Assembly (NCBI GenBank): GCA_025060015.1
Contig: JANXDB010000066.1
Location: 8,635-72,634 of the forward strand
DNA from: Caldimicrobium sp.
GTDB taxonomy: Bacteria; Desulfobacterota; Thermodesulfobacteria; Thermodesulfobacteriales; Thermodesulfobacteriaceae
Reading direction: 5' to 3'
Length of the DNA: 64,000 nt
Part shown: piece by piece, positions 1 to 64,000 of the stretch
How positions within the stretch are numbered: position 1 is the first letter of the stretch
Layout of the letters: each line of letters starts with the position of its first letter
Notes under the pieces: model-generated
Database searches by the model: none
What the model was told of the DNA's origin: nothing
What the model saw: the letters and a program-made list of their open reading frames with translations, nothing else
Translations under genes and position numbers: made by a program

Positions 1-1010
1 AGACAACAGTATGATGAGCAGTAGGGAAGGTGATTTTCATCCCTTTGACCAGCACAAAGAATGAATAGGGCACTTTTAATCGGTGCCCCATCTGAGGGTC
101 TTGCTAATTTTCCATGGGCTGCCATTTTTTCAAATTCCACATTCGTTATAACATTCGGGATCACTCCATACCCAAGATGCTCTAACTTTGTGGGATCATA
201 AGGCTTAAAACCTGCTGCTAAAACTATGGCTCCAATCTTTAACTCCTCTTCTTTGCCACCTTGATTTATCTTCACATTGTATAGTCCCGGTCCTCCGGAG
301 ATATTACTCACTACTGCACCCTTGTATATCTTGATCTTGTCATTGGACTCCGCCTCCTGGATTAGACCTTTGACCACGGGCTCAACCAGATTTCTATATG
401 GTGCCTTGGTTTCACAATGGGCCTTCATTTGGGCAGCAAAACCACCTAATACCTTCTCCTTTTCTACGAGCACAACTTCATATCCAGCTTTTGCAGACTC
501 AATAGCAGCAGTCAATCCTGCAACCCCACCACCAATCACCAAAATGGTCTGACTTAGCTCCTCCTCAGGTTTAAAAGGCTCAGGTAACTTATAGGACCTG
601 AGTTTTGCAACGCTCATACGAATATAATCCTTGGCTAAAGCCATCAATTCATCTTTAAAGGTCACACCACTTGCTATCTCGGCGGTATCCTCTAATCTTT
701 CGCCATTTTCTCCCAAGGGAAATCTGCTCCAAACCACTCCCTCTCTTAGATTCACTCTATCCACTGCGGTTTTACCAAAGTTAAATACATCGTAGTTTAC
801 TCTAAATGAACAGGCGGCAATGGATACAGCATCTAAGCCATCTTCCTGAATCTTAGAGTTAATGAACTCCTTTCCCTCCTTGGAGCAAAGAAAGTCAGAG
901 CTGTAGACCGAGGTGACTCCCTGTTCTCTAGCTACTGCTTCAAGCTCATCAATGCTTAGTCTATTGGCTATATCGCAACTCTTACATATGAATACTCCAA
1001 TCTTATCCAT
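1..1010 (-). CDS. qmoB: Quinone-interacting membrane-bound oxidoreductase subunit B (HdrA-like flavoprotein), N-terminal part; runs off the left edge
   Basis: Not in the ORF track because it is truncated. My translation from ATG at 1010: MDKIGVFICKSCDIAN...ILVIGGGVAGLTAAIESA (FAD motif)...CAGQRDENHLPYCSSYCC. Lies directly downstream of qmoA. Confidence 0.9.
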   Translation of the reverse strand, partial: MDKIGVFICKSCDIANRLSIDELEAVAREQGVTSVYSSDFLCSKEGKEFINSKIQEDGLDAVSIAACSFRVNYDVFNFGKTAVDRVNLREGVVWSRFPLGENGERLEDTAEIASGVTFKDELMALAKDYIRMSVAKLRSYKLPEPFKPEEELSQTILVIGGGVAGLTAAIESAKAGYEVVLVEKEKVLGGFAAQMKAHCETKAPYRNLVEPVVKGLIQEAESNDKIKIYKGAVVSNISGGPGLYNVKINQGGKEEELKIGAIVLAAGFKPYDPTKLEHLGYGVIPNVITNVEFEKMAAHGKLARPSDGAPIKSALFILCAGQRDENHLPYCSSYCC

Positions 1011-1024
1011 CTTTTACCTCCTAT

Positions 1025-2266
1025 TTATGCTCTTTTAATTACTTGCAAGGCCTTAAGAACCGCACCGGTAGCAGTTTCATTAGAAGTCATCACGTCAAGG
1101 GGTTTTTTAGCACAACCAACAGGGATTATTCCATCAGTTTCAACTACAAAACCATTCTCATCAAGTGATAGGCCCGGAATGGTTTTACCAATGGTGCTTG
1201 GCTGCATCCCAAGGGCTAATATGACCATGTTGAACCTTTCTGTTACTCTCCTTCCAGAAAGGGTATCCTCAGCGGTAACAAGTAAATCTTTGGTTGAGGG
1301 GTCTTCCTCAATTTTAGCTACCTTTCCCTTTACAAACTTGATCTTGGCCTCATTAGTTGCTCTGTTTAGGAACTTTTCATACCTCCCTGGGGTTCTAATA
1401 TCTATGTAAAAGATGGTACACTCAGTATTGGGATACTTCTCTGCAAAGTAAAGGGAGTGCTTTAGGCTTGCAAGACAGCATATATAAGAACAGTAAGGAA
1501 GATGGTTTTCATCCCTTGATCCAGCACATTGCACAAAGGCAACTTTAGTGGGAACTTCTCCATCAGAGGGTCGTTTAATTTCTCCACCGGTAGGTCCCCA
1601 AGGGGAGGCCATCCTCTCTACCTGCATATTTGTTATAACATTGTTAAATTTTCCGTAACCTAAGTTATCTATTTTTGTGGCATCGTAGGGCTGCCAGCCT
1701 GTTGCCCAGATAATAGCACCCACTTCAAGCTCAAAAACCTCCTCTTTCATATCAGGATCAATGGCATGGTATTGACATACAGACATTATCTTCTCTAAAT
1801 CTCCGGGGGCAAGAGCTGACTTATCTAAGACATATCTAGCAGGAAAGGCCATGGGCGATGGAAGATAGATAGCCTTAGTTTTGCCAAGTCCAAAATCAAA
1901 CCTACTTATTCTCTCTCCTTCGCAAACCTTCTCACATTCACCACAGCAAGTACAGTTGTCGTTTACAAAGCGAGGATTCTGTTTAAGTTTGACTTTGTAG
2001 GATCCAGGGGCACCACTGATTTCCAAGACCTCAGTCATGGTATAAATCGTTAGGTGAGGATTTGCCTTCATCCTTTTATAGTTGATTTCTAATCCACAGG
2101 TTGGTGGACAAAGCTTGGGAAAGTAATATCTTAATTGACCAACTCGACCCCCAAGAGTTGGTTCACTTTCAACTAAATAAACATCAACCTCCATCTCTGC
2201 TGCTTCTATTGCTGAGGTTATACCACTAATACCACCACCAACAACCAATATACTGGAATTTGCCAT
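1025..2266 (-). CDS. qmoA: Qmo complex subunit A (HdrA-like FAD/FeS protein)
   Basis: GGGISG FAD motif, CPPTCG, CTCCGECEKVC, CAGSRDENHLPYCSYICC; follows aprA. Confidence 0.93.
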   Translation of the reverse strand: MANSSILVVGGGISGITSAIEAAEMEVDVYLVESEPTLGGRVGQLRYYFPKLCPPTCGLEINYKRMKANPHLTIYTMTEVLEISGAPGSYKVKLKQNPRFVNDNCTCCGECEKVCEGERISRFDFGLGKTKAIYLPSPMAFPARYVLDKSALAPGDLEKIMSVCQYHAIDPDMKEEVFELEVGAIIWATGWQPYDATKIDNLGYGKFNNVITNMQVERMASPWGPTGGEIKRPSDGEVPTKVAFVQCAGSRDENHLPYCSYICCLASLKHSLYFAEKYPNTECTIFYIDIRTPGRYEKFLNRATNEAKIKFVKGKVAKIEEDPSTKDLLVTAEDTLSGRRVTERFNMVILALGMQPSTIGKTIPGLSLDENGFVVETDGIIPVGCAKKPLDVMTSNETATGAVLKALQVIKRA

Positions 2267-2289
2267 ATTAACCTCCTCCTGTTACCTCA

Positions 2290-2345
2290 TTTTTTCCGTA
2301 TAGAGCTTCCTGCACGCTATTCTGTGAAACCCTATACCGAAAAAA
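2290..2345 (-). promoter_or_regulatory. Long RNA hairpin between the aprA terminator and the qmoA RBS
   Basis: 20-bp stem (2290-2309 with 2326-2345), one mismatch, two G.U pairs that form only on the minus (sense) strand. Confidence 0.55.
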
Positions 2346-2378
2346 TAAAAAAAGAGGGGGCTATATAGGCCCCCTCTT
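2341..2378 (-). terminator. Intrinsic terminator after aprA
   Basis: Minus strand AAGAGGGGGC-CTATATA-GCCCCCTCTT followed by a long U-rich tract; 10-bp stem. Confidence 0.85.
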
Positions 2379-2394
2379 AAGCTTCATTTAATTC

Positions 2395-4392
2395 TTATGG
2401 TCCTAAAGGATCAGGAATTATCTGAACGTATGGATAGGTTTCCAATTCCCACTGCTTGGTCTCAGGATTCCATCTGGAGAGGGTAAAACATCTCCAATTA
2501 GCGTCATCATTCTGCATATTTTCTGCTTTGTAGTAATATCCGGGGTAACGGGAATCATCACGGAAGAGTATATGAAGTAGATGTGCCTCAGCAGTCCATA
2601 CTCTGTGCCTATTCTCCCAAGCCCTCATTAGCTCATGAAGGTCTCTTGCCGCGGCAAGTTCCATATCCTCCTTAAGCATTCTGAGAAGCTCAAGCCCCCT
2701 CTGGAGCATGATATTATTAGTAATATAGTATGTGGAGGTCCCAGCTACATACTCATCCATTAGTTTCATAAGCCTTGCCTGAATGTGGCGTGGTATTAGG
2801 TAGTTGGGGTTGACCTCATAGGCTGTAGTAGCATTCTTAAACTGTTCAAATCTATACCAAGGTCCATATACCTCTTTCTTAAGCTCTTCTGCACTTTCAC
2901 TAATAGCTGGCTTGTAGTCTTTATTGTCTAGACAGAATTGAACCATAGATTTGGCTGCAATTCTTCCCTCCACATGGGAACCTGAGGAGAATTTATGTCC
3001 ACAGGCACCCACTGTGTCACCGGCACAGAAAAGCCCTTTAACTGTAGTCATTCTGTTGTAGTGCATACCTTCCCAAGGCTTCTTGTATTCCGCAGGGACC
3101 CAATCTTCATTAGGACCAGCACACCATGCCCCGGCACATCCAGCGTGGGATCCAAGGAAGTAGGGTTCAGTAGGCATTATCTCAGAGGGCTTCTTCTCAG
3201 GCTCTATGTTTAAACAGGCCCAAAGACCAGCCTGACCAACACACATGTCAAGGAAGTCTTCCCAGGCCTCAGCAATGAGATGCTTAAATTCTTTCTTGTC
3301 CATGGTCTTTTCTGCTTCTTGAAGAGCCCATTCAGTATGCATGAAAATCGGACCACGCCCTTCTTTCATTTCAATGAGCATGGCATGGTTTCTCAAGCAA
3401 GTTCCTACTACAGAGGCCTCACTATAAGGAGCAAATTTCTTAAGCTCATCCTTGTGTTTAGCAACATAGTCCTCATCAAAGGCATTGGTTGCACGTGCCT
3501 TGAATAGCAAGAACCAGGCACCCACTGGTCCGTAACCATCTTTAAACCTTGCGGGAACAAATCTATTTTCCATAAGAACGAGCTTTGCTCCGCTCATAGC
3601 ACACATGGCATACCCAGACCCAGGATTCCAGACTGGATACCAAGTCCTTCCCTTTCCTTCGTCAATGGATCTAGGACGATAAATGTTAACTGCTCCACCA
3701 GGAGAGAGAAGAGTAGCGTTAGCCTTGATGATGAAGATCTTGTTCTCTCTAACAGAAAATCCAACTGCACCTGCACATCTGTTTTTCTCATTCGCATCAA
3801 GCAATGGCCTAACAATAAAGCATCTCTCGATAATTTCAGCTTTATCATAACTGGCAAGAGCGTTCTTAGCTGCCTCTGCGACAATTACCTTGTAGGACTC
3901 ACCATTGATCATGATCTGCCAACGACCAGAACGAACGGGTTTGGCTCCTCCCTTAAGAGTTAAGCCTCTGGCCTTGGCCTCTGCACCATCAAGGGTCTTT
4001 CCGGTATTAGGATCCTGCTTCCAGATGGGAAGTCCCCAATCTTCAAAGGCATGCACTGTATCGTCAACATGTCTTCCAACGTCAAAGGAGAGATCCTCAC
4101 GAATTATTCCCATAAGGTCACATCTAACCATTCTCACATAATCATCGGGCTTGTTTTCTCCGATATAGGTGTTAATTGCGGAAAGACCCATAGCCACAGC
4201 TCCAGATCTCTCCATGGCTGCCTTATCACATAGAAGTATTCTCAATCCATGAGGCTTTGCCCAACGAACTGCCTCAACCGCAGCACCACAAGCTGCCATT
4301 CCTCCACCAACAATTAAAATATCTGTCTCCTTTTCAACTATTTCAGGCTCAGCTAAGGGTAATCCAAAGTTATAACTGTGAATCTTAGGCAT
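2395..4392 (-). CDS. aprA: Adenylylsulfate (APS) reductase alpha subunit
   Basis: GGGMAACG FAD motif, ERSGAVAMGLSAINTY, VRSGRWQIMINGESYK, ACGHKFSSGSH; 665 aa. Confidence 0.97.
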   Translation of the reverse strand: MPKIHSYNFGLPLAEPEIVEKETDILIVGGGMAACGAAVEAVRWAKPHGLRILLCDKAAMERSGAVAMGLSAINTYIGENKPDDYVRMVRCDLMGIIREDLSFDVGRHVDDTVHAFEDWGLPIWKQDPNTGKTLDGAEAKARGLTLKGGAKPVRSGRWQIMINGESYKVIVAEAAKNALASYDKAEIIERCFIVRPLLDANEKNRCAGAVGFSVRENKIFIIKANATLLSPGGAVNIYRPRSIDEGKGRTWYPVWNPGSGYAMCAMSGAKLVLMENRFVPARFKDGYGPVGAWFLLFKARATNAFDEDYVAKHKDELKKFAPYSEASVVGTCLRNHAMLIEMKEGRGPIFMHTEWALQEAEKTMDKKEFKHLIAEAWEDFLDMCVGQAGLWACLNIEPEKKPSEIMPTEPYFLGSHAGCAGAWCAGPNEDWVPAEYKKPWEGMHYNRMTTVKGLFCAGDTVGACGHKFSSGSHVEGRIAAKSMVQFCLDNKDYKPAISESAEELKKEVYGPWYRFEQFKNATTAYEVNPNYLIPRHIQARLMKLMDEYVAGTSTYYITNNIMLQRGLELLRMLKEDMELAAARDLHELMRAWENRHRVWTAEAHLLHILFRDDSRYPGYYYKAENMQNDDANWRCFTLSRWNPETKQWELETYPYVQIIPDPLGP

Positions 4393-4420
4393 AGCTACAC
4401 CTCCCTCTTATTTTAAAATT

Positions 4421-4906
4421 TTAAATGGTCATCTTTTTGTCACTACAAGGAAAGACCTTATTTAACACTGCCTCAGGTTTCTTAGGCTCCACTCCATCTA
4501 CTGCCTGAGTAAAAAGCTGATTGGTTGAAAGCTTAGCGGGATCTGGTTCTTTACCACCAAGGGTTGGATCAGCAGAACCCTCAGGTGTGGTTCTAATGGG
4601 AAATTTAAATCTTACCACTACACCGTTTCTAAACTTGATGGTCCACATAATGTCTGTGGTTCCTCTCATGGGCTGACAGGTGCCATGTAAAGGAGCAAAA
4701 TCTGCATAGTGCCTTACAGAGATGGCACCTTGGGGACAGCTTTTAACACAGCTGTAACACTCCCAGCACTGATCTGGTTCCTGGTTGTAAGCCCTCATGG
4801 CCTCAGGATCAAGAATCATGAGGTCGTTAGGACAGATATACATACAAACAGTTCTGTCCCCACCCTTACACCCATCGCACTTCTCAGGATTTACATAAGT
4901 TGGCAT
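4421..4906 (-). CDS. aprB: APS reductase beta subunit
   Basis: MPTYVNPEKCDGC...CMYICP, CWECYSCVKSCP, long C-terminal tail. Confidence 0.97.
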   Translation of the reverse strand: MPTYVNPEKCDGCKGGDRTVCMYICPNDLMILDPEAMRAYNQEPDQCWECYSCVKSCPQGAISVRHYADFAPLHGTCQPMRGTTDIMWTIKFRNGVVVRFKFPIRTTPEGSADPTLGGKEPDPAKLSTNQLFTQAVDGVEPKKPEAVLNKVFPCSDKKMTI

Positions 4907-4936
4907 AGTGCACCTCCTCCTGTTGTTTATATTTTA

Positions 4937-5296
4937 TTAATCTGTTTCAATTTCCGGAGCTGGCAAGAACTCAGATTCCTTAGCTGCTAAATCCTTTATC
5001 TCGTTTATCCTTGCAAGCACAGCTTTGACAACATCTTCATTCAATGATTTCTGCTTGGCTATTTCATCGAAAACTGCCCTCTTAAAAGCAACAGGTGTAT
5101 CGGTGATGCAGGCACGAGAATCTATTCTTGCAGTTTCAAAGGCCTTCAATACCTCACCCTTAACCTCTTCTCCAACCTTTACACGCACTACCTTTAACTC
5201 TCCACCAAAGACAGCATCAATTTGAGATTCAACTGGAGTTCCCTTTAACTTATTCAGCCTGTATTCATCTAAGAAAACCTCGATAATATATTCCAT
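4937..5296 (-). CDS. Conserved hypothetical protein between sat and aprB (resembles the ORF2 of archaeal sat-aprBA operons)
   Basis: 119-aa ORF, strong RBS AAGGAGGTG, 24-30 bp gaps to its neighbours. Confidence 0.75.
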   Translation of the reverse strand: MEYIIEVFLDEYRLNKLKGTPVESQIDAVFGGELKVVRVKVGEEVKGEVLKAFETARIDSRACITDTPVAFKRAVFDEIAKQKSLNEDVVKAVLARINEIKDLAAKESEFLPAPEIETD

Positions 5297-5320
5297 CTCA
5301 ACACCTCCTTTATTTTTCTT

Positions 5321-6697
5321 TTAGTCTAATTCGGGGATATCCACTTCAAGCTCTTCTTCCTTAATCATGACATACTTTTCATTTACAAAGGGATAATTGA
5401 ACTTCTTCCACCATTTAACAACTACTTTAAATACCTCTGGCCTCATGATTATAACTGGTGGCTGCACACCCTCAGCAACCAATCCTCTGATCAAACTGCC
5501 TGACAACTTTTGCCAATTTTTCTTATGACCACAGGTATCATTGTAAACCATCTCCTTACAAACTGGACAGTAGAGGAACTCCCTCATGTTCTGAGGCCTT
5601 ATAGTCAAGCCCCCATCTACAAGATTAACTGGCTGATCAAACCCGTAGCTGGGGATTCCCTTAAGCCATAGAATTTGTGTGGCAAAGGGATCATAGTACT
5701 CACCCACGGCAGCATGGTCGCGGCCAAACATGTGATGAGTACAACCCATATTCTGACGGATAATTCCATGGAGCAAACTCTCTAATGGATTTCCATATCT
5801 CATATCCCAGAGAGTAAAAGTGACCATATGTCTCTCCGGCTTAATATAGCCGTACTTATTTACAGCCTCATGTGCCTCTAAAATTGCCTCATCAGGATAA
5901 TCTCCCCTTCTCTTGACTCCTATAATGGCATTTACAAGAATTCCATGACAGGGCTCCACATCACCAGTGTAAGCAGCATTTTTCATGAGGTGTTCGTGGC
6001 CTACGTGAGGCACATTTCTTGTCTGGTGAGCAATAACTGTTCTCCATCCTCTTTTTTCAAACTCTTCCCTACATCTTCTCGGAGGACACCAAAACCTATC
6101 AAAAGGTGGCCTAAAGACAGGTTCATTGATAATGGTATACTTTCCGGCAAGTATGATTGGTTGATGAGATCTGTAAATCACCCATCCAGGGTGCTTGTCG
6201 TCAAATTTCTCACGCACAACTTCAGGATTTGTCTCTGGTGTTCCAAAGGTTCTGTTGGCAAGCTCCTCTGGATCTATTTCATATATTTCCTCTATATCAA
6301 GAATAGCAAAGGGCCTTCCCTTTAAGGTTAAAAGCAAACGATCCCCTTCTGTAACTCCAAGCTTCTGATAATCCTCCTTGGAAATGTCAAAAAGAATGGG
6401 ATAAGGAAAAATCCATCCAGAAAGAAGCCTTCTCTTAGAGAGAACACTTTCAAGCTCAGCAGAGGTCATTGATCCTTCCACAGGACTAAAGAAGCCATAA
6501 CAAACAGACATGATCTCACGATAGACATTTCTTACAGGAACCCCTCTCTTATAATGAAGAGTGGGTTTAATCTCGAAACTCTTTCCGGTTCTCTTGAGAG
6601 AATCAACAAACTTTTTCGCAATCTTTTTGTCGGTGATAACCCGCTCTACTAGCTTTCCGCCATGCGGCATAGGCCTCTTAAAATAAAGCTCTGACAT
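5321..6697 (-). CDS. sat: Sulfate adenylyltransferase (dissimilatory ATP sulfurylase)
   Basis: PHGGKLV, AHQTRNVPHVGH (QTRN/HxxH), GRDHA, C-terminal CPVC...CGH Zn site. Confidence 0.97.
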   Translation of the reverse strand: MSELYFKRPMPHGGKLVERVITDKKIAKKFVDSLKRTGKSFEIKPTLHYKRGVPVRNVYREIMSVCYGFFSPVEGSMTSAELESVLSKRRLLSGWIFPYPILFDISKEDYQKLGVTEGDRLLLTLKGRPFAILDIEEIYEIDPEELANRTFGTPETNPEVVREKFDDKHPGWVIYRSHQPIILAGKYTIINEPVFRPPFDRFWCPPRRCREEFEKRGWRTVIAHQTRNVPHVGHEHLMKNAAYTGDVEPCHGILVNAIIGVKRRGDYPDEAILEAHEAVNKYGYIKPERHMVTFTLWDMRYGNPLESLLHGIIRQNMGCTHHMFGRDHAAVGEYYDPFATQILWLKGIPSYGFDQPVNLVDGGLTIRPQNMREFLYCPVCKEMVYNDTCGHKKNWQKLSGSLIRGLVAEGVQPPVIIMRPEVFKVVVKWWKKFNYPFVNEKYVMIKEEELEVDIPELD

Positions 6698-6865
6698 CCT
6701 ACACCTCCTTCTCCTGTATGTTGTTGGGTTTTTTCTTTACCAAGATTTTATAAATTTTATATTAAAGTCAAAGTCAATTATAGGAATTTCTGACCAGATA
6801 ACAAAATTTTCCTTAATTTTTTCTGTAATTTGTTTTTTATTACTCATTTAATCTTTCATAAAACC

Positions 6866-8320
6866 TTAAAGTTGTAGAAACTGGAGACTGATGTAAAGAA
6901 AGAGGGTTCGTTGAATGAAGTCTAACATAGGCCTTGGGTATATACCGAGGAGGATGACTATAAAAGTGGCCACAATTAAAGAGAAAGCCAGAAAAATAGG
7001 ATAAGTGGGTTTATAGTAACCCAAGTGACCTTTATCCATATAAATTACCTTGATAACCCTTATGTAAGGATAGGCACCTATTACTGAGACTAACAGTGCA
7101 AGTATTGCCACACCTATGTATTGAGATTTAACAAGCATTAGGAATATGTAAAATTTAGCCATAAATCCTGCCGTTGGAGGAACTCCAGCCAAAGAAAATA
7201 AAAAGATTAAAAGCAAAAGGCTTATAAAAGGTAGATTCTGGCATATGCCTGCAAGATTTGGAATTTCAAGAAATCCTCTGTTAGCTCTGACAAGATAGAT
7301 CATGATTCCAAAACTACCTATGGTCGTAAAGAGATATACAAACATATAAAAAAGAGAAAAACCGTAGCCTGCAAAATCTCCACTCACTAGACCAAGCACG
7401 GCATAGCCAACATGGGCGATGGATGAGTAGGCTAATAATCTTACTAAATTATCCTGTCTTATGGCCAGAAGAGAACCTATTAGAATTGTCAAAAGTGAAA
7501 TAGGAATAAGTATTTTACCAATTTCGATCTTAAGCGGAGAATAGGCTAAGATTAACACTTTGATTAAAACAGCCATAACTGCAAACTTGATAAGCCCCGA
7601 AAGAAAGGCGGTGATAGGCAAAGGTGAGGCTTCATAGGCATCAGGAGCCCACATGTGGAAGGGAACCAAAGAGAGTTTTATTGATAAAGCACTGATAAAA
7701 AACACAGCTCCCAATAAAAGCTCCTTTTTTAGCAACCCCTGAGCTAACCTTTTGGATACCTCCTCAAAATAAATCGTTCCTGTGGCATAGTAAACAATCC
7801 CTAAAAAAAGTATGTAAAGCCCTCCTGATAAAGCACCAGCTATAAAATACTTCAGAGCTCCCTCTAAGGATTCTTTCCTATAAACATATTGTGTAGCAAT
7901 GAGAAAATAGAGAGGAATACTCATTAGCTCCAAACCTATGAATAGGGTCAAAAAATCCTGAGAGGAGAGCACCACAAAGATTCCGAATAAGGAAAAGAAG
8001 AGAAGACCGTAAAACTCACCAAAGTTAAGACCTGGAAAGTTATTTAAATGGGTATCGGATAAAAGAAGAACAAAGAAAAAGCCAATTAATAGTAGAAACT
8101 TAATAGAAGAGGAGAAAAAATCTATTCTAAAGGCCCTGGTGAAGTCTCCAAAGGGAATGAATAGGATAAAAACCATAGAACCTAAGATGACCCAAAACGA
8201 GAGCCAAAAGGCATAGCTCTTGCTCTTTATAAAGCGATCAATCATAAAGATAAAAATCCCACTAAGCAGAAAAAAAAGCTCTAAGGCTAGAGATCCAAAG
8301 TTTAGACTGAGGGTGACCAC
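6866..8320 (-). CDS. nuoN: NADH-quinone oxidoreductase-like complex subunit N
   Basis: Highly hydrophobic; EGALKYF, PFHMWAPDAYE, RLLAYSSIAH; GTG start. Confidence 0.93.
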   Translation of the reverse strand: MVTLSLNFGSLALELFFLLSGIFIFMIDRFIKSKSYAFWLSFWVILGSMVFILFIPFGDFTRAFRIDFFSSSIKFLLLIGFFFVLLLSDTHLNNFPGLNFGEFYGLLFFSLFGIFVVLSSQDFLTLFIGLELMSIPLYFLIATQYVYRKESLEGALKYFIAGALSGGLYILFLGIVYYATGTIYFEEVSKRLAQGLLKKELLLGAVFFISALSIKLSLVPFHMWAPDAYEASPLPITAFLSGLIKFAVMAVLIKVLILAYSPLKIEIGKILIPISLLTILIGSLLAIRQDNLVRLLAYSSIAHVGYAVLGLVSGDFAGYGFSLFYMFVYLFTTIGSFGIMIYLVRANRGFLEIPNLAGICQNLPFISLLLLIFLFSLAGVPPTAGFMAKFYIFLMLVKSQYIGVAILALLVSVIGAYPYIRVIKVIYMDKGHLGYYKPTYPIFLAFSLIVATFIVILLGIYPRPMLDFIQRTLFLYISLQFLQL

Positions 8321-8332
8321 AGATATCCCTCC

Positions 8333-9793
8333 TTAGGGAATATTAGCAAGTATTTTTGATACGGAAGTTTTCATAAAATCTAGGAACGGGTTGGGATAAA
8401 GACCGATAAGAAATATCAACAGGACCATAGGTATTAAGGAAAGAAGCTCATTCCATCTCAAAGGAGGAAGGTTAAAAACACCACTAACTGGTTTTTCAAA
8501 AAAGACCCTCTGATAGAGCCAGAGCATATAGGCTGCACCAATGATGACCCCTGTAGCTGCAAAGATAACCATGGCTTTATCCTTCATGAAAGCACCCTGT
8601 AGAATCAAGAATTCTCCAACAAAGCCGTTGGTTCCAGGAAGCCCAATACTTGCTAAGGTGAAGATCATAAAAAGGGCAGCATAAAGGGGAAAGGTGGTAG
8701 CTAAACCACCGTAGTAATTTATAGCTCTGCTATGGGTTCTATCATAGATTACCCCAACACACATAAAGAGTGCCCCGGTGACGATGCCGTGATTGATCAT
8801 CTGTAGAATTGCTCCATTAATTCCTATGGGGTTAAGTGAAAAGATACCTAAGGTGACAAATCCCATATGGCTTACAGAGCTATAGGCAATAAGCCTCTTA
8901 AGATCGTCCTGCCATAGACAGGCAAGGCCTGCATATATTATGGCAATAACTGAAAGAACAAGGATAAGTTTAGCAAAAAAGAGAGTTGCCTGTGGGAAAA
9001 GGGGAAGCAAAAATCTTACCATTCCGTAGCCGCCAAGCTTTATCAAAATACCAGCTAAGATTACTGATCCAGCAGTTGGGGCCTCGGTGTGAGCATCAGG
9101 TAACCAGGTATGAAAAGGCCACATAGGAACCTTTACAGCAAAGGCTAAGAGAAATCCGAGAAATAGAAGTTTTTCAACCTGTGGAGTGAAGGTCTTTCCT
9201 ATGAGAAGGGTGTAATCAAAGGTCCCAAACTGCAAAAAGAGATAAATTATGGCGGCAAGCATAAATATGGAGCCAAAAAAAGTGTAAAGAAAAAATTTGA
9301 TGGTGGAGTAGATCCGTCTTGGACCTCCCCAGATGCCTATGATAAGATACATGGGAATTAGGAGTGCCTCCCAAAAGACATAAAAGAGGAGCAAATCAAG
9401 TGAGAGAAAAACTCCCACCATGGCTATGTTGGTAAATAGCAGTGCAAGATAAAATTCCTTCACCTTTTCCTCAATAGAATACCAAGATATGAGAATACAA
9501 AGTAAGGTTACCAAGGTAGACAAAGGCACAAAGAGCACACTTATTCCATCTACCCCAAGAAAATAAAAACTGTTTATTACATCAAGCCAAGGTATTTTCT
9601 CTACAAATTGAAAGTTTGCGTTGGTAAAATCAAACCTATAAAGCAGTAAGATCGAGAGAATAAAATCAATGAGAGCAGTGATTAGGGCTATCACCTTTAT
9701 GGTATCTGGTCTTGACCTATTGGTAATAATAATGGCTGCAATGCCCAGGAGTGGAAACCACAGGATTGCCGAAAGAAGGCCAAAATCAGCCAC
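8333..9793 (-). CDS. nuoM: Complex I subunit M
   Basis: PFHTWLPDAHTEAPTAGS, LKRLIAYSSVSHMG. Confidence 0.95.
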   Translation of the reverse strand: MADFGLLSAILWFPLLGIAAIIITNRSRPDTIKVIALITALIDFILSILLLYRFDFTNANFQFVEKIPWLDVINSFYFLGVDGISVLFVPLSTLVTLLCILISWYSIEEKVKEFYLALLFTNIAMVGVFLSLDLLLFYVFWEALLIPMYLIIGIWGGPRRIYSTIKFFLYTFFGSIFMLAAIIYLFLQFGTFDYTLLIGKTFTPQVEKLLFLGFLLAFAVKVPMWPFHTWLPDAHTEAPTAGSVILAGILIKLGGYGMVRFLLPLFPQATLFFAKLILVLSVIAIIYAGLACLWQDDLKRLIAYSSVSHMGFVTLGIFSLNPIGINGAILQMINHGIVTGALFMCVGVIYDRTHSRAINYYGGLATTFPLYAALFMIFTLASIGLPGTNGFVGEFLILQGAFMKDKAMVIFAATGVIIGAAYMLWLYQRVFFEKPVSGVFNLPPLRWNELLSLIPMVLLIFLIGLYPNPFLDFMKTSVSKILANIP

Positions 9794-9803
9794 TTCAAAC
9801 CCC

Positions 9804-11774
9804 CTATCTTATAAAAATATAGATAAGATATATAACTACTCCCAAAAGAATGAACCAATTATAGTAATTGACAATTCCGCTATGCAATTTTCTAAACAGG
9901 CTTGCACTGAAGGCCGTTGTCTTTGCTGAGCCATTTACAGTGTGATCTATTACAAAGCTGTCGAGTACGAGGTTCACCACAGTTCTTGCTAACCAAAGGG
10001 TGGGCACTACAAAAACCCTATGATAAAGCTCATCAAAATACCATTTTCTATAGAGGAAATTGTAGATGACTTTAAACTTATAGGAAAAAAATACCTCTAA
10101 GGCTGGCTTCTTTACATATACCAAATAGGCAATCCCTATTCCCATAAGGCCAGCTACGATAGAAAGCACCATCAAAAGATACTCTACGGCATGATCCACA
10201 GGTAGCAGTTTAGGATGGCCCAACACTTGTTCTAGAAATCTCTGAAAATGAGCTCCACCACCAAGGGCCTCTGGAATACCAAGCCAACCAGAGAAAATGG
10301 CACCAAAGGATATTATAATCAGTGGAATGGTCATCACCTTTGGAGATTCATGGGGGTAATGTCCATGTAAGGCCTCTACTCCTTTGAATTCACCGAAAAA
10401 GGCTTTAAAGAAGATCCTGAAGGTGTAAAAGGCAGTCATACCAGCAACTAAAAGACCCACAAACCAGACCAACTTTCCCCAAGGATATTGAGAAAAATAG
10501 GCATAGACCAAGATCTCATCTTTACTAAAAAAACCAGCAAAGCCTGGAATTCCAGCGATGGAGAGACTGGCTATCAAAAAAGTCCAGAAGGTTATAGGCA
10601 TGAACCTTTTTAATCCACCCATGATCCTTATATCATTGGGATCAGAGGCATGATGAAGAGCATGGATAATACTTCCTGCACCCAAAAATAGAAGGGCTTT
10701 AAAGTAGGCATGGGTGAAGAGATGAAACATCCCCACAGCGAAAGCCCCGACTCCACAGGCCATGAACATATAGCCAAGCTGCGAGAGGGTTGAATAGGCA
10801 ACAACTCTCTTGATGTCAAACTGGGTGGGAGCAATGGTTGCAGCCATGAAACAGGTGATCAGACCTACTAGGGCAACCATAGCCATGGCATGGGGGCTAA
10901 GCTCAAAGAGAGGGTGGAGCCTTGAGACCATAAAAACACCTGCTGTTACCATAGTAGCAGCATGTATCAGTGCAGAGACAGGTGTGGGGCCTTCCATGGC
11001 ATCGGGAAGCCAGGTGTGTAAAGGCACCTGGGCACTTTTCCCCATGGCACCGCAAAATAGTAAGAAGGAAATCAAGAAGGGAAGATGCACCTCATAACTT
11101 CCTATATTTATGTAAGTCTGAGCAATCTGTGGAAGCCTTGGAAAGATCTCATGGTAATAAAGAGTGCCAAGATAGTAAAAAACTGCAAATATCCCCAAAG
11201 CAAAGCCAAAATCACCAATTCTGTTGATGATAAAGGCCTTTTTAGCAGCATCGCTTGCACTTTTCTTTTCATACCAAAACCCAATCAGTAGATAGGAACA
11301 GAGGCCAACACCCTCCCATCCTAAGTACAACTGAATAAGATTGTTTGAAAGTACAAGAATAAGCATGAAAAAGGTAAATAGGGAGATGTATGAGAAAAAG
11401 CGATAGTATCCCGGATCCCCCTTCATATAGCCGATGGAGTAAACATGTATGAGAAAGGAAAGAGAGGTAACCATGCAGAGCATCATAACTGATAGGGGAT
11501 CAACTAGGAAACCAAGCCCTACCTTTAGACTTCCTACCACCATCCATTGGTAAAGATCAAACTCGTAGATCTTCCCGGAAAGAACATCCACGAGTAATTT
11601 CAAAGATATTAAAAAGCTTAAGAGAAGTGCAGACACTGGTAAGATATAGGGTTTTTCACGAAGATATCTCTTACCAAAGATGAGTGTTATAACACTTGCT
11701 AAAAGAGGTAGAAAAGGCACTAAGAATACACTTAAGTTAAAGCTCCTAACCACTTCAAAGGATACACCTTCCAT
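9804..11774 (-). CDS. nuoL: Complex I subunit L
   Basis: GKSAQVPLHTWLPDAMEGPTPVSALIHAATMV. Confidence 0.95.
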   Translation of the reverse strand: MEGVSFEVVRSFNLSVFLVPFLPLLASVITLIFGKRYLREKPYILPVSALLLSFLISLKLLVDVLSGKIYEFDLYQWMVVGSLKVGLGFLVDPLSVMMLCMVTSLSFLIHVYSIGYMKGDPGYYRFFSYISLFTFFMLILVLSNNLIQLYLGWEGVGLCSYLLIGFWYEKKSASDAAKKAFIINRIGDFGFALGIFAVFYYLGTLYYHEIFPRLPQIAQTYINIGSYEVHLPFLISFLLFCGAMGKSAQVPLHTWLPDAMEGPTPVSALIHAATMVTAGVFMVSRLHPLFELSPHAMAMVALVGLITCFMAATIAPTQFDIKRVVAYSTLSQLGYMFMACGVGAFAVGMFHLFTHAYFKALLFLGAGSIIHALHHASDPNDIRIMGGLKRFMPITFWTFLIASLSIAGIPGFAGFFSKDEILVYAYFSQYPWGKLVWFVGLLVAGMTAFYTFRIFFKAFFGEFKGVEALHGHYPHESPKVMTIPLIIISFGAIFSGWLGIPEALGGGAHFQRFLEQVLGHPKLLPVDHAVEYLLMVLSIVAGLMGIGIAYLVYVKKPALEVFFSYKFKVIYNFLYRKWYFDELYHRVFVVPTLWLARTVVNLVLDSFVIDHTVNGSAKTTAFSASLFRKLHSGIVNYYNWFILLGVVIYLIYIFIR

Positions 11775-11778
11775 CTTC

Positions 11779-12081
11779 TTAACCTCGGAAATAATTTATC
11801 TCATCGGCATAGACCTTTCTGAGTTTCCTATAAAGTAAAACCACCAAGGTTAGTCCCACTCCCGCTTCAGCTGCAGCCAAGGCTATAAGAAAAAAGACAA
11901 TAATATAGCCCTGCACATCCTTTGTGTAGTGAGAAATACTGGCAAAAAGGATCATCAGGGCATTCATCATTATCTCAAAGGAGACAAGTAAAATGATGAG
12001 ATTTCTCCTAAATAAAACTCCTATAAGGCCGATACAAAAGAGTAGTAGAGTTAAAAGAACATAATATTCAAAGGGAATCAC
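11779..12081 (-). CDS. nuoK: Complex I subunit K
   Basis: RRNLI...EIMMN...AAAEAGVGL. GTG at 12081 preferred over the TTG at 12087 because of GGAGG spacing. Confidence 0.92.
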   Translation of the reverse strand: MIPFEYYVLLTLLLFCIGLIGVLFRRNLIILLVSFEIMMNALMILFASISHYTKDVQGYIIVFFLIALAAAEAGVGLTLVVLLYRKLRKVYADEINYFRG

Positions 12082-12598
12082 CTTCAACCTCCTTTAGCTT
12101 TCTAAGCAAAAAAACAGCCCCCAAAACCACAACCAAGAGCAATACCCCAATGAGCTCAAATTGAAAGAGATAATGAGTAAAGAGGTAGCGTGCAATCCAC
12201 CACAGATTGGTGCCCTGAGAAAGGTCATAGTGGAGATTAGCCTTAAAATGAGGTGAAAGGGCTGTGAGAAAGGCTAAAGACTTAAAGAAGAAAAAGGCAA
12301 AGAATAACAATATCAACAAGCCAAGAGAGCTCCTCTTTACAAATACCCTCCATCTCTCTTCCATCCTGAGATTGATCATGTAAACCACAAAGAGAAAAAG
12401 GACTAAAACAGCCCCGGCGTAGACTATAATTTGAACAGCTGCTAAGAACTCTGACCCCAGGGTATAAAGCAAAAAGGCCTGGTGTATGATTAGAACTAAA
12501 ACCCAGAGCACCGCATGCACAGGATTTTTTGATAAAACCGCAAGAAGTCCTGGTATGCACATACCCAAAGCTAAATACAGAAAAACAAGCAAATCCAT
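12068..12598 (-). CDS. nuoJ: Complex I subunit J
   Basis: KNPVHAVLW, QIIVYAGAVLVLFLFVVYM, FELIGVLLL. Confidence 0.92.
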   Translation of the reverse strand: MDLLVFLYLALGMCIPGLLAVLSKNPVHAVLWVLVLIIHQAFLLYTLGSEFLAAVQIIVYAGAVLVLFLFVVYMINLRMEERWRVFVKRSSLGLLILLFFAFFFFKSLAFLTALSPHFKANLHYDLSQGTNLWWIARYLFTHYLFQFELIGVLLLVVVLGAVFLLRKLKEVEGDSL

Positions 12599-12602
12599 AG
12601 AG

Positions 12603-13148
12603 CTATACTCCTGTGAAGGTTCTCTTTCTAATAGGTAGGATCTTTTCTGGAATACCCCTTGGTTTCCAAAAGGGATTCAGGTATGGTCTTTTCTGAGTGG
12701 CGATAAACTCATCCCAGTTTTGAAGAAGTCTCTCTTTGTCAAAGTAAACCTCATCCCTACTGAAGCCTAAGTACTCAAAGAACTCAGTTAATACTACAGC
12801 ATTAACCGGACAAACCTCTTCACAATAACCACAGTAAACACATCTCAGTGCCTCTATGTCGTATCTTGTTATCTTCCTTTTCTTTGCCTCTTTATCCGCT
12901 TCGTATTCGATGTATATACACCTTGAGGGACAAACTTTGACACACCTTAGGCAGGCTATACAAAAGGTGTCTCCGCTTTGAGGATCCCTAACCAAGGCAT
13001 GTCGTCCTCTGAACCCAGGCTCTGGCTTAACCTTATCCTTTTCCGGATACTGAATGGTTACAGGTCTGTCAAAAAGAAGCTTCCTTAAAGTAAGGGCCAA
13101 GCCCTTAAGTATCTCGATAAGAAGAACCTTTTTAAGAAGAGACATCAT
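12603..13148 (-). CDS. nuoI: Complex I subunit I (2x[4Fe-4S])
   Basis: TIQYP, CIACLRCVKVCP, CVYCGYCEEVCP. Confidence 0.95.
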   Translation of the reverse strand: MMSLLKKVLLIEILKGLALTLRKLLFDRPVTIQYPEKDKVKPEPGFRGRHALVRDPQSGDTFCIACLRCVKVCPSRCIYIEYEADKEAKKRKITRYDIEALRCVYCGYCEEVCPVNAVVLTEFFEYLGFSRDEVYFDKERLLQNWDEFIATQKRPYLNPFWKPRGIPEKILPIRKRTFTGV

Positions 13149-13155
13149 AATCCCC

Positions 13156-14151
13156 CTAAAGCCATAACTTAAAAAGGGCTGTGAGAAATAGATTAGCCAA
13201 ACTTAGAGGTATTAAAATTTTCCACCCTAGACCCATCAACTGATCATAACGATAGCGCGGCAAGGTTGCTCTAACCCAAATATAGAAAAACAATAACAGA
13301 TACAGCTTTAACAAAAACCAGAAAAAGGGAAGGCCAGGGATTTCAAAGGGACCAAGGTAACCACCTAAAAAGCAGGTTGCCGCTAAGCCAGACATTATAA
13401 CCATACCAAAATATTCCGCCAAATAGAAAAGGGCAAATCTGATTCCGCTGTACTCCACAAAATAACCTGCCACAAGCTCAGTCTCCGCTTCAGGAAGATC
13501 AAAGGGAACCCTGTTGGTCTCTGCTATAGCCGAAACCATAAAAATAAAGAAGGCTATAATTTGGGGAAATACAAAGGCTTTAAAGGGACTTTCTGCCTGT
13601 GCCCTGACAATTTCTTGAAGATTAAAGGACCCTGCCATAAGGACCACAGAGAGTAAAGCCAAGGACATGGCAATTTCGTAACTGATAACCTGGGCACTGG
13701 CTCTTAGGGCCCCAAGAAAGGCATATCTTGAATTGGATGCCCATCCAGAGAGAATAACCCCGTATGCACTAAGAGAACTCAAGGCTAAAATAAAAAGTAA
13801 ACCAACGTTGAGATTACTTAGGACGAATTTATCCCAGAGGGGAATAAAGGCAAGTCCTGAAGCACCGCAAACCAGGGCAATAAGGGGAGCTATTAAAAAC
13901 ACAGGCCTATCGACTGCCGATGGGATAATATCCTCCTTGTGAAGCAGTTTCAACACATCAGCAATAGGCTGAAGTAATCCCCTAGGACCTACTCTATTTG
14001 GTCCAAGCCTCTGTTGCATCCTAGCTATGATTTTTCTTTCCACATAGGTAAGGTAGGCAACATGGAGAAGGGCTAAGAGGAGAAGCACCAGGTATATAAT
14101 AAGCATAATGACGAAGGCTGGCAATAAAGATAAATCCATCTCCCCCTCCAA
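13156..14151 (-). CDS. nuoH: Complex I subunit H
   Basis: RLGPNRVG, AETNRVPFDLPEAETELVAG, PRYRYDQLM. Confidence 0.96.
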   Translation of the reverse strand: MEGEMDLSLLPAFVIMLIIYLVLLLLALLHVAYLTYVERKIIARMQQRLGPNRVGPRGLLQPIADVLKLLHKEDIIPSAVDRPVFLIAPLIALVCGASGLAFIPLWDKFVLSNLNVGLLFILALSSLSAYGVILSGWASNSRYAFLGALRASAQVISYEIAMSLALLSVVLMAGSFNLQEIVRAQAESPFKAFVFPQIIAFFIFMVSAIAETNRVPFDLPEAETELVAGYFVEYSGIRFALFYLAEYFGMVIMSGLAATCFLGGYLGPFEIPGLPFFWFLLKLYLLLFFYIWVRATLPRYRYDQLMGLGWKILIPLSLANLFLTALFKLWL

Positions 14152-14169
14152 GAGGTTAAAAACTAAAAC

Positions 14170-15402
14170 CTATCTATCGCAATCCCCTAAGACCACATCC
14201 AAGGTCCCAATGATGGCAATGAGGTCTGCTATCATATGCCCCTTTGTTAATTCAGGTATAGCGGAGATATGCACAAAAGAGGGCATTCTGAGCCTAAGGC
14301 GCCAGGGTCTGTTTGAGCCATCGCTCACCACATAAACTGCAAGTTCTCCTTTGGGAGATTCAATACTTGCAAAGGCCTCACCCACAGGAACGACGGAAAC
14401 TTCCCTTCCTGTAAAGATAAAACCTCTCTTGGGATGAGGTTTGGGCTCAGGCTCCCTTACCCTTTCAGGAATAAGCAAATCCGGAGAGTCTTCCGCTAAG
14501 ACCGGTTCCCCCTCTGTCTCCTTCAGCTTATCTAAACATTGCCTGATGATTTTATTCGATTGTCTCATCTCTATCATTCTCACTCTGTATCTGTCGTAGG
14601 TGTCTCCTTTTTCCCCCACGGGCACTTCAAATTCCACCTCATCATAGGCATCGTAGGGTCTGAATTTCCTCACATCATATGGAATCCCTGAACCCCTTAA
14701 AACAGGGCCTGTTAACCCCAAGTTAATAGCCTCCTCTGGTGTAACAACTGCTATATCTTTAGTGCGTTTAAGCCAGATCCTATTTACATCTATTAGCGTC
14801 TCGTATTCAGTGATGAGATGGGGAAACTCTTCAGTAAATTTATAGAGATCTTCTACTATATCCACGGTAAAATCCAATCTTACTCCACCTATCCGGACAT
14901 AGCTATGAGTTAGCCTTGCACCACAGATCTTTTCAAAGATATTTAAAAGCCTTTCACGATCTCTAAAACAGTAGAGAAAGACCGTCATAGCCCCAATGTC
15001 AAGGGCATGGGTGGCAAGCCAGAGTAAATGACTGGAAATTCTAGCCATCTCTCCAACTATGGTTCTAAGTAGCCTTGCCCTCCTTGGAACCTTTAGATTA
15101 AATAGTTTTTCGAAGGCAAGAGCAAAGACTATGTTGTTGGCAACCGAGGCTATGTAATCCAAACGATCGCTCAGCACAATAGTTTGATTGTAATTCAAGT
15201 TCTCAGCAAGCTTTTCTACACCTCTATGAAGATATCCTACCACGGGATCACATCTCAAAATGGTCTCTCCGTCAAGCTCCAAGACCAAGCGCAGGACACC
15301 GTGAGTTGAAGGATGCTGAGGCCCCAGATTCAGATAAAAGGGCTCGACGATGGCTTCAGAAGAATTCTTTTTGGCTGTTATCTCAATAAGTGGAGAGCTC
15401 AT
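14170..15402 (-). CDS. nuoD: Complex I subunit D
   Basis: NLGPQHPSTHGVLRL, GYLHRGVEK, RLDY, ends GDCDR. Confidence 0.96.
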   Translation of the reverse strand: MSSPLIEITAKKNSSEAIVEPFYLNLGPQHPSTHGVLRLVLELDGETILRCDPVVGYLHRGVEKLAENLNYNQTIVLSDRLDYIASVANNIVFALAFEKLFNLKVPRRARLLRTIVGEMARISSHLLWLATHALDIGAMTVFLYCFRDRERLLNIFEKICGARLTHSYVRIGGVRLDFTVDIVEDLYKFTEEFPHLITEYETLIDVNRIWLKRTKDIAVVTPEEAINLGLTGPVLRGSGIPYDVRKFRPYDAYDEVEFEVPVGEKGDTYDRYRVRMIEMRQSNKIIRQCLDKLKETEGEPVLAEDSPDLLIPERVREPEPKPHPKRGFIFTGREVSVVPVGEAFASIESPKGELAVYVVSDGSNRPWRLRLRMPSFVHISAIPELTKGHMIADLIAIIGTLDVVLGDCDR

Positions 15403-15911
15403 TGGGCCCCCTTAGCTTTGGTCTTGAATTTTCTGTAAGCCTTCCACTCTTTCTCTTCAGGAAGTTCTACAGGATAGTCCTTTCTCAAAGGATGGCCCTC
15501 CCAGTCTTCTGGCATGAGAAGCCTCCGCAGGTCAGGATGACCTTTAAAACGTATTCCGAACATATCAAAACATTCCCTCTCAAACCAGTTAGCTGCCTTC
15601 CAAAAGGAGGTGAGAGAATACTGCCAGCAATCACTCTCTGCGATGGGAACCTTAACCCTCAACAATTCTCTCTTTGGAATGCTATACAGATGATAGACTA
15701 CTTCAAAGCGTTCTATCTTTTTTTCAGGTTTGTAATTCAAATAGTCAACAGCGCAGAGATCAAGAAGGTGATTAAACCCTTCTTTTCTTAAAAAGTCTAT
15801 GAACTCAAGAAAGCCATCTCTTTTGATGATAACCGTTGGGAGATCCTCCTCTCTAACCTCTAAAATGAATTTTCCAAACTCATCTCTGATCACGGATAGG
15901 AGATCTTTCAT
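15399..15911 (-). CDS. nuoC: Complex I subunit C
   Basis: AANWFERECFDMFGI, GHPLRKDYP. Start set at ATG 15911, just after the nuoB stop, rather than the track's TTG at 16010. Confidence 0.93.
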   Translation of the reverse strand: MKDLLSVIRDEFGKFILEVREEDLPTVIIKRDGFLEFIDFLRKEGFNHLLDLCAVDYLNYKPEKKIERFEVVYHLYSIPKRELLRVKVPIAESDCWQYSLTSFWKAANWFERECFDMFGIRFKGHPDLRRLLMPEDWEGHPLRKDYPVELPEEKEWKAYRKFKTKAKGAQ

Positions 15912-15913
15912 GG

Positions 15914-16432
15914 CTATCTTCTCCAAAAACCCCACTTCCCTTTTTCTCCCTTGATCTTTTCTTGCAACTTTACCATGGCGTATAATAGGGCTTCCGGTCT
16001 TGGAGGACAACCAGGTAGGTAGATATCAACAGGTAGGAACTCATCCACTCCCTGAACCGTTGAATAAGTCCTAAAGATACCTCCGGAACAGGCGCAGCTT
16101 CCCATGGCAATCACATACTTGGGTTCAGGCATTTGATCATAGACCCTCTTTATAATAGGAGCCATTTTTTTTGTTACTGTTCCTGCCACAATAAGACAAT
16201 CCGCCTGTCTTGGGGAAGCCCTGAATATGATTCCGAACCGATCAAGGTCAAAGTGGCTAGCACCCGTTGCCATCATCTCTATAGCACAACAGGCAAGTCC
16301 AAAGGTCATAGGCCAAATGGAAGAAGCTCTTGCCCAATTCAAAATCTTATCTACAGGTGTGATAAAGGCAGGAGTGCCCGGAATTTGTCTGATCGAAGGA
16401 GCTAACTCAACGGTTGAAGTCTCTATTCCCAC
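15914..16432 (-). CDS. nuoB: Complex I subunit B
   Basis: [31 protein letters not shown]. Confidence 0.96.
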
Positions 16433-16776
16433 TTCAGACCTCCCTCAAGAAGGGCATACACAAAGGCAACAAGTAGCAACACCACAAAGATAAAAATTTC
16501 AACGAAACCAAACCATGATAGTTCCTCAAAGACCACTGCCCAGGGGTAGAGGAAAACTATCTCTACATCAAAGATAAGAAAGATAAGGGCTATTAGATAA
16601 AATTTTACCCTGAAAGGAATCTTGGTGTCCCCTGAGGGATCGATACCACATTCATAGGGTATTAGCTTTTCCGTAGATGGCTTCCTAAGGGCAAGGATTC
16701 TGTTACCAACTAACATAGAAATACCCATGCCTAAAACAAGAGCCGCAAAGATCAAAAAGGGTAAAAGAGTTCCCAT
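16423..16776 (-). CDS. nuoA: Complex I subunit A
   Basis: [24 protein letters not shown]. Confidence 0.95.
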
Positions 16777-16779
16777 GAA

Positions 16780-17193
16780 TTACTCCTTTTTTCCTAGTTC
16801 CTTAATTTCCAGAGCAGAATTTGGACAACTAGCCACACAGAGAGGTCTTTCGCCACTTAGCACTCTATCCACACAGAGATCACATTTGCCTATTATTCCC
16901 ACATCACTGTTAAATCTTGGCACACCCCAGGGACAACCTTCAATACAGTTTTTGCATCCCACACAGAAGCTTCGATGAAAAAGCACTACCTCACCCTGCC
17001 TCTCAAGTGCAAAGGTAGGGCAAACCTGGGCACACTGGGGTTTTTTACATTGCATACAGGAAAAATATGCAAAACTCTTCCCCACTGCAAAGATTCTACA
17101 ATTGGCAAGGCCTTCGTGCCCTTCAGCACAGGCTTTGACACAATCCCCACACCCAGTGCACTTTTCAACTACATGAGAAAGGACATAATTCAT
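16780..17193 (-). CDS. 4x[4Fe-4S] electron-transfer protein (DmsB/NrfC/HydN/CooF-like), first gene of the nuo operon
   Basis: CTGCGDCVKAC, CMQCKKPQCAQVCP, CVGCKNCIEGCP, CDLC...CVASCP; ends 3 bp before nuoA; ATG at 17193 preferred. Confidence 0.88.
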   Translation of the reverse strand: MNYVLSHVVEKCTGCGDCVKACAEGHEGLANCRIFAVGKSFAYFSCMQCKKPQCAQVCPTFALERQGEVVLFHRSFCVGCKNCIEGCPWGVPRFNSDVGIIGKCDLCVDRVLSGERPLCVASCPNSALEIKELGKKE

Positions 17194-17201
17194 AACACTC
17201 T

Positions 17202-17230
17202 CTTTTAAGTTAAGACCGCTCAATTGTCAA
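17202..17230 (-). promoter_or_regulatory. Possible sigma70 promoter of the ferredoxin-nuo operon
   Basis: TTGACA-17 nt-TAAAAG. The -10 is weak, and this promoter would give an almost leaderless transcript. Confidence 0.3.
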
Positions 17231-17339
17231 CTATGGTATCTATAAATTAAATCAGGTAAAGAGGAATTTTTACTAAAAATGTGGATTTTTTTCTCTTATT
17301 TTACTGAAATACAAATCTTTTTTTAATCTTAACAAGTTA

Positions 17340-18023
17340 TTAATCTTTTATGAAAATCTCAAAGGTCTCTTCCTCTCCCTGATAGACTCCGCAAAGACCT
17401 TCAAAGACCATAAAAAGAACCGCCAAGAAAAAGAATACCACATCTTGAAGGTCCTTTAATTCAAAATGAGTTAATATCTCCTCCCATTTAATCACTCTCT
17501 TTTTTTCCAAAAAATCCTGCAGTTTAGAGATGTATTCTTCAATAGAGGGTTGAGTTAATTCAAGGGTTATTGATCTGTCGGCAACTTGCCTGTCCAGTAG
17601 GTCTATAAATGTCGAAATCAACAGACTCAGATCCCCTGATCCAGGCTGAAACTGAGAGCCAATCGCACCTTCAAGCTGAGGAACAAAGACCTGCTCATTG
17701 AGAATACGCCCTAAAGGAATGTTCTCAAAGTAAGTAAAGAGCCGTTCCCTTGTCTTTGCCTCATCCTCTTGCTCCTCTTCTCTATCAAAGGGGGTATCTA
17801 AGATACAGGCACTTTTTACATAAATGGCATAGGAGAGCTTCTTCAGTAGTTCTAAGTATAAATCGTTGAGAAATAACTTCGGCTCCAGATGAAGGCTATA
17901 TTTTAGTTTTTCTGCAACTTGTGCCAGACTGAAATCTAAGAGATTATCTCTCTTGTAAGCAAGTATTTTCCTTAGCTGATCGTATACTTCCGGTAAAGGG
18001 AAGGATCTCTCTACTATTTCCAT
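17340..18023 (-). CDS. scpA: Segregation/condensation protein A (kleisin)-like, divergent
   Basis: C-terminal VVFFFLAVLFMV...Q-EEETFEI resembles the ScpA winged helix; the N-terminal GPLDLL motif is not recognisable. Confidence 0.65.
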   Translation of the reverse strand: MEIVERSFPLPEVYDQLRKILAYKRDNLLDFSLAQVAEKLKYSLHLEPKLFLNDLYLELLKKLSYAIYVKSACILDTPFDREEEQEDEAKTRERLFTYFENIPLGRILNEQVFVPQLEGAIGSQFQPGSGDLSLLISTFIDLLDRQVADRSITLELTQPSIEEYISKLQDFLEKKRVIKWEEILTHFELKDLQDVVFFFLAVLFMVFEGLCGVYQGEEETFEIFIKD

Positions 18024-19222
18024 TTGGTCAATTGATGTACCTTTTTAAAACAGAGATTCATCACCACCTTTACACCGTAAGCCTCTGCTAAGGTCTTGGC
18101 ATCGTTATTTACGATTCCCTCTTGCATCCAGATGACCTTAGGTTTTAACTTTAAGGCCTTTTCAACCACTGGTAAAACCTCGCTACTCCTCCTGAAGATT
18201 ATCACCACCTCTGGCTTAAATTCTAGGGGAACGCTTTCCAAGTTTGGTAAGGTCTTTACTCCTAAAATTTCTTCATAGGCAGGATTTATTGGGATAACTT
18301 CATAGCCAGCCTTTAGGAGATAATCCATTACTATGTTACTTGGTCGATTAGGCTTTGGACTTGCTCCGACGATGAGTAATCGTTTGTAATTTTTGGGAAT
18401 TTCAAGGATGGAGGGATCTAAATTTGAATAATCAGGAAGGGCACATTCCGTTAGAGTTTCCTTCTCAATTTTGACTTCAACAATCTTAAAAAACTTTTCC
18501 GGGTCAAGGGATGCACCACCCACTAATACTCCCTCAACATTTGGCTTACTCATCAAGGAAGCCACATTATCCGGGGTTACGCTTCCACCATAGAGGATCC
18601 TTATAGCCTCTCCATCTTTGCCATATAGAGTGGAAAGAGTCTTCCTTATAAAGGAATGCACTTCTTCTGCCTGTTCAGGGGTAGCATTTACTCCAGTGCC
18701 AATGGCCCAGACAGGTTCATAGGCAATGACTACTTTCTCTGAGGAAATCTCTGTGAGTCTCTCCAAACCCCTTTTTACCTGTCTTTCTACCACCGACAGA
18801 GTATGACCTGCCTCTCTCTCTGACAAGGTTTCTCCAACACAGAGTATGGGAATAAGCCCTTCCTTGTAAACTCCCTCAAGCCTCTTCCCAATTAATTCAT
18901 CGTCTTCCTTAAATAGATGCCTCCTTTCAGAATGACCTAATATGACGTACTCCACTCCCAGTTCCTTTAGCATTACAGGAGATATCTCTCCAGTAAAGGC
19001 ACCGTTCGTTGCAAAATGGGCATTCTGACTGGCTAGTTTTACTGGGGTATCCTTGATCAGTGATGAGGTAAGTGCTAAGGAGGTATAGGGTGGCGCGATA
19101 ACTATCTCTCTATCAACAAAGTCCCTTCCAGCGAGCTTTCTAAGAAAGACCTTAAAATACTCTTCCGTCTCCCTAAGGGTGTGATTCATCTTCCAATTTC
19201 CGGCAAAGATATAAGGCTTCAT
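18014..19222 (-). CDS. tpiA: Triosephosphate isomerase fused to a C-terminal YccU-like CoA-binding domain
   Basis: AGNWKMN, GHSERR, AYEPVWAIGTG, LVGGASL; then IVGASPKPNRPS...PINP...IWMQEG...NLC; 402 aa in one frame. Confidence 0.92.
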   Translation of the reverse strand: MKPYIFAGNWKMNHTLRETEEYFKVFLRKLAGRDFVDREIVIAPPYTSLALTSSLIKDTPVKLASQNAHFATNGAFTGEISPVMLKELGVEYVILGHSERRHLFKEDDELIGKRLEGVYKEGLIPILCVGETLSEREAGHTLSVVERQVKRGLERLTEISSEKVVIAYEPVWAIGTGVNATPEQAEEVHSFIRKTLSTLYGKDGEAIRILYGGSVTPDNVASLMSKPNVEGVLVGGASLDPEKFFKIVEVKIEKETLTECALPDYSNLDPSILEIPKNYKRLLIVGASPKPNRPSNIVMDYLLKAGYEVIPINPAYEEILGVKTLPNLESVPLEFKPEVVIIFRRSSEVLPVVEKALKLKPKVIWMQEGIVNNDAKTLAEAYGVKVVMNLCFKKVHQLTKWK

Positions 19223-19242
19223 AAAAGTTCTCCTATGAGACT

Positions 19243-20403
19243 TTATTTCAGCACTGCAAGACCTGGTAGCTCCTTACCCTCTAAGTACTCCAAAAAGGCT
19301 CCCCCTGCTGTGGAGGTATGAGAAAAGGCTGTGAGTACTCCTGCCATTTTCAGAGCTGAGAGGGTATCTCCCCCTCCAGCAACTGTGACGGCATTTAGAG
19401 TAGCAACCCTTCTTGCGACTCCAATGGTTCCCCAGTGATAGGGAATCCTTTCAAAATATCCCAAAGGACCATTCCAGATGAGAGTTTTTGCACCCTCTAA
19501 GGCTGAACAGAAATAATCAACAGTTTCATCTCCTATATCGAAAATCTTATCTCCCTCTTCAATCTCTTCTAAAAGGACCTCACAGGCCTCCTCCCCTCGT
19601 TCCACCACTGCATCAACAGGCAAATAGATCTTTACCTCCTGTTCTTTTGCCTCCTGAATGATCTCCTTTGCTATATCCAAGTATTCACTTTCAAGCAAAG
19701 AGGCACCTACTTTGTAGCCCAAAGCTGCAAGAAAGGTGTTAGCCATAGCTCCACCTATGATTAGTTTGTCGATTCGGGGAAGGAGATTTTTAAGGATGCC
19801 AATCTTTGTGGAAACTTTACTACCACCGATAATGGCATAAAATGGTCTTTCTGGTTTGCCAATTACCTTGGTTAGATATTTCAATTCCTTTTCGGTAAGA
19901 AATCCCACACCTTTTTCTTTCACAAGCTCTGCCACACCCACCACTGAGGCATGGGCCCTGTGACACACTGAAAAGGCATCATTAATAAAAACATCGGTGA
20001 AACTTGCTAAAAGTTGAGCAAACTGAGGGTCATTTTTGCTTTCTCCTTCATAAAAACGGATATTCTCAAGCAACAATACTTCTCCCTCTCCTAGATTAGA
20101 TACAAAGTTCTTTGCCTCTTCAGAGGTAATGTCTTCAAGGAATCTGACAGAGGCCTTCAATCTCCTTTGCAGATACTCAAAAACCGGACTCAAAGATAGC
20201 TCTGAAACCCTTTTACCCTTTGGCCTGCCTAAGTGGGAACAAAGGATAACCTTGGCACCGGCCTTAAGGGCATACTCAATAGTAGGCATAGCCTCTACAA
20301 TTCTGGTATCATCTAAAATAGTCCCCTTATCCATGGGCACATTAAAATCGACCCGTAGGAAAACCCTTTTTCCCTTTAAATCAAAGTCTCGTATGGTCTT
20401 CAT
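19243..20403 (-). CDS. pgk: Phosphoglycerate kinase
   Basis: RVDFNVP, SHLGRPKG, LENIRF, NDAFSVCHRAHAS, STAGGAFLEYLEGKELPG. Confidence 0.97.
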   Translation of the reverse strand: MKTIRDFDLKGKRVFLRVDFNVPMDKGTILDDTRIVEAMPTIEYALKAGAKVILCSHLGRPKGKRVSELSLSPVFEYLQRRLKASVRFLEDITSEEAKNFVSNLGEGEVLLLENIRFYEGESKNDPQFAQLLASFTDVFINDAFSVCHRAHASVVGVAELVKEKGVGFLTEKELKYLTKVIGKPERPFYAIIGGSKVSTKIGILKNLLPRIDKLIIGGAMANTFLAALGYKVGASLLESEYLDIAKEIIQEAKEQEVKIYLPVDAVVERGEEACEVLLEEIEEGDKIFDIGDETVDYFCSALEGAKTLIWNGPLGYFERIPYHWGTIGVARRVATLNAVTVAGGGDTLSALKMAGVLTAFSHTSTAGGAFLEYLEGKELPGLAVLK

Positions 20404-20417
20404 AGCTTCCCACCTCC

Positions 20418-20897
20418 TTAGAGGGTAGATATTCTCTTTAATAGACTAACAACTTCCAGGGCTGTGAAGGCTGCCTCTGCACCTTTATTTCCTGCCTTGG
20501 TGCCAGCTCTCTCTATGGCTTGCTCGATGGTATCTGTGGTTAGGATGCCAAAGATCACCGGTATTCCAGTTTCTAACATAACCTGTGCTATTCCCTTTGA
20601 GGCCTCTGCTGCTACGTATTCAAAATGTGGTGTAGCGCCTCTTATTATGGCTCCCAGACAAATTACCGCATCGAATTTCCCAGTGGATGCTAATTTTTTG
20701 GCAACCAGGGGTATTTCAAAGGCCCCGGGCACCCAAGTCACATATAGATCTTCCTCCTTCACCTTATGTCTCTTCAAGACATCAACGGCTCCCTCCAAAA
20801 GCCTTTGCGTTATAAAAACGTTAAACCTACTAACAACAAGTGCAAAGCGAAAACTCTCTCCCTCAAAATATCCCTCCAATACATGGTAACCATGCAT
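20418..20897 (-). CDS. ribH: 6,7-dimethyl-8-ribityllumazine synthase
   Basis: [31 protein letters not shown]. Confidence 0.97.
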
Positions 20898-20919
20898 CTC
20901 CCCTACCTCCTAAGAATAC

Positions 20920-21234
20920 CTATTTCCTCTTGCTTTCACTGTATATTATGATCTTTTCTCCATCCTTTATGAATCCTAACTTGGTTCTGAGAAGCTCCTC
21001 ATAGGCCTGTTCACTACTTTGATATTTTTTAATCTCAGAGCGTAACATTTGATTATCAAGCTTTAATTTTTCCAATTCCTTGCTCTCCTTCTTTATTAAC
21101 CAATGGAGAAAAAGATAGATAGTCAAAGCGAAGAACACCAAAAGGGATATTACCACCAGCAAAATCCTCTTTATCCTTTTCTTTTTCTTTTTTTTTGAGT
21201 AGGGTCTGATGTAAATACTGGGTTCTTTTTTCAT
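20920..21234 (-). CDS. Septum formation initiator (FtsB/DivIC-like)
   Basis: Basic N-terminus, one TM helix, coiled coil, LRTKLGFIKDGE signature. Confidence 0.75.
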   Translation of the reverse strand: MKKEPSIYIRPYSKKKKKKRIKRILLVVISLLVFFALTIYLFLHWLIKKESKELEKLKLDNQMLRSEIKKYQSSEQAYEELLRTKLGFIKDGEKIIIYSESKRK

Positions 21235-21250
21235 CTCATAATGTATTATA

Positions 21251-21946
21251 CTAATACCACTGCCAAGGAGAAGAGGTATAAGTGGGTTTAATCGGAGAGG
21301 GGATATCTGTTAAGGGTTCATTTCCTTTGGAAGGCACGGTGATCTTGCGATCAAAAAGCAGTGGTTGAGGAGCTTTTTCAACCCCTGGAGGTGGCGGTGG
21401 TGGTGGAACCTGTACCTTCACCCTCAAAGGATCATCCTTCTTGGGCAACAACTTTGAAATCGCCTTTAGAGGATTAAGGCGTGAAACAAGGGAAACCTTC
21501 TCATCTTTCATAACAGTTTCAGAATGAGGTTTTGAGGTTGACCCCTTGAGTGATCCTCGAAGGTAGATCTGCAGATTTTCAAGTTCCCTCTCCAAAGCCA
21601 TCCAAAAATGCTCTGGTGTTGTTTCTCGAATAGTCTGCCAGAGTGTCCTTTTCTCCTTAGGATCAAGGAGATAAAGTTCTATTTGAGCTTTGGATGGAGA
21701 AGGGAAGATGAAATTACTCCTTAAGCGGGCTATTAGACCAGAATTTTGAATTTGCTCATTATGGATGAAAACAAGGTCTGGACCTTTATTGAGACGATCA
21801 AGAAGAAAGTTGTAAAGAGAACCTTTTAGATAACCGTATTCTCTCTCAGGTTTAATCTCAGGTGGAAGTATCCCAATATAGTGGGGGGAAGCTGCAACTC
21901 CAAGCCCCCACCATAGTAAAAGCAAGAAAGGGATGAATTTTAACAC
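21251..21946 (-). CDS. Hypothetical exported protein with a Pro-rich C-terminal region
   Basis: Signal-peptide-like N-terminus; PPPPPPPG tract. Confidence 0.6.
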   Translation of the reverse strand: MLKFIPFLLLLWWGLGVAASPHYIGILPPEIKPEREYGYLKGSLYNFLLDRLNKGPDLVFIHNEQIQNSGLIARLRSNFIFPSPSKAQIELYLLDPKEKRTLWQTIRETTPEHFWMALERELENLQIYLRGSLKGSTSKPHSETVMKDEKVSLVSRLNPLKAISKLLPKKDDPLRVKVQVPPPPPPPGVEKAPQPLLFDRKITVPSKGNEPLTDIPSPIKPTYTSSPWQWY

Positions 21947-24393
21947 TTTTTATCCTTAGATTCTCCACCCTTCAGAGCCTTTTCCTTTTCAGCTACCAAG
22001 AGCCTTGTTTTAACAATAGTGTCCGGGGTTAGACTCATGGAGTCAATACCGCACTCAACTAAAAATTCAGCGAAATCTGGAAAATCACTAGGTGCCTGTC
22101 CACAGATACCGATCTTTCTACCCATTTTTTTGGCTGTTTCAATGACCTGTCTTATCATCCTTTTAACAGCCTCATCTCTTTCGTCGTAAAGATGGGCGAC
22201 AAGTTCAGAGTCACGGTCAAGCCCTAAGGTCAGCTGAGTTAGATCATTAGATCCGATAGAAAATCCATCGAAAATCTCAGCAAATTTCTCCGCTAGGATC
22301 ACATTACTTGGAATCTCACACATCACATAGACTTCTAAACCATTCTCACCTCTTTTGAGACCATATTTTTCCATAACCTGTAAGACCCTTTTCCCCTCTT
22401 CAGGAGTTCTGCAGAAGGGTATCATCACCTTGACATTAGTTAGTCCCATCTCGTTTCTTACCTTAGCCAAGGCCTTACATTCCAAAGCAAAGGCAGGTTC
22501 AAACTTGGGATCATAGTAACGAGAGGCCCCTCTCCACCCTATCATAGGATTGTGTTCCTCTGGCTCATAGAGAAAGCCTCCGATGAGGTTGGCATATTCA
22601 TTACTCTTAAAGTCTGATAACCTTACGATGACATCCTTTGGATAGAAGGAAGCTCCAATGGTTGCCACTCCCTGGGCAAGCTTATCCACAAAGAAATCTG
22701 CCTTGTTATCATATCCGTAGGTTTTCTCCTCTATGATCTTAACCAATTTGGCAATTTTTTTATCACCTGTTGCCTTTTCTTTTAACTGATCAAACTGGAG
22801 AAGTGCCATAGGATGGATACCTATATGAGACCCAATAATGAATTCAAGACGGGCAAGTCCCACACCATCATTGGGAATCTGGCCCTGGGCGAAAGCCTGC
22901 TCAGGAATTCCTACGTTCATCATCACTTTGGTTTTGGTTGCTGGAATATTTTCAAGGTCAATCCTTTCCACATCAAAGGGAATTAGTCCCTCAAGAAGTC
23001 TACCCTCCTCCCCCTGAGTACAATCAACGGTTACATCCTGTCCTGTCTTAGCAATTTTAGTTGCCACCTCTGTTCCCACAATACAGGGGATACCTAATTC
23101 ACGGGAAACGATGGCAGCATGACAGGTCCTACCACCTTTGTCTGTAACGATAGCAGAGGCCTTTTTCATAATTGGTTCCCAGTCAGGATCTGTCATGGTG
23201 GTAATTAGCACTTCACCGGCCTTGAACTCAGATATGCCAGTCACGTCAAGGATTACTCTTGCTTTTCCTTGTCCTATTTTGCTTCCCACAGCCTTACCTG
23301 TGCACAGAACCTTACCTTCTCCTTTGAGTTTATAAATTTCGTAGAACTTTTGTTCCTTTATAGCATGAACGGTTTCAGGTCTTGCCTGAACAATAAAGAG
23401 CTCTCCTGTGCCCACTTCCCTTCCATCACCGTCTTTGGCCCACTCTATATCCATAGGTCTTCCATAATGATCTTCGATGATCATAGCCCACTGAGCTAAT
23501 TTTAGGATTTCGTCATCGCTCAAAACAAATGATGCTCGTTCCGCTTTAGTCGTCTTTAACTCCCTTAGAGGCTGTTTTGAACTCCTACCATAAACCAATT
23601 TGATATCCTTACTTCCCAATTTCTTGGAAAGAATAGGCCTAAATCCCTCTTTTAGCGTCGGCTTGAAGACATAAAACTCATCTGGGTTTACCTTCCCCTG
23701 TACCACATACTCTCCTAATCCCCAAGATCCTGTGATATAAACCACATCTCTAAACCCTGACTCCGTATCCAAGGTGAAGATAACACCAGAGCTTGCCCTG
23801 TCGGAGCGGATCATCTTTTGCACGGCAACGGAGAGATAAACGGAAAAATGATCAAAACCCTTGTCCTGCCTATAGGAAATGGCTCTGTCGGTAAAAAGGG
23901 AGGCAAAACAGCGTTGCACGTGATGAACAACATTTTCAGCACCGCGCACGTTGAGATAGGTCTCCTGCTGACCTGCAAAGGAGGCATCTGGCAAATCCTC
24001 AGCAGTTGCTGAGGAACGTACTGCCACATCCAAATCTTTTTTTCTATATTTTTCATTTATTCTTTCATAGGCTTTGAGGATCTCTTCAGCTAGCTTTGGG
24101 GGCATCTTTGCATGAAGTATTAAGTTTCTAACCTTTTTTCCTCTCTTTTGTAGATCATGCACATCATGGGTATCCAAGCCCTTAAGAGCAGCCTTAATCT
24201 GATCATCTAAGTGGTTTTCATGAATGAAGTATCTATAGGCCTCGGCAGTTACCGCAAATCCATAAGGGACATTGACTCCCTTTGAGGTAAGCTTAGAATA
24301 CATCTCACCAAGAGACGCATTCTTCCCACCAACCAAAGGCACATCGTCATAGGTTATTTCATCAAACCAGAGAATAAATGGCTTTGCCGCCAT
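21940..24393 (-). CDS. ppsA: Phosphoenolpyruvate synthase
   Basis: VGGKNASLGEM, RSSATAEDLPDASFAGQQET, GGRTCHAAIVSRE, SIGSNDLTQL; ATG at 24393 has RBS GGAGGG. Confidence 0.97.
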   Translation of the reverse strand: MAAKPFILWFDEITYDDVPLVGGKNASLGEMYSKLTSKGVNVPYGFAVTAEAYRYFIHENHLDDQIKAALKGLDTHDVHDLQKRGKKVRNLILHAKMPPKLAEEILKAYERINEKYRKKDLDVAVRSSATAEDLPDASFAGQQETYLNVRGAENVVHHVQRCFASLFTDRAISYRQDKGFDHFSVYLSVAVQKMIRSDRASSGVIFTLDTESGFRDVVYITGSWGLGEYVVQGKVNPDEFYVFKPTLKEGFRPILSKKLGSKDIKLVYGRSSKQPLRELKTTKAERASFVLSDDEILKLAQWAMIIEDHYGRPMDIEWAKDGDGREVGTGELFIVQARPETVHAIKEQKFYEIYKLKGEGKVLCTGKAVGSKIGQGKARVILDVTGISEFKAGEVLITTMTDPDWEPIMKKASAIVTDKGGRTCHAAIVSRELGIPCIVGTEVATKIAKTGQDVTVDCTQGEEGRLLEGLIPFDVERIDLENIPATKTKVMMNVGIPEQAFAQGQIPNDGVGLARLEFIIGSHIGIHPMALLQFDQLKEKATGDKKIAKLVKIIEEKTYGYDNKADFFVDKLAQGVATIGASFYPKDVIVRLSDFKSNEYANLIGGFLYEPEEHNPMIGWRGASRYYDPKFEPAFALECKALAKVRNEMGLTNVKVMIPFCRTPEEGKRVLQVMEKYGLKRGENGLEVYVMCEIPSNVILAEKFAEIFDGFSIGSNDLTQLTLGLDRDSELVAHLYDERDEAVKRMIRQVIETAKKMGRKIGICGQAPSDFPDFAEFLVECGIDSMSLTPDTIVKTRLLVAEKEKALKGGESKDKKC

Positions 24394-24419
24394 AAGCCCC
24401 TCCATTGTAAATTTTAGAA

Positions 24420-24448
24420 AAAATAGCAAAATTTAAAATTTTTGTCAA
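24420..24448 (-). promoter_or_regulatory. sigma70-type promoter for ppsA
   Basis: TTGACA-17 nt-TATTTT. Confidence 0.55.
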
Positions 24449-24752
24449 GATAGTGTAGGCACCCATACTCTGCCTATGGCAAACTCGATGATTTACTTTA
24501 AATTTTAAACCATACTTTAAGCCTTACAGATGTGTAAAATGTTTTTAACCTCATTCCTAAAACCCATCTCCGTCTATCTCATCGTCTAAAGCCCTTACCC
24601 TAAATCCTTTTCCATTAAAACAGTTGAAAGTCTAGATCTCTGATGAGTTTTAAAGTAAGTTTTTGAAAGAAAAGATATAAAAGTATTAGACTTTAAATTA
24701 AAATTTGATATAATTACTTTACATACGACCCAAAATACAAAGGAGGTGACCT

Positions 24753-25259
24753 ATGGAGAGAAAGGTAACGCTCTTTGGGAATCCTGTAACCCTCATTGGT
24801 AACGAGGTTAAGGTTGGTGACAGGGCTCCTGACTTCCTGGTGTTGGACAAGGACCTAAAAGAGGTGAAGCTAAGCGACTTTAAGGGCAAGATCAAGCTAA
24901 TCAGTGTTACTCCCTCCTTGGATACACCAGTTTGCGATCTTCAGGCAAGAACCTTCAATGAAAGGGCAAGCAAGCTCTCAGAGGACATTGTAATACTTAA
25001 CATCAGTATGGATTTACCCTTTGCCATTGCAAGATTTTGCTCCGCTGCAGGAATTGAAAAGGTCAAGGTTTTATCAGACCACAGAGAGGCCTCCTTTGGT
25101 CTTGCCTACGGCCTTTTGATCAAGGAACTCAGACTACTTAGCAGAGCTGTGCTGATTGTTGATAAAGATGATATCATCAGATACATAGAGATAGTGCCTG
25201 AAGTAACAAATCATCCCGACTATGAAAGGGCCTTTGAGGAGCTATCTAAGGTTACTTAA
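24753..25259 (+). CDS. tpx: Thiol peroxidase
   Basis: PSLDTPVCD, ISMDLPFAIARFC. Confidence 0.95.
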   Translation: MERKVTLFGNPVTLIGNEVKVGDRAPDFLVLDKDLKEVKLSDFKGKIKLISVTPSLDTPVCDLQARTFNERASKLSEDIVILNISMDLPFAIARFCSAAGIEKVKVLSDHREASFGLAYGLLIKELRLLSRAVLIVDKDDIIRYIEIVPEVTNHPDYERAFEELSKVT

Positions 25260-25271
25260 GAGGTTAAAGAT

Positions 25272-25784
25272 ATGAGAGCTCTTATACTAAGTGCAGACAA
25301 TTTTGAGGATACAGAGCTTCTCTATCCCTTTTATAGACTCATTGAAGAAGGGTTTGAAGTAGACATAGCCTCACTCAAAAAAGGAGATCTCAATGGCAAA
25401 AATGGTTACAAAGTTACTGCCAACCTGTCTCTCGAGGAAGTAGATCCCGAGAGGTATCAACTTTTAATATTACCAGGTGGAAAAGCTCCAGCAGTGCTAC
25501 GTAAGGAGCCGCAAGTCTTAGAAATAGTGAAGCATTTTTATCATAAGAATAAGGTAATTGGCGCCATTTGTCATGGGCCACAGATTTTAATCTCTGCAGG
25601 ACTCCTGAAAGATAAGAGGGCCACAGCCTATAAAAGTGTTGCTAAGGAATTAAAGGAGGCAGGTGCAAACTATGAAGATGCAGAGGTTGTCGTAGATGAG
25701 AATATCATAACCTCACGTATGCCTGCGGATTTACCCTTCTTTATGAGAACCATTTTGGAAAAAATAAAAGAGTATGCTACTTAG
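25272..25784 (+). CDS. pfpI: PfpI/DJ-1 family cysteine peptidase/deglycase
   Basis: FEDTELLYP, LPGGKAP, AICHGPQ. Confidence 0.9.
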   Translation: MRALILSADNFEDTELLYPFYRLIEEGFEVDIASLKKGDLNGKNGYKVTANLSLEEVDPERYQLLILPGGKAPAVLRKEPQVLEIVKHFYHKNKVIGAICHGPQILISAGLLKDKRATAYKSVAKELKEAGANYEDAEVVVDENIITSRMPADLPFFMRTILEKIKEYAT

Positions 25785-25795
25785 GAGACAAACCC

Positions 25796-26404
25796 ATGAA
25801 GGTTTTAATTGTCTATTACAGCACCTTTGGTAATACCTATAAAATGGCTTTGGAGATAGCAGAAGGGGTCCAAGGGGTGCCTGGAGCTATACCTATTATT
25901 CGAACTGTGCCAGAACTAATTCCTGAGGAGATAATTCAATCAAGAGAGGACATCAGGAGAGGAAAAGAACTTCAAAAGGATGTTCCTTTAGTTACACTAG
26001 ATGACTTTCGTTCAGCTGGAGCCATCGCCTTTGGCACACCAACCCGTTTTGGTTCTGTCTCTGCCCAGTTGAAGAACCAAATTGATAGACTATCTCCGCT
26101 TTGGCAAGAGGGGGCTTTGGAGGGAAAGCCTGCAGGCATCTTTGTATCAACTGCTACCCTTCATGGGGGACAGGAAATGACCATCTTTTCCTTGCTTCCT
26201 TCTCTTCTTCATTTGGGGATGATCTTTGTTGGTGTGCCCTACTCTGTAAAAAATCTCTTCACCACCACCGGAGGGGGCTCACCTTATGGACCAGGTCATG
26301 TAGCAGGAGATAACTCTCAAAGAGATCTGGACTCAGACGAAAGGGCTATTCTTAGAGCCTTTGGCAGACGCCTTGCAGAGATTGGCTTTAAGTTGATGAA
26401 ATAG
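25796..26404 (+). CDS. wrbA: NAD(P)H:quinone oxidoreductase, type IV flavodoxin
   Basis: YSTFGNT, GTPTRFG, TLHGGQE, GGSPYG. Confidence 0.93.
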   Translation: MKVLIVYYSTFGNTYKMALEIAEGVQGVPGAIPIIRTVPELIPEEIIQSREDIRRGKELQKDVPLVTLDDFRSAGAIAFGTPTRFGSVSAQLKNQIDRLSPLWQEGALEGKPAGIFVSTATLHGGQEMTIFSLLPSLLHLGMIFVGVPYSVKNLFTTTGGGSPYGPGHVAGDNSQRDLDSDERAILRAFGRRLAEIGFKLMK

Positions 26405-26406
26405 GC

Positions 26407-26958
26407 ATGTTGCTACTTCATATCTGCTGTGGCCCCTGTGCACTTTATCCCCTTGAACAACTTAAACAGAGGGGTTATCCTGTTAAAGGCCTCTTTTACA
26501 ATCCCAACATCCATCCCTATTTGGAGTTTAAGGCTAGAATTCAGGCATTAGAGACGGTGTCAAAGAGGGAAAAAGTTGAAATCCTCTGGGTTAAAGACTA
26601 TGGTTTAGAGTTTTTTTTAGAGGAGACTCTCTTTCAATGGGAAAAGCCCAAGAGATGTGAGAGATGTTATTACATGCGCCTAAAGAAGACAGTTGAGGTT
26701 GCCCTTGAGCTTAGAGCAGAGGCCTTTAGCACCACCTTACTTCAAAGCCCCTTTCAATTTCATGAGCTAATCAAGGAAATTGGAGAGGAACTTGAGGATC
26801 GTTATAAAATCACCTTTTTCTATGAGGATTGGCGTAGAGGATATAAGGAGGGTAAGGCTAAAGCTATGGAGCTTGGTGTATACCGTCAAAAATACTGTGG
26901 ATGCCTTTTTAGCGAAAAGGAGAGATATCTTCCCCATAGAAAAGAGAAAATATATTAG
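26407..26958 (+). CDS. queH: Epoxyqueuosine reductase QueH
   Basis: LLHICCGPC, YNPNIHP, RCERCY, YRQKYCGC. Confidence 0.93.
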   Translation: MLLLHICCGPCALYPLEQLKQRGYPVKGLFYNPNIHPYLEFKARIQALETVSKREKVEILWVKDYGLEFFLEETLFQWEKPKRCERCYYMRLKKTVEVALELRAEAFSTTLLQSPFQFHELIKEIGEELEDRYKITFFYEDWRRGYKEGKAKAMELGVYRQKYCGCLFSEKERYLPHRKEKIY

Positions 26959-26988
26959 TTTCAAAGGGTCCATCAAAGGAGGTGTGTT

Positions 26989-27438
26989 ATGGGCTTATTC
27001 GACAAGATAAAAAAATTCATTGACAAACAGATGGTTCAAGCTAAAAAGGACAATGTCTTAGTTTCGGCCATTTATCACATAATGGTTGAGGATTTGGGTT
27101 GGAAGCCAAAAAAGGTTAACCTTGGTGTGGATGTGCATGAAATGGAGTTTTACAAACCGGGTAGCCCTTTGACTGAACTCGACATCAAAGCAGAAAGATC
27201 TGGGGGGAAGCTCTATCTTAAGTTTGAGGGAGAGTTGAAATATGGAGGTGCCTTAGGAAGTATTTTAGAGGATCTATTTGACATAGACATGGAAAGGGAG
27301 ATAAAGTACAACCTAGCACTTAATCTATCAGAATTCGTTAATGAAAATCTAGAAGTCATCAATGAAGGAGAGCTAAAAAGGATGCTAAATTCCTACATAT
27401 CCATGATAGAAGAGAGGGCAGGTAAGATCAGGAGCTAA
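26989..27438 (+). CDS. Hypothetical protein
   Basis: 149-aa ORF with strong RBS AAAGGAGGTG; no motif recognised. Confidence 0.7.
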   Translation: MGLFDKIKKFIDKQMVQAKKDNVLVSAIYHIMVEDLGWKPKKVNLGVDVHEMEFYKPGSPLTELDIKAERSGGKLYLKFEGELKYGGALGSILEDLFDIDMEREIKYNLALNLSEFVNENLEVINEGELKRMLNSYISMIEERAGKIRS

Positions 27439-27532
27439 GAGGTTTTAAACTCCTTAGCTTGCTATTAACTCAAATGATATTAAATTTTACATATAAACTT
27501 AAAGTCTTTTTTACAAAGAGGAATAAAAGGTT

Positions 27533-30295
27533 ATGATTACGCAACTCATTACCAAAATAGTGGGAACTAAAAATGAGAGAGAACTGAGAAAACTAAAACC
27601 TCTTGTAGAACGTATAAACTCCTTAGAACAATCAGTCCAAAAACTCTCTGATGTTGATCTAGCACAGAAGACCTCGGAGTTCAAAGAGAAGCTATCCAAG
27701 GGAGCTTCCTTGGATGAGATTCTTCCCGAGGCCTTTGCTGTTGTAAGAGAGGCATCACGTAGAATTCTTGGCCTGCGTCACTTTGATGTTCAGCTTATGG
27801 GTGGTATTGTCCTTCACCAAGGTAAAATCGCTGAGATGAAAACCGGCGAGGGGAAAACCCTGGTTGCCACCCTGCCTGCCTATCTCAATGCCCTTACCGG
27901 AAAGGGTATTCATATTGTTACAGTAAACGACTATCTTGCTAAGAGAGATGCGGAGTGGATGGGCCCTATTTATCGCTTTCTTGGTCTGAAAGTAGCCTAT
28001 CTCCTTAATGGCATGGATGATAGCGAGAGGAAGAGAGCCTATCAGGCTGACATACTTTATGGCACAAACTCTGAGTTCGGGTTTGATTATCTAAGAGACA
28101 ATATGAAGTATTCCCTTGAAGATATGGTTCAGCGGGGCCATTACTTCGCTATTATAGATGAGGTTGACTCCATTTTAATCGATGAAGCCCGAACCCCTCT
28201 TATTATCTCAGGACCATCAGAGGAATCAACCGATCTTTATTACTATGTTGACGAGATAGTGAGAAAACTGAAGAAAGATATCCACTTTACCATTGATGAA
28301 AAGAACAAAAGTGCTCACCTTACCGAGGAGGGCATATTCCTGTGTGAAAGGCTTCTGGATGTTAAGAATCTTTACAACCCAAAGAATGTTCGCCTTGTTC
28401 ATCACATAAACCAAGCTCTCAGGGCACACCATCTATTTAAAAGAGATGTGGACTATGTGGTCAAGGATGGCAAGATCATAATTGTAGATGAGTTTACTGG
28501 CAGACTCATGCCTGGTAGGCGTTGGAGTGATGGCCTCCATCAGGCTGTAGAAGCTAAAGAAAGGGTGCGCATTGAAGCAGAAAACCAAACCCTTGCCACC
28601 ATTACCATTCAGAATTACTTTCGCATGTATGAAAAATTAGCTGGAATGACAGGCACAGCTGAAACAGAGGCTGCAGAATTCAAAGAGATATACAATTTAG
28701 ATGTGGTGGTAATTCCCACCCATAAGCCGATGATCAGAAAGGATTTTCCAGATATGGTTTTTCGCACTTTCAAAGAAAAAGTAGAGAAGGTAGTGGAGGA
28801 AATTGAGGAGAACTATAAAAAAGGCAGACCTGTGCTTGTAGGCACGACCTCTATAGAAAAAAGCGAACTCCTCTCAAAGATGCTCAAGAAGAAAAAAATT
28901 CCCCACCAGGTATTGAACGCTAAACATCATGAAAGGGAGGCCCAAATCATTGCTCAGGCCGGCAGATCTCATGCGGTAACCATTGCCACCAACATGGCAG
29001 GTAGGGGAGTCGACATCCTCCTTGGAGGCAATCCTGAAGGTTTAGCCAAAGCTCAACTAGAAACAGAAGGTTATGATCTCTCAGAGATCCCAGAGAGGGC
29101 CTGGAATGAGGTTCTAGCCTTAGCTAGGCAGGGAGTTAACCCCCTGGAAAAATATCAGGATTACTGGGCTAAGGTTCTTTATGAAAAATACTTGGATTGC
29201 ATGAGAGATGCGGAGAAAGTAAAAGCCCTTGGAGGCCTCTACATAATCGGCACCGAGAGACATGAATCAAGAAGGGTAGATAACCAACTTAGGGGTAGAG
29301 CAGGCAGACAGGGTGATCCTGGAGCAAGTAAATTCTTCCTCTCCTTGGAGGATGATCTTTTAAGACTTTTTGGATCAGAAAAGTTAAAAACCTTTATGGA
29401 CAAATTAGGTCTACCAGAGGGAGAATCTTTGGAACATCCCTGGCTAAGCAAGGCCATAGAACAGGCACAAAAAAAAGTAGAGGCCTATCACTTTGAAATA
29501 AGAAAACATCTCTTAGAGTACGACGATGTTATGAATAAACAAAGAGAGACCATCTATTCTCAAAGAAAGGAGATTCTCACTAGTGCCTCTATCAAAGACT
29601 GGATCCTATCTATGATAGAAGAGGAAGTGGAACATCTAGCAAAAGCCAACCTACCACCGGAAAAGGTTATTCCACCTGAGGCTCTTGAAAAATTGAAAGC
29701 TTCCTTCAGAGAGATCTTTGCCTTTGAACCAGAGATCAACCATGCTAATCTTGAGTATAGCAACGTTGTAAAGGATCTTACAGAAAAGGTTTGTCTTAGA
29801 TATGAACAAAAGGAGAAAAACATAGGTCCAGATCTGATGAGGAACTTAGAAAAGTACTTTCTCTTGACAACCATTGATACCCTTTGGAAGGAGCATCTCT
29901 TACTTCTTGACCATGTTAAGGAAAGTGTAGGTTTAAGAGGTTACGGACAGAAAAACCCTCTTCAGGAGTATAAAAGAGAGGCCTTCCATCTCTTCGTGGA
30001 TTTAATGCAGAAGATCAGAGAAACAACCCTTTCCTACCTCTTTCGTGTAGAGGTGAGAGAGGAAGCAGAGCGGGTTCAGGAGATGATCCTTGAAGAAGGC
30101 GAAATTGATGAGAACAAGCTTCAGTTCAAGCGGGAAGATCCCTTTCAAGAAAAAGAGTCTAAGTTAGAACCTGTGAGAAGCTCTAAAATAGGAAGAAACG
30201 AACCATGCCCCTGTGGTAGTGGCAAAAAATATAAAAAATGCTGTGGCAGAGATATTTTTGAAATGGAGAAGAAACATGAGATGTCCCAAGTGTAG
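27533..30295 (+). CDS. secA: Preprotein translocase subunit SecA
   Basis: [27 protein letters not shown]-terminal [13 protein letters not shown]. Confidence 0.98.
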
Positions 30296-30482
30296 TTACT
30301 TTTTTTCTGAAGAGTTGCGTTCCTGTCCTCGCTGTGGTCAGGATATGGGAGCTGAAATCGAAAAACTCGGTCTTTTCCCCATCACAGCCAATGAACCCTT
30401 TTTAGATATAGAGGATTTTATCGAGGCTGAGGAAAACTTTGCTAAGAGAAGGACGCTGGAATTTCCTTTGCCAACTGAGTAA
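30276..30482 (+). CDS. Small zinc-ribbon protein
   Basis: ATG at 30276: MRCPKC...CPRCG; overlaps the secA 3' end by 20 nt. Confidence 0.65.
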
Positions 30483-30484
30483 GA

Positions 30485-31228
30485 TTAAGGGACTTTACCA
30501 CCAAAGAAATCCTTCTTCGTGCCTCTGTTTATGTCTTCGGTTTCCTTAAGGGAGTCTCGGTAATATCTTTCAAGAAGAGCCCTTGCTACCTGTGCAGATG
30601 ATGTCTCTGGATATATCTCAATAAGGTAAAGGAGGCGTTGATAGGCCCCTCTGTAATATTTAATCCTGTGGTAAAAGTTCGCCACATAAAGCTCTTGACT
30701 GGCTAAGAGTTCTCTTAGCTCTCTGATACGTTTTTCAGCCTCTAAGTTATAGGGGCTTTGAGGAAAATTTTGCACAAGCCTCTGATAATTTTCAATGGCC
30801 TTTTTAGTGAAAGACTGATCCCGGTCTGTGGGCTGTCTTAGTTTATAATATGAGGTGCCTATTTGATAAATCACATAGGGAATGGCTTCGTTATTGGGAT
30901 AAAATTTTTCGAACTCCTCGTACAAAGCTATAGCCTCTAAGTATTCCCCTGCCCAGAACTTAGTGTCTCCAAGTCTGAGCTCAGCGAGGATGGCTTCAGC
31001 AGTGCCTGGATATTTGTTTTTTACCTCTTCGTAATACTGATAGGCTAAATCATATTGGCCCCTTTGGAAATATCTTTCAGCCCTAAACATGAGTTCTCCC
31101 AGTGGAGCTTCTTCCTTTATTTTAACATCTTTTGCCTGCCATAATTTGAGAGGATCAGGTACTTTTGCGCAACTTACGAAGAAGGATGAAAGAAGACCAA
31201 GGAAGGTAATTAGAAGCCTTCTATTCAT
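30485..31228 (-). CDS. bamD: Outer membrane assembly lipoprotein BamD
   Basis: Lipobox FVSC, TPR repeats, RDQSFTKKA, FPQSPY. Confidence 0.88.
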   Translation of the reverse strand: MNRRLLITFLGLLSSFFVSCAKVPDPLKLWQAKDVKIKEEAPLGELMFRAERYFQRGQYDLAYQYYEEVKNKYPGTAEAILAELRLGDTKFWAGEYLEAIALYEEFEKFYPNNEAIPYVIYQIGTSYYKLRQPTDRDQSFTKKAIENYQRLVQNFPQSPYNLEAEKRIRELRELLASQELYVANFYHRIKYYRGAYQRLLYLIEIYPETSSAQVARALLERYYRDSLKETEDINRGTKKDFFGGKVP

Positions 31229-32151
31229 GATTCTTTGATATATTCATGGGCATTAAGAGCGGCAACTGCGCCCTCCCCACAGGCATTGATAATCTGGCGA
31301 AATCTCTTGCTGACACAATCACCGCAAGCAAATACTCCCGGAACGGAGGTCCTCATCTCTTTATCTGTTATTATAAATCCTTGTTCATCAAGATCAAGCA
31401 CACCTCTAAGCCAAGAGGTCTCAGGCTCATAACCAATGAATATAAAAACTCCAGCCAATGGTAACTCTTCTTTATCCCCTGTGAGGAGATTTTCCAGGAT
31501 GACCTTCTCAACCCTTTGTTTTCCAACGATCTCCTTAGGCACTCTGTTCAGTTTGAATTCAATTTTAGGGTTACCCTTTACACGCTCCTGAAGGATAGGA
31601 GAAGCCCTGAAGGTTTCCCTTCTGTGGACGAGGTAAACCCTTTTAACAAAACCTGCCAAATACAATGCCTCCTGGAGAGCAGTATCTCCACCTCCTACCA
31701 CTACCACCTCTTCTCCTCTGAAAAAAGGACCATCGCAGATGGCGCAGTATGAAACTCCCTTTCCAGTTAGCTCTCTTTCCCCAGGGATTCCGAGTTTTCG
31801 TGGTTTAGCCCCAAGAGCTAAAATCACCGCCTTTGCCTTATAGGTATCCCCATTAGAGAGGGTAACAACTTTCCCCATATTGCCTTCGTGTAGACTTACC
31901 ACTTCTCCTTGAACAAGATTTAAACCAAGCTTTTCCGCCTGTTTATTCATAAGTTCAATCAGTTCATAGCCTGAGATCCCATCGGGAAATCCGGGATAGT
32001 TCTCAATGAGATCGGTATAGATTACCTGGCCACCAACTGGGCCCTTTTCAATGAGAAGGGTCTTTAAGAGAGCCCTACGGGCGTATAGATAGGCAGTTAG
32101 ACCCGCAGGCCCTGCTCCGACTATTATCAGGTCAAAGTGTTTATCCTTCAC
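31225..32151 (-). CDS. trxB: Thioredoxin reductase
   Basis: GAGPAG, GVSYCAICDG, GGGDTA, FACGD. Confidence 0.95.
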   Translation of the reverse strand: MKDKHFDLIIVGAGPAGLTAYLYARRALLKTLLIEKGPVGGQVIYTDLIENYPGFPDGISGYELIELMNKQAEKLGLNLVQGEVVSLHEGNMGKVVTLSNGDTYKAKAVILALGAKPRKLGIPGERELTGKGVSYCAICDGPFFRGEEVVVVGGGDTALQEALYLAGFVKRVYLVHRRETFRASPILQERVKGNPKIEFKLNRVPKEIVGKQRVEKVILENLLTGDKEELPLAGVFIFIGYEPETSWLRGVLDLDEQGFIITDKEMRTSVPGVFACGDCVSKRFRQIINACGEGAVAALNAHEYIKES

Positions 32152-32162
32152 AGAGGATATTT

Positions 32163-32486
32163 TTAGCCTACAACCTTGTTTAGAGCATTGGCGAGTGTAG
32201 CCTTGGAGACAGCTCCTACTATGGTTTCTACTACCTGGCCATCCTTGAAGATTATCATAGTGGGGATAGCCCTGATACCGTATTTACCTGGTGTGACTGG
32301 ATTTTCATCTACATTTAACTTGCAGATCTTAGCTTTACCCTGATATTCTTCTGCCAACTCATCGATCACTGGAGCTATAGCCCTACAAGGGCCGCACCAG
32401 GCTGCCCAAAAATCCACAAGAACTGGTATTGAAGATTGTAAAACCTCCTTTTCAAAATCCTGATCTGTTACCTTACAAGCACCCAT
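32163..32486 (-). CDS. trxA: Thioredoxin
   Basis: WCGPC. Confidence 0.97.
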   Translation of the reverse strand: MGACKVTDQDFEKEVLQSSIPVLVDFWAAWCGPCRAIAPVIDELAEEYQGKAKICKLNVDENPVTPGKYGIRAIPTMIIFKDGQVVETIVGAVSKATLANALNKVVG

Positions 32487-32555
32487 CGTTCCCCTCCTGC
32501 GATTTTATAGTTGGTCAATAAACAATAGCATAAACCCTAAAATTTACAAGACAAA

Positions 32556-33236
32556 TTAATCCTTAAGGAACTCTCTCTTGGTTAAGACTATCAATCTTTT
32601 GTACATCAGTGCCAACTCTTTGGCAAGCTTCTCTCTTTTTAGTAGAAAGTAATTATAAGCTATAGCAGCGGGAATGGCTACCAGAAGGCCCATAGCCGTA
32701 TTGATTAGAGCCTCTGCAATACCAGGAGCAACAGTTGCCAAGGAGGCACTTCCCTTTTGCCCTATTTCATGAAAGGCTCGCATGATACCCCAAACGGTTC
32801 CAAAGAGTCCAATAAATGGGGCGGTATTGGCAGTGGTTGCTAAGAAACCAAGGCCCTTTCCAAGTTGAAGCAAAATCCTCTCCTGCTCCACAAAGGCCTC
32901 CTCCTCAATTTCCTTTTCAGCCTCTACTCTTGAGGACTCCCCTTTTTTCCCACTTTCTGAGTAAAAATTGTATATCTCCCCAAAACGGGTCAAAAACCTC
33001 TTAAAACTCAGTGTAATTAAATCTCCAGCCTGAGACCTTACCTCCCTGATAAAGTTGGCTAATTCCCTATAGGTATCAAGCCTCGAAGCCCAAGAAAAAA
33101 GACTCTCCTTAAAGTTATTTAGCGTTAGATAATTAAGAAAGATATAGTACCAGGAGATAATACTCATCATGAGAAGCACAAAGAGAACAAACTTACCCAC
33201 TAGGCCTATCTGCCAAAAAAATTTAAAAAACTCCAT
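32556..33236 (-). CDS. tolQ: MotA/TolQ/ExbB proton channel protein
   Basis: LATTANTAPFIGLFGTVWGIM, VAPGIAEALINTAMGL; ATG at 33236 preferred. Confidence 0.85.
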   Translation of the reverse strand: MEFFKFFWQIGLVGKFVLFVLLMMSIISWYYIFLNYLTLNNFKESLFSWASRLDTYRELANFIREVRSQAGDLITLSFKRFLTRFGEIYNFYSESGKKGESSRVEAEKEIEEEAFVEQERILLQLGKGLGFLATTANTAPFIGLFGTVWGIMRAFHEIGQKGSASLATVAPGIAEALINTAMGLLVAIPAAIAYNYFLLKREKLAKELALMYKRLIVLTKREFLKD

Positions 33237-34059
33237 TTTCACTCTCCCAGAGATGTTCTTCTGTTTTAAATTGAAAGCCAAGATGACTAAAAAAGACCCT
33301 CAGACCCGCTAAAGCCTCATCCATGAGTCTATAGGTATAGTCATTGACGAAGGTATTCACGTGTTTAAAAATTGTATCCCTATCTAGCTCCTGAGCGTAT
33401 TCCCTTAAAAGAGGATATACCTCCTCTCGATGATCTCGTGAGTATTTTAAACTCTCTCTAAAAAGTTTTAACACTTCATCCTTCAATTCCCTAGTAAGAT
33501 CTCTCCTTATTAAAAAACCTCCTAAGGGTAAGGGCAGTCCGGTTTTGCTCTCCCAGAGACTGCCTAAATCTGTGAGGAGATTTAGGCCATATCGCTGATA
33601 GACAAATCTGCCCTCATGGATTAGGACGCCAAAATCAACCTTCTTTGTAAGTAAAGCTGGTATTATCTCTTGGTAGGGAAGATATACTCTTTCATAGCAT
33701 TGAGGAAAAAAGAGTTCCATCAGGAAATTTGCCGTGGTTAATTTCCCCGGTAAAGCAACCTTCTTACTTGAGAGTTCAAGATCTGCTTCCAAGGATACGA
33801 GAATAGGGCCAACACCAAAGCCCATGGCAGTGCCACAACCAAGGATCTCATAGTGGGTTGCTAGATGTGGATAAAGGGCAAAGGAAGTTTTGATAACAGG
33901 AAAGAGTGCTTCAAAAGCCCAGTTGTTTAGTCTCTCGATATCAGCAAAAAGGAACTTCAGGGGAAAGGTTGATTTTATCTTTTCTAAGATTAGCCCAGAG
34001 AGAATAAAGACATCGTTTGGACAGAATGATAGAGCTATTTCCACTCTCTGATTATACAC
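33223..34059 (-). CDS. mqnD: 1,4-dihydroxy-6-naphthoate synthase (futalosine pathway)
   Basis: SFCPND, DIERLN, GPILV, LIHEGRF, PLPLGG; GTG start near 34059 is approximate. Confidence 0.9.
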   Translation of the reverse strand: MYNQRVEIALSFCPNDVFILSGLILEKIKSTFPLKFLFADIERLNNWAFEALFPVIKTSFALYPHLATHYEILGCGTAMGFGVGPILVSLEADLELSSKKVALPGKLTTANFLMELFFPQCYERVYLPYQEIIPALLTKKVDFGVLIHEGRFVYQRYGLNLLTDLGSLWESKTGLPLPLGGFLIRRDLTRELKDEVLKLFRESLKYSRDHREEVYPLLREYAQELDRDTIFKHVNTFVNDYTYRLMDEALAGLRVFFSHLGFQFKTEEHLWESENGVF

Positions 34060-34658
34060 TCCCAGACCTCTCTTAGTTTCTTCCCTGCTCTCTCTATTTC
34101 CCACTCCTTTTCTGGTTCACTTAGCATATTGCTTATCACCCTTACCTCTAGGAGAAAAACCTTTGATCTCCTTGCTGCCCTGCCCACTGCAAAGCCCTCC
34201 ATATTTTCTCCCAAAACCTGGAACTTGCTTGCAAGATACCGTGCTCTCTTTACGTCATAGGTTGCAGAACAAACGGTAGCCAAGGGTCCTCCCTGAGGAT
34301 TGAAACCATTAACCTCTAAAAGATAGATCAACTTCTCCGTAAAAACATGGGTAAGAGGACAATAATCAGTTGAAGGGAGATGCTCGGGAAATGAGACCAG
34401 ATGGGTTTCGTATTGACGACCAAAATCAACGAATTTTTCACAGGTAGCAACCACCACATCACCAATATCAAGATCTGTTTGCGGATAAGCTCCTGCAAAA
34501 CCTGTTAAAAAGGCAAGGTTTGGCTTTTTTTGTTGAAAAATCTCATAGGCACTAAGGGCAGCTTCTACTGGTCCCATTCCTATGACATGCATATCAATGG
34601 GGAGATCCTTTAAAAACCCTGCCTCAAGATCGCTGGGAACGAGAACTAAATTTCTCAT
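34035..34658 (-). CDS. mqnB: Futalosine hydrolase
   Basis: GMGPVEAA, GFAGAY, ENMEGFAV, VRVISN (PNP/UDP fold); adjacent to mqnD. Confidence 0.85.
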   Translation of the reverse strand: MRNLVLVPSDLEAGFLKDLPIDMHVIGMGPVEAALSAYEIFQQKKPNLAFLTGFAGAYPQTDLDIGDVVVATCEKFVDFGRQYETHLVSFPEHLPSTDYCPLTHVFTEKLIYLLEVNGFNPQGGPLATVCSATYDVKRARYLASKFQVLGENMEGFAVGRAARRSKVFLLEVRVISNMLSEPEKEWEIERAGKKLREVWECIIREWK

Positions 34659-34945
34659 AGATGTTCTCTCTCCCCCAAATCATCAGTATATAAAACCTCA
34701 CCTTCAATTCCCCAATTATAAAGTTCTGCGAGAAAAAAATCAACTTCGTTGTTCCTTATGAAGTTTCCCTCAGATACGAAAGGAAGAAAAAGCCTAATCC
34801 TTGGTGGTGATATGCTTAGGACTGATATTTCAGGCTTCGCCTCCTCAGGCATACCTCTTATGCTATCTTTGAAGAGTTTCTTGACAAAGAGCCTAAGATC
34901 TTTTTCTGAGTTAAATCTTCTTTTCTCTACCTTAAAGTCTCTCAA
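34655..34945 (-). CDS. Hypothetical protein
   Basis: 96-aa ORF overlapping both neighbours in the same direction. Confidence 0.55.
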   Translation of the reverse strand: MRDFKVEKRRFNSEKDLRLFVKKLFKDSIRGMPEEAKPEISVLSISPPRIRLFLPFVSEGNFIRNNEVDFFLAELYNWGIEGEVLYTDDLGEREHL

Positions 34946-36776
34946 AAAAACCTCTTTTTCTCAAAACTTTCTCAGCCTCCTTAATATAGAGACCCAAATA
35001 GCGCAAAGGCCTAATTTCTAAATCATCTCTCAGATATCTTAGCGCTGAGGGAATGAATTTGAGGAAGTGTTTTTTACCTTTAAAAAAAGCTAAATTCACA
35101 TAGGCACCTAAGGCCTGAAGATGTCTTTGGACCCTCATCACAGGGAGGCTCTCACGAAGTGAACTCTCATCAAAGGTCTTATCTATCTCCTTTCTCCGGT
35201 TAACATAATAATCCACTAAGAGGGCTCTTACATCGGAGTGGATAAACACATAGGGATCGTGAAGAAGAGAGATAAGGTCGTAACCAGGAGGTCCAATTCT
35301 TGCTCCCTGATAATCAATCAAATAAACCCTATTCCTATGAATGATAACATTTTGAGATTGAAAATCACGATGAATAAGGTTTTTGGGATAGCAATGGGCC
35401 TCCTTTGCCAGTGAGTCTAACTCCTCATCCAAAAGAGAGTCCCACTTAAGAGAGCAGAGAAAAGCCAAGAACTTCTCCTGAAAATATCGGGACTCCCAAC
35501 GAAAATGCTCATTATCAAAATATGGAAAGGAAGGTGATGATTCATCAAGATGCAGTGCATGAAGCTTGATCAGCTCGTCGATAACTTTTTTATAGATTTT
35601 GATCCTTGCCCTTTCGCTTCCCTCCATCTTCATATAATTGTAAAGTGAGAGATCACCCAAATCCCTGAATAAAACTTCCCTATTCTCCACGTCCACTTTC
35701 AAGATCTTCGGGACTGAAAGGCCCTTTGAGTAAAAGTATCGGTTGTAACTAATAGTTCTCTCAAAATCAGATAGATCATCCGACCCCTTCATCTTTACCC
35801 TATTCGAACCAAGGCGAAAAAATCTTCTATCGGACCCTCCGTTTCCTATGGGGTATCCGGTGGCAAAGGAAGGAAAAAGGTCCTCAATGCTTAGAGGGAT
35901 AAAGCCCTCCTTCAGGAGTAACCCATTTCTGAAGCTCCCCTTGATTTCTAAATTTTCGGCAAGGACCACTACATTCTCAAGAGAGGCTCTCTTTTCTACA
36001 TAAGCCTCGGTCTCTATGGAGACAAAGCCCTTTAGTTTTCTACTCTCGACCATGGCTTTTGGATGAATAAAAAGGTTTTCTCCCTCCTCTTTTAAGAGAT
36101 GAAAGACACATCGGAGATAACCGGAGGGGGTGCCGACATCAAACCAAGGACCATTCAGTGGAAAAGTGAGGATAGTTTCTCCGACCGAGAGTGCAGAAAG
36201 CCAGGCCTCAACCACCGAAGAGGGGCCTTCTGGAAGAAAGTGGAAAATCTCTCGCTCATAGAGGGCTATTCCAGAAAACCCTATACGCTTGTAATCACCA
36301 CTTTTGGTGGTGTCATCTGAGAGGCCTTTCAGTCTTCCCAGTTCATCAATGATAAGTCTATTTGCCTGGGGATTATCCACAGTTAAGAGAGTAGCCAAAG
36401 GTCTGTGTTTCAGATGAAATTCAATAGCTTTAGAGAGGTCGACATCAGTGTATATGTCGCCGTTATACACGATAAAGGTAGTATTCTCAAGAAAAGAACG
36501 CGCACCCACGAGGGCACCACCTGTTCCTAAGATCTCCTTCTCATAAAAAAGGCGAAATCCCTTTGAGAGGGGATGAGCTAGGAGGTATTCCTCAAGCTTG
36601 TGGGACAAGTGATGAAGATTAAAACCATACTCTTTAGCAGTAGATAGTTGGCTAATTTTATCCAAAATATAGGAGAGCAACGGTTTGCCTAAGAGAGGAA
36701 CAAGAGGTTTAGGTAAGCGTTGGGTAAGAGGTTTTAACCTTGTACCAAAGCCAGCACAGAGAATGAAGGCCTTCAT
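34932..36776 (-). CDS. Fused nucleotidyltransferase (MurU-like) and aminoglycoside-phosphotransferase-fold sugar kinase (AmgK-like)
   Basis: N-terminal ILCAGFGTRLKPLT...PKPL, ILGTGG; C-terminal GSDRRFFR, DLGD, HRDFQSQN, IDYQ. ATG at 36776 preferred. Confidence 0.8.
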   Translation of the reverse strand: MKAFILCAGFGTRLKPLTQRLPKPLVPLLGKPLLSYILDKISQLSTAKEYGFNLHHLSHKLEEYLLAHPLSKGFRLFYEKEILGTGGALVGARSFLENTTFIVYNGDIYTDVDLSKAIEFHLKHRPLATLLTVDNPQANRLIIDELGRLKGLSDDTTKSGDYKRIGFSGIALYEREIFHFLPEGPSSVVEAWLSALSVGETILTFPLNGPWFDVGTPSGYLRCVFHLLKEEGENLFIHPKAMVESRKLKGFVSIETEAYVEKRASLENVVVLAENLEIKGSFRNGLLLKEGFIPLSIEDLFPSFATGYPIGNGGSDRRFFRLGSNRVKMKGSDDLSDFERTISYNRYFYSKGLSVPKILKVDVENREVLFRDLGDLSLYNYMKMEGSERARIKIYKKVIDELIKLHALHLDESSPSFPYFDNEHFRWESRYFQEKFLAFLCSLKWDSLLDEELDSLAKEAHCYPKNLIHRDFQSQNVIIHRNRVYLIDYQGARIGPPGYDLISLLHDPYVFIHSDVRALLVDYYVNRRKEIDKTFDESSLRESLPVMRVQRHLQALGAYVNLAFFKGKKHFLKFIPSALRYLRDDLEIRPLRYLGLYIKEAEKVLRKRGFFERL

Positions 36777-36897
36777 TTTCAATAGTTCAAGGATAACATA
36801 ACTCTCTCGTATAAGCAACTCATTGACTGGTTAGGTGGTTTGCAATTTTGAAAAAATGGGATATTTTTGGATTTAAAATTACTCGGAGTTGTTCTTT

Positions 36898-37242
36898 ATG
36901 GAAACCCTGATGATTGTTCTTCAAATCATCCTTGCTTTATTCATTATGCTTATTGTCCTTGTTAATGTTACAAAAGGTTCAGAGTATGGAGCCGTATTCA
37001 GGGGAGCAGAGGCAATTTTTGGTGGAGCTGGACCAACGAGTTTTCTCAATAAGATCACCATGCTTCTGGTGGTCTTATTCTTCCTAAACTCCCTATTGTT
37101 AACCAAAATCTCGTCAAATAAACAAAAGATCCCTTTACCTGAAAAGACTCCAGCAACAAAAGAAGCTCCAAAGGGACCACCTGTTCCAACCCCCCTACCT
37201 TTACCACCGAAGGAAGCTCCAGGGAGAGCGCCCTCAAATTAG
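36898..37242 (+). CDS. secG: Preprotein translocase subunit SecG
   Basis: Two TM helices with a GAEAIFGGAGPTSFLNKIT linker. Confidence 0.9.
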   Translation: METLMIVLQIILALFIMLIVLVNVTKGSEYGAVFRGAEAIFGGAGPTSFLNKITMLLVVLFFLNSLLLTKISSNKQKIPLPEKTPATKEAPKGPPVPTPLPLPPKEAPGRAPSN

Positions 37243-38406
37243 ATGAAAAATGTTGTAATCTTAGGTTCCACAGGGTCTATAGGCACCTCTGCTATAGAGG
37301 TCATCAAAGAGTTTCCCCACAGATTTAGAATCTTGGGTTTATCTGCTAAAACAAATTTAGAGAAACTAAAATTGCAGGCTGAAACTTTTAAAGTTCCCTA
37401 TTTGGCTATTGAAAAGGAGGAGGTTGCTAAAGCTCTTCAGTCCAGTCTTAGTTATCCTGCAGAGGTATACGTGGGTGACAGGGGTTTGGCTGAACTAGCT
37501 CAATTGGATGAAGCTGACATTGTTTTGATTAGCGTATCAGGCATTAAGGGCCTCATTCCTGCCTACTATGCCTTGAAATCTGGCAAGAGGGTCGCTCTTG
37601 CAAACAAGGAATGCCTCGTTGCAGCAGGTGATTTACTGAAGAATCTCATAAGGGAACATGGTGGAGATATCTTGCCTGTTGACAGTGAGCACTCCGCTCT
37701 GTTTCAACTTTTAAAGTGTGATGAGCGTAAATTTGTAAAGAGAATCATTTTAACGGCATCAGGCGGTCCCTTTTTAAATTGGGATATAAAGAATTATGAC
37801 AGGATAACCCCAGAGATGGCGTTAAAACATCCAACTTGGCAGATGGGTCCCAGAATCACCATTGACTCCGCAACCCTCATGAACAAAGGTTTAGAGGTAA
37901 TTGAAGCTCAACAGCTTTTTGATTTCCCATTGGAGGCCATTGAGGTTATAGTTCATCCTCAGAGCATAATTCACAGTTTAGTGGAATTGAAAGATGGTTC
38001 AATGTTAGCTCATCTAAGTCAACCTGATATGCGTCTTGCCATAAGCTATGCTCTAAACTACCCAGAAAGGTCCACCGTTAACGTGAAACCCCTTGATCTG
38101 ACAGAACTTGCTAGTCTGACCTTTCACAAGGTAGATCATGAGAGGTTTCCCTCTATTACTCTGGCTTATGAGGCTGCCCGAAAAGGACATCCATATCCCC
38201 TGATTTTAGAAGCCAGTGACGAAGCACTTGTTGAGGCCTTCCTTAAAGGAATTATTAGCTTTAGAGAAATACCATACTTTATTGAAAAAATTATAAATGA
38301 ATTTAAATTTACTACTAAACCTGAAAAAGATCCAGAAAACTACCTTGATTTTCATCGTCAAGTAAAGGATTACACCTTAAATTTGATAGAGAGGAAGAGA
38401 GCATGA
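37243..38406 (+). CDS. dxr: 1-deoxy-D-xylulose-5-phosphate reductoisomerase
   Basis: LGSTGSIG, ANKE, PVDSEH, HPTWQMG, DSATLMNKGLE. Confidence 0.97.
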   Translation: MKNVVILGSTGSIGTSAIEVIKEFPHRFRILGLSAKTNLEKLKLQAETFKVPYLAIEKEEVAKALQSSLSYPAEVYVGDRGLAELAQLDEADIVLISVSGIKGLIPAYYALKSGKRVALANKECLVAAGDLLKNLIREHGGDILPVDSEHSALFQLLKCDERKFVKRIILTASGGPFLNWDIKNYDRITPEMALKHPTWQMGPRITIDSATLMNKGLEVIEAQQLFDFPLEAIEVIVHPQSIIHSLVELKDGSMLAHLSQPDMRLAISYALNYPERSTVNVKPLDLTELASLTFHKVDHERFPSITLAYEAARKGHPYPLILEASDEALVEAFLKGIISFREIPYFIEKIINEFKFTTKPEKDPENYLDFHRQVKDYTLNLIERKRA

Positions 38407-39485
38407 TTACCTACATTGTTGCGACCATAATAGTTATCGGATGGCTCGTTTTTATTCACGAGCTTGGCCATTTTTTGGCTGCAAGAAGAATGGGGGTAAA
38501 GGTAGAGGTCTTTTCCTTAGGCTTTGGGCCCAGGCTTTTGGGGTTTATTAGGGGAGAAACAGAATATAGAATCTCAGCTATCCCTCTTGGTGGTTATGTC
38601 AAGCTCTACGGTGAACACCCAGAGAGTTTACCATCCATAGTGGAAACAGAAAAGGCCTTTGCCTTCAAGAAGACTTGGCAGAAGGCTTTCATCGTTATAT
38701 CAGGCCCTCTGGCTAATTTTATCTTTGCCTTTATTGCCTTTTGGCTTATCTTTGTGCTTATTGGAAAAACCTACACTCCTCCAAAGATAGGAGAAGTCCT
38801 TCCCTCCAGTCCTGCTGAAAAGGCAGGCCTTAAAGCAGGAGATCATATTTTAGAGATAAATGGTAAATCCATCAAAAGCTTTGAAGACCTACTTATGGAA
38901 TTGAGGCGTAAAGACACCCCAGATCCCATTTTGCTAAAGGTTAAGAGAGGTTCTGAGGTTTTAGAATTCTCTATTGTCCCTCAGATGGTTGAAGGCACAA
39001 ATCTCTTTGGAAAAAAGACCCGCATCCCAATGCTTGGGCTTAAGGCTTCTCCTGAACAGGTAGAGGAAAAGTTTGGTCCCATCTCTGCTCTCTTGCTTGC
39101 CAGCCAGAAGGTCTATGATTTCACTGCTCTTACCTTTTTAGCCATTTATAAGCTTTTCACCGGAGAGCTTCCCTTTTCAACCTTAGGTGGGCCTATAACC
39201 ATTGGCAAGTTTGCAGGTGAGTCTGCCAAAATGGGCTTACTTGCCTTTGTGACTTTTATGGCTCTCCTTTCCATAAATCTAGCTGTGATTAATATTTTAC
39301 CACTTCCTATGCTTGATGGAGGTCACCTAGTCATTTTTGGTATAGAAGCTATAAAAGGAAGCCCTCTGCCTTTGAAAACTCAGGAATTGCTCTTTAAAAT
39401 TGGTCTTATTTTGATCATAGGACTCTCGGTAGCGGTCTTTTACCATGATATCCTAAAATTACTCTCTGGATGGAAGTTCCCCTAA
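38403..39485 (+). CDS. rseP: RIP metalloprotease RseP
   Basis: HELGH, PDZ domain, NILPLPMLDGG. Confidence 0.95.
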   Translation: MITYIVATIIVIGWLVFIHELGHFLAARRMGVKVEVFSLGFGPRLLGFIRGETEYRISAIPLGGYVKLYGEHPESLPSIVETEKAFAFKKTWQKAFIVISGPLANFIFAFIAFWLIFVLIGKTYTPPKIGEVLPSSPAEKAGLKAGDHILEINGKSIKSFEDLLMELRRKDTPDPILLKVKRGSEVLEFSIVPQMVEGTNLFGKKTRIPMLGLKASPEQVEEKFGPISALLLASQKVYDFTALTFLAIYKLFTGELPFSTLGGPITIGKFAGESAKMGLLAFVTFMALLSINLAVINILPLPMLDGGHLVIFGIEAIKGSPLPLKTQELLFKIGLILIIGLSVAVFYHDILKLLSGWKFP

Positions 39486-40168
39486 TACTTGCCATAGAAA
39501 CAGCTGGTTTGAGAGGGGGGCTTGCTCTTTATGAGCAGGGCCTTCTTGGTGAAATCAACTTCTATGCCCAACAATCCTATTCAAACATAGTCCTTGAGTA
39601 TTTACCAAAGCTTTTAACTCAAACGAAAAAGAAATTAGAGGATATCACCTTTGTCGCCGTAGACATTGGGCCAGGGAGTTTTACCGGCTTAAGGGTTGGG
39701 CTCTCCATTGTTAAAGCCCTCTCCCTTGTCTACGATTTTCCCATACTTCCCATTGTAAGTCTTGAAAGTTTGGCCTTTCGTTTTTGGGGAATACCCTTGC
39801 CTATCGTTTCCCTCATAGATGCCCACACTCAGGAGGTCTTTGTAGGGGTCTATAGATGCACACCTCATGGGATATCAGTGTTGAAGGGTCCTGTATTGAC
39901 CCCCTATAAGAGACTTCCGGAGTTAATAAGAGAAAAATCTCTCTTTGTGAGCGAAAGCCTTGAGAAGTGGGAAGACTTTTTAGCAAGGGAGCTTGGAGAT
40001 CTCTTTTTAAAGCCGCCCTTTAAAGTGTCTATGAGGGCAAGCTTGCTTTCTGAGCTTGCCCTGTTAAAATGGTATAAGGGAGAAATCAATCCAATTAAAG
40101 CTGAAGAGCTCTTGCCGCTATATCTAAAGGTCTCTGAAGCTGAGCGAAAAAAATGCTTGTCTATTTAA
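39470..40168 (+). CDS. tsaB: tRNA threonylcarbamoyladenosine biosynthesis protein TsaB
   Basis: LAIET, GPGSFTGLRVG, PLYL. Confidence 0.92.
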   Translation: MEVPLILAIETAGLRGGLALYEQGLLGEINFYAQQSYSNIVLEYLPKLLTQTKKKLEDITFVAVDIGPGSFTGLRVGLSIVKALSLVYDFPILPIVSLESLAFRFWGIPLPIVSLIDAHTQEVFVGVYRCTPHGISVLKGPVLTPYKRLPELIREKSLFVSESLEKWEDFLARELGDLFLKPPFKVSMRASLLSELALLKWYKGEINPIKAEELLPLYLKVSEAERKKCLSI

Positions 40169-41139
40169 TTAGACGGCTGTTCATTCTTTTAATCACCCTC
40201 TGGGGCATCACTGTCATATCCTTTGGCATGCTTCATCTTGCACCTGGTGGTCCTCTAAGTCCTCTCACTGAGTTTAATCCCAAGATGACTCCAGAGTTCA
40301 GAGAAAAACTGGTAAAGATGTACGGGTTGGATAAACCTATTCATATCCAGTACTGGAACTGGCTAAAGGGAATTGTTAAACTTGATTTTGGCAGATCCTT
40401 TTCTCTTGATCAAAGACCTGTGTGGGATAAAATCAAAGAGAGATTACCAATTACCCTTTTGATTAACACACTAGCCCTCATTCTAATTTTGCTTATAAGC
40501 ATTCCCCTTGGGGTGCTCTCTGCCATTAAGGCTGGAACCAAAACAGATCAAGTTCTTACCTTTTTCACCTTTTTTGGGTATGCTATGCCAAGCTTTTGGC
40601 TGGCTCTTTTACTTATGATGGTCTTTGGTGTGAAACTTCAGATTCTTCCCATATCAGGCCTGCATTCCGTAGTTGGCTATGAACAGATGAGTGGTTGGGA
40701 AAAGTTTATAGACTGGGTTAAACATCTCTTATGTCCACTTTTTGTGGCAACCTTTGGAGGAATTGCCGGCTTTTCTCGTTACCTCAGAAATTCCCTAGTG
40801 GAGGTCTTACATGCCGATTACATAGTGTATGCCCGTGCCAAAGGACTGCCTGAAAGGGTTGTTATCTTCAAACACGCTCTCAGAAATGCTCTCCTGCCAA
40901 TGATAACTCTCCTTGGCTTGTCTTTGCCAGGTCTCATTGGAGGAAGTGTTATCTTCGAAACTATATTTGGTATCCCTGGTCTTGGCCAATTGATGTGGCA
41001 GGCAGTAATGAGCAGAGATTACCCTGTTATTATGGCTAATCTGATACTAGTATCCTTTCTAACGCTGCTAGGTAATTTTTTAGCAGATCTAGGCTATGCT
41101 CTGGCTGATCCAAGGATAAGGCTTGGCGAGAAAAAATAG
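40153..41139 (+). CDS. Peptide/nickel ABC transporter permease (DppB/OppB type)
   Basis: YARAKGL EAA loop, RNALLP, ADPRIR. Confidence 0.9.
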   Translation: MLVYLIRRLFILLITLWGITVISFGMLHLAPGGPLSPLTEFNPKMTPEFREKLVKMYGLDKPIHIQYWNWLKGIVKLDFGRSFSLDQRPVWDKIKERLPITLLINTLALILILLISIPLGVLSAIKAGTKTDQVLTFFTFFGYAMPSFWLALLLMMVFGVKLQILPISGLHSVVGYEQMSGWEKFIDWVKHLLCPLFVATFGGIAGFSRYLRNSLVEVLHADYIVYARAKGLPERVVIFKHALRNALLPMITLLGLSLPGLIGGSVIFETIFGIPGLGQLMWQAVMSRDYPVIMANLILVSFLTLLGNFLADLGYALADPRIRLGEKK

Positions 41140-41141
41140 AA

Positions 41142-41960
41142 ATGTTACGTAAAATCATACAGACGAAAGAAGGTCTCTTTTCCGCAATAGTTCTTGGTAT
41201 TTTGGTTTTAACCGCGCTACTGGGTCCAATTCTCTATCCCTATCATCCCTATGAGATCAATGTGGAAAAAATTCTTCAAGCCCCAAGCCTTAAACACCCA
41301 TTAGGCACCGACCTTCTCGGTAGAGACCTCCTTAGTAGAATGATCTACGGGGCTAGAATTTCCTTGCAGGTAAGCGTGGTGGCAGTAGGGATATCTCTTA
41401 TCATAGGTATCTTTCTTGGAGCTATAGCTGGTTATCTAGGCAGTTGGGTTGATCAGACAATATCCAGATTTATAGATATAATGCTATGTTTTCCCACAAT
41501 TTTCTTGATACTTGCTGTCATTGCCTATCTAGAACCTTCTATACTTACCATCATGATTGTTATTGGGTTGACTAGCTGGATGAGTGTGGCAAGACTAGTT
41601 CGGGCAGAGTTTTTAAGTTTAAAGGAGAGAGAATTTGTTCTCTCTGCTAAAATCTATGGTGCAAGCACCTTTAGAATCATTTTTAAACACATATTACCTA
41701 ATGCTCTTCCACCTATTTTAGTCTCTGCATCCCTTGGCATGGGACATGCTATCTTGATTGAATCTGCCCTCTCTTTCTTAGGAATTGGGGTTCAGCCACC
41801 CACACCCTCTTGGGGGAACCTTTTAATTGAGGGAAAAGAGACCATGGAGATTGCCTGGTGGTTATCTGTCTTCCCTGGTCTTGCTATTTTGATTACCGTT
41901 TTAGCATTTATTCTCTTGGGAGAGACCCTTCAAGAGATTTTAAATCCGAGAAAAAGATAA
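41142..41960 (+). CDS. Peptide/nickel ABC transporter permease (DppC/OppC type)
   Basis: HPLGTDLLGRD, SFLGIGVQPPTPSWG. Confidence 0.9.
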   Translation: MLRKIIQTKEGLFSAIVLGILVLTALLGPILYPYHPYEINVEKILQAPSLKHPLGTDLLGRDLLSRMIYGARISLQVSVVAVGISLIIGIFLGAIAGYLGSWVDQTISRFIDIMLCFPTIFLILAVIAYLEPSILTIMIVIGLTSWMSVARLVRAEFLSLKEREFVLSAKIYGASTFRIIFKHILPNALPPILVSASLGMGHAILIESALSFLGIGVQPPTPSWGNLLIEGKETMEIAWWLSVFPGLAILITVLAFILLGETLQEILNPRKR

Positions 41961-41961
41961 A

Positions 41962-42047
41962 TGCCGAGGGCGGGACTCGAACCCGCACGGGTGCAGAACC
42001 CACTAGCCCCTCAAGCCAGCGCGTCTACCTAATTCCGCCACCTCGGC
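41962..42047 (-). tRNA. tRNA-Leu (GAG)
   Basis: GCCGAGG acceptor stem, CTGGC-TTGAGGG-GCTAG anticodon arm, long variable arm, GGTTCGAGTCC T-arm; CCA not encoded. Confidence 0.96.
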
Positions 42048-42065
42048 TAAGCCATATGTATAATT

Positions 42066-42094
42066 AATATAACCTCTTCTTCTATCTTTGTCAA
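42066..42094 (-). promoter_or_regulatory. sigma70-type promoter of tRNA-Leu(GAG)
   Basis: TTGACA-17 nt-TATATT, 18 nt upstream of the tRNA. Confidence 0.65.
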
Positions 42095-42169
42095 GCTTTA
42101 TTTGAAATACCTGCAGGCCTTAAAATAATACCTTAACCTAATCTGAGCTTTTACTTAGGTCAAAAAACC

Positions 42170-42601
42170 CTATTTCACTTCATATTCAGATACCCAGAGA
42201 TCATGAAGGTTACAAAAGCTGGTTGCATAGATCTTTCCTTTAAAGCCTTGAGGAAGTTGATAGGTAGACTTGGCCTCTCTGTCATTAGGAGTGAAAACCT
42301 TTGAGCCTAAGAAGTTGCCCTTTTCGTCAACTAAGGTATGCCTCACTATAAAATGAGCCTCGGTCATAACATGATAAGTAAAGACAGTGACCCTATCACC
42401 CTGAACTTCAATAATGGGCGCATGGCTCCCAGCTTTGCCCTTCCAGATACCCTCATTATCTTTGGTATAAATTATTGCCTTGAGATAAGGCGGAAGATTT
42501 GCTGGAAGGTAAGCATGAGCCTTTGGCGTGTTGATAAGATCTAAAAGACTTAATCCACCTGCACTAGCCAACAAAATCCTTAAAAAATCCCTTCTTTCCA
42601 T
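42170..42601 (-). CDS. Tat-exported desulfoferrodoxin/superoxide reductase-like protein
   Basis: ERRDFLR twin-arginine signal with AHA cleavage site; Fe ligands GSH, YHVM, EAHF, FCNLH. Confidence 0.8.
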   Translation of the reverse strand: MERRDFLRILLASAGGLSLLDLINTPKAHAYLPANLPPYLKAIIYTKDNEGIWKGKAGSHAPIIEVQGDRVTVFTYHVMTEAHFIVRHTLVDEKGNFLGSKVFTPNDREAKSTYQLPQGFKGKIYATSFCNLHDLWVSEYEVK

Positions 42602-42818
42602 AATACCACCCCCAAAATTATTTAATTTCCATAATAAATTTTAATATATTCTAACTTAAAATTCAAGTAGAATATTTGTAAATATTTTGTTAATATCCTA
42701 TAAGTTCCAATACTTTCTGCTTATTTTTCAAAACCACCCTTGACTTTAGGTATAACCTTAAACATAATCCTATATAGATGGTAATCAAAAAACAACAATC
42801 AAAAGGAGGTGGTCTTCT

Positions 42819-43106
42819 ATGGCCATTTATGTTGTACTGAGTAAGCTCACTGATTCTGGCAGAGAAACGCTGAAAGAAAAACCTCACCGGATTTTTGAGG
42901 TAAACAAGGAACTTGAGGCCATGGGAATTAAGGTTTTACAACAATACGCAGTCCTGGGACCATATGATTTTGTTAACATCATAGAGGCTCCCGATAACGA
43001 AACTGTTATGAAGATGTCCATTGAGCTAGGCTCTCGTGGTACCGTAGAATTAACAAGTCTTCCAGCAATAAGGGTAGATGAACTTTTAAAGATTATTGGA
43101 AAATAA
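42819..43106 (+). CDS. GYD domain protein
   Basis: YAVLGPYDFVNIIEAPD signature. Confidence 0.85.
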   Translation: MAIYVVLSKLTDSGRETLKEKPHRIFEVNKELEAMGIKVLQQYAVLGPYDFVNIIEAPDNETVMKMSIELGSRGTVELTSLPAIRVDELLKIIGK

Positions 43107-43116
43107 TTTGATTTTT

Positions 43117-43140
43117 AGGGGGGTCCCCCCCTTTGTATTT
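43117..43140 (+). terminator. Intrinsic terminator after the GYD gene
   Basis: AGGGGG-GTCC-CCCCCT followed by TTGTATTT. Confidence 0.6.
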
Positions 43141-44247
43141 CTACCTGTATATTTCCACTCTATTTTTTACTCTCTTTAAAATTGTACTTAGATATCTTCT
43201 TTCAGAGTCTGTCATAATGGAAATAGCAGTTCCTTTTCGACCTGCCCTACCAGTCCTTCCTATTCTGTGAATATAAGAGTCGGAATCCTTCGGAAGGCGA
43301 TAATTTATAACAAGTTCCACATCCCTGATATCCAAGCCCCTTGAAGCCACATCGGTTGCGACTAGAATGTAAAAAACTCCTTCTCTAAATTTTCTCAGGA
43401 TTGTCTCTCTCTTCTTCTGAGGATAGTCACCATGTAAGGCTTCTACCTTAAAACCCTGCTCCCTTAAGCCTACAGAGAGAGATTCAGCCTCCCTTTTTGT
43501 GTGGGTAAAGATTATGGTCTTACTGTCGGGTGCTGCCTGCAATAATCTTATCAACTTTTCCCATAAACCCTTTTCCGAGGTCTGATATACTTTCTGGGTT
43601 ATGGATTCTAAAGTAGGATCTTCTGGTTTAATCTTTATTATACCATAGTCTTCTTTTAGAAATTTCTCCGCTAAGTTGGTAACAACTCTATTAAAAGTTG
43701 CTGAAAAAAGCAAGGTCTGTCTATCCTTAGGGGTTGCAGAGATAATCTCTTCTATATCCTCGATGAAACCCATTTCCAACATCCTATCTGCCTCATCTAA
43801 AACCAGATACCTTACCTTGTGTAGTTTTAAATAACCTCTACCCAGAAGATCCTTTACCCTACCAGGGGTTCCAACAACAATGCTATTAAGTCCCTTTTTC
43901 AAAAAATCAATGTGTTTTTGCAGGGGCTTTCCACCGTAAACGGTCAATACAAACAATTTTTTAACTTTTCCCAATTTCCTGAGTTCTTCCGATACCTGAA
44001 GGGCAAGCTCTCTAGTTGGCACAAGAATGAGTGCCTGCACCCCCTTTATAGAGGGATTTATTCTCTCTACAAGAGGTATACCAAAAGCTGCTGTTTTACC
44101 AGTGCCAGTTTGAGCTTGGGCAATGAGATCTTTACCAGATAAAACCTGCGGTATGGCTTCTCTCTGAATAGGAGTTGGAGTTTCATACCCCAAAAATTCG
44201 ATTCCCGCTAAAACCTCTCTTGACAGACTAAGATCCTTAAATGACAT
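43141..44247 (-). CDS. DEAD-box RNA helicase (core only)
   Basis: PTPIQ, AQTGTGKT, PTRELA, DEAD, SAT, HRIGRTGRAG. Confidence 0.95.
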   Translation of the reverse strand: MSFKDLSLSREVLAGIEFLGYETPTPIQREAIPQVLSGKDLIAQAQTGTGKTAAFGIPLVERINPSIKGVQALILVPTRELALQVSEELRKLGKVKKLFVLTVYGGKPLQKHIDFLKKGLNSIVVGTPGRVKDLLGRGYLKLHKVRYLVLDEADRMLEMGFIEDIEEIISATPKDRQTLLFSATFNRVVTNLAEKFLKEDYGIIKIKPEDPTLESITQKVYQTSEKGLWEKLIRLLQAAPDSKTIIFTHTKREAESLSVGLREQGFKVEALHGDYPQKKRETILRKFREGVFYILVATDVASRGLDIRDVELVINYRLPKDSDSYIHRIGRTGRAGRKGTAISIMTDSERRYLSTILKRVKNRVEIYR

Positions 44248-44400
44248 GTAACAACTCCTCCCTTTGTTTTTTACTTAGGAGTAGTACTTAAAGGAAAACT
44301 ATGATAGCTTTGACCTTTTTAAGACTGGCTCCTAAATTTTATAAAAAATAATACACCTTTATAAAAAATAAAGGACCCTTATCTAAAGATCTTATAAATT

Positions 44401-45129
44401 CTACACCTTTTTAGATTCTTTACGAGGGAGCTTACTTATGTCTTCTTTTATAGCATACAGGACCTTGAATTTCTTGTTTAGTTCCTCTAAGAAAGCCTCC
44501 TTTTTAGATGGGGATAATTCCTCTATTCTAACAAAAACCATTCTCTTTTGATCAACTCCGGTACTTTTGGCGTCATTTCCTTCCATAGGAATTGCCGTTT
44601 CTTCTCTCCAAGTTAACAAACTGTGCACCGCCACTTCAAACCCTTTCAATATCTGAAATAGTTCTAACAATTCATGATGATGATTTATAAGTAAACTGAT
44701 TTGAAAGGGACTGTGATATATTCCGGTGATATTAACAAAAAGCTTAAAAATGTCCGTCTGGGTTATGATCCCAATCACATAGCCTTCTTCATTTACCACA
44801 GGAAGACCGGAAATTCTATTTTCCAACATGAGAACTGCAGCATACTCCACTGTGTCCTTTGGACGAACTGTGAGAGGATCCTTGGTCATCACATCCTTTA
44901 ACTTCATTTCTGAAAGTAGATAATACATCTCATGAACATCAAGAGCAGTAATTTTAGATGGTGTTACCTCCTTTATATCTCGGTCTGTTACGATACCAAC
45001 CAATTTTCCATCTCTTGTCACAGGGATCCTTCGAATTTGATGTTCCTTAAGTACCTGTAGAGCTTTCATAATAGAGGTATTTTCATCCAAGGTAACAACA
45101 TGCTTTGACATCCAATCTTGTACCAGCAT
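44401..45129 (-). CDS. CBS-pair protein with ACT-like C-terminus (AcuB-like)
   Basis: Two CBS repeats (IRRIPV...GIVTDRDI; ISGLPV...GIITQTDI). Confidence 0.85.
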   Translation of the reverse strand: MLVQDWMSKHVVTLDENTSIMKALQVLKEHQIRRIPVTRDGKLVGIVTDRDIKEVTPSKITALDVHEMYYLLSEMKLKDVMTKDPLTVRPKDTVEYAAVLMLENRISGLPVVNEEGYVIGIITQTDIFKLFVNITGIYHSPFQISLLINHHHELLELFQILKGFEVAVHSLLTWREETAIPMEGNDAKSTGVDQKRMVFVRIEELSPSKKEAFLEELNKKFKVLYAIKEDISKLPRKESKKV

Positions 45130-45140
45130 AGGATCCTCCT

Positions 45141-46049
45141 TTAGCTTAGTCCTCCATAACTATGTAACCCTGATAACAGGAAATTGACCCCAAAATAGGT
45201 AAATATCACGGCAATAAATCCTATCAGTGAGATCAGTGCGATCTTTTTTCCTTGCCAGCCTCTGATTAGACGAGCATGAATAGCTCCAGCATAAATGAAC
45301 CAGGTGATGAGAGACCAAGTTTCCTTTGGGTCCCAACTCCAGTAGTTACCCCAGGCCTGATCTGCCCATATAGCTCCGGTAATTATGCCAATGCTTAACC
45401 AAAAAAATCCAAAAAGAATGCTTCTATACATGAAATTATCAAGTACTATCTTTGAGGGCAATTTATCCTTTAGAAAGGATTTATCAGCTAAAAGATAAAA
45501 AAGTCCAACGACAAAGGCAACAGCAAAGGCTGCATATCCCAAGAAACAGGTTATCACATGTGCTATAAGCCAGTTGCTCTTTAAGGCTGGAATAAGGGGC
45601 TTGATGGAGGAGTCCGTGACAAAGCTTGCAAAGGCCATAATGAGTGAGGCAAGTATAAATACCAAACTTCCAAAGACCTTACGAGGAAGCCTAAACTCCC
45701 AAAATAGATATAAACCCGCTAAAGATAACCCAAAAAAAACCAAAGACTCATAAAGATTAGATAGGGGAACATATCCATAGCCTGTTTGATAGGTTTGAAT
45801 CCACCTGATAACAAAACCATAGAGGTTAGCTATAAAGCCTGCCCAGGCAATGGTTGATCCCCAAAAAGATCCCCTCTCCCAGTTAAAAATCCAATAAAGT
45901 AGATAGTTTATACCAGCAACAAGATATACAAAAGTTACAAGACTAAAGATCAAAGCATTATCAGGAACAGGGGATCTCTCAAAAAAGGCTAAGGCCAAGT
46001 AGATAAAAAGAGCTAAAAGAAGACCATATAAAGGACTCTTATATTTCAT
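45141..46049 (-). CDS. ccsA: Cytochrome c biogenesis system II heme-attachment protein (CcsA/CcsB/ResC)
   Basis: PLSNLYES, PALKSNWLIAHV, AIWADQAWGNYWSWDPKETW (WWD domain), GLHSY. Confidence 0.92.
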   Translation of the reverse strand: MKYKSPLYGLLLALFIYLALAFFERSPVPDNALIFSLVTFVYLVAGINYLLYWIFNWERGSFWGSTIAWAGFIANLYGFVIRWIQTYQTGYGYVPLSNLYESLVFFGLSLAGLYLFWEFRLPRKVFGSLVFILASLIMAFASFVTDSSIKPLIPALKSNWLIAHVITCFLGYAAFAVAFVVGLFYLLADKSFLKDKLPSKIVLDNFMYRSILFGFFWLSIGIITGAIWADQAWGNYWSWDPKETWSLITWFIYAGAIHARLIRGWQGKKIALISLIGFIAVIFTYFGVNFLLSGLHSYGGLS

Positions 46050-46125
46050 ATGTCAAACCCCCTTTTGCTTATATCTTAATCTACAATATATATCTTTTCC
46101 AAAAAAAAGGCAACATAAAAATTAC

Positions 46126-49100
46126 TTATCCATTTAAACTATTGATAACTAAATCTTTTAGCCTAACACAAATTTCTTGCCAATCTCTCTCTTGCCTCTC
46201 CACACTGTCCATAAAGTCCTCCAATTCTCTGGTAAACTCTTCGGATATGTATTGGAAAAATCTCTGAGAAAGATGATGGTAAACCTTTTTCCCGAGATTT
46301 GTGGGCACGAGGCTTCCATTTTTAAGCTCATATACATAATAGCGCTGCAAAAGGGTTGAGACAATTTCGGCATAGGTTGAGGGTCTTCCCAGGCCTCTCT
46401 TTTTCATCTCCTGTATGAGACTTCCTTGATTAAAAAGAAAGACTCGAGGGATCTTGTGAAGTTCAATCTTTTCCGGTTTAAGGTCCTCTTTCCATTTGAA
46501 AAGCGGAGGCGATTTCCATATTAGATTAAAGCTATCTTTAAGGATGGCAAGATTTAGGTGTTCTTCCCATGTATGAGAGGGCACTTGGAAATTAAAGATT
46601 CCTTTTTTAAGCTTCATTGGTGCACATTGACTAGCCATAAATCTTCTGAATATCAAATCGTATATCCTCAAAGAGTCTTTGGTATTTTTAAAGGTAAGCA
46701 AACCGTGAGCCAATCTTATCTTTAGCTCACTAATATCCCAGGGATGAGTTGGTCTAATGCCTTCATGGGCCCCAACTTTTGACCACTCTCGGGGATAAAA
46801 TATCTCCAAACCTAAGTTTTTTTCTATGTAAGGTTTAGCTACCTGATATCTTCCAACCTCTGAGATACGTGTTGAATCAGTGCGATGATAGGTAATAAGT
46901 CCAAGTTCAAAGAGCTCTTGAAGCAAGTCCATGGTATGAGAGGTTGAAAAACGAAAATTAACATAGGCCTCTTCTAAGATAGTATCCGTGGTATATGGTG
47001 GAGGTGGATTAAGCTCTTCCTCGGTTTCCCCTAAAAGAGTAACCCTAAGCTGAGGCATCTCCTCCATTAGCCTCTTTGCCCTATCCTCCTCCTCGAAATC
47101 AAGGCTAAAGGGAAGCTCTCCCAGGGTGAAACCGATACGGAACCTGTAGGTTTTGGCCTCCTCTGCGCGCTTTATAACCCAGCCTAAAACAGGCGTCTGA
47201 ACACGTCCTGCTGAAAGGGTCCTCTTTCCAAAGGTCTTCCATAGCTCCCTTGATAGAGAAAAACCTACCCATCTATCCGCTACCCTTCTTGCTAGTTGAG
47301 CCTTGACCTTGGCTAGGTTTATCTCTCCAGCCTGCTCCAGGGCCTGTTTAAAGGCCCTTGGAGTTATCTCATGAAACTCTAATCTCTTTATGTTACTCTG
47401 AAAAGGTCTAAGATTGATAAAAAGGTCGTAGGCAATCTTTTCACCCTCAGAATCAGGGTCAGAGGCTATGAAGGTCTCCGTAGAACAAAAGGCAAGGGAT
47501 CTTAGGGCAGTGACGAGCTCGCCCTTGTCATAAACCTCTCCATGTTCGTTATGATCCTCATCGACAAACTCTTCTCCTCTATCCCTAAAGATCTTTATCG
47601 AGTCAAAGAGAGGATAAAAATTTCTCCCTTCTTCTAGCACTCCATATAGGCCCTCCTTTCTTGACAGATTGAAAAGATGGCCCATACAGGCACACACTGA
47701 AAGGAGCGTATTTTCCATAGGTATTTCATAAACCCATAGATTCTTGATTCTCCTTTTAGATGGTTTACCGAAGAAACCAGCAATGGTCTTTGCCTTATGA
47801 GGTGATTCTACGATTACCAGATAATTCCTAAAATCAAGATTTAAGTCCCTGAGATTTTTTCTCTCCTCTCTTACCATGTTATCTATTGACTTAAGATCCT
47901 CCTGCTCGACCTTTTGAAAATCGGGTTCTTCACCCAAAAAGACCTTCAACCTTCTCTTTAGGCTCCTGAAGGCTTTACCATTATCAATCAAAAGAATAGA
48001 AATACCAGGCAACAACCCCTTGGCAGTGAGTCTTGACACTCTGCCTGAGCCCTGGAGGTATACCTGGGCATTACCTAACACCACATAATACTTCCCACCG
48101 TCCACTTCAAGAAACACCTCATCGGAGGTCATCAATTTTTCTATGAAACTCTGATCCTGAAGCTTTAAGACTAGAAAATCTCTTATATTTTCAACCTTTT
48201 TCTTTAAACCCTCATACTGAGAGAGCGAGTCCTCCTTAAGCGTTAAATACTTCCGAAGATAATTGAGGTATGAGAGGGATTGTAGTCTCTCTTCATCTTC
48301 AAAGAGTGGCAAAAGGGAGAGCAGGAGATTATATAGAAAGGGAATAGCTAAAGGCAATTCAAAGGTATCACCGCTTTTTAACAAAGGAAAGCGATGTTTA
48401 GGAACTCCCAAAAAAAGTGCATATCTCAGGACCTCTGGAAGATCAATCCCTCTTAAAAGGGGATTACCAAGGTGCGCTAAACCCACCGCAATCTGAACCT
48501 CTTGACTTTCGAGACTATTAAGTAATTCTTCTTCATCAACCTCTAGGTAGGAAATCGCCTTTACACCATTTTCCGAGAAATATTTTGTGACCCTCTCAAC
48601 ACCCTCTCGTCCATAGGCTTCATCAACAAAAACCAGCCCGCCACCATTCAGGCTGTGAACTATGCTAAGGGCCTCTCTTGCCAAAGTGTCTAATTTGCAA
48701 TCTCCAACCTCTAAGTAAAGATCTTTGACTTTTCTCAGAGTGGATACGAAACGGGTAATCTCAAAGCCAAGAAGGTTCTGAAAAAGAACAGCACGACTGG
48801 TCTTTGGCTTAAGGGTAGCGGAGGATATAATGAGTCTTTTTTGGTTATTTTTGTGACGTTCCTTGATCTTTCCAAGTTGAAAAAAATCTTCCTCTTCCTT
48901 TTGTCTTTTCAAAGCCAAAGAGACTTCCTTTGGTGTAAATCCCAAAAGATAAAAGAGCTCCTCCACATTCTTACCGCTTTTTAGAAAAGAATCTACGTCA
49001 TCAACAAAGATGAGAGAGAAATCCAATTTCTTAAGAATGTCAAACTGGCGGTGAAAAAAGGCCTGGGTACAGACAAAAACATCAAAATCTCCCCTTTCAA

Positions 49101-49617
49101 GAAGGCCCTTTTCTTTGGCTGAACCTGTGTATGAGAGGATCTTTTTACTCTTTATGAAATCCTTGGTGGAGATCTCCTTTAATCTTTGCAATCGTTCAGT
49201 GAGATGAGAGACAAGGACCTTAGTTGGAACCAGTATCAAGGTCTTTTCGGCGTTTAAAAGTGCGGCAAGAAGGCCAAAGGTCGTTTTCCCTGTTCCTGTG
49301 GGGGCAACAATAGCAAAGGATTCATTAAGATAAAACCTTTTTGCCCAACCTATCTGGAGTGAGGTGGGAGAGGTTCCCACCATCTCTTTAAAAACCTCAT
49401 TGAAAATGGCTACCCTCTCCTCTACTCTGGCAAAATTTTTCAGATCCTTAAGTCTTTTTCTGAGGGCAAGGGTTTTCACAACCTCCGTAAAGGGCATTGA
49501 AGTGGTGGGTATAAGTTTTTCTGGCAGACATTTTATGCATGGCAGTCCTCGAGCTAGTCTCTCATCAGAGATAATTCCTCCGCAATTGTGGCAGCCCTTT
49601 GCTAAATAGAAAAGCAT
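46126..49617 (-). CDS. rgy: Reverse gyrase
   Basis: N-terminal CHNC...CIKC Zn finger, APTGTGKTT, DDVD helicase-like domain, TOPRIM IVESPHKA, SAGRVQTP, active-site ITYHRTDS. Confidence 0.97.
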   Translation of the reverse strand: MLFYLAKGCHNCGGIISDERLARGLPCIKCLPEKLIPTTSMPFTEVVKTLALRKRLKDLKNFARVEERVAIFNEVFKEMVGTSPTSLQIGWAKRFYLNESFAIVAPTGTGKTTFGLLAALLNAEKTLILVPTKVLVSHLTERLQRLKEISTKDFIKSKKILSYTGSAKEKGLLERGDFDVFVCTQAFFHRQFDILKKLDFSLIFVDDVDSFLKSGKNVEELFYLLGFTPKEVSLALKRQKEEEDFFQLGKIKERHKNNQKRLIISSATLKPKTSRAVLFQNLLGFEITRFVSTLRKVKDLYLEVGDCKLDTLAREALSIVHSLNGGGLVFVDEAYGREGVERVTKYFSENGVKAISYLEVDEEELLNSLESQEVQIAVGLAHLGNPLLRGIDLPEVLRYALFLGVPKHRFPLLKSGDTFELPLAIPFLYNLLLSLLPLFEDEERLQSLSYLNYLRKYLTLKEDSLSQYEGLKKKVENIRDFLVLKLQDQSFIEKLMTSDEVFLEVDGGKYYVVLGNAQVYLQGSGRVSRLTAKGLLPGISILLIDNGKAFRSLKRRLKVFLGEEPDFQKVEQEDLKSIDNMVREERKNLRDLNLDFRNYLVIVESPHKAKTIAGFFGKPSKRRIKNLWVYEIPMENTLLSVCACMGHLFNLSRKEGLYGVLEEGRNFYPLFDSIKIFRDRGEEFVDEDHNEHGEVYDKGELVTALRSLAFCSTETFIASDPDSEGEKIAYDLFINLRPFQSNIKRLEFHEITPRAFKQALEQAGEINLAKVKAQLARRVADRWVGFSLSRELWKTFGKRTLSAGRVQTPVLGWVIKRAEEAKTYRFRIGFTLGELPFSLDFEEEDRAKRLMEEMPQLRVTLLGETEEELNPPPPYTTDTILEEAYVNFRFSTSHTMDLLQELFELGLITYHRTDSTRISEVGRYQVAKPYIEKNLGLEIFYPREWSKVGAHEGIRPTHPWDISELKIRLAHGLLTFKNTKDSLRIYDLIFRRFMASQCAPMKLKKGIFNFQVPSHTWEEHLNLAILKDSFNLIWKSPPLFKWKEDLKPEKIELHKIPRVFLFNQGSLIQEMKKRGLGRPSTYAEIVSTLLQRYYVYELKNGSLVPTNLGKKVYHHLSQRFFQYISEEFTRELEDFMDSVERQERDWQEICVRLKDLVINSLNG

Positions 49618-49715
49618 GAACCCTCTCCGAAATAATGTGTAATTTATAATAGAAGAAAATGTAAAAATTCCAAGGGGTTTCCTTTTTTCTCAACCTATGT
49701 TATAAATTATGAAGT

Positions 49716-50243
49716 ATGTTTAAAGGAACCACGATAATAGCAGTAAGAAGAGAGGGCAAAGTTGCTATGGCCGGAGACGGCCAGGTGACCTTTGGAAATA
49801 CGGTCCTGAAACAGGGTGCCAAAAAGATAAGAAAGCTTTATAAGGGACAGGTTTTAGTGGGTTTTGCTGGAGCTACCGCAGATGCTCTGACACTCTTTGA
49901 GAAGCTGGAAAAAAAGCTAGAAGCCTACAGCGGGCAATTGCTTCGCGCAGCAGTGGAATTGGCTAAAGACTGGAGAACAGATAAAATCCTTCGCAGGCTG
50001 GAAGCTTTTATCATCGCCGCAGACAAAGATCATCTACTTTTGATCTCAGGCGCTGGAGATGTGGTGGAACCAGATGAAGAGGTCTTAAGTATTGGCTCAG
50101 GTGGTCCCATGGCTTTAGCCTCAGCTAAAGCCCTCTTAAGACACACTAATCTATCGGCAAGAGAAATTGCAGAGATATCCTTGAGAATAGCTAGTGAGAT
50201 CTGTATCTACACCAATACCTTTATCACAGTGGAGGAGCTATAA
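49716..50243 (+). CDS. hslV: ATP-dependent protease subunit HslV
   Basis: GTTIIAV, AGDGQVT, IGSGG. Confidence 0.96.
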
Positions 50244-51575
50244 GTGAACACCGAAGAAAGGGAACTGACACCAAGGGAGATCGTAGCAGAGCTTGATCGC
50301 TATATCATAGGACAGGCCAAAGCCAAAAGAGCTGTAGCCATTGCCCTTAGAAATCGTTGGAGAAGAAGAAAGCTTGCTGATCCTATCAAAGAGGAGATCT
50401 ATCCAAAGAACATTCTCATGATTGGTCCAACTGGGGTTGGTAAAACTGAAATCGCTCGACGCTTAGCAAAATTAGCAAGAGCTCCTTTTATCAAAGTAGA
50501 AGCTACCAAGTTTACCGAAGTAGGGTATGTGGGCAGAGATGTGGAATCCATGGTCAGGGATCTGACCAGTGTGGCTGTACAAATGATTCGTGATGAGGAG
50601 GAGAAAAAGGTCCATGCTAGGGCAAAAGAGTTGGCAGAAGAGCGAATAGCTGAACTTTTGCTTCCCCAATCATCACCTCGGGTTAGCTACGACAGCCAAA
50701 CTAAGGAGAAATTCATAAAAATGCTCAGGGACGGAGTACTTGATGAGAGGGAGATTGAAATTGAGATAGAACCTAGAGACAAAATGCCTGCCATTGAAAT
50801 ACTTGCGGCTTCAGGTCTAGAAGATATTGAAATGCAGCTTAGAGAGATGTTCTCAACATTTATGCCTCTTCGGACTAAGAAGAGAAGACTTAAGATAAAA
50901 GAGGCCCTACCTCTGATCATCAAGGAGGAGGCAGGTAAGCTCATAGACATGGATAAAGTGCTTCGCGAAGCCATTCATCGCACTGAGACTAGTGGCATAA
51001 TCTTCATCGATGAAATTGACAAAATCGCAAGTAGAGGTGAAACCACTGGCCCAGACGTCTCCCGAGAGGGTGTCCAACGAGATCTCCTTCCCATAGTGGA
51101 GGGAACGACGGTGAATACCCGCTACGGTATGGTTAGGACAGATTACATCCTTTTCATTGCCAGTGGTGCCTTTCACACCGCCAGACCATCAGACCTAATC
51201 CCCGAACTTCAGGGAAGATTCCCCATCCGAGTAGAATTAGACTCTCTCACAAAAGAGGACTTTATACGCATTCTCACTGAGCCTGAAAACGCCATACTAA
51301 AGCAGTATCAGGCACTTTTTAGCACTGAGGGGGTTGAAGTTGAATTTACCCCTGAAGCCATTGAAGAGTTAGCCCAAATTGCCTTTGAAATCAATCAAAA
51401 AATGGAAAATATCGGTGCACGAAGGCTTTACACCGTTGTAGAGAAAGTCTTAGAGGATCTCTCCTTTGAAGCCCCTGATATCGCCCCTACAAAGGTCATC
51501 CTAACTCCCCAATATGTAAGAGAAAGGCTAAGTGACATCATTGAAAGAGAAGAGCTGATGAAATTCATCCTCTAA
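50244..51575 (+). CDS. hslU: ATP-dependent protease ATPase subunit HslU
   Basis: [37 protein letters not shown]. Confidence 0.97.
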
Positions 51576-51576
51576 A

Positions 51577-52857
51577 ATGGCCTCGCGCAGGGTCCTATTC
51601 TTCACTGGAATCGTTGGCAATACCTTAGAGTGGTATGATTTTATAGTTTATGGTTACTTTGCCAGTCAATTTGCAAAGCTATTTTTCCCAAGTAAAGATC
51701 CTTCTACATCCCTAATCCTAAGCTTTTCCGCCTTTGCCGTGGGCTTTTTCTCAAGACCATTAGGTGCTCTTTTTATCGGTTATCTTGGAGATAAAAAGGG
51801 AAGAAAACCAGCCCTTCTCGTCTCCATCATTCTAATGGCTATTCCCTCCCTTCTGATAATCTTCCTTCCAACCTATGAGACCATTGGCATCGGTGCTCCC
51901 CTGATTTTAACCTTCCTGAGACTTCTCCAGGGGTTCTCTGCCGGCGGAGAATACACCACCTCTGTTGCCTTTTTACTGGAACACAGTCCACCAGAAAGAA
52001 GAGCTCTCTGGAGTAGTCTTAACCTACTGGGAGCAATCTTTGGGATCCTCTTGGGCTCCCTAACGGCAACCTTGTTACACTATGTATTAGATCAGAGGAC
52101 CTTAGATGCCTATGGCTGGCGAATAGCTTACCTTCCAACGGTCTTTCTCGCTATTGTTGGTTATGTGATAAGAAAACATACCTATGAAACCCCTGCTTTC
52201 TTAAGAGAGCAACTATCTCCCCTCAAAGGCTTCCCCCTACTGTATGCACTAAGACACCATCCAAGAGCTTTCCTACTTACCCTAATACTTTCTATGGTTC
52301 AGGGGGTTGCCTTTTATATTCTATTTGTCTATTTCCCCACCTACTTTTCCCGCTACCTAAATTTACCCCCTACTCAAGCCCTACTCTCAAACACCCTAGC
52401 CATGACCCTGCTTTGTGTCTTAATCATTCCCTGTGCATATCTATCAGATCGTCTTGGAAGAAGACCTCTTTTTATCTTTTCATTGGCCCTCTTTGCTGGG
52501 CTATCCTTTTGGCTAAATAGATACCTCTTAGATGGTGCTTTTTCTGGAATTTTAGCTATTCATATCACCTTTGCCCTTATATCCGGATTCTTTATGAGTA
52601 TCTTACCAGTAACCCTTGCGGAACTCTTTCCCGTTAAGGTCAGAAGCACTTCCTTTGCCGTGCTCTATAACGTCTCTTTAGCCCTTTTTGGAGGAACAGC
52701 CCCGATGCTTGCCACCTACTTTGTTGACAAAAGACACTTTCTCCTCTTTCCCGGAGCCTATCTCTCCGTAGTTACTGCCCTTGCTTTTGTATTCGTTCTC
52801 CTTTTCTTGCCAGAGACTCATCCACTAAGGGCCAAAGGTTCTGCCCAAAGGTCATAG
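51577..52857 (+). CDS. MFS transporter, ProP/metabolite:H+ symporter family
   Basis: GNTLEWYDF, GDKKGRK, QGFSAGGEY, FGGTAP. Confidence 0.9.
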   Translation: MASRRVLFFTGIVGNTLEWYDFIVYGYFASQFAKLFFPSKDPSTSLILSFSAFAVGFFSRPLGALFIGYLGDKKGRKPALLVSIILMAIPSLLIIFLPTYETIGIGAPLILTFLRLLQGFSAGGEYTTSVAFLLEHSPPERRALWSSLNLLGAIFGILLGSLTATLLHYVLDQRTLDAYGWRIAYLPTVFLAIVGYVIRKHTYETPAFLREQLSPLKGFPLLYALRHHPRAFLLTLILSMVQGVAFYILFVYFPTYFSRYLNLPPTQALLSNTLAMTLLCVLIIPCAYLSDRLGRRPLFIFSLALFAGLSFWLNRYLLDGAFSGILAIHITFALISGFFMSILPVTLAELFPVKVRSTSFAVLYNVSLALFGGTAPMLATYFVDKRHFLLFPGAYLSVVTALAFVFVLLFLPETHPLRAKGSAQRS

Positions 52858-54113
52858 ATACCACTTTTTACGATCTTCACCTTGATCAAATCTCCAGGCA
52901 TAAGGGAATTTCTTCTGTTCTTTAAGTAAGTTATTCCATCAATCTCGGGTGCCTGAATTTTGGTTATACCAAAGGGCCTTCCACACAGATCCTCCCCCAA
53001 AACCAAGAGCTCTTCTTCTTGACCAATCCTTCCTTCTAGCAAAACCTTAGTGATGTCCTTCTGTTGTCTTAAAACCTCTCTTTTCCTTCTTTGTCTCTCT
53101 CTGTAGGGAATCTGATTCTGATAAGCTGCTGCTTCTGTGCCCTCCTCGGGATAAAAGGGAAAGACACCTAAGTAATCGAATTTAGCTTCCCTTAAAAACT
53201 CCATTAAAAAGGAGAACTCCTCCTCTTCCTCCCCAGGAAATCCCACTATTATGCTGGTTCTAATGGAAGAGGAAGGATTTAGTCTTTTGATGTAGCTGAT
53301 AAGAGAGAGGACTTTTTCGGGAGAATATCCCCTCTTCATTCTCTTTAGGATTTCTGGGTGGGCATGCTGTATAGGGATATCAAAATAAGGAACAACTTTA
53401 GGGATACTTAGCAAATTCTCTATGAAAGGCTCTTTAATATGCAGTGGATGAAGATAAAGAAGACGGATCCTAAATTCATAGGGTAGATGTGAGATTCTCT
53501 CCAAGAGCCTAAGTAGGGCATCTCTTTGATTCATATCCCTACCATAGGAGGTGATATCCTGTCCCACAAGAATAATCTCTTTTACACCGATCTTTAGGAG
53601 GTTTTCTACCTCCTTTAGCAACTGTTCCATTGGTTTACTGCGAAAGGGCCCCCTTATCTTGGGGATAGTGCAATAGCTACAGCGGTGATTACATCCTTCA
53701 GAGATCTTTAGGTAAGCAAAAAAGGGGTTATCCGTTAAAACCCTTTCTACCGGTTCTTCTTTACTGAAATACCTATAAGACTCAATGCCGTAGAACTCAT
53801 CCACCTCTGGCAAAAGAGCCTTTAGCTCAGGTTCTCCATATCTTGCAGGGAGACATCCAGACACAATGAGCTTTTGTGCTTTTCCCTTGTTTGATCCAAG
53901 TTCAAAGATATGTTCCAAAGCCTCTTCAATAGAGGGTTTGATGAAGGCACAGGTATTTACCCAAAGAAGCTCTGCATCTTCAGGGTTTAAAGTGAACTCA
54001 TAGCCTTGCTGTTGAAAAATATAGAGCAATTTTTCGAAATCACTTTTATTTTTAGGGCAGCCAAGGCTAACGGGATAAATTTTTTTAGAGACTTTTGATT
54101 TGCTGGATTTCAT
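52818..54113 (-). CDS. rimO: Ribosomal protein S12 methylthiotransferase RimO
   Basis: SLGCPKN, NTCAFI, SGCL, EGCNHRCSYC, APEIDG, TRAM tail. Confidence 0.93.
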   Translation of the reverse strand: MKSSKSKVSKKIYPVSLGCPKNKSDFEKLLYIFQQQGYEFTLNPEDAELLWVNTCAFIKPSIEEALEHIFELGSNKGKAQKLIVSGCLPARYGEPELKALLPEVDEFYGIESYRYFSKEEPVERVLTDNPFFAYLKISEGCNHRCSYCTIPKIRGPFRSKPMEQLLKEVENLLKIGVKEIILVGQDITSYGRDMNQRDALLRLLERISHLPYEFRIRLLYLHPLHIKEPFIENLLSIPKVVPYFDIPIQHAHPEILKRMKRGYSPEKVLSLISYIKRLNPSSSIRTSIIVGFPGEEEEEFSFLMEFLREAKFDYLGVFPFYPEEGTEAAAYQNQIPYRERQRRKREVLRQQKDITKVLLEGRIGQEEELLVLGEDLCGRPFGITKIQAPEIDGITYLKNRRNSLMPGDLIKVKIVKSGIYDLWAEPLALSG

Positions 54114-54441
54114 TTTGCTCTTTTAGATAGATGATTCGTGTCTTAAAGTAGGGCAGATCTCCCTCTCCAACCCAGGCGTAAGCGGCAATAATTAGCTGAT
54201 CACCCACTTCACCAAGCCTTGCCGCAGCACCATTCAAGATCACCTGCCCCTTTTCCCCCTCAATCAAGTAGGTCTCAAAGCGCGCTCCGTTGTTGATATT
54301 GTAAATCCACACTGCCTCAAAGGGCAAAAGACCGGCTCTGTCCATGATCTCCTTATCTAGGGTCAAACTGCCTTCATAGTAAAGGTTCTTATCAGTAACC
54401 GTTGCCTGCTGAATCTTTACTTTCAGCATCTTTCTCAGCAT
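54085..54441 (-). CDS. panD: Aspartate 1-decarboxylase
   Basis: YEGS self-cleavage site, NGARFETY, NGAAAR. Confidence 0.93.
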   Translation of the reverse strand: MLRKMLKVKIQQATVTDKNLYYEGSLTLDKEIMDRAGLLPFEAVWIYNINNGARFETYLIEGEKGQVILNGAAARLGEVGDQLIIAAYAWVGEGDLPYFKTRIIYLKEQNEIQQIKSL

Positions 54442-54450
54442 AGCTCCTCC

Positions 54451-55296
54451 CTATAGATCTATAATCTTATTATCAATAAGCCTGGTTTTACCAACGAAGA
54501 CAGCCAAAGCCACCAAAACTGGCCCTCTAATCTCCTCAACACTTTGCAGAGTATGAGGGTGGACAATCTCCACGTATTGAACCTTAGTGTGAGGAAAACT
54601 CTCAATGTATTCTTTTGTGAGTTCTCTAATCTTTGTTAAGTCCCTCTCCCCTCCAAGGATTAATCTCTCTACAAACTTAAGGGCTTGATAGAGGGAAAGG
54701 GCAGATCTTCTCTCCTCTGATGAGAGATATGTATTTCTTGAACTCATAGCTAACCCATCTTCTTCCCTAACAATGGGATGTCTCAGTATTTCCATATCCA
54801 AATCCAAGTCCTTTACCATCTGCTCAACGACTCTTATCTGCTGATAGTCCTTCTCTCCAAAGACTGCTAAATCTGGTTTGACGATGTTAAACAATTTCAA
54901 AAGGATGGTGGCAACGCCTTTAAAATGTCCGGATCTAAAGGCCCCACAGAGCCCAGATGATAAATGGGTTACCTCTACGTAAGTTTGGTAATCGGCAGGG
55001 TATATATCCTCAACTTCAGGAACAAAAAGTATATCAACTCCCTCTTTTTCTAAAAGAGGGATATCCCTTTCTAAGTCACGAGGATATGCCTGAAAGTCCT
55101 CATTTGGTCCAAATTGCAGAGGATTTACAAAGATACTTACCACTGTTCTATCTGATTTACACTTTGCAAGTCTAATGAGACTGAGATGGCCCTCGTGAAG
55201 ATATCCCATGGTTGGCACAAAACCGATACGATAGCCCTCTTTCTTAAAACCTCTACTTATAGCTTTCATTTGCTCTTTGGATTTAACTATTTCCAT
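54451..55296 (-). CDS. panC: Pantoate-beta-alanine ligase
   Basis: VPTMGYLHEGH, FVNPLQF, FGEKDYQQ, GLAMSSRN, RLIDN. Confidence 0.97.
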   Translation of the reverse strand: MEIVKSKEQMKAISRGFKKEGYRIGFVPTMGYLHEGHLSLIRLAKCKSDRTVVSIFVNPLQFGPNEDFQAYPRDLERDIPLLEKEGVDILFVPEVEDIYPADYQTYVEVTHLSSGLCGAFRSGHFKGVATILLKLFNIVKPDLAVFGEKDYQQIRVVEQMVKDLDLDMEILRHPIVREEDGLAMSSRNTYLSSEERRSALSLYQALKFVERLILGGERDLTKIRELTKEYIESFPHTKVQYVEIVHPHTLQSVEEIRGPVLVALAVFVGKTRLIDNKIIDL

Positions 55297-56159
55297 TCTT
55301 CTAAATCAATCCTCACCATTGGATCAAGAATGTAGTTGATTTTTTGAAAAACGGTTTTTTTTATCATCTCTTCCGCTGACCTATCAAACCTCCCATCAAG
55401 ACCGCTCTCTTTTCTCTCATTGAGTCTACCCCTTACCCATTCTTCCCAAAGAAGGATTCTGGAACCTTTGGCCTCCTCTTTAATGTGGAAGTACCAAAAG
55501 GTAAAATTATTGATTTTAAAATATAAACCACCTTCCCAAAAATCCAAAGGCTTGACCTTGAGAGGATAAGCCAATTTCTTTAGCATTTCAAAGAGAGGCT
55601 TTTGTGAGTCTATGATATAAACCCTTTGCATGGGCTTTAAAAATTTGATTAGTCGATCTAAGTCAGAGTTGTTAAGGGCTATACAACCCTGAGTCCAGTT
55701 AAAATCAAGCTTCTCCTTTTCTTGCTTGGAATTACCACCACCGTGTATACCGATGGCATAACCTAAAATCTTCTTTGAGTTGGAGGAGGAATTGGTCCAA
55801 ATCTCTTTGAGTTTTGCCCAGTCTATTTCCCCTCTGTAGTAAGCAAGAGCTATATCGTTTTTGTTTGGATAAGAAAGTTCGACAAAGACATGATATAGAT
55901 TAGATGGTCTTATCTCTTTTATGTGATAAATCCCCTCAGGAGTTAAAAAATCACCTTTTTTTCTCTTTGGTAAAGAGGCTTTCAAACCTTGGGCACCAGG
56001 CATATCAAAAAGAATGCTTTCTCCCTTTCTTAAGTAAAGCCGATAATCGGCTTTATCGTAAATCAAAAAAACTTCCTCACCCAAGGTTGACCTTGTAAAA
56101 ATTGTTATTAAAAAAATGACTAAAACCAAAATTTGTAGAATCTCTTTATTCAGAAACAT
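55287..56159 (-). CDS. L,D-transpeptidase (YkuD)-family protein with C-terminal extension
   Basis: N-terminal TM/signal, GDFLTPEG, IGIHGG...WTQGCIAL catalytic His/Cys. Confidence 0.8.
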   Translation of the reverse strand: MFLNKEILQILVLVIFLITIFTRSTLGEEVFLIYDKADYRLYLRKGESILFDMPGAQGLKASLPKRKKGDFLTPEGIYHIKEIRPSNLYHVFVELSYPNKNDIALAYYRGEIDWAKLKEIWTNSSSNSKKILGYAIGIHGGGNSKQEKEKLDFNWTQGCIALNNSDLDRLIKFLKPMQRVYIIDSQKPLFEMLKKLAYPLKVKPLDFWEGGLYFKINNFTFWYFHIKEEAKGSRILLWEEWVRGRLNERKESGLDGRFDRSAEEMIKKTVFQKINYILDPMVRIDLEEWK

Positions 56160-56213
56160 TTTTTAAAAAACCCCTTGACAATATTTTAAATTCTTTTAAA
56201 AATATGAAAATAT

Positions 56214-56600
56214 ATGGAAATTTTAACGATAAAATCCACTAAGAAGACAGAGCTTATAGATATTACGTCAGACATTGAAAAGCATCTTCCACATAAAGAC
56301 GGGATTTGTTATGTCTTCAATCCCCACACTACAGCGGGTCTCATAGTGAATGAAGGAGCTGATCCCTCTGTTAAAGAGGACATATTGACCATTTTCTCAC
56401 AACTAGCCCCTGAAAAATACCCCTATCGTCATTTAGAGGGTAATTCCCCTGGGCATATAAAATCCAGTCTTACTGGTCCAACCTTGGTATTGCTAGTTGA
56501 AAAAGGTAAACTAATTTTAGGGACCTGGCAAAGGGTATTTTTTGCGGAATATGATGGCCCAAGAACAAGAAAGGTTTATATCAAATTCTTAGAGTCTTAG
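56214..56600 (+). CDS. yjbQ: YjbQ/UPF0047 family protein
   Basis: HTTAGL..NE, HLEGNSPGHIKSSL, LGTWQ..FFAEYDGPR. Confidence 0.9.
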   Translation: MEILTIKSTKKTELIDITSDIEKHLPHKDGICYVFNPHTTAGLIVNEGADPSVKEDILTIFSQLAPEKYPYRHLEGNSPGHIKSSLTGPTLVLLVEKGKLILGTWQRVFFAEYDGPRTRKVYIKFLES

Positions 56601-56602
56601 AA

Positions 56603-57364
56603 TTGATAAAAGTTATACTTTTGTTTAGTTTCACAACCCTTCTTATCTCCTGTATAGCTCAACAGCAATATTACATCGATAAAACAACATCACATAAAGA
56701 GGTTGCCAGACTTTACATAGCTGAGGGCCGCTACACTGATGCCCTAAAGGAGCTGGAGCTAGCCAAAAAAACAATCGAATGTGATGCAGAAACCTTTAAT
56801 CTTTTGGCTACAGTTTACATGGCAAAAAAGGATTTTTCCAAGGCTGAGGAGGCATTGGATGAGGCTTTAAGGAGAAATCCAAACTATTCTGAAGCTTACA
56901 CAAACTATGGAACCCTGAGAATGCTTCAAGGAAGATATCAGGAGGCCATTCATTATTTTGAAAAGGCACTTGCCAATCCTTTTTATCTCAATGCCCACCT
57001 GGCTTATACCAACATGGGCTGGGCTTATTATCAGTTGGGTGATAAAGAGAAGGCCCTAAACTCCCTCTTTTCTGCCTTAAAGGAAAATGCTCGTGCCACC
57101 AAGTCTCTGATATACATCGCCCTTATACACCTAAATGAGGGAGATTTGACCTCCGCTGAGTTTTATCTAAAAAGGGTTCTCAAAACCGATAGAGGCTCTG
57201 CTGAGGCCCGCTATCATCTTGGAGAAGTCTTTCTAAGACAGGGAAGACACGAACTGGCAAAGGAAATATGGGAATCGGTGGTACAGCTTAATCCAGGTTC
57301 AGAATGGGGTAATCTTGCGGAAGATAGGCTATATCTTCTTAAAAGAATGGAACTATCAAGATAA
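56603..57364 (+). CDS. TPR lipoprotein (PilF/PilW-like)
   Basis: Lipobox LISC, tandem TPRs, LANPFY. Confidence 0.7.
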   Translation: MIKVILLFSFTTLLISCIAQQQYYIDKTTSHKEVARLYIAEGRYTDALKELELAKKTIECDAETFNLLATVYMAKKDFSKAEEALDEALRRNPNYSEAYTNYGTLRMLQGRYQEAIHYFEKALANPFYLNAHLAYTNMGWAYYQLGDKEKALNSLFSALKENARATKSLIYIALIHLNEGDLTSAEFYLKRVLKTDRGSAEARYHLGEVFLRQGRHELAKEIWESVVQLNPGSEWGNLAEDRLYLLKRMELSR

Positions 57365-58978
57365 CCCTTTAAGTTTATCTCCCCTTTCTATATAAGCTTC
57401 CATTCTGTTCAATGCTTTAATCAGAGCCTTTAAGCTGGCAATTACTATATCACCGTCTCTTCCAAGACCTGCCGATCTCCTGCCTGATTCATCTTCCAAA
57501 ATCACTCCACAGACACCCTCAGCTGAGGTTCCCCCAGAAAGAGCATCTATGTGAAAGTCAATCAACCTCAGAGGTTTCTTCCCCTCCTCCCTGGAAAAGG
57601 TGTATCCTAAAGCTTCTGCTACAGCTTTATAGGCTGCATCAATGGGACCAACCCCAAGACCAATGGACACTCGTCTGCCTTCCTTCTTATCCTCAATTTC
57701 CACCTGAGCAATGGGCTTTAGTGATCCGCTTAAAACGCTTATAACCTGGGAGGCAAGGAGCTGATATCTATATTGGTCCTCAAGGAGGAGATCTAACACT
57801 ATTCCCTCGAGATAGGCATCATCCACCTGCCTAAGGATATCCTTCACCTCTTCTCGATATCGTTCAAAAACCCTGTCTAAAAGGTCCTTTTCTAAATGCC
57901 AACCAAGACTCTCAAGTTTAAATTTAATAGCATGTCTGCCTGAGTGTTTACCAAGAACAATGGCTGAACCTGTCCATCCAATATCCTCTGGATTAATGAT
58001 CTCATAGGTTGTCCTCTCACAAAGCACTCCATGCTGATGTATTCCTGACTCATGAGCAAAGGCATTGGCTCCAACTATAGCTTTGTTTGGTTGCACTACC
58101 ATACCTGTGTACTGTGATACCATTTGACTAACAGGAACTATCTTCTTGGTATCAATGTCCACCACCGGTGAATAACCTAATTTGGCCTTGAAAAAATCCT
58201 CTCGCGTCCTCAAAGTCATTATAATCTCTTCCAGAGCAGCATTACCTGCTCTTTCGCCAATCCCGTTGATGGTGCCCTCTACCTGTGTTGCTCCTGCTAA
58301 GATTGCGGAAAGAGAATTGGCTACAGCTAACCCTAAATCATTGTGGCAGTGCACAGAAATTCTCAAAGCACCTCCCTTTAATTCCTCTTCGTACCCCTCC
58401 TTTACTAACTTCTCTATGAGAAACTTTATTAAATCATAATATTCCTGGGGAACAGTATAACCTACGGTGTCAGGAATGTTTATTGTTGTGGCACCAGCTT
58501 TAACTACCTCTAAAACTACTTTGGCCAGAAATTCCCTATCACTTCTGGTTGCATCCTCTGCAGAGAACTCTACCTCAGGCGCCAAAGTTTTAGCAAAGGC
58601 CACGGCAGATCTTGCTAATTCCAGGACCTCATCCTTTGTTTTCCTGAGCTTATATTTCATGTGTATATCTGAGGTTGCAATGAAGGTGTGTATCCTTGGA
58701 TTCTCTGCTACTCTAAGGGCTTCCCAGGCAACCTCGATGTCTTTCTTATTTGCCCTCGCTAAAGCAGCAATTGTAGCGCCTTTCAACTCCTTTGCCAAAG
58801 CCTGCACTGCTTGAAAATCTCCTGGGGATGTTATGGGAAAACCAGCCTCTATCACATCTATACCAAGATCCACAAGTGCTAGACCAATCTCTATCTTCTG
58901 TTTCAGATTCAAAGATACACCAGGAGACTGTTCTCCGTCTCTTAAAGTAGTATCAAAAAAGACTATCTTTGAATTCAA
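57356..58978 (-). CDS. leuA: 2-isopropylmalate synthase
   Basis: [36 protein letters not shown], regulatory GVGPIDA; TTG start. Confidence 0.93.
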
Positions 58979-59136
58979 GGCTACCTCCTTTGATTTACTA
59001 ATTTAAAATTAAACTAAATTTAAAATTTTTCAAGGCAATAGGGATTAACCATTTAAACTACTAAATTATATCACCAAGCCTAAAGCTTAAAAGAAGTTCA
59101 AGGTAATTTGTCATTTCTGTGATAGAATAAAAAACT

Positions 59137-60303
59137 ATGAAAAATTTGAAAAGATATCCTAAAGGTGCACAATCGCTAATAACTCTGTTTATCAGAAAAA
59201 TATCAAAAGACGAGATCTTACTTTTTGCTCAAAGTCTCACCTACAACACTCTGCTAACACTTATTCCTCTGCTTGGGCTTTTGTTTTCCCTAAGCAGGAT
59301 TTTACTTCCCGAAGATCACTTAATTCAACAGATTTTTAGTTTTTTTGTCAAGTATTTGACACCAGAAGCCTTAATTCAGGTAATGGAGACGATAATAAAA
59401 ATTCTTGATAACCTAAAGAAATTCCCCTTGGGCAAATTCAGCCTATTTTTGTATTTTCTAATGAGCTTGGGTTTACTTTTGCAAATTGAAGATGCCTTAA
59501 ACAGAATTTTTCTATCACACAAGAGAAGATCACTGAAAGAGAGAATCCTTTTCTATTGGATTGCCCTGAATTTAGCACCAGTTATACTCCTTCTGCCTTT
59601 TCTTTTACAGGCCTCTATACAAGGGCTCAGGGATTATCATCTTATCTTCTATTTCCTCTTTTTGTTTCTCTTTTTCTTTTTGGTTTATATATACTTTCCA
59701 GCAAGAAAGATAAGTAAAATCGCTGCTGTTAAAGGTGCAATTTTGGGAACTCTACTCTGGTATAGTTTTTCCATGTTATTTGGTGTTTACGTAAAGAAAG
59801 CTATAGCCTATTCCAAACTCTACGGAAGTCTTTCAGTTGTCCCACTGTTCTTAATATTTCTATTTTTAAACTGGCTGATCTTTCTTATGGGAGCAGAAAT
59901 TACTTACTTTTTGGAGAAAAAACCCTGGATCAAAAGACCCCTTAAGATAGATGGTCCTTTAAGAGCCCTACTTATTCTCTCGGTAATAGCTAGTAATTTT
60001 TATAGGGGTAAAACTACAAAGATTAATAACTTAGAGGCACTCACTTTAATATCAGAGGAAGATCTCCTATCAACTCTCAATTTCCTTGAAATAAAGGGGT
60101 GGATTAAAATAAATGATGAAGAAATCTTTTTGATGATGCCCCCTGAAAAGATACTTCTTTCTGAAATTTTAATGCTTGAGGCCCATCAAAAACTCCAAGA
60201 ATTGTTTAAAGAGTTGAATCTGAACATAAGACTATGTCTTTTAGATTCGGGATTATCAGAAGTTTCATTAAAAGATCTTATATCTGATGATAAAGGGCCC
60301 TGA
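59137..60303 (+). CDS. YihY/virulence factor BrkB family membrane protein with C-terminal HTH
   Basis: AQSLTYNTLLTLIP, YGSLSVVPLFL, GAEI. Confidence 0.85.
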   Translation: MKNLKRYPKGAQSLITLFIRKISKDEILLFAQSLTYNTLLTLIPLLGLLFSLSRILLPEDHLIQQIFSFFVKYLTPEALIQVMETIIKILDNLKKFPLGKFSLFLYFLMSLGLLLQIEDALNRIFLSHKRRSLKERILFYWIALNLAPVILLLPFLLQASIQGLRDYHLIFYFLFLFLFFFLVYIYFPARKISKIAAVKGAILGTLLWYSFSMLFGVYVKKAIAYSKLYGSLSVVPLFLIFLFLNWLIFLMGAEITYFLEKKPWIKRPLKIDGPLRALLILSVIASNFYRGKTTKINNLEALTLISEEDLLSTLNFLEIKGWIKINDEEIFLMMPPEKILLSEILMLEAHQKLQELFKELNLNIRLCLLDSGLSEVSLKDLISDDKGP

Positions 60304-60321
60304 GGTGACCCCCAAGGCCCT
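60291..60321 (-). terminator. Probable terminator of the rhodanese gene
   Basis: Minus strand AGGGCCUUGGGG-GUCA-CCUCAGGGCCCU (12 bp with G.U pairs) followed by UUAUC. Confidence 0.5.
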
Positions 60322-60368
60322 CATTATTGATTGAATTCTTGCATAATTGAATTCTTGCTTAGGCGAAA

Positions 60369-61676
60369 TTACTCAGTGATGGTGTATTTGTCGCCTACAA
60401 ATTCCACATTTGCCATGAGCACCTTTACATTTTCAAAGCCGAGATTTTTGAGAGCATTGTACCCCATTTCTGCCCTCACACCTGTTGCACAGTGCACATA
60501 TATGGGTTTGTCCTTGGGCAGCGTGTGGGCTTTCTGAGGTATATCGTCAACAGAGATATTTATGGCTCCCTTAAAATGACCTCTCTTGAATTCCTCTGGA
60601 GTTCTTACATCAACTATAACAGCAGATCCATCTTTAAGAGCCTTTTCAAAATCAGCTATGCTAACCTCAAAGGGTCTATAGGTTCTGACATAATGAATCT
60701 GTGTAGGAATAGGACCCTTCTTTACCTCTAAACCCTTAGCAGCCCATTCCTGTAAACCACCTGAATAGACTGTGACATTTGGATAGCCAAAGTCTTTTAT
60801 GATCTTAACTGCCTCAGCTAAATCCTCCTTTTTATCAGAGTAAATCACAATAGGAGCCTTGGTGTATGTGGGAAACTTTTCTTCAGCCTTAGACAGATCT
60901 TTCATAGGAATATTCACAGCTTTGGGAATATATCCTGTTTTAGCAATGGTTTGAGGATCTCTCAAATCGATTAGCACGATGTTTTCCTTCTGAATGTAGT
61001 CTGCTGTAGATTCTGTGTAGTATCCGGCCTTTTTCCATCCGGGCTCACCATCCATGTAAACTTTTACATTTTTAAAGCCCCATTTGACGGCAAGTCCTGC
61101 CGCCTTAGGACTCATAGTTCAGGTGGGCCCTCCACAATAGAAAATGACCAACTTGTCTTTGGCTATGTTTGCCAGTGTTTTTTCTCCCTCTTTTTCCATT
61201 ACAGTTACAGGGATGCTAATTGCCGTAGGTATATATGAGGCATGATATCTTGGCGCAGGCCTTGAATCAATTAAAACATAGGTTCCAGGGGATTCAAAAA
61301 CGAGCTTGGCCAATTCGGAGGTTTTGATCTCAGTAACTCCTTGAGGTAACTCAGCAATAGCTAATTTAATTAACTTTGCGATATTTTTACCATCAACAAC
61401 TACATACTTTACCTCTACCTCTTGACCCTGAATCTCCCTTATCTTCTTGGGATCAATGTGCTGAAAAACCGTCTTGTCATCGTATTTAATATTGATCTTT
61501 TTACCTGCATGATCCACTGTGATTGTCTGAATAGTTACCGCTACCGCAGATACCTGTCCCTTGATGGACTGCTCTTGAGCCATTGTTGATGTCACCCAAA
61601 GAGCAGACTGCAGAAGGGTCAAAATTAGAAATAATAAAAGAGCCCTCATACTTCGGAGACGAAACAGCTCCATCAT
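60369..61676 (-). CDS. Exported triple-rhodanese sulfurtransferase, predicted selenoprotein (435 aa, Sec186). Joins track ORFs 61119..61676 and 60369..61115
   Basis: TAT TGT GGA GGG CCC ACC TGA ACT ATG AGT CCT = YCGGPT-U-TMSP, in frame. Signal peptide, beta domain, rhodanese 1 (CxxxxU), rhodanese 2 (no Cys), rhodanese 3 (HCATGVRA). SECIS-like hairpin follows the UGA. Confidence 0.82.
61086..61121 (-). promoter_or_regulatory. Bacterial SECIS element candidate
   Basis: UGA + 14 nt + GGCGGCA-GGACU-UGCCGUC; the apical GCA-GGAC resembles the E. coli fdhF GCA-GGUC-UGC (recalled). Confidence 0.72.
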
Positions 61677-61718
61677 ACTCTACACCTCCATATAAATTTT
61701 ATATAAATTCTTAAAAAA

Positions 61719-61746
61719 ATATTAACAATTTTTTATAAGCTGTCAA
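61719..61746 (-). promoter_or_regulatory. sigma70-type promoter for the rhodanese gene
   Basis: TTGACA-16 nt-TAATAT in AT-rich DNA; RBS GGAGGTG. Confidence 0.5.
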
Positions 61747-61856
61747 CATTTAAATAGTTTAGATTTTTCTAAAGTAAAGGACTATTTCGATATTTTGAAA
61801 AAGTTTTTAATTTAATATTTTAATTTTTGAAGATTTTTATATTTTAAGGGATTATA

Positions 61857-61941
61857 TGCCGAGGGCGGGAGTCGAACCCGCACGGGGGCGAACCCCAGTG
61901 GATTTTGAGTCCACCGCGTCTGCCAGTTCCGCCACCTCGGC
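61857..61941 (-). tRNA. tRNA-Leu (CAA)
   Basis: GCCGAGG acceptor stem, GTGGA-CTCAAAA-TCCAC anticodon arm, variable arm, GGTTCGACTCC; CCA not encoded. Confidence 0.96.
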
Positions 61942-61981
61942 TTATTATTAGTTTAATATCAAACATCAGCTTTACAAGGGG

Positions 61982-63211
61982 TTAATACTCTAAGATCCTC
62001 TTTTCCTCATGAACCAGGAACTCCATCCCAGATTTTACATGGTATTTTACCCTGGTTATAAGTTCAACTCTTCTCACGTCCCGAGGAAAGATGGCGTAAA
62101 ATCTCTCAGTGGTAACCTCTCGTGGAGGTAGAGAAAAATCAACGAGATCCTTTACCTCAAAAGAGACAAACCTTCTATTTCCATACCAGTCAAGTCCAAT
62201 TTCAAAATACTCTTTGTCGCCTTTCCACACCACCTTTCCTTTTTCATCAAGGGCAACGAGCTCAAGTATTACCTTAGATGTCCAATAACAACCATCAGGA
62301 ATGCGATGGCCAGCGTTATTAATTAGATCTACGGTTATTACCGCAGCAGGATTTCTCTTGGTGTGATCAGTGAGAGGTGCAAAGGGCTTGTATTCTATTA
62401 CATTCCTAACCTGCACGTTAAGCCCGATCCCTTCTTTTAGCATGTCTACCACATAGGTTCCCGGAAAGGTATGCCCACGATTTTTAGCCCTCATATGACA
62501 ATCCTGACAGGAGGATTGACCACCCATAGCCACATAGTGATCTCTATAGCTTTGGGCAATGGTGCTACAAAAAATTGGCTCACCGTCGGGAGCAAGGTAT
62601 GCTCCGTGACACTGCATACAAAAATTGGAATTTCCTATGTATGGATGTCTCTTAACGGCGTGAAAAGGCGACTGACCTTTACCTTTTGTGCCATACATTA
62701 CATTAGGTTCTGGCCTCTCCGGTGGATGAAGGGCCTTCATGTTGTGGCAAATATAACAGGTAACGGTAAGCCTTTCCAATAGATTTTTTGCCTTGCTATC
62801 TTTTTTCTCATAGTAATCAATCACCGCCTGGGCCACCTCTCTCATGAATTTCTCTGAAGCCTGCTCTAGCTGTGGTGCATGACAAACGAAACACTTCATA
62901 AGCTCTGCTTTGTAGCCTCCAGGTTTCTTGGCCCGAGCACTTCTCTCAGGATCATTAGGAACGGCATTTTTTATTTAGGAATAAATTATGTCGATGGAAT
63001 GCAAAATGCTCTGAGAATGCATAGAAACTTTCCACTGCTCGTAGACATCTCCATGACAACCTGCACACACATCTGCAGGCGGATAAAGTTGCTCAAGTTC
63101 ATCAATGCTATCCACAAGCTTACCCTTTTCAATACTAACTGGCGCTGAACTTACTTGGCCAAGTAAAAGAACTATCAATAAGAGTACGATACCAAAGGTC
63201 CACTTTTGCAT
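61982..63211 (-). pseudogene. Pentaheme cytochrome c, ExtKL/MccSep-like (Cys variant), interrupted by one in-frame TAA at 62975-62977
   Basis: Track ORFs 62975..63211 and 61982..62899 are in the same frame and joined by 25 open codons. Signal peptide; CAGCH, CFVCH, CYICH, CMQCH, CQDCH; AGHRIPDGC motif. Confidence 0.72.
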
Positions 63212-63499
63212 AGGCCCTCCTGATATTAAGTTATATTATTAAATTATGTAAGGTCATTTATATTATAACCTATTTTGATCAAGAGATAAATAGATTCCTT
63301 AATTTGTCAATACAAACTAAAATTAATAGTGAGGGTTTTCTTCTCATGGGGTGCGACCACTTTTCTTTGGTTTACATCAACTGGGTGGCATGGTAGTTCA
63401 TCTGGAAACTTAGTATTGATAAACCTTTTTTAGCTTTTTTTTAAGTCTCAATCGGCAAATTTGAGTAGATTGCACCTTGACTCAGAGAATTCCAAGTAA

Positions 63500-63516
63500 C
63501 GCACCTGACAGGTGCG
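63500..63516. promoter_or_regulatory. Perfect GC-rich palindrome, candidate operator
   Basis: CGCACCTG-A-CAGGTGCG in the divergent cytochrome/iorA intergenic region. Confidence 0.35.
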
Positions 63517-63596
63517 AAAAAAGGGGATTTCCATTCTCTTTATTTTAAAATTATTTCTGTTATATTTAATAAAAATTCATTCTGAGGGGTAAGTGT

Positions 63597-64000
63597 ATGA
63601 GCAAGGTTCTAATGCTGGGAACAGATGCCCTTGCAAGGGGAGCAATAGAGGCTGGCATCTCCTACGCTGCCTCCTATCCCGGAACACCTGCTACGCAGAT
63701 CTTGGAATATGTTGCCAAAAACAGCTCTGTTCCCTGCGAATGGTCAATAAACGAAAAAGTTGCCTTTGAGGTAGCTTATGGTGTTAGTCTTACAGGTAGA
63801 AGGGTCCTTTGCTCTATGAAACATGTTGGGCTTAATGTAGCTGCTGATCCCTTTATGACTTCCGCTTATCTCGGGGTAAGGGGTGGCTTTGTCTTGGCTA
63901 TTGGTGATGATCCAGGTGCCTATTCCTCACAGAATGAACAGGATTCTCGTTTTTATGCGCGTTTTGCCAAAATTCCCTGCCTTGAACCCTACGATGGAGA
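63597..64000 (+). CDS. iorA: Indolepyruvate:ferredoxin oxidoreductase alpha subunit, N-terminal part (runs off the right edge)
   Basis: My translation: MSKVLMLGTDALARGAIEAG...SYPGTPATQI...NEKVAFEVA...MKHVGLNVAADP...DDPGAYSSQNEQDSR. Confidence 0.92.
   Translation, partial: MSKVLMLGTDALARGAIEAGISYAASYPGTPATQILEYVAKNSSVPCEWSINEKVAFEVAYGVSLTGRRVLCSMKHVGLNVAADPFMTSAYLGVRGGFVLAIGDDPGAYSSQNEQDSRFYARFAKIPCLEPYDG

What the first reader, a model, noticed from the sequence alone, without database searches (positions are those of the whole stretch)
60369..61676. Hidden selenoprotein: exported triple-rhodanese with a CxxxxU active-site loop, split by standard gene calling
Seen: the two track ORFs are in one frame, separated only by TGA-ACT (YCGGPT-U-TMSPKAAGLA). 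The UGA falls inside the rhodanese active-site loop. Without read-through, domain 1 loses its last helix/strand (SPKAAGLAVKWGFKNVKVYMDGEPGW is the normal rhodanese C-terminal segment) and the downstream part has no export signal. Domain order: Sec-type signal, beta domain, Rhod1 (C...U), Rhod2 (Cys replaced), Rhod3 (HCATGVRA). It has its own promoter, a maximal RBS and a terminator. Established: rhodaneses carry sulfane sulfur, and Sec-containing rhodaneses occur in Desulfobacterota. Inference: a highly expressed periplasmic polysulfide/S0 mobiliser using a Cys-Sec pair.
Basis: partly seen in the sequence, partly recalled or inferred. Interest (0 to 1): 0.85.

Follow-up and report, generated by a model that had tools for sequence, protein, structure and literature searches.

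The report
Exported triple-rhodanese selenoprotein, split by gene calling
The two adjacent ORFs are almost certainly one gene for a secreted three-rhodanese sulfur-handling protein whose in-frame UGA encodes selenocysteine. It belongs to a widespread Sec/Cys family of sulfur-cycling bacteria that gene callers split in two, and it is real but an example of an already known kind (rhodanese selenoproteins).

Summary
Minus-strand ORFs 61676-61122 and 61115-60369 share one frame and are separated only by TGA-ACT.

Evidence that the TGA encodes selenocysteine is strong:
- 165 of 166 uninterrupted homologues have Cys at that column; one has Arg.
- 32 of 77 species-representative loci have TGA exactly there.
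- Sec and Cys forms interleave on the family tree, with at least 9 switches.
- All Sec forms, but few Cys forms, carry a hairpin about 17 nt downstream with a G-first apical loop (p≈1e-7), and it shows compensatory changes.
- A covariance model trained on other lineages hits only this site in the 64 kb (E≈5e-6).
- Both halves evolve under dN/dS≈0.11.
- Four independent hot-spring metagenomes carry the same TGA.
- TGA is otherwise a normal stop in the window.

The protein has a Sec-type signal peptide, a CusF-like OB domain, Rhod1 (C181-x4-U186), an inactive Rhod2, and Rhod3 (C396-x4-R). The gene next door encodes a Cys-type MccSep/ExtKL polysulfide reductase.

The likely role is a periplasmic sulfane-sulfur relay. 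That role is inferred from context, not shown.

Not verified: selABCD in this genome, and expression level. Rhodanese selenoproteins are already catalogued in five forms, so novelty is modest.

The parts
61719..61746 (-). Promoter-like site TTGACA-16 nt-TG-n-TAATAT upstream of the gene
   Evidence: 10 of 12 matches, extended -10 TG; the count of such sites in this region is not above shuffled expectation.
61683..61689 (-). Shine-Dalgarno GGAGGTG, 6 nt before the ATG
   Evidence: read directly from the sequence.
61122..61676 (-). CDS part 1, codons 1-185: signal peptide, OB domain, and Rhod1 up to ...FYCGGPT
61578..61676 (-). Sec-type signal peptide (residues 1-33; n-region R6/R8/R11, hydrophobic core, TMA|QE cleavage site; no RR motif, no lipobox)
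   Evidence: Sequence inspection plus hydropathy. Homologues have equivalent N-termini. No signal-peptide predictor was available.
61362..61571 (-). N-terminal OB-fold beta-barrel domain (residues ~36-105), CusF/SilF-like fold
   Evidence: AF2 pLDDT 91.7; Foldseek hits to CusF 2vb2/2qcp with TM 0.76 and E about 1e-5; no Pfam family; no conserved Met/His/Trp-type ligand residues in the family alignment.
61008..61343 (-). Rhodanese domain 1 (residues ~112-223), with active-site loop C181-G-G-P-T-U186
   Evidence: The closest solved structure, BH2092 (3nhv), has the loop YCWGPAC with the same C-x4-C spacing.
61134..61136 (-). Codon for Cys181, the canonical rhodanese catalytic Cys of domain 1
   Evidence: Present in at least 90% of the family.
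61119..61121 (-). In-frame UGA = Sec186
   Evidence: Cys in 165 of 166 uninterrupted homologues; TGA in 32 of 77 species loci; no variant in four metagenomes.
61075..61113 (-). SECIS-like hairpin: lower stem 61113-61106 with 61082-61075; conserved upper stem 61104-61098 with 61092-61086; apical loop GGACU at 61097-61093, 21 nt after the UGA
   Evidence: Fold of -20.8 kcal/mol, z -2.99; hairpin specific to Sec forms, p=1.4e-7; covariation; out-of-sample CM hit at 61121-61077, 28.1 bits, E 5.5e-6, the only significant hit in the window.
60369..61118 (-). CDS part 2, codons 187-435 plus TAA: end of Rhod1, then Rhod2 and Rhod3
   Evidence: dN/dS is 0.115 here against 0.106 upstream.
60693..61001 (-). 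Rhodanese domain 2 (residues ~226-328), catalytic Cys replaced (…IVIYSD…), presumably inactive
   Evidence: The mature protein has no Cys other than 181, 186 and 396.
60408..60665 (-). Rhodanese domain 3 (residues ~338-423), with canonical loop H-C396-A-T-G-V-R401-A
   Evidence: Best Pfam stretch 341-420. C396 is invariant and R401 is present in at least 90% of sequences.
60293..60322 (-). 13-bp GC-rich hairpin about 45 nt after the stop, between convergent genes. A possible bidirectional terminator, but the tail is TTTATCAT rather than a U-run
   Evidence: fold; not called by the terminator scan.
61982..63211 (-). Context: upstream neighbour, a five-heme Cys-type MccSep/ExtKL polysulfide-reductase homologue, interrupted in this strain by TAA at 62975-62977
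   Evidence: NF040886: 325 bits against a cutoff of 250, with the TAA read as Tyr; motif NNAGHRIPDGC compared with the MccSep peptide ...NHAGHSIPDGU; the polymorphism is seen.

Best explanation
One gene (61676..60369, minus strand) encodes a 435-residue precursor. Its UGA at 61121-61119 is recoded to selenocysteine by a bacterial SECIS hairpin that starts 8 nt downstream, with its apical loop 21 nt downstream.

After Sec-dependent export and signal-peptide cleavage, the ~44.6-kDa periplasmic protein has four parts: a CusF-like OB domain, a rhodanese domain with a Cys181/Sec186 pair in the active-site cradle, a degenerate rhodanese domain, and a canonical rhodanese domain (Cys396-x4-Arg).

Shown here: the gene structure, the recoding signature, and the family-wide Sec/Cys alternation.

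Inferred: Sec186 occupies loop position +5, whose side chain faces the catalytic Cys persulfide in solved rhodaneses. The pair can therefore form a selenylsulfide or hold a sulfane chain as Cys-S-(S)n-Se-Sec. This would make domain 1 a fast, reversible acceptor and cleaver of polysulfide/S0 sulfur, which is then passed on, possibly via Cys396, to periplasmic multiheme or molybdopterin sulfur reductases such as the neighbouring MccSep-type enzyme. The role would be analogous to Sud feeding Psr.
For: Recoding:
- Cys at the column in 105 of 106 and 165 of 166 uninterrupted homologues.
- Every half-length homologue examined has an upstream rhodanese ORF ending in TGA at the same column.
- 32 of 77 species-representative loci have TGA and the rest TGC/TGT.
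- At least 9 Sec/Cys switches on the family tree.
- The hairpin is specific to Sec forms: local MFE -8.5 against -5.2 kcal/mol, p=1.4e-7, and all 32 have a stem of at least 5 bp at the same offset with a G-first loop.
- The core stem is 100% paired in 30 distinct sequences, with C-G to G-C and C-G to A-U double changes.
- A CM built without this lineage finds only this site in the window, at 28.1 bits and E 5.5e-6, with the next hit at 12.6 bits.
- The window's own fold is -20.8 kcal/mol, z -2.99.
- dN/dS is 0.106 upstream and 0.115 downstream of the TGA.
- The TGA is identical in four metagenome assemblies.
- TGA ends 7 of 53 other long ORFs, so the code is standard.

Architecture.

Function:
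- The neighbour is above the curated cutoff for ExtKL/MccSep, an enzyme shown to be a periplasmic polysulfide reductase (PMC13510729).
- Synteny is kept in L001 and L010.
- Cys-form relatives sit beside octaheme tetrathionate-reductase-family cytochromes or between ExtMNOP-like and PsrABC-like genes.
- A secreted three-rhodanese sulfurtransferase is encoded in the Psr operon that is upregulated during S0 disproportionation in Desulfurivibrio dismutans (PMC12142623).
- The window carries sat, aprBA and qmo genes.
Against: - No selA, selB, selC or selD in the window, and the rest of this genome could not be reached.
- No protein or RNA evidence.
- Whole-segment folding energy does not separate Sec from Cys forms (p=0.26). 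Only the local hairpin does.
- The lower stem seen in the window is not conserved family-wide (51% paired).
- Much of the hairpin's sequence conservation is confounded with coding for A-G-L-A.
- The MccSep neighbour is specific to the Caldimicrobium lineage (1 of 77 other loci), and in this very strain it carries a nonsense codon.
Confidence: 0.82

Rival explanations
1. The UGA is a genuine stop. The locus is either two separately translated genes (an exported OB domain plus truncated rhodanese, and a cytoplasmic two-rhodanese protein starting at ATG 61115) or a gene inactivated by a nonsense mutation.
For: Gene callers produce exactly these two ORFs in every Sec-form relative. An ATG lies two codons after the TGA. 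Sec machinery is unverified. The neighbouring gene in this strain does carry a real nonsense allele.
Against: - The same 'nonsense' codon sits at the same column in 32 distinct species, always TGA and never TAA or TAG.
- Cys occupies that column elsewhere.
- There is a Sec-form-specific hairpin.
- Purifying selection is equal on both halves.
- The Met at +2 is equally conserved in uninterrupted Cys forms (C-G-M-S), so it is not a dedicated start codon.
- The only SD-like GGAGG is 13 nt upstream of that ATG.
- The truncated domain 1 would lack two helices and a strand.
Confidence: 0.05
2. The UGA is read through, but not as Sec. Either near-cognate suppression inserts Trp, Cys or Arg, or the lineage has reassigned the codon.
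For: Read-through is required by the conservation pattern, and Sec itself was not observed directly.
Against: TGA terminates 7 of 53 long ORFs in the window. Only one TGA-interrupted gene exists in the 64 kb. The hairpin matches bacterial SECIS rules (distance to the loop, G-first apical loop) and is absent from most Cys forms. Strict alternation with Cys is the signature of Sec.
Confidence: 0.03
3. It is the same selenoprotein, but with a different job. Domain 1 would be a redox-active Cys/Sec oxidoreductase (for example reducing polysulfide, tetrathionate, selenite or arsenate, or resolving persulfides), or a selenium-trafficking protein like the rhodanese ExtH linked to selenite uptake. It would not be a sulfur carrier feeding reductases.
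For: - C-x4-C/U pairs suggest dithiol or selenylsulfide redox chemistry.
- TsoB has U-x4-U at the same spacing, fused to a DsbD-like redox module.
- Most bacterial selenoproteins are oxidoreductases (PMC9312934).
- The Geobacter ext cluster links a rhodanese and a porin to selenite reduction (PMC5877670).
- Geobacter relatives carry an added CxxCH heme motif.
Against: No electron-donor domain is present in the window protein. The canonical C-x4-R loop in domain 3 (C396 invariant, R401 in at least 90%) points to classical sulfane-sulfur transfer. Nothing here distinguishes carrier from catalyst.
Confidence: 0.25

Closest known systems
Catalogued rhodanese-like selenoproteins, forms 1-5 (review PMC13188914; bSECISearch, Zhang & Gladyshev 2005)
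   Same: Sec lies inside a PF00581 rhodanese domain. They are found mainly in Desulfobacterota and were predicted bioinformatically. The form 1 motif UxxS matches U-T-M-S here (family consensus U-G-M-S).
   Different: The listed motifs are UxxS, UxxG, CxU, UxxG and UxxxxU. No exported triple-rhodanese C-x4-U form is described. The form 1 reference sequence (WP_010941598.1) could not be retrieved, so identity with it is unresolved.
TsoB, a rhodanese/DsbD fusion-like selenoprotein (NF045694, motif UxxxxU)
   Same: Its rhodanese part aligns to domain 1 (residues 116-227). It has the same x4 spacing, with Sec at loop position +5.
   Different: It scores 76.6 bits against a cutoff of 805. TsoB has two Sec residues and a DsbD-like fusion. 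Here there is one Sec paired with Cys, three rhodanese domains and an OB domain.
NF041203 rhodanese_LYCAU (form 3, CxU)
   Same: A single rhodanese domain with a Cys and a Sec in the active-site loop. It is the second-best NCBIfam hit, on domain 1.
   Different: It scores 79.4 bits against a cutoff of 115, and the spacing is C-x-U rather than C-x4-U.
BH2092 of Bacillus halodurans (PDB 3nhv, 3o3w)
   Same: The closest solved structure to domain 1 (34% identity, rmsd 1.8 Å). Its loop Y-C-W-G-P-A-C has Cys at the Sec position.
   Different: It is a single-domain, uncharacterised structural-genomics protein in the Cys form, with no known function.
Sud (Wolinella succinogenes) and SbdP (Aquifex aeolicus), sulfur-supplying rhodaneses
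   Same: A proposed functional analogy: a rhodanese that binds polysulfide sulfur and hands it to a sulfur or polysulfide reductase. Sud is periplasmic. This rests on established knowledge and on the reference cited.
   Different: Both are single-domain, Cys-only proteins. Homology beyond the rhodanese fold was not tested here, and the partner here would be a multiheme MccSep-type enzyme rather than Psr.
ExtH of the Geobacter extHIJKL cluster
   Same: A rhodanese-family protein of ~49 kDa encoded beside ExtKL/MccSep, mirroring the rhodanese/MccSep adjacency here.
   Different: ExtH is a lipoprotein. The window protein has a type I signal peptide and no lipobox Cys. Its sequence relationship to ExtH could not be tested.

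Membership tests
Bacterial selenoprotein gene (UGA-Sec with SECIS) | In-frame UGA with the reading frame conserved on both sides | tested here: met
   dN/dS is 0.106 upstream and 0.115 downstream.
Bacterial selenoprotein gene (UGA-Sec with SECIS) | Homologues with Cys aligned to the UGA | tested here: met
   165 of 166 uninterrupted homologues have Cys. TGC/TGT occupy the column in 45 of 77 loci and TGA in 32.
Bacterial selenoprotein gene (UGA-Sec with SECIS) | Stem-loop just downstream of the UGA, with the apical loop about 16-37 nt away and G in its first positions (bSECISearch rules, from memory) | tested here: met
   Loop GGACU 21 nt after the UGA; specific to Sec forms; compensatory changes; out-of-sample CM hit at E 5.5e-6. 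No Rfam SECIS family matches.
Bacterial selenoprotein gene (UGA-Sec with SECIS) | selA, selB, selC (tRNA-Sec) and selD present in the same genome | not testable with these tools
   None in the window. The window's contig could not be extended.
Bacterial selenoprotein gene (UGA-Sec with SECIS) | Selenium incorporated into the protein | not testable with these tools
   This needs an experiment: 75Se labelling or mass spectrometry.
Rhodanese homology domain (PF00581) | Profile match above the gathering score, with an active-site Cys after the central strand | tested here: met
   176.2 bits against 22.2, in three stretches. C181 and C396 are in loop positions, and domain 2 lacks the Cys.
NF041203 rhodanese_LYCAU (seleno)protein | Score of at least 115 bits and a C-x-U motif | tested here: not met
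   79.4 bits. The motif here is C-x4-U.
NF045694 selenoprotein TsoB | Score of at least 805 bits, a rhodanese/DsbD-like fusion, and U-x4-U with two Sec | tested here: not met
   76.6 bits on the rhodanese part only. There is one Sec and no DsbD-like region.
Rhodanese-like selenoprotein 'form 1' (UxxS, WP_010941598.1) | Sec followed by x-x-S in a PF00581 domain | tested here: met
   U-T-M-S here and U-G-M-S in most Sec forms. A motif match alone is weak evidence.
Rhodanese-like selenoprotein 'form 1' (UxxS, WP_010941598.1) | Homology and the same Sec column as the reference protein | not testable with these tools
   The accession could not be fetched. No Geobacter sulfurreducens member appeared in the two protein searches, and literature searches did not describe it.
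ExtH-type rhodanese lipoprotein | Lipoprotein signal (lipobox Cys) | tested here: not met
   There is no Cys before residue 181. The signal peptide ends TMA|QE.
MccSep/ExtKL (the neighbour, not the finding itself) | NF040886 score of at least 250 bits, five CxxCH motifs, and Sec/Cys in the ...IPDG[UC] motif | tested here: met
   325 bits, five CxxCH motifs, and IPDGC. It is interrupted by TAA in this strain.

The most novel reading that the evidence does not exclude
This is an unrecognised, widespread family of periplasmic selenoproteins. Placing Sec at position +5 of the rhodanese cradle, paired with the catalytic Cys, would convert a passive sulfur carrier into a catalytic opener of polysulfide or S8, working through a selenotrisulfide relay. 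Such a protein would serve multiheme and molybdopterin sulfur reductases (MccSep, OTR, Psr). It would be the long-sought extracytoplasmic S0-mobilising step of sulfur respiration and disproportionation, and a second selenium-dependent component of the MccSep pathway.
Probability: 0.25. Interest if true: 0.7.

Novelty: new member of a known kind. Interest (0 to 1): 0.5.

Why it matters
- **Annotation.** In 32 of 77 species-representative genomes this gene is carried with TGA and read as two ORFs. None of the 192 family proteins retrieved carries U. No curated selenoprotein model reaches its cutoff.
- **Physiology.** The family sits in sulfur-respiring and sulfur-disproportionating Desulfobacterota, Nitrospirota and relatives, next to enzymes such as the recently characterised selenoenzyme MccSep. 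It is therefore a concrete, testable candidate for how insoluble or polymeric sulfur is captured in the periplasm, and for why these organisms need selenium.
- **Chemistry.** A natural series of C-x4-C, C-x4-U, C-x4-R (one homologue) and U-x4-U (TsoB) rhodanese loops offers a clean system for asking what Sec adds to sulfane-sulfur transfer.

Tried and rejected
- Whole-segment (54-nt) folding energy as a discriminator between Sec and Cys forms showed no difference (p=0.26). It was replaced by a position-specific hairpin test.
- The window-specific lower stem is not conserved (51% paired), so only the upper stem is treated as the family SECIS core.
- Rfam, at both gathering and permissive thresholds, has no SECIS match.
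- Sec machinery was sought in several ways, all without result:
  - The window has only tRNA-Leu genes and no sel ORFs.
  - Walking off the window failed. The exact protein exists only on a 3.8-kb Logan contig, and QmoA is not on record.
  - There is no tRNA-Sec in the 91 fetched loci.
  - A SelD probe hit only a betaproteobacterial Cys-form locus, L047.
  - Literature searches on Caldimicrobium and Thermodesulfobacteria were uninformative.
- MccSep adjacency as a family-wide rule was rejected: only the Caldimicrobium lineage shows it.
- Equating the ~460-aa Geobacter relatives with ExtH was rejected. They have type I signal peptides plus a CxxCH motif, not a lipobox.
- Similarity between the N-terminal OB domain and the 106-aa neighbour protein of betaproteobacterial loci: none by BLASTP.
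- No RNA-seq runs hold the gene.
- The identity of review 'form 1' (WP_010941598.1) could not be resolved.
Full report
**Observation**

On the minus strand an ATG at 61676, preceded by GGAGGTG six bases upstream, opens a 185-codon ORF that ends ...VIFYCGGPT-TGA (TGA = 61121..61119). One codon later an ATG at 61115 opens a 248-codon ORF in the same frame, ending at 60369. Read through, the 435 codons contain three Pfam rhodanese domains (176 bits against a gathering score of 22). A six-frame scan of the window for long frames interrupted by a single TGA gave only this credible case. Contigs from four independent hot-spring metagenome runs, from three studies, cover the gene and show no variant at the TGA, so it is not an assembly error.

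**Is the UGA selenocysteine? Homologues**

The first protein search returned 106 uninterrupted homologues of 373-563 aa. Of these, 105 have Cys at the aligned column (motif FYCGGPT-C-GMSPK) and one has Arg. It also returned 14 half-length proteins that begin at or just after 'MSPK', two residues past the column. The DNA of three such half-length hits always shows an upstream rhodanese ORF ending in TGA at that same column.

A scan of one genome per species returned 80 loci. In the 77 where the motif is readable, the codon is TGA in 32 and TGC/TGT in 45. Sec forms occur in Caldimicrobium, Nitrospirota, Dissulfurispiraceae, Pelovirga, many Desulfobulbales and Desulfurivibrionaceae, and the cultured Hydrosulfovibrio ferrireducens. 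Cys forms dominate in Comamonadaceae/Rhodoferax and Geobacter/Geomonas. On a neighbour-joining tree of 80 members the two states interleave, with at least nine switches. This is the dynamic described for genuine Sec/Cys families (PMC1794560). A second search seeded with a Pelovirga member brought the total to 192 family proteins. None contains U, 165 have Cys and one has Arg.

**Is the UGA selenocysteine? RNA signal**

The RNA from the UGA onward folds into a hairpin starting 8 nt downstream (-20.8 kcal/mol, z = -2.99). Its apical loop, GGACU, lies 21 nt after the UGA. That fits the bacterial SECIS rules as I recall them from bSECISearch.

Whole-segment stability does not separate Sec from Cys forms (p = 0.26), but the local element does. 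All 32 distinct Sec sequences have a stem of at least 5 bp centred at the same offset with a G-first loop. Cys forms have weaker stems at scattered positions (local MFE -8.5 against -5.2 kcal/mol, p = 1.4e-7). Sec forms almost always encode S/A-A-G-L-A over the hairpin, whereas Cys forms vary, which suggests the RNA constrains the protein sequence.

The four core pairs are paired in all 30 distinct sequences. Two of them show compensatory double changes, C-G to G-C and C-G to A-U, the latter through paired synonymous changes. The lower stem seen in the window is not conserved.

A covariance model built from 28 Sec forms, excluding the window and its three nearest relatives, was run unfiltered over both strands of the 64 kb. 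It finds one significant match, at 61121-61077 (28.1 bits, E about 5e-6, all seven pairs standard). The next hit scores 12.6 bits. Rfam has no matching family, as expected for bacterial SECIS elements.

**Is the UGA selenocysteine? Selection and genetic code**

Against the 93%-identical relative L001, dN/dS is 0.106 upstream and 0.115 downstream of the TGA. The downstream half is therefore not decaying. TGA ends 7 of 53 other long ORFs in the window, so the codon is not reassigned.

**What could not be shown**

The window has no sel genes and only two tRNA-Leu genes. I could not reach the rest of this genome. No RNA runs hold the gene.

**Anatomy**

Residues 1-33 form a Sec-type signal peptide: basic n-region, hydrophobic core, TMA|QE, no twin arginine and no lipobox. 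This is by inspection.

An AlphaFold model of the 71%-identical Cys homologue P0001 is confident (pLDDT 93.6, pTM 0.85). It shows a beta domain, three rhodanese domains and a C-terminal beta-hairpin. Stopping at the UGA would remove two helices and a strand of domain 1.

Modelled alone (pLDDT 91.7), the beta domain is an OB barrel closest to the periplasmic Cu/Ag chaperones CusF and SilF (TM 0.76). The family alignment conserves no Met/His/Trp-type ligand residues there.

Domain 1 has the six-residue loop C181-G-G-P-T-U186. The closest solved structure, the uncharacterised BH2092 (3nhv/3o3w; 34% identity, rmsd 1.8 Å), has Y-C-W-G-P-A-C with the same spacing. Domain 2 has lost the Cys. Domain 3 has the canonical H-C396-A-T-G-V-R-A. 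The mature protein (402 aa, 44.6 kDa) contains no Cys or Sec other than 181, 186 and 396.

**Context**

The window looks like a thermophilic member of the Thermodesulfobacteriaceae. It carries sat, aprBA, qmoA/B-like genes, a nuo operon and reverse gyrase. The closest named relatives of the gene are Caldimicrobium MAGs (80% and 65% identity), and the source is hot-spring metagenomes.

Immediately upstream, on the same strand and separated by tRNA-Leu(CAA), lies a five-heme cytochrome. It scores 325 bits against a cutoff of 250 on NCBIfam's ExtKL model. It carries ...NNAGHRIPDGC where Geobacter MccSep has ...NHAGHSIPDGU. MccSep was shown in 2026 to be a periplasmic Sec-dependent polysulfide reductase essential for S0 respiration (PMC13510729).

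That adjacency is conserved in L001 and L010 but not outside this lineage. Other arrangements are seen elsewhere:
- Betaproteobacterial Cys forms follow an octaheme tetrathionate-reductase-family cytochrome (639 bits), a DUF3373 outer-membrane protein and a 106-aa exported protein.
- A Geobacter relative lies between ExtMNOP-like and PsrABC-like genes.
- Many Desulfobulbales loci have a PAS kinase and a sigma-54 response regulator upstream.
- In Desulfurivibrio dismutans, a secreted three-rhodanese sulfurtransferase is encoded in the Psr operon that is induced during S0 disproportionation (PMC12142623).

**Mechanism**

Shown: the recoding signature and the architecture.

Inferred: in solved rhodaneses the loop wraps the catalytic Cys, and the +5 side chain faces the persulfide. 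This is established structural knowledge, recalled from memory and not measured here. Sec186 could therefore form a selenylsulfide with Cys181, or bridge a sulfane chain. That would give rapid, reversible capture and cleavage of polysulfide/S0 sulfur for hand-off to periplasmic reductases, as Sud does for Psr.

A rival reading is that domain 1 is itself a Cys/Sec oxidoreductase, or that it handles selenium. I cannot exclude this and put it at about 0.25.

The rivals that deny Sec are each unlikely, at 0.05 or less:
- a true stop codon, giving two genes or a pseudogene;
- read-through by something other than Sec.

**Comparison with what is known**

Rhodanese-domain selenoproteins have been known since 2005. 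A 2026 review lists five forms, with motifs UxxS, UxxG, CxU, UxxG and UxxxxU (TsoB) (PMC13188914). Other relevant papers are PMC1976440 and PMC9312934.

The window protein fails the curated cutoffs of the two rhodanese selenoprotein models: 79 against 115 bits for NF041203, and 77 against 805 bits for TsoB. It shares TsoB's x4 spacing. Its U-x-x-S matches the 'form 1' motif, but I could not retrieve that reference sequence, so whether the family is already catalogued remains open.

I therefore rate it a new member of a known kind. It is a solid annotation correction with a useful physiological lead, not a new principle.

Noticed in passing
window 61982-63211 (-), stop codon at 62975-62977: The neighbouring Cys-type MccSep/ExtKL polysulfide-reductase homologue carries an in-frame TAA where relatives have Tyr. 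Metagenome contigs show a real strain polymorphism. TAT accounts for 51.7 of 71.1 depth in X1 and 22.7 of 39.1 in X2. X3 has only TAT and X4 only TAA. A nonsense allele of this enzyme is therefore segregating in hot-spring populations.
   Followed up: yes
window 1-16776 and 46126-49617: The window carries the sulfate-reduction gene set (partial qmoB-like, qmoA-like 1025-2266, aprA 2395-4392, aprB 4421-4906, sat 5321-6697). This is followed by a complete nuo operon (6866-16776) and a reverse gyrase (46126-49617). The set is consistent with a thermophilic Caldimicrobium-like sulfate reducer or sulfur disproportionator.
   Followed up: partly
L033:6001-7164 (Thermodesulfobacteriota MAG070): This Cys form (TGC) still carries the full Sec-type hairpin GCCGCCGGUCUGGCGGC downstream. 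It looks like a recent Sec-to-Cys conversion with a fossil SECIS.
   Followed up: partly
P0116, P0108, P0109 (Geobacter-type relatives, 455-467 aa); L090: These Cys-form relatives have an extra N-terminal CxxCH heme-binding motif ahead of the OB domain, so they may be c-type heme-rhodanese fusions. P0116 lies between ExtMNOP-like cytochrome/Rieske/cytochrome b genes and PsrABC-like genes.
   Followed up: partly
L017-L044 betaproteobacterial loci (e.g. L043:1443-3041, L044:2088-3911, L037:2370-2687): These loci share a co-directional cluster: an octaheme tetrathionate-reductase-family cytochrome, a DUF3373 outer-membrane protein, a 106-aa exported protein ending ...KKTAGC (a C-terminal Cys, reminiscent of a SoxY-type carrier arm), and then the Cys-form triple rhodanese. 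The composition resembles Geobacter extHIJKL.
   Followed up: partly
P0067 (455 aa homologue): This is the only uninterrupted family member without Cys at the Sec column. It has Arg (FYCGGPT-R-GFS), giving a C-x4-R loop like that of domain 3.
   Followed up: no
   Followed up: no
window 42170-42601 (-): A 143-aa ORF has a twin-arginine-type signal (MERRDFLRILL...AHA) and a weak match to the desulfoferrodoxin ferrous-iron-binding domain (27.5 bits, below the 61.9 cutoff). It may be an exported neelaredoxin-like protein.
   Followed up: no
window 61857-61941 (-): A tRNA-Leu(CAA) sits between the MccSep-like gene and the rhodanese gene. In the metagenomes many unrelated contigs join at this tRNA (depth spikes up to ~4450 and many loose ends). 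This is expected for a conserved tRNA sequence, and it breaks the assemblies here.
   Followed up: partly

Follow-up and report, generated by a model that had tools for sequence, protein, structure and literature searches.

The cytochrome and rhodanese genes at positions 60,369 to 63,211 of the window (the whole stretch of 64,000 nucleotides that was analysed, part of a 110,998-bp NCBI contig which probably comes from a metagenome-assembled genome) seem to be two separately transcribed genes of periplasmic sulfur metabolism that are neighbours by chance in Caldimicrobium, rather than a dedicated two-gene system; we put the probability of this reading at roughly 60%. It is preferred because the two genes are co-localised at none of 66 and none of 88 further loci, because the rhodanese gene has a promoter-like site of its own, because the identity to a sister genome is 94% for one gene versus 73% for the other, and because the rhodanese has stayed intact.

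The locus and the interrupted cytochrome gene

The features of the pair and of the cytochrome are as follows.

61982..63211, minus strand: gene for a Cys-type ExtKL/MccSep pentaheme c-type cytochrome, 409 codons plus stop
63143..63211, minus strand: predicted Sec signal peptide of the cytochrome (MQKWTFGIVLLLIVLLLGQVSSA), read by eye
62975..62977, minus strand: in-frame TAA at codon 79 of the cytochrome (Tyr or Phe in relatives, alignment A1)
62567..62569, minus strand: codon of Cys215, equivalent to C239 of Geobacter sulfurreducens MccSep (HMMER alignment to 9wt9; invariant in A1)
62288..62290, minus strand: TGT codon of Cys308, at the catalytic Sec/Cys site (U325 of G. sulfurreducens; alignment to 9wt9, A1)
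61857..61941, minus strand: tRNA-Leu(CAA) between the two genes (ARAGORN; Rfam RF00005, 57.3 bits)
61719..61746, minus strand: sigma-70-like promoter upstream of the rhodanese gene (TTGACA, 16 nt, TAATAT, with TG before the -10; 10/12, a consensus match only)
60369..61676, minus strand: gene for an exported Sec-rhodanese, 435 codons plus stop

Along the minus strand the order is cytochrome, tRNA-Leu(CAA), rhodanese, and the cytochrome gene has the tRNA, the rhodanese gene and a divergent gene for a TPP enzyme as its neighbours. All features described in the initial annotation were found in the sequence where it had placed them, including the same-strand pair with the tRNA in between. The porin gene that it reported missing beside the pair is absent from the rest of the window as well, and its sulfate-reduction, complex I and heme-maturation context is present (QmoA-like, AprA, AprB, Sat, NuoN/L/D and CcsB), but at 15-60 kb from the pair. 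Homologues of the DUF3373-type (ExtI porin-like) protein or of the small protein ExtJ were found nowhere in the 64-kb window, which also yielded no tRNA-Sec, and no sel gene is among the ORFs annotated there.

Read through its stop codon, the cytochrome scores 324.4 bits against the NCBIfam model NF040886 (ExtKL; cut-off 250) in an end-to-end alignment (residues 9-407 on profile positions 8-420 of 423), and it aligns to the solved MccSep structures 9wt8/9wt9 with an E-value of ~1e-39 (HMMER). Its five CxxCH motifs (C49/C52/H53, C107/C110/H111, C152/C155/H156, C198/C201/H202 and C235/C238/H239) are invariant among the relatives in alignment A1, and Cys215 occupies the position of the distal ligand of heme 2 in G. 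sulfurreducens MccSep, C239 (PMC13510729). At the catalytic site the family motif HRIPDG[U/C] reads HRIPDGC, which places the window cytochrome in the Cys minority, the corresponding codon being TGA in ~48-51 and TGC or TGT in 12 of 63 ExtKL loci. Judging from these alignments, the cytochrome is a Cys-type paralogue of the MccSep/ExtKL pentaheme polysulfide reductase. Both its ExtKL-type identity and its cysteine had been called correctly from the sequence, and experiments on the G. sulfurreducens enzyme have since (2025/26) shown that MccSep/ExtKL reduces polysulfide, in a family that is periplasmic (PMC13510729).

Compared to G. sulfurreducens MccSep (ExtKL, GSU2937-2936), with which it shares ~30-35% identity over the aligned region (estimated by eye from the 9wt8/9wt9 alignment), the window cytochrome has the same NF040886 family, five CxxCH motifs, heme-2 distal Cys, HxIPDG[U/C] motif, C-terminal domain and signal peptide, whereas its catalytic site carries Cys instead of Sec and its gene lies outside an extHIJKLMNOPQS cluster, alone next to a tRNA and interrupted by a nonsense codon. 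The metagenome-assembled genomes SKYB6 (loci L001 and L003) and GMQP.bins.21 (L002 and L004) each hold one Cys-type and one Sec-type ExtKL copy, and the Sec-type copy L003 adjoins a PhsA-like/NrfD/FeS operon.

The frame is interrupted once only, by the TAA, which splits the 409 codons into ORFs of 78 and 305 amino acids. Because the signal peptide and heme 1 are thereby parted from hemes 2-5, the allele of the assembled strain cannot give a mature cytochrome. In the sister genome of Caldimicrobium sp. SKYB6 (L001) codon 79 is TAT. Four hot-spring metagenome runs, X1-X4, were compared at plus-strand position 62975 through assembled Logan contigs (as distinct from raw reads). The stop allele (T) occurs in X1, X3 and X4; in near-identical strains the Tyr allele (A) is the only one in X2 and accompanies the stop allele in X1 and X4. 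The depth is 19.4 for the T allele on an X4 contig without differences and 16.4 in X1, against 182 for the A allele in X2. An intact exported frame is consequently lacking in this assembly and in the T-allele contigs of X1, X3 and X4, and goes with the TAT allele in X2, X1, X4 and L001. It would fit a sequencing or assembly artefact, or a codon that is read through to give a functional cytochrome, that the window probably derives from a metagenome-assembled genome, that the same environments often carry the Tyr allele and that the gene is otherwise under purifying selection. Such an origin is nevertheless highly improbable, since the T-allele contigs come from three runs and two studies and are otherwise identical to the window, and since TAA is not known to act as a recoding signal in bacteria. 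The TAA reflects a genuine nonsense mutation (TAT to TAA) that is polymorphic, and the natural knockout that had been suspected recurs in independent runs. Populations of the same hot springs still contain the intact Tyr allele, so the loss is recent, a conclusion also supported by the dN/dS of 0.095 (dS 0.23) of the cytochrome relative to L001. The loss would probably be tolerated because the sister genomes also hold a Sec-type MccSep paralogue beside a Phs/Psr-like operon, which may make the Cys-type copy redundant; the near-inactivity of the U325C variant in G. sulfurreducens (PMC13510729) is in line with this.

A selenoprotein with three rhodanese domains

Within the rhodanese gene the following features were located.

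61008..61343, minus strand: rhodanese domain 1, residues ~112-223 (profile and Pfam matches)
61134..61136, minus strand: codon of Cys181, the canonical catalytic position of domain 1 (nearly invariant in alignment A3)
61119..61121, minus strand: TGA read as Sec186, the final position of the active-site loop in domain 1 and the start of UxxS (U186-T-M-S189)
61075..61113, minus strand: SECIS-like hairpin, fdhF-like, 21 nt downstream of the UGA
61086..61104, minus strand: apical stem of the hairpin (GGCGGCA/UGCCGUC) with loop GGACU
60693..61001, minus strand: rhodanese domain 2, residues ~226-328, active-site Cys absent (IVIYSDKKED)
60417..60665, minus strand: rhodanese domain 3, residues ~338-420, canonical loop HC396ATGVR401

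The protein consists of a signal-peptide-like N-terminus (judged by eye), an N-terminal all-beta domain and three rhodanese domains (three PF00581 matches in Pfam), and the AlphaFold model of a 71%-identical Cys homologue (P0121; pLDDT 92.9) likewise shows three alpha/beta rhodanese domains after a beta domain. Domain 1, whose closest solved single domain is BH2092 (3nhv; 35% identity, rmsd 1.7 Å), has the active-site loop C181-G-G-P-T-U186, in which Cys181 partners Sec186 (C-x4-U). Domain 2 is presumably non-catalytic, and in domain 3 C396 is invariant and R401 nearly invariant across the family.

The sequence around the TGA at codon 186 is FYCGGPT-U-TMSPKAA. Full-length homologues have Cys at this column, shortened database entries begin just past the TGA, and of 88 family loci ~38-40 have TGA and ~48 have TGC or TGT at this codon. 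The hairpin folds with an MFE of -26.2 kcal/mol (z = -3.2) in the window; in 38 Sec-type homologues its four apical pairs are kept in 38/38, with compensatory changes at two pairs, and the loop, of general form GGNCU, is GGUCU in 25/38. The public annotation treats the TGA as a true stop between two proteins of 185 and 248 aa, which finds some backing in an ATG two codons past the TGA and in the entry of the 248-aa product as a separate protein in NCBI nr. There is next to no chance that this is right, given that the TGA lies inside a rhodanese active-site loop at a column where about half of the relatives have Cys, that the hairpin downstream is conserved with covariation, that its loop in Sec-type relatives encodes a Gly-Leu/Gln pair from GGUCUG/GGUCAG, and that the 248-aa product would be without a signal peptide and without half of domain 1. 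The TGA is, on the strength of its column and its fdhF-like SECIS, a genuine Sec codon, as was proposed at the outset from the letters alone, and the rhodanese, by its predicted export signal and domain matches, belongs as an intact, exported selenoprotein to a widespread family with three rhodanese domains.

By motif and Pfam family the window protein can be assigned to the rhodanese-like selenoprotein 'form 1' (PF00581, UxxS; exemplar WP_010941598.1) that has been catalogued in the prokaryotic selenoproteome (PMC13188914), with which it has in common the UxxS, the Sec/Cys pair across homologues and a SECIS directly downstream. NCBIfam models stay below their cut-offs (NF041203, 79 bits versus 115; NF045694, TsoB, 77 versus 805). 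Residues 116-227 align to the rhodanese domain of TsoB, a rhodanese/DsbD fusion-like selenoprotein whose motif is listed as UxxxxU (PMC13188914) and probably sits, going by this alignment, in the loop equivalent to the C-x4-U of the window. Unlike TsoB, the window rhodanese has no DsbD-like membrane module and only one Sec, and scores far below the cut-off. With ExtH (GSU2940), the rhodanese-like lipoprotein of Geobacter whose pairing with ExtKL had been mentioned in the initial annotation and is indeed in the literature, it shares export, the rhodanese family and a place near an ExtKL gene, but it lacks a lipobox and has no ExtI or ExtJ genes next to it. ExtH itself was ruled out as its identity, as the ExtH model NF040901 does not match the window rhodanese at E <= 0.01; a Geobacteraceae relative of the rhodanese reaches 25 bits against a cut-off of 200.

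Linkage and the case for a dedicated relay

Apart from the window, only the sister Caldimicrobium genome (L001) was seen to have the two genes adjacent, with the same tRNA between them. Measured as adjacency of loci, as distinct from genome-wide co-occurrence, the linkage is absent elsewhere: in species-representative genomes this rhodanese is within 10 kb of 0/66 other ExtKL/MccSep loci, a set retrieved by peptide patterns which missed the Geobacter clade of MccSep, and an ExtKL homologue accompanies 0/88 rhodanese-family loci. The next Cys-type relative of the cytochrome (L002, 65% identity) has no linked rhodanese either.

The two genes moreover differ in their history. In a sliding-window comparison the tract 61860..63200, comprising the cytochrome and the tRNA, is 91-99% identical to SKYB6, while its flanks fall to ~50% in the intergenic region and 73-75% in the rhodanese gene, and the upstream side is unalignable; therefore, the tract and the rhodanese gene must have different histories. 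Over the whole genes, nucleotide identity to L001 is 94% for the cytochrome versus 73% for the rhodanese, for which dS is saturated. The rhodanese is intact in every metagenome run, its TGA being unchanged in all four, while the in-frame stop of the cytochrome gene is polymorphic. In each family the Sec/Cys state switches often and independently.

The initial annotation had taken the pair for a minimal relay that captures S0 or polysulfide in the periplasm. On this model the Sec-rhodanese would be the capturing partner and would supply the Cys-type cytochrome, Sec on the carrier would make up for its absence from the enzyme, and sulfur reduction or disproportionation would begin at the pair. 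The gene identities, Sec/Cys calls and TAA of the annotation have stood, but the conserved two-gene module has not, since among the loci surveyed the synteny check that it called for finds the pair linked only in Caldimicrobium and the histories diverge, and the frequent, independent switching in both families leaves nothing special in a carrier with Sec beside a cytochrome with Cys. There is something to be said for a relay, as the genes are adjacent and on the same strand in two Caldimicrobium species, both products are predicted to be exported, and rhodanese-like genes cluster with extKL in 18 Desulfuromonadales regions. In addition, the authors who showed MccSep to be a polysulfide reductase allow for 'additional periplasmic sulfur-transfer components' and found the engineered U325C enzyme of G. 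sulfurreducens to be nearly inactive (PMC13510729), which means that a natural Cys-type enzyme might need help. Yet we regard a dedicated relay as unlikely, because the linkage is missing at all other loci of both kinds (L002 included), a tRNA gene and a promoter-like site separate the genes, the cytochrome and tRNA tract has a different and recent history, the rhodanese is kept where the cytochrome is knocked out and falls outside the ExtH family, and the Sec/Cys states are independent.

Somewhat less probable again is that the rhodanese is a thiol/selenol oxidoreductase or a selenium- or tellurium-handling protein instead of a sulfur carrier, whose C-x4-U would cycle via a selenenylsulfide and reduce selenite, tellurite, tetrathionate or disulfides, or traffic selenium. 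The C-x4-U in one loop is in line with this, as are the fusion of the related UxxxxU protein TsoB to a DsbD-like redox module, the link of the Geobacter ext operon to selenite and tellurite reduction, the reduction of selenite by MccSep itself (PMC13510729), and the ArsR-type regulator and cation-efflux genes that adjoin the rhodanese in Comamonadaceae-type loci. Against it, domain 3 retains the canonical CxxGxR loop on which persulfides form, without variation in the family, the recurrent neighbours are sulfur-compound reductases (Otr-type and Phs/Psr-like), and no gene for a thioredoxin- or DsbD-like partner is found near the rhodanese in the window.

A possible carrier for several reductases

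Neighbourhoods were counted at the 30 rhodanese-family loci whose flanks extend for 3 kb or more on either side. Of these, 6/30 have an octaheme cytochrome (TIGR04315 tetrathionate-reductase type, 640 bits), 6/30 a DUF3373 outer-membrane protein and 5/30 a PhsA/PsrA-like enzyme. A gene of the Otr-type octaheme or the PhsA/PsrA-like kind, or both, is nearby in 11 of the 30, and a recognisable reductase is absent in 19. In the window, the sole candidate reductase beside the rhodanese is the broken MccSep gene. Since its relatives stand beside octaheme or Phs/Psr-like enzymes, the rhodanese is probably a general periplasmic sulfur carrier.

Under the preferred reading of two separate genes, zero-valent sulfur, polysulfide or selenium would be bound or activated on the C181-x4-U186 pair of domain 1, either in a mixed Se-Sn-S adduct or in the form of a selenenylsulfide, while domain 3 would carry a persulfide on C396. 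Any periplasmic reductase present may then receive sulfane sulfur from the rhodanese; in Caldimicrobium, either MccSep paralogue or the Phs/Psr-like enzyme would be a candidate. Sud of Wolinella succinogenes, a single-domain homodimer without Sec, is a periplasmic polysulfide-sulfur transferase that feeds PsrABC. The proposed analogy with Sud is functional and would lie in an exported rhodanese with a catalytic Cys whose relatives adjoin Phs/Psr-like operons, whereas the window protein differs in its extra beta domain, its three rhodanese domains, its C-x4-U loop and its Sec. The Aquifex rhodanese SbdP is also cited as a sulfur supplier.

More far-reaching, and decidedly doubtful, is the proposal that the exported C-x4-(U/C) family with three rhodanese domains is a general periplasmic carrier or activator of zero-valent sulfur and at the same time the entry point for S0 or polysulfide in sulfur-disproportionating Caldimicrobium. 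Its partners would come from three or more unrelated classes of sulfur-compound reductase (MccSep, Otr-type octaheme cytochromes and Phs/Psr molybdoenzymes), and a heme-motif paralogue that adjoins qmo-apr-sat could feed the oxidative branch. The segregating TAA and TAT alleles of the Cys-type MccSep would then show, as an experiment of nature, which reductive outlet is in use.

With the polysulfide reductase role of the MccSep family already published, little changes on the side of the cytochrome, and the rhodanese, too, fits a catalogued UxxS type. What is added is a segregating natural knockout of the Cys-type MccSep paralogue in hot-spring Caldimicrobium, which, combined with strain-resolved metagenomics, could show when this paralogue is dispensable. 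Furthermore, the Sec/Cys family with three rhodanese domains is widespread and repeatedly found next to different periplasmic sulfur-compound reductases, and with these recurrent neighbours it may reasonably be considered for the role of the periplasmic sulfur-transfer component allowed for in the MccSep study. The public annotation, which splits off the 248-aa C-terminal part of the rhodanese and a 78-aa N-terminal fragment of the cytochrome, needs correction.

The locus and its cytochrome

The initial annotation had proposed that a cytochrome and an exported rhodanese form a minimal periplasmic sulfur-relay module, with Sec on the carrier and Cys on the enzyme. The same-strand order of cytochrome, tRNA-Leu(CAA) and rhodanese that it described is indeed present:

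Features of the locus and its flanks
63211..61982, minus strand: cytochrome, a frame of 409 codons, of which codon 79 is the one in-frame TAA (62977..62975)
61941..61857, minus strand: tRNA-Leu(CAA) (ARAGORN and Rfam)
61676..60369, minus strand: rhodanese, a frame of 435 codons, of which codon 186 is the one in-frame TGA (61121..61119)
start at 63597, divergent: TPP-enzyme gene, upstream of the cytochrome
downstream of the rhodanese, on the opposite strand to it: YihY-family membrane protein gene
57356..58978, downstream of the rhodanese: leuA-like (2-isopropylmalate synthase) gene, by-eye reading only

Of the wider context that had been invoked (Sat/Apr/Qmo, system II heme maturation and complex I), the presence stands while membership in the locus does not: genes for QmoA-like, AprA, AprB, Sat, NuoN/L/D and CcsB are encoded in the window, at 15-60 kb from the locus, and are not part of it. 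A homologue search of the window returned no ExtI/DUF3373, ExtJ-like, Otr-type, cytochrome b or PsrA/NrfD homologues, in agreement with the earlier observation that no porin gene is adjacent. At the Rfam gathering threshold the window holds two tRNAs and nothing else, i.e. no curated SECIS or other RNA family. The ~380-bp non-coding spacer between the cytochrome and the divergent TPP-enzyme gene (63320..63560) likewise matches no Rfam family and bears no relation in sequence to the equivalent flank of L001, a locus of Caldimicrobium sp. SKYB6. A reverse gyrase gene (46126..49617, minus strand; TIGR01054, 1129 bits), being a (hyper)thermophile marker, is consistent with a hot-spring origin. Together with the AprA cluster it indicates a thermophilic Caldimicrobium.

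When the TAA is read through, the cytochrome, which has five CxxCH motifs, matches the ExtKL/MccSep model NF040886 over its full length (324 bits, cut-off 250), and it aligns to the solved MccSep of G. sulfurreducens (9wt8/9wt9) with an E-value of ~1e-39. ExtKL/MccSep has recently been identified as a pentaheme selenoenzyme that assembles as a tetramer; it reduces polysulfide, and S0 respiration depends on it (PMC13510729). The label multiheme polysulfide oxidoreductase was therefore correct, and already known, because this activity has been published for the family. Cys215 aligns with the heme-2 ligand C239 and Cys308 with the catalytic U325, which bears out the reading of Cys rather than Sec in the cytochrome. 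The U325C variant of MccSep has almost no activity, and Cys-type homologues are offshoots of Sec-type clades (PMC13510729). The codon at the catalytic site in 63 sampled ExtKL loci is TGA in ~48-51 and Cys in 12, and the window cytochrome falls in a small Cys-type group with L001 (95% amino-acid identity) and L002 of GMQP.bins.21 (65%).

SKYB6 has a second, Sec-type MccSep paralogue (L003, 9926..11143) convergent with a PhsA/PsrA-like, NrfD and 4Fe-4S operon (11184..15302), the GMQP.bins.21 MAG carries both a Cys-type (L002) and a Sec-type (L004) copy, and at L044 and L056 a pair of Sec-type MccSep-like genes stands no more than a few kb apart (tandem or nearby paralogues). The Cys-type genes of the magnetotactic Nitrospirota loci (L005-L012, L016, L017) form one clade.

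The nonsense codon of the cytochrome

Codon 79 encodes Tyr or Phe in relatives, and is TAT in L001. Mapping of Logan assembled contigs from four hot-spring metagenome runs (X1-X4) onto the cytochrome region revealed a single variable site near this codon, at plus-strand position 62975. The stop allele (T) occurs in X3, in X1 (depth 16.4) and in a 14.5-kb contig of X4 with zero differences from the window; X2 has only A (Tyr), at a depth of 182 and in contigs that differ from the window at one position, and A is also found in part of X1 and X4. The TAA allele, which occurs in three runs from two studies, is therefore real and segregates against the intact one, so that the natural knockout surmised earlier does exist. 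Over the tRNA-Leu region (61794..61983), contig depth rises 10- to 80-fold in X1-X4 with many loose ends on both sides, as expected where copies of this tRNA from numerous other organisms pile up.

The truncated N-terminal product retains the signal peptide and heme 1, and the downstream ORF of 305 aa is predicted to undergo neither export nor heme insertion, because it has no signal peptide. The dN/dS of the cytochrome relative to L001 is 0.095, and its loss is therefore recent.

The Sec-type rhodanese

The TGA of the rhodanese sits within the domain-1 active-site loop (FYC181-GGPT-U186-TMS), in a column that is Cys in full-length homologues, many database entries being fragments that start just past the site. 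Across 88 loci of the family the codon is TGA in ~38-40 and TGC/TGT in ~48, and in all four metagenome runs the TGA is unchanged. As no Rfam family matched, the SECIS was studied by folding and by a comparison of 38 distinct Sec-type sequences. The RNA 3' of the TGA forms a hairpin (-26.2 kcal/mol, z = -3.2), whose four apical base pairs form in 38/38 sequences, with compensatory changes (C-G, A-U, U-G) at two of the four. Its loop, which begins 21 nt past the UGA, reads GGUCU in 25 of the 38 and GGUCA in 6, the window and L001 having GGACU. The hairpin resembles the E. coli fdhF SECIS. Cys-type sequences yielded no consensus hairpin, and, from a by-eye reading of the list, the loop-encoded Gly-Leu/Gln marks the listed Sec-type proteins, most Cys-type proteins having other residues. 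Together, the Cys/TGA column and the SECIS-like hairpin with its compensatory changes uphold the assignment of Sec to the rhodanese.

NCBI nr holds the exact 248-aa C-terminal part of the rhodanese (60372..61115) and, separately, the 78-aa N-terminal fragment of the cytochrome (62978..63211); in the public record the Sec codon is thus taken for a stop, and a piece of the broken gene is annotated as a protein.

The UxxS motif corresponds to 'rhodanese-like selenoprotein form 1' of a selenoprotein catalogue, which also lists TsoB with a UxxxxU motif (PMC13188914); the latter would occupy a loop equivalent to that of domain 1. The three-domain architecture that had been described was recovered by Pfam and in the AlphaFold model of P0121, the closest full-length Cys homologue (71% identity, pLDDT 92.9), in which an N-terminal all-beta domain precedes the three rhodanese domains. 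Domain 2 has no catalytic Cys; the canonical loop of domain 3 (HC396ATGVR) is invariant. A PDB fold search gave generic multi-domain rhodaneses (1yt8, YnjE, EanB, SseA) and BH2092 for domain 1, with no function-specific match and no identification of the N-terminal beta domain. Over 25 residues this domain (61578..61343, residues ~34-112) has a short, weak match (E = 5e-5) to L073 7429..7740, a small 103-aa protein beside DUF3373 and rhodanese genes. The two may share a related domain; the other of two comparisons with ExtJ-like small proteins gave no alignment.

Relation between the two genes and possible role of the rhodanese

Linkage, tested as adjacency only, was surveyed in species-representative genomes, at 67 ExtKL loci with flanks of up to 10 kb per side (a pattern-based set that misses the Geobacter clade and its ext clusters). 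This rhodanese lies near ExtKL in L001 only, even at E <= 1, while murJ and pst genes follow the cytochrome in L002, the next Cys-type relative, and an ExtKL homologue occurs in 0/88 of the rhodanese-family loci. Within this survey the pair is adjacent in the window and L001 only, which argues against the proposed two-gene module. For the Geobacter clade the literature describes 18 extHIJKL regions with variable rhodanese-like genes; the rhodanese of the window does not match the ExtH model NF040901 and was rejected as an ExtH. Ahead of it lie the tRNA gene and an AT-rich spacer of 180 bp that contains a candidate promoter (TTGACA-16-TAATAT), and it is intact wherever the cytochrome is broken (X1, X3 and X4).

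The histories of the two genes also differ. Positions 63200..61860 (cytochrome and tRNA) are 91-99% identical to L001 (734..2088), with a dS of 0.23, versus 73-75% and a saturated dS for the rhodanese; downstream genes are ~70% identical and the upstream side is unalignable. Judging from these divergences, Caldimicrobium lineages have evidently swapped the cytochrome gene in recent times, by what looks like recombination or transfer next to the tRNA, where synteny breaks. Linkage, transcription, history, dispensability and the non-ExtH family of the rhodanese thus all argue against a module, and the evidence gives no support to a two-gene relay conserved as a unit, although the rhodanese may interact functionally with the cytochrome. 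The proposal that a Sec-type carrier makes up for a Cys-type enzyme was not retained, because it is based on one lineage and both families flip between Sec and Cys often.

Antisense-ORF artefacts aside, the 67 loci have no conserved MccSep neighbour; those present are lineage-specific, i.e. PAS kinases (19 loci), an ABC ATPase (16) and a YeeE/YedE-like membrane protein (12, most apparently magnetotactic Nitrospirota). L032, a Geobacteraceae MAG locus considered as an ext cluster, was rejected on inspection.

Relatives of the rhodanese have several kinds of neighbourhood. The Comamonadaceae-type order is an ArsR-type regulator, an octaheme cytochrome (TIGR04315 tetrathionate-reductase family, 640 bits), cytochrome b, a DUF3373 outer-membrane protein, a 103-106-aa protein and the rhodanese, and the Geobacteraceae-type order is DUF3373, a small protein, the rhodanese, PhsA/PsrA-like, NrfD and FeS. 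In Geomonas the gene before the rhodanese encodes a TonB-dependent receptor, and a Psr-like operon lies alongside; in another group the rhodanese is followed in turn by a sigma-54 activator, a multiheme cytochrome and a second rhodanese. Among 30 loci flanked by 3 kb or more on each side, the octaheme cytochrome was found in 6, DUF3373 in 6, PsrA-like in 5 and none of these in 19. The theme common to the recurring neighbours is the periplasmic reduction of sulfur compounds.

It would be most economical to regard the rhodanese as a carrier/activator of sulfane sulfur for whichever reductase is present, by functional analogy with Sud. Such a protein would be loaded at the C-x4-U/C pair in domain 1 and at C396 in domain 3. 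In SKYB6 the Sec-type MccSep and the PhsA-like/NrfD/FeS operon (L003) could serve as alternative acceptors, and because this sister MAG offers them, loss of the Cys-type cytochrome would be tolerable. The genus is known for sulfur disproportionation, but the present results link neither gene to that process.

The novelty of these findings is modest, as both proteins are members of known families and the biochemistry of the cytochrome is already published. New are the segregating natural knockout of a Cys-type MccSep, the sign of recent MccSep gene exchange between Caldimicrobium lineages, and a context survey that puts forward a Sec/Cys rhodanese family, so far uncharacterised, as a candidate for a general sulfur carrier of the periplasm.

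A paralogue of the rhodanese family (P0225; L071 8001..9359, JAVQUB010000007.1) in another Caldimicrobium MAG carries a CxxCH heme motif in its N-terminal part, and the loop of its domain 1 is shorter. Its gene directly adjoins qmoCBA-aprAB-sat, and as the window begins inside that qmo-apr-sat block, a counterpart would fall just before position 1.

Follow-up and report, generated by a model that had tools for sequence, protein, structure and literature searches.

The DNA analysed here, a stretch of 64,000 nt from a Caldimicrobium sp. contig that we call the window, carries close to its right-hand end a gene for a five-heme c-type cytochrome that is interrupted by one stop codon. A tRNA-Leu gene and a gene for a rhodanese protein with an in-frame TGA follow it on the same strand. 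The closest genome is the metagenome-assembled Caldimicrobium sp. SKYB6, in which the order extKL, tRNA-Leu, rhodanese, yihY, leuA is conserved. Minus-strand translation of 63211..61982 yields 409 codons closed by a TAA, with a single internal stop, marked by an asterisk, in the context ...SIDIIYS*IKNAV... (more fully, ...HSQSILHSIDIIYS*IKNAVPNDPERSARAKK...). The polymorphic base is position 62975, where T on the plus strand makes the stop and A makes Tyr. The features of this gene are:

61982..63211, minus strand: Cys-type extKL/mccSep gene, 409 codons, broken at codon 79 (translation, NF040886, PDB match to MccSep)
63216..63221, minus strand: Shine-Dalgarno-like AGGAGG, 4 nt 5' of the ATG (read from the sequence)
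63146..63211, minus strand: predicted signal peptide, codons 1-22 (MQKWTFGIVLLLIVLLLGQVSS/AP; inspection of the translation)
62975..63211, minus strand: N-terminal ORF up to the stop, 78 aa with one heme site, of which about 56 aa would remain once the signal is cleaved
63053..63067, minus strand: heme 1 motif CAGCH, residue 49, the sole heme site before the stop
62975..62977, minus strand: premature TAA, codon 79; ancestral codon TAT (Tyr) (translation, and comparison of contigs and orthologues)
61982..62899, minus strand: residual 305-aa ORF from the ATG at codon 105, with hemes 2-5 and both active-site Cys and without a signal peptide
62879..62893, minus strand: heme 2 motif CFVCH, residue 107, its His aligning with MccSep H122, which is proximal ligand to that enzyme's catalytic heme
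62744..62758, minus strand: heme 3 motif CYICH, residue 152
62606..62620, minus strand: heme 4 motif CMQCH, residue 198
62567..62569, minus strand: Cys215 (TGT), in IFCSTIAQSY (residues 213-222), aligning with MccSep C239
62495..62509, minus strand: heme 5 motif CQDCH, residue 235
62288..62290, minus strand: Cys308 (TGT), in AGHRIPDGCYW (residues 300-310), aligning with MccSep U325

An earlier sequence-only reading had described the signal peptide, the five CxxCH motifs, the extra Cys and the TGT at 62288-62290, and on retranslation all of these were correct, as were their coordinates. It had also stated that the 25 codons past the stop are open and in frame, and codons 80-104, which separate the codon-79 stop from ATG105, are indeed all sense codons. 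By inspection, the hydrophobic N-terminus with its VSS/A junction resembles a Sec signal peptide, which predicts a periplasmic location for the intact protein. A single GGAGG precedes the 305-aa ORF, 16-20 nt upstream of ATG105, and an exact-protein look-up with this ORF found no entry on record.

The features downstream of the cytochrome gene are:

61857..61941, minus strand: tRNA-Leu(CAA), 40 nt downstream of extKL, inside a segment highly similar to SKYB6
61719..61746, minus strand: promoter-like TTGACA-16-TAATAT, 5' of the rhodanese gene (by consensus match alone)
60369..61676, minus strand: periplasmic rhodanese protein, 435 aa, with three matched rhodanese stretches and an in-frame TGA; putatively ExtH-like, UxxS
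61119..61121, minus strand: in-frame TGA (Sec) of the rhodanese gene, kept by its SKYB6 orthologue
61075..61113, minus strand: SECIS-like hairpin starting 11 nt past the first base of the UGA (-20.8 kcal/mol, z -3.0)

The rhodanese sequence was called as two ORFs (61676-61119 and 61115-60369), which are one gene reading FYCGGPT-TGA-TMSPKAA at the rhodanese active-site loop and beginning, by inspection, with a predicted signal peptide. Both the TGA and the frame downstream of it are kept in SKYB6, and only 1 of 200 shuffled sequences folded into a hairpin as stable as the SECIS-like one. UxxS is the motif of the selenoprotein class named 'rhodanese-like domain protein form 1' (PMC13188914), and the window gene shares with that class an in-frame UGA followed by xxS. 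In Geobacter, ExtH is a 49-kDa rhodanese-like protein encoded in the extKL cluster (PMC5877670); ExtH (GSU2940) and the window protein are alike in being rhodanese proteins of about 49 kDa encoded beside extKL. The neighbour therefore looks like an ExtH-like rhodanese selenoprotein, a likeness drawn from class and context. When the rhodanese protein was searched against NCBIfam equivalogs, none reached its cutoff and the best matches were sub-cutoff. A tblastn search with it against extKL loci found only SKYB6, and none of the 21 further genome loci examined has the gene beside extKL; linkage of extH to extKL is not general in the loci sampled. A plausible role would be that of a putative periplasmic sulfane-sulfur carrier feeding ExtKL.

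Family membership and active-site residues

The sequence-only reading had recognised an ExtKL/MccSep-like protein and proposed a profile search as the check. With the read-through protein as query, its stop replaced by X, the curated equivalog HMM NF040886 ('multiheme c-type cytochrome (seleno)protein ExtKL') matched end to end at 324.4 bits against a cutoff of 250, residues 9-407 corresponding to profile positions 8-420 of 423. The crystallised Geobacter sulfurreducens MccSep (9wt8/9wt9) matched at E 1e-39 over residues 31-378, so ExtKL similarity, the lack of which had been named as grounds for dropping the assignment, is plainly present. Searched against Pfam alone, the window protein gave just weak, sub-threshold multiheme matches.

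Family members share, by definition, a Sec/Cys site and five heme motifs (bioRxiv 10.1101/2025.11.18.688581). All five CxxCH motifs of the window protein align with those of the solved MccSep and its relatives, and in an alignment of the solved chain and 16 relatives H111, C215 and C308 occupy the columns of MccSep H122, C239 and U325, the first two of which are invariant in all 18 aligned sequences. At the 325-equivalent position the codon is TGT and not UGA, which sets the gene outside the Sec types and bears out the earlier statement that a TGT stands in place of the Sec codon. The reading frame of the window copy is interrupted by the TAA at codon 79. Taken as a family member, the gene is very probably a Cys-type orthologue of the periplasmic pentaheme polysulfide reductase ExtKL/MccSep, present here as a young null allele.

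We also considered structure prediction, using the AlphaFold2 model of an intact relative that is 89% identical (P0001). It contains a confident beta-sandwich (strands 262-408, high pLDDT), and its heme core, modelled without hemes, is of low confidence. With this model as query, Foldseek found in the PDB only matches to the C-terminal domain, ApaG and other beta-sandwiches of the Ig-like kind, and MccSep was not among them, so the predicted fold adds little beyond the sequence match.

[quoted passage not shown] From the Geobacter structure we infer that H111 and C215 would ligate heme 2 in the same His/Cys manner. By analogy with that enzyme, the intact window protein would be exported by the Sec pathway and then receive five c-type hemes; electrons would travel along the heme chain to heme 2, the distal ligand of which would be Cys215, and a Cys308-S(n)-Cys215 intermediate would be reduced there with release of sulfide. 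According to the MccSep study, TsdA and SoxAX resemble this enzyme in concept, S-S chemistry being carried out in each at a catalytic c-heme with a Cys ligand (bioRxiv 10.1101/2025.11.18.688581), but they run in a different direction of reaction, differ in architecture and have no detectable sequence relationship to the window protein.

The window protein differs from G. sulfurreducens MccSep in having Cys (TGT) for Sec, Asp at the R83 column and Ser for C240, and its gene differs in lacking the surrounding extI/J/M-S cluster and in being broken at codon 79. R83 and K372 orient the substrate in Geobacter MccSep and lie outside the family definition, and both R83A and an engineered U325C were nearly inactive (bioRxiv 10.1101/2025.11.18.688581). 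The R83 column holds D in the window protein and D or E in all Cys types, compared with G, usually with R two residues on, in the aligned Sec types; the K372 column holds V or I, with an invariant lysine (K354) one column later. Three traits co-vary in the Cys-type clade, namely D/E at the R83 column, S for N/C at 240 and W two residues past the Cys. The same signature is carried by Cys-type NF040886 members from Candidatus Magnetobacterium casense (P0012) and Nitrospirota metagenome-assembled genomes, which are about 400 aa long, contain PDGC and are 46-52% identical to the window protein; these differ from it in belonging to another phylum and in having intact reading frames. Cys-type members emerge inside Sec-type clades (bioRxiv 10.1101/2025.11.18.688581). 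Given the Asp at the R83 column and the near-inactivity of Geobacter U325C and R83A, the chemistry of Cys types may differ, and the substrate and mechanism assigned here to the intact enzyme are extrapolated from Geobacter.

Broken and intact alleles coexist in natural hot-spring populations

The sequence-only reading had offered two origins for the interruption, a recent nonsense mutation of a TAC or TAT codon or a base-call error, and had proposed to compare orthologues. Intact orthologues were found at 95% (SKYB6, L001), 89% (P0001), 73% (P0002) and 65% (P0003, L002) amino-acid identity. Codon 79 is TAT in all three whose DNA was read (L001, L025 and L002; 95%, 89% and 65% identical), so that of the two ancestral codons suggested TAT is the one seen; P0002, available as protein only, has Tyr. 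The position is Tyr or Phe in 17 of 17 aligned relatives (F88 in MccSep) and falls in a predicted helix of the AlphaFold2 model of P0001.

Alleles at 62975 were then read from Logan contigs (unitigs with word depths) of public hot-spring metagenome runs, a source from which frequencies are rough. The four informative runs read as follows:

Run X1: T at word depth 16.4 and A at 22.7, of 39.1, in a 61-nt bubble whose flanking unitigs stop at 62974 on one side and begin at 62976 on the other
Run X2: T at about 2.6, no A seen, at very low depth
Run X3: no T, A at 182 of 182, on a contig otherwise identical over 62774-62995
Run X4: T at 19.4, carried by a 14.5-kb contig that shows 0 mismatches to the window, A at 51.7 on another strain

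Besides the window, the TAA allele thus occurs in three runs from three samples and two studies, and X1 and X4 hold both alleles, the TAA share being roughly 40-60% in X1 and 27% in X4. The TAT haplotype of X3 equals the window on the compared pieces except at 62975 and 62155. More distant strains in runs X5-X8 have A only at 62975. A scan of JGI metagenome contigs yielded no close relative (best match, 51% identical) and hence no added allele counts.

These counts bear directly on the possibility that TAT is the organism's true codon and the stop is confined to the assembly, through a base-call, consensus or assembly error. A single-base difference is what such an error would leave, and the window, which has a private C at 62155 where all four runs have T, matches no run exactly. 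Set against this are the independent occurrences of T, with word depths of 16-19 in two of the runs, the 14.5-kb contig that reproduces the window sequence, and the integrity of the other genes: a six-frame scan of the whole 64 kb found just two stops that interrupt genes, the TAA at 62975-62977 and the TGA in the rhodanese gene, so the assembly is not error-ridden. We consider an error extremely improbable. The TAA is a derived, genuine allele and a base-call error is essentially excluded; of the two origins first offered, the nonsense mutation stands and the error falls away. A single coding-strand T-to-A transversion turned Tyr79 (TAT) into TAA, and broken and intact alleles coexist in natural hot-spring populations on an almost identical background.

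The genetic code of the window is standard, since TAA is the commonest stop of its long ORFs (21 of 42) and terminates extKL itself; a reassignment of TAA was rejected on the ground that it is the main ordinary stop. Phase variation was likewise rejected, the change being a substitution and not a change in repeat length.

Fate of the broken gene product

On the TAA allele, translation would halt after 78 residues and leave a peptide of about 56 aa with heme 1 only. Attachment of c-type heme requires export (Sec/Ccm maturation), and the 305-aa ORF, which as the sequence-only reading had pointed out has no export signal, would be unable to reach the periplasmic heme-attachment machinery. With one heme site in the truncated product and a non-exportable remainder, we infer that the TAA allele is null and the protein lost.

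Two readings would rescue a product. The stop might be read through, by a suppressor tRNA, leaky termination or recoding, so that full-length active enzyme is made, and the frame is indeed open and intact past the stop, with no further lesion. That intact frame is equally explained by the youth of the mutation, as the otherwise identical TAT haplotype illustrates, and the codon in question is the main genuine stop here and closes extKL itself. Moreover, a stop at codon 79 is not conserved in any orthologue, and the window contains no suppressor tRNA, the Rfam matches at gathering thresholds being two tRNAs only. Read-through is therefore most improbable, if slightly less so than an assembly error.

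Alternatively, the gene might be functionally split, with a 78-aa monoheme piece and a 305-aa piece made separately and then assembled. The GGAGG upstream of ATG105 could be taken as its start signal, but the distance of 16-20 nt is too long for a good Shine-Dalgarno, and the C-terminal piece would have to acquire its hemes without the signal peptide that export calls for. Orthologues consistently encoded as two genes would have pointed to a genuine split. Among the relatives compared, none is split at the position of the TAA; the database entries of about 285-308 aa all end at ...GHRIPDG and are the N-terminal parts of Sec-type genes that gene callers have ended at the UGA. We give a functional split almost no chance, the lowest of the readings weighed here.

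Loss of the enzyme is tolerated probably through redundancy, as the sister genome SKYB6 has a Sec-type ExtKL paralogue. This protein (P0005), which ends ...GHRIPDG (UGA), is encoded on contig 25 of the same metagenome-assembled genome that holds L001, and adjoins a Psr-like molybdopterin/NrfD/4Fe-4S operon. Within the 64-kb window there is no second extKL copy. The rhodanese gene need not suffer polarity from the stop in extKL because it has a predicted promoter of its own, the promoter-like site at 61719..61746; such matches were not enriched above shuffles in a promoter scan.

Selection, apparent gene exchange and the standing of the two alleles

Comparison with SKYB6 gave a dN/dS of 0.095 for the whole gene. 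On the two sides of the stop, a comparison that the sequence-only reading had suggested, the values were 0.058 downstream (codons 80-409) and 0.14-0.27 for the upstream part, which is short. Among SNPs between co-occurring strains, 27 of 32 in the gene are synonymous. These ratios indicate that purifying selection acts strongly on extKL in the clade. Past the stop the gene has no other lesion, and this absence of decay downstream (dN/dS, 0.058) shows that the nonsense mutation arose very recently. A single non-synonymous change, I353V, is private to the window; it is caused by the C at 62155 (T in all of X1-X4) and lies beside the K372-equivalent lysine, and it is too little for calling relaxed constraint.

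The gene and its surroundings differ in their divergence from SKYB6. The orthologue there (JANXCE010000010.1; L001:734-1963) is 95% identical in amino acids and 94% in nucleotides, is followed by the same gene order and has an intact frame with TAT at codon 79, whereas its flanking genes are just 72-75% identical in nucleotides to those of the window. The segment of high identity covers extKL and the tRNA (about 61860-63200; 90-98% identical, versus 72-75% in the flanks), and synonymous divergence is 0.23 in extKL compared with saturation in the rhodanese gene (pS 0.79). The high identity of extKL and the tRNA set against diverged flanks and a saturated rhodanese gene points to a recent exchange of extKL and tRNA-Leu between Caldimicrobium lineages.

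Whether selection maintains the two alleles is a separate matter. Loss of the reductase could be advantageous under some spring conditions, so that the null allele is favoured or balanced and both alleles persist. In keeping with this, TAA makes up about 40-60% of X1 and 27% of X4, is the sole allele in X2 and is absent from X3, across different samples, years and studies, and the extKL+tRNA segment has a history separate from that of its flanks (94% nucleotide identity to SKYB6 versus 72-75%). However, there are just four informative runs, read as contigs from sampling sites given as codes, the gene is otherwise under strong purifying selection (dN/dS about 0.1), and the same distribution would result from a neutral or mildly deleterious mutation that hitch-hikes with a clonal bloom. 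We regard selection for the null allele as unlikely. Equally doubtful is the fuller proposal that selection maintains the TAA as an on/off polymorphism in a periplasmic cytochrome that reduces sulfur, on a gene recently swapped between species, in sulfur-disproportionating Caldimicrobium populations; were it true, isogenic strains with and without a Cys-type MccSep would exist in nature and be usable to probe the role of the enzyme in disproportionation. The genus includes a cultured sulfur disproportionator from hot springs, Caldimicrobium thiodismutans (as cited in PMC9676032).

Neither the family nor its Cys types and enzymology are new, and what breaks the gene is an ordinary pseudogenising SNP. 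An annotation should list extKL/mccSep here as a pseudogene allele and join the 'two' rhodanese ORFs into a single selenoprotein gene. Interest also comes from the apparent recent gene transfer and from the rhodanese selenoprotein next door, which is easily mis-split. The locus documents a Caldimicrobium member of the Cys-type clade that is under strong purifying selection, with a putative rhodanese selenoprotein adjoining it. The natural knock-out and its wild-type counterpart, on an almost identical background, offer a ready comparison for the function of this enzyme in disproportionators.

Segment shared with the sister genome

The Cys-type pentaheme ExtKL/MccSep gene (extKL) and a tRNA-Leu (window ~61860-63200) aligned with positions 618-1990 of L001, the extKL locus of the sister MAG Caldimicrobium sp. 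SKYB6, at 90-98% nucleotide identity. The boundaries of this match were sharp, and the genes on either side were just 72-75% identical to SKYB6, a pattern suggesting that a segment of ~1.35 kb was recently exchanged between lineages. Synonymous divergence from SKYB6 was 0.23 (dS) for extKL versus a saturated 0.79 (pS) for the rhodanese gene.

Within extKL, position 62155 (codon 353) is C in the window and T in four of four public hot-spring metagenome runs, making I353V private to the window, while codon 351 (62160) encodes F here and Y in more distant relatives. Both codons fall within the loop aligning with the K372 region of Geobacter sulfurreducens MccSep and could be early signs of relaxed constraint, or merely strain variation.

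Upstream of extKL lies the following region:

63212-63596: AT-rich intergenic region, 385 nt, between extKL and a divergent gene

A simple promoter scan of 63212-63596 found no promoter-like site, and one metagenome run (X3) carried a 7-nt insertion after 63267. The divergently transcribed gene, starting at 63597, is putatively 2-oxoacid/indolepyruvate:ferredoxin oxidoreductase-like, judging from its translation.

Rhodanese gene downstream of extKL

60369-61676, minus strand: rhodanese gene with in-frame TGA at 61119-61121
61075-61113, minus strand: stable SECIS-like hairpin, 3' of the UGA

Neighbouring ORFs of 185 and 248 aa form a single 435-aa predicted periplasmic protein with three matched rhodanese stretches, in which the in-frame UGA sits in a UxxS motif (FYCGGPT-U-TMSPKAA). 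The SKYB6 orthologue keeps this UGA. The protein is probably a selenoprotein resembling ExtH, the rhodanese-like protein of the Geobacter extKL cluster, and automatic annotation would break its gene into two ORFs.

Sec-type and Cys-type ExtKL

SKYB6 carries a second copy, of Sec type, on another contig (JANXCE010000025.1) of the same MAG:

L024:6001-7218: Sec-type ExtKL

It comprises a 300-aa ORF stopping at GHRIPDG, then a 99-aa ORF, and adjoins a Psr-like polysulfide/thiosulfate reductase cluster made up of genes for a molybdopterin oxidoreductase and for NrfD-type and 4Fe-4S subunits.

Across the family-wide alignment, columns adjacent to the active site separated the two types systematically: the R83 column holds D/E in Cys-type proteins and G..R in Sec-type ones, position 240 is S in the former and N in the latter, and Cys types show C-x-W where Sec types have U. 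These differences hint that natural Cys-type ExtKL may make up for its lost Sec or may use another substrate.
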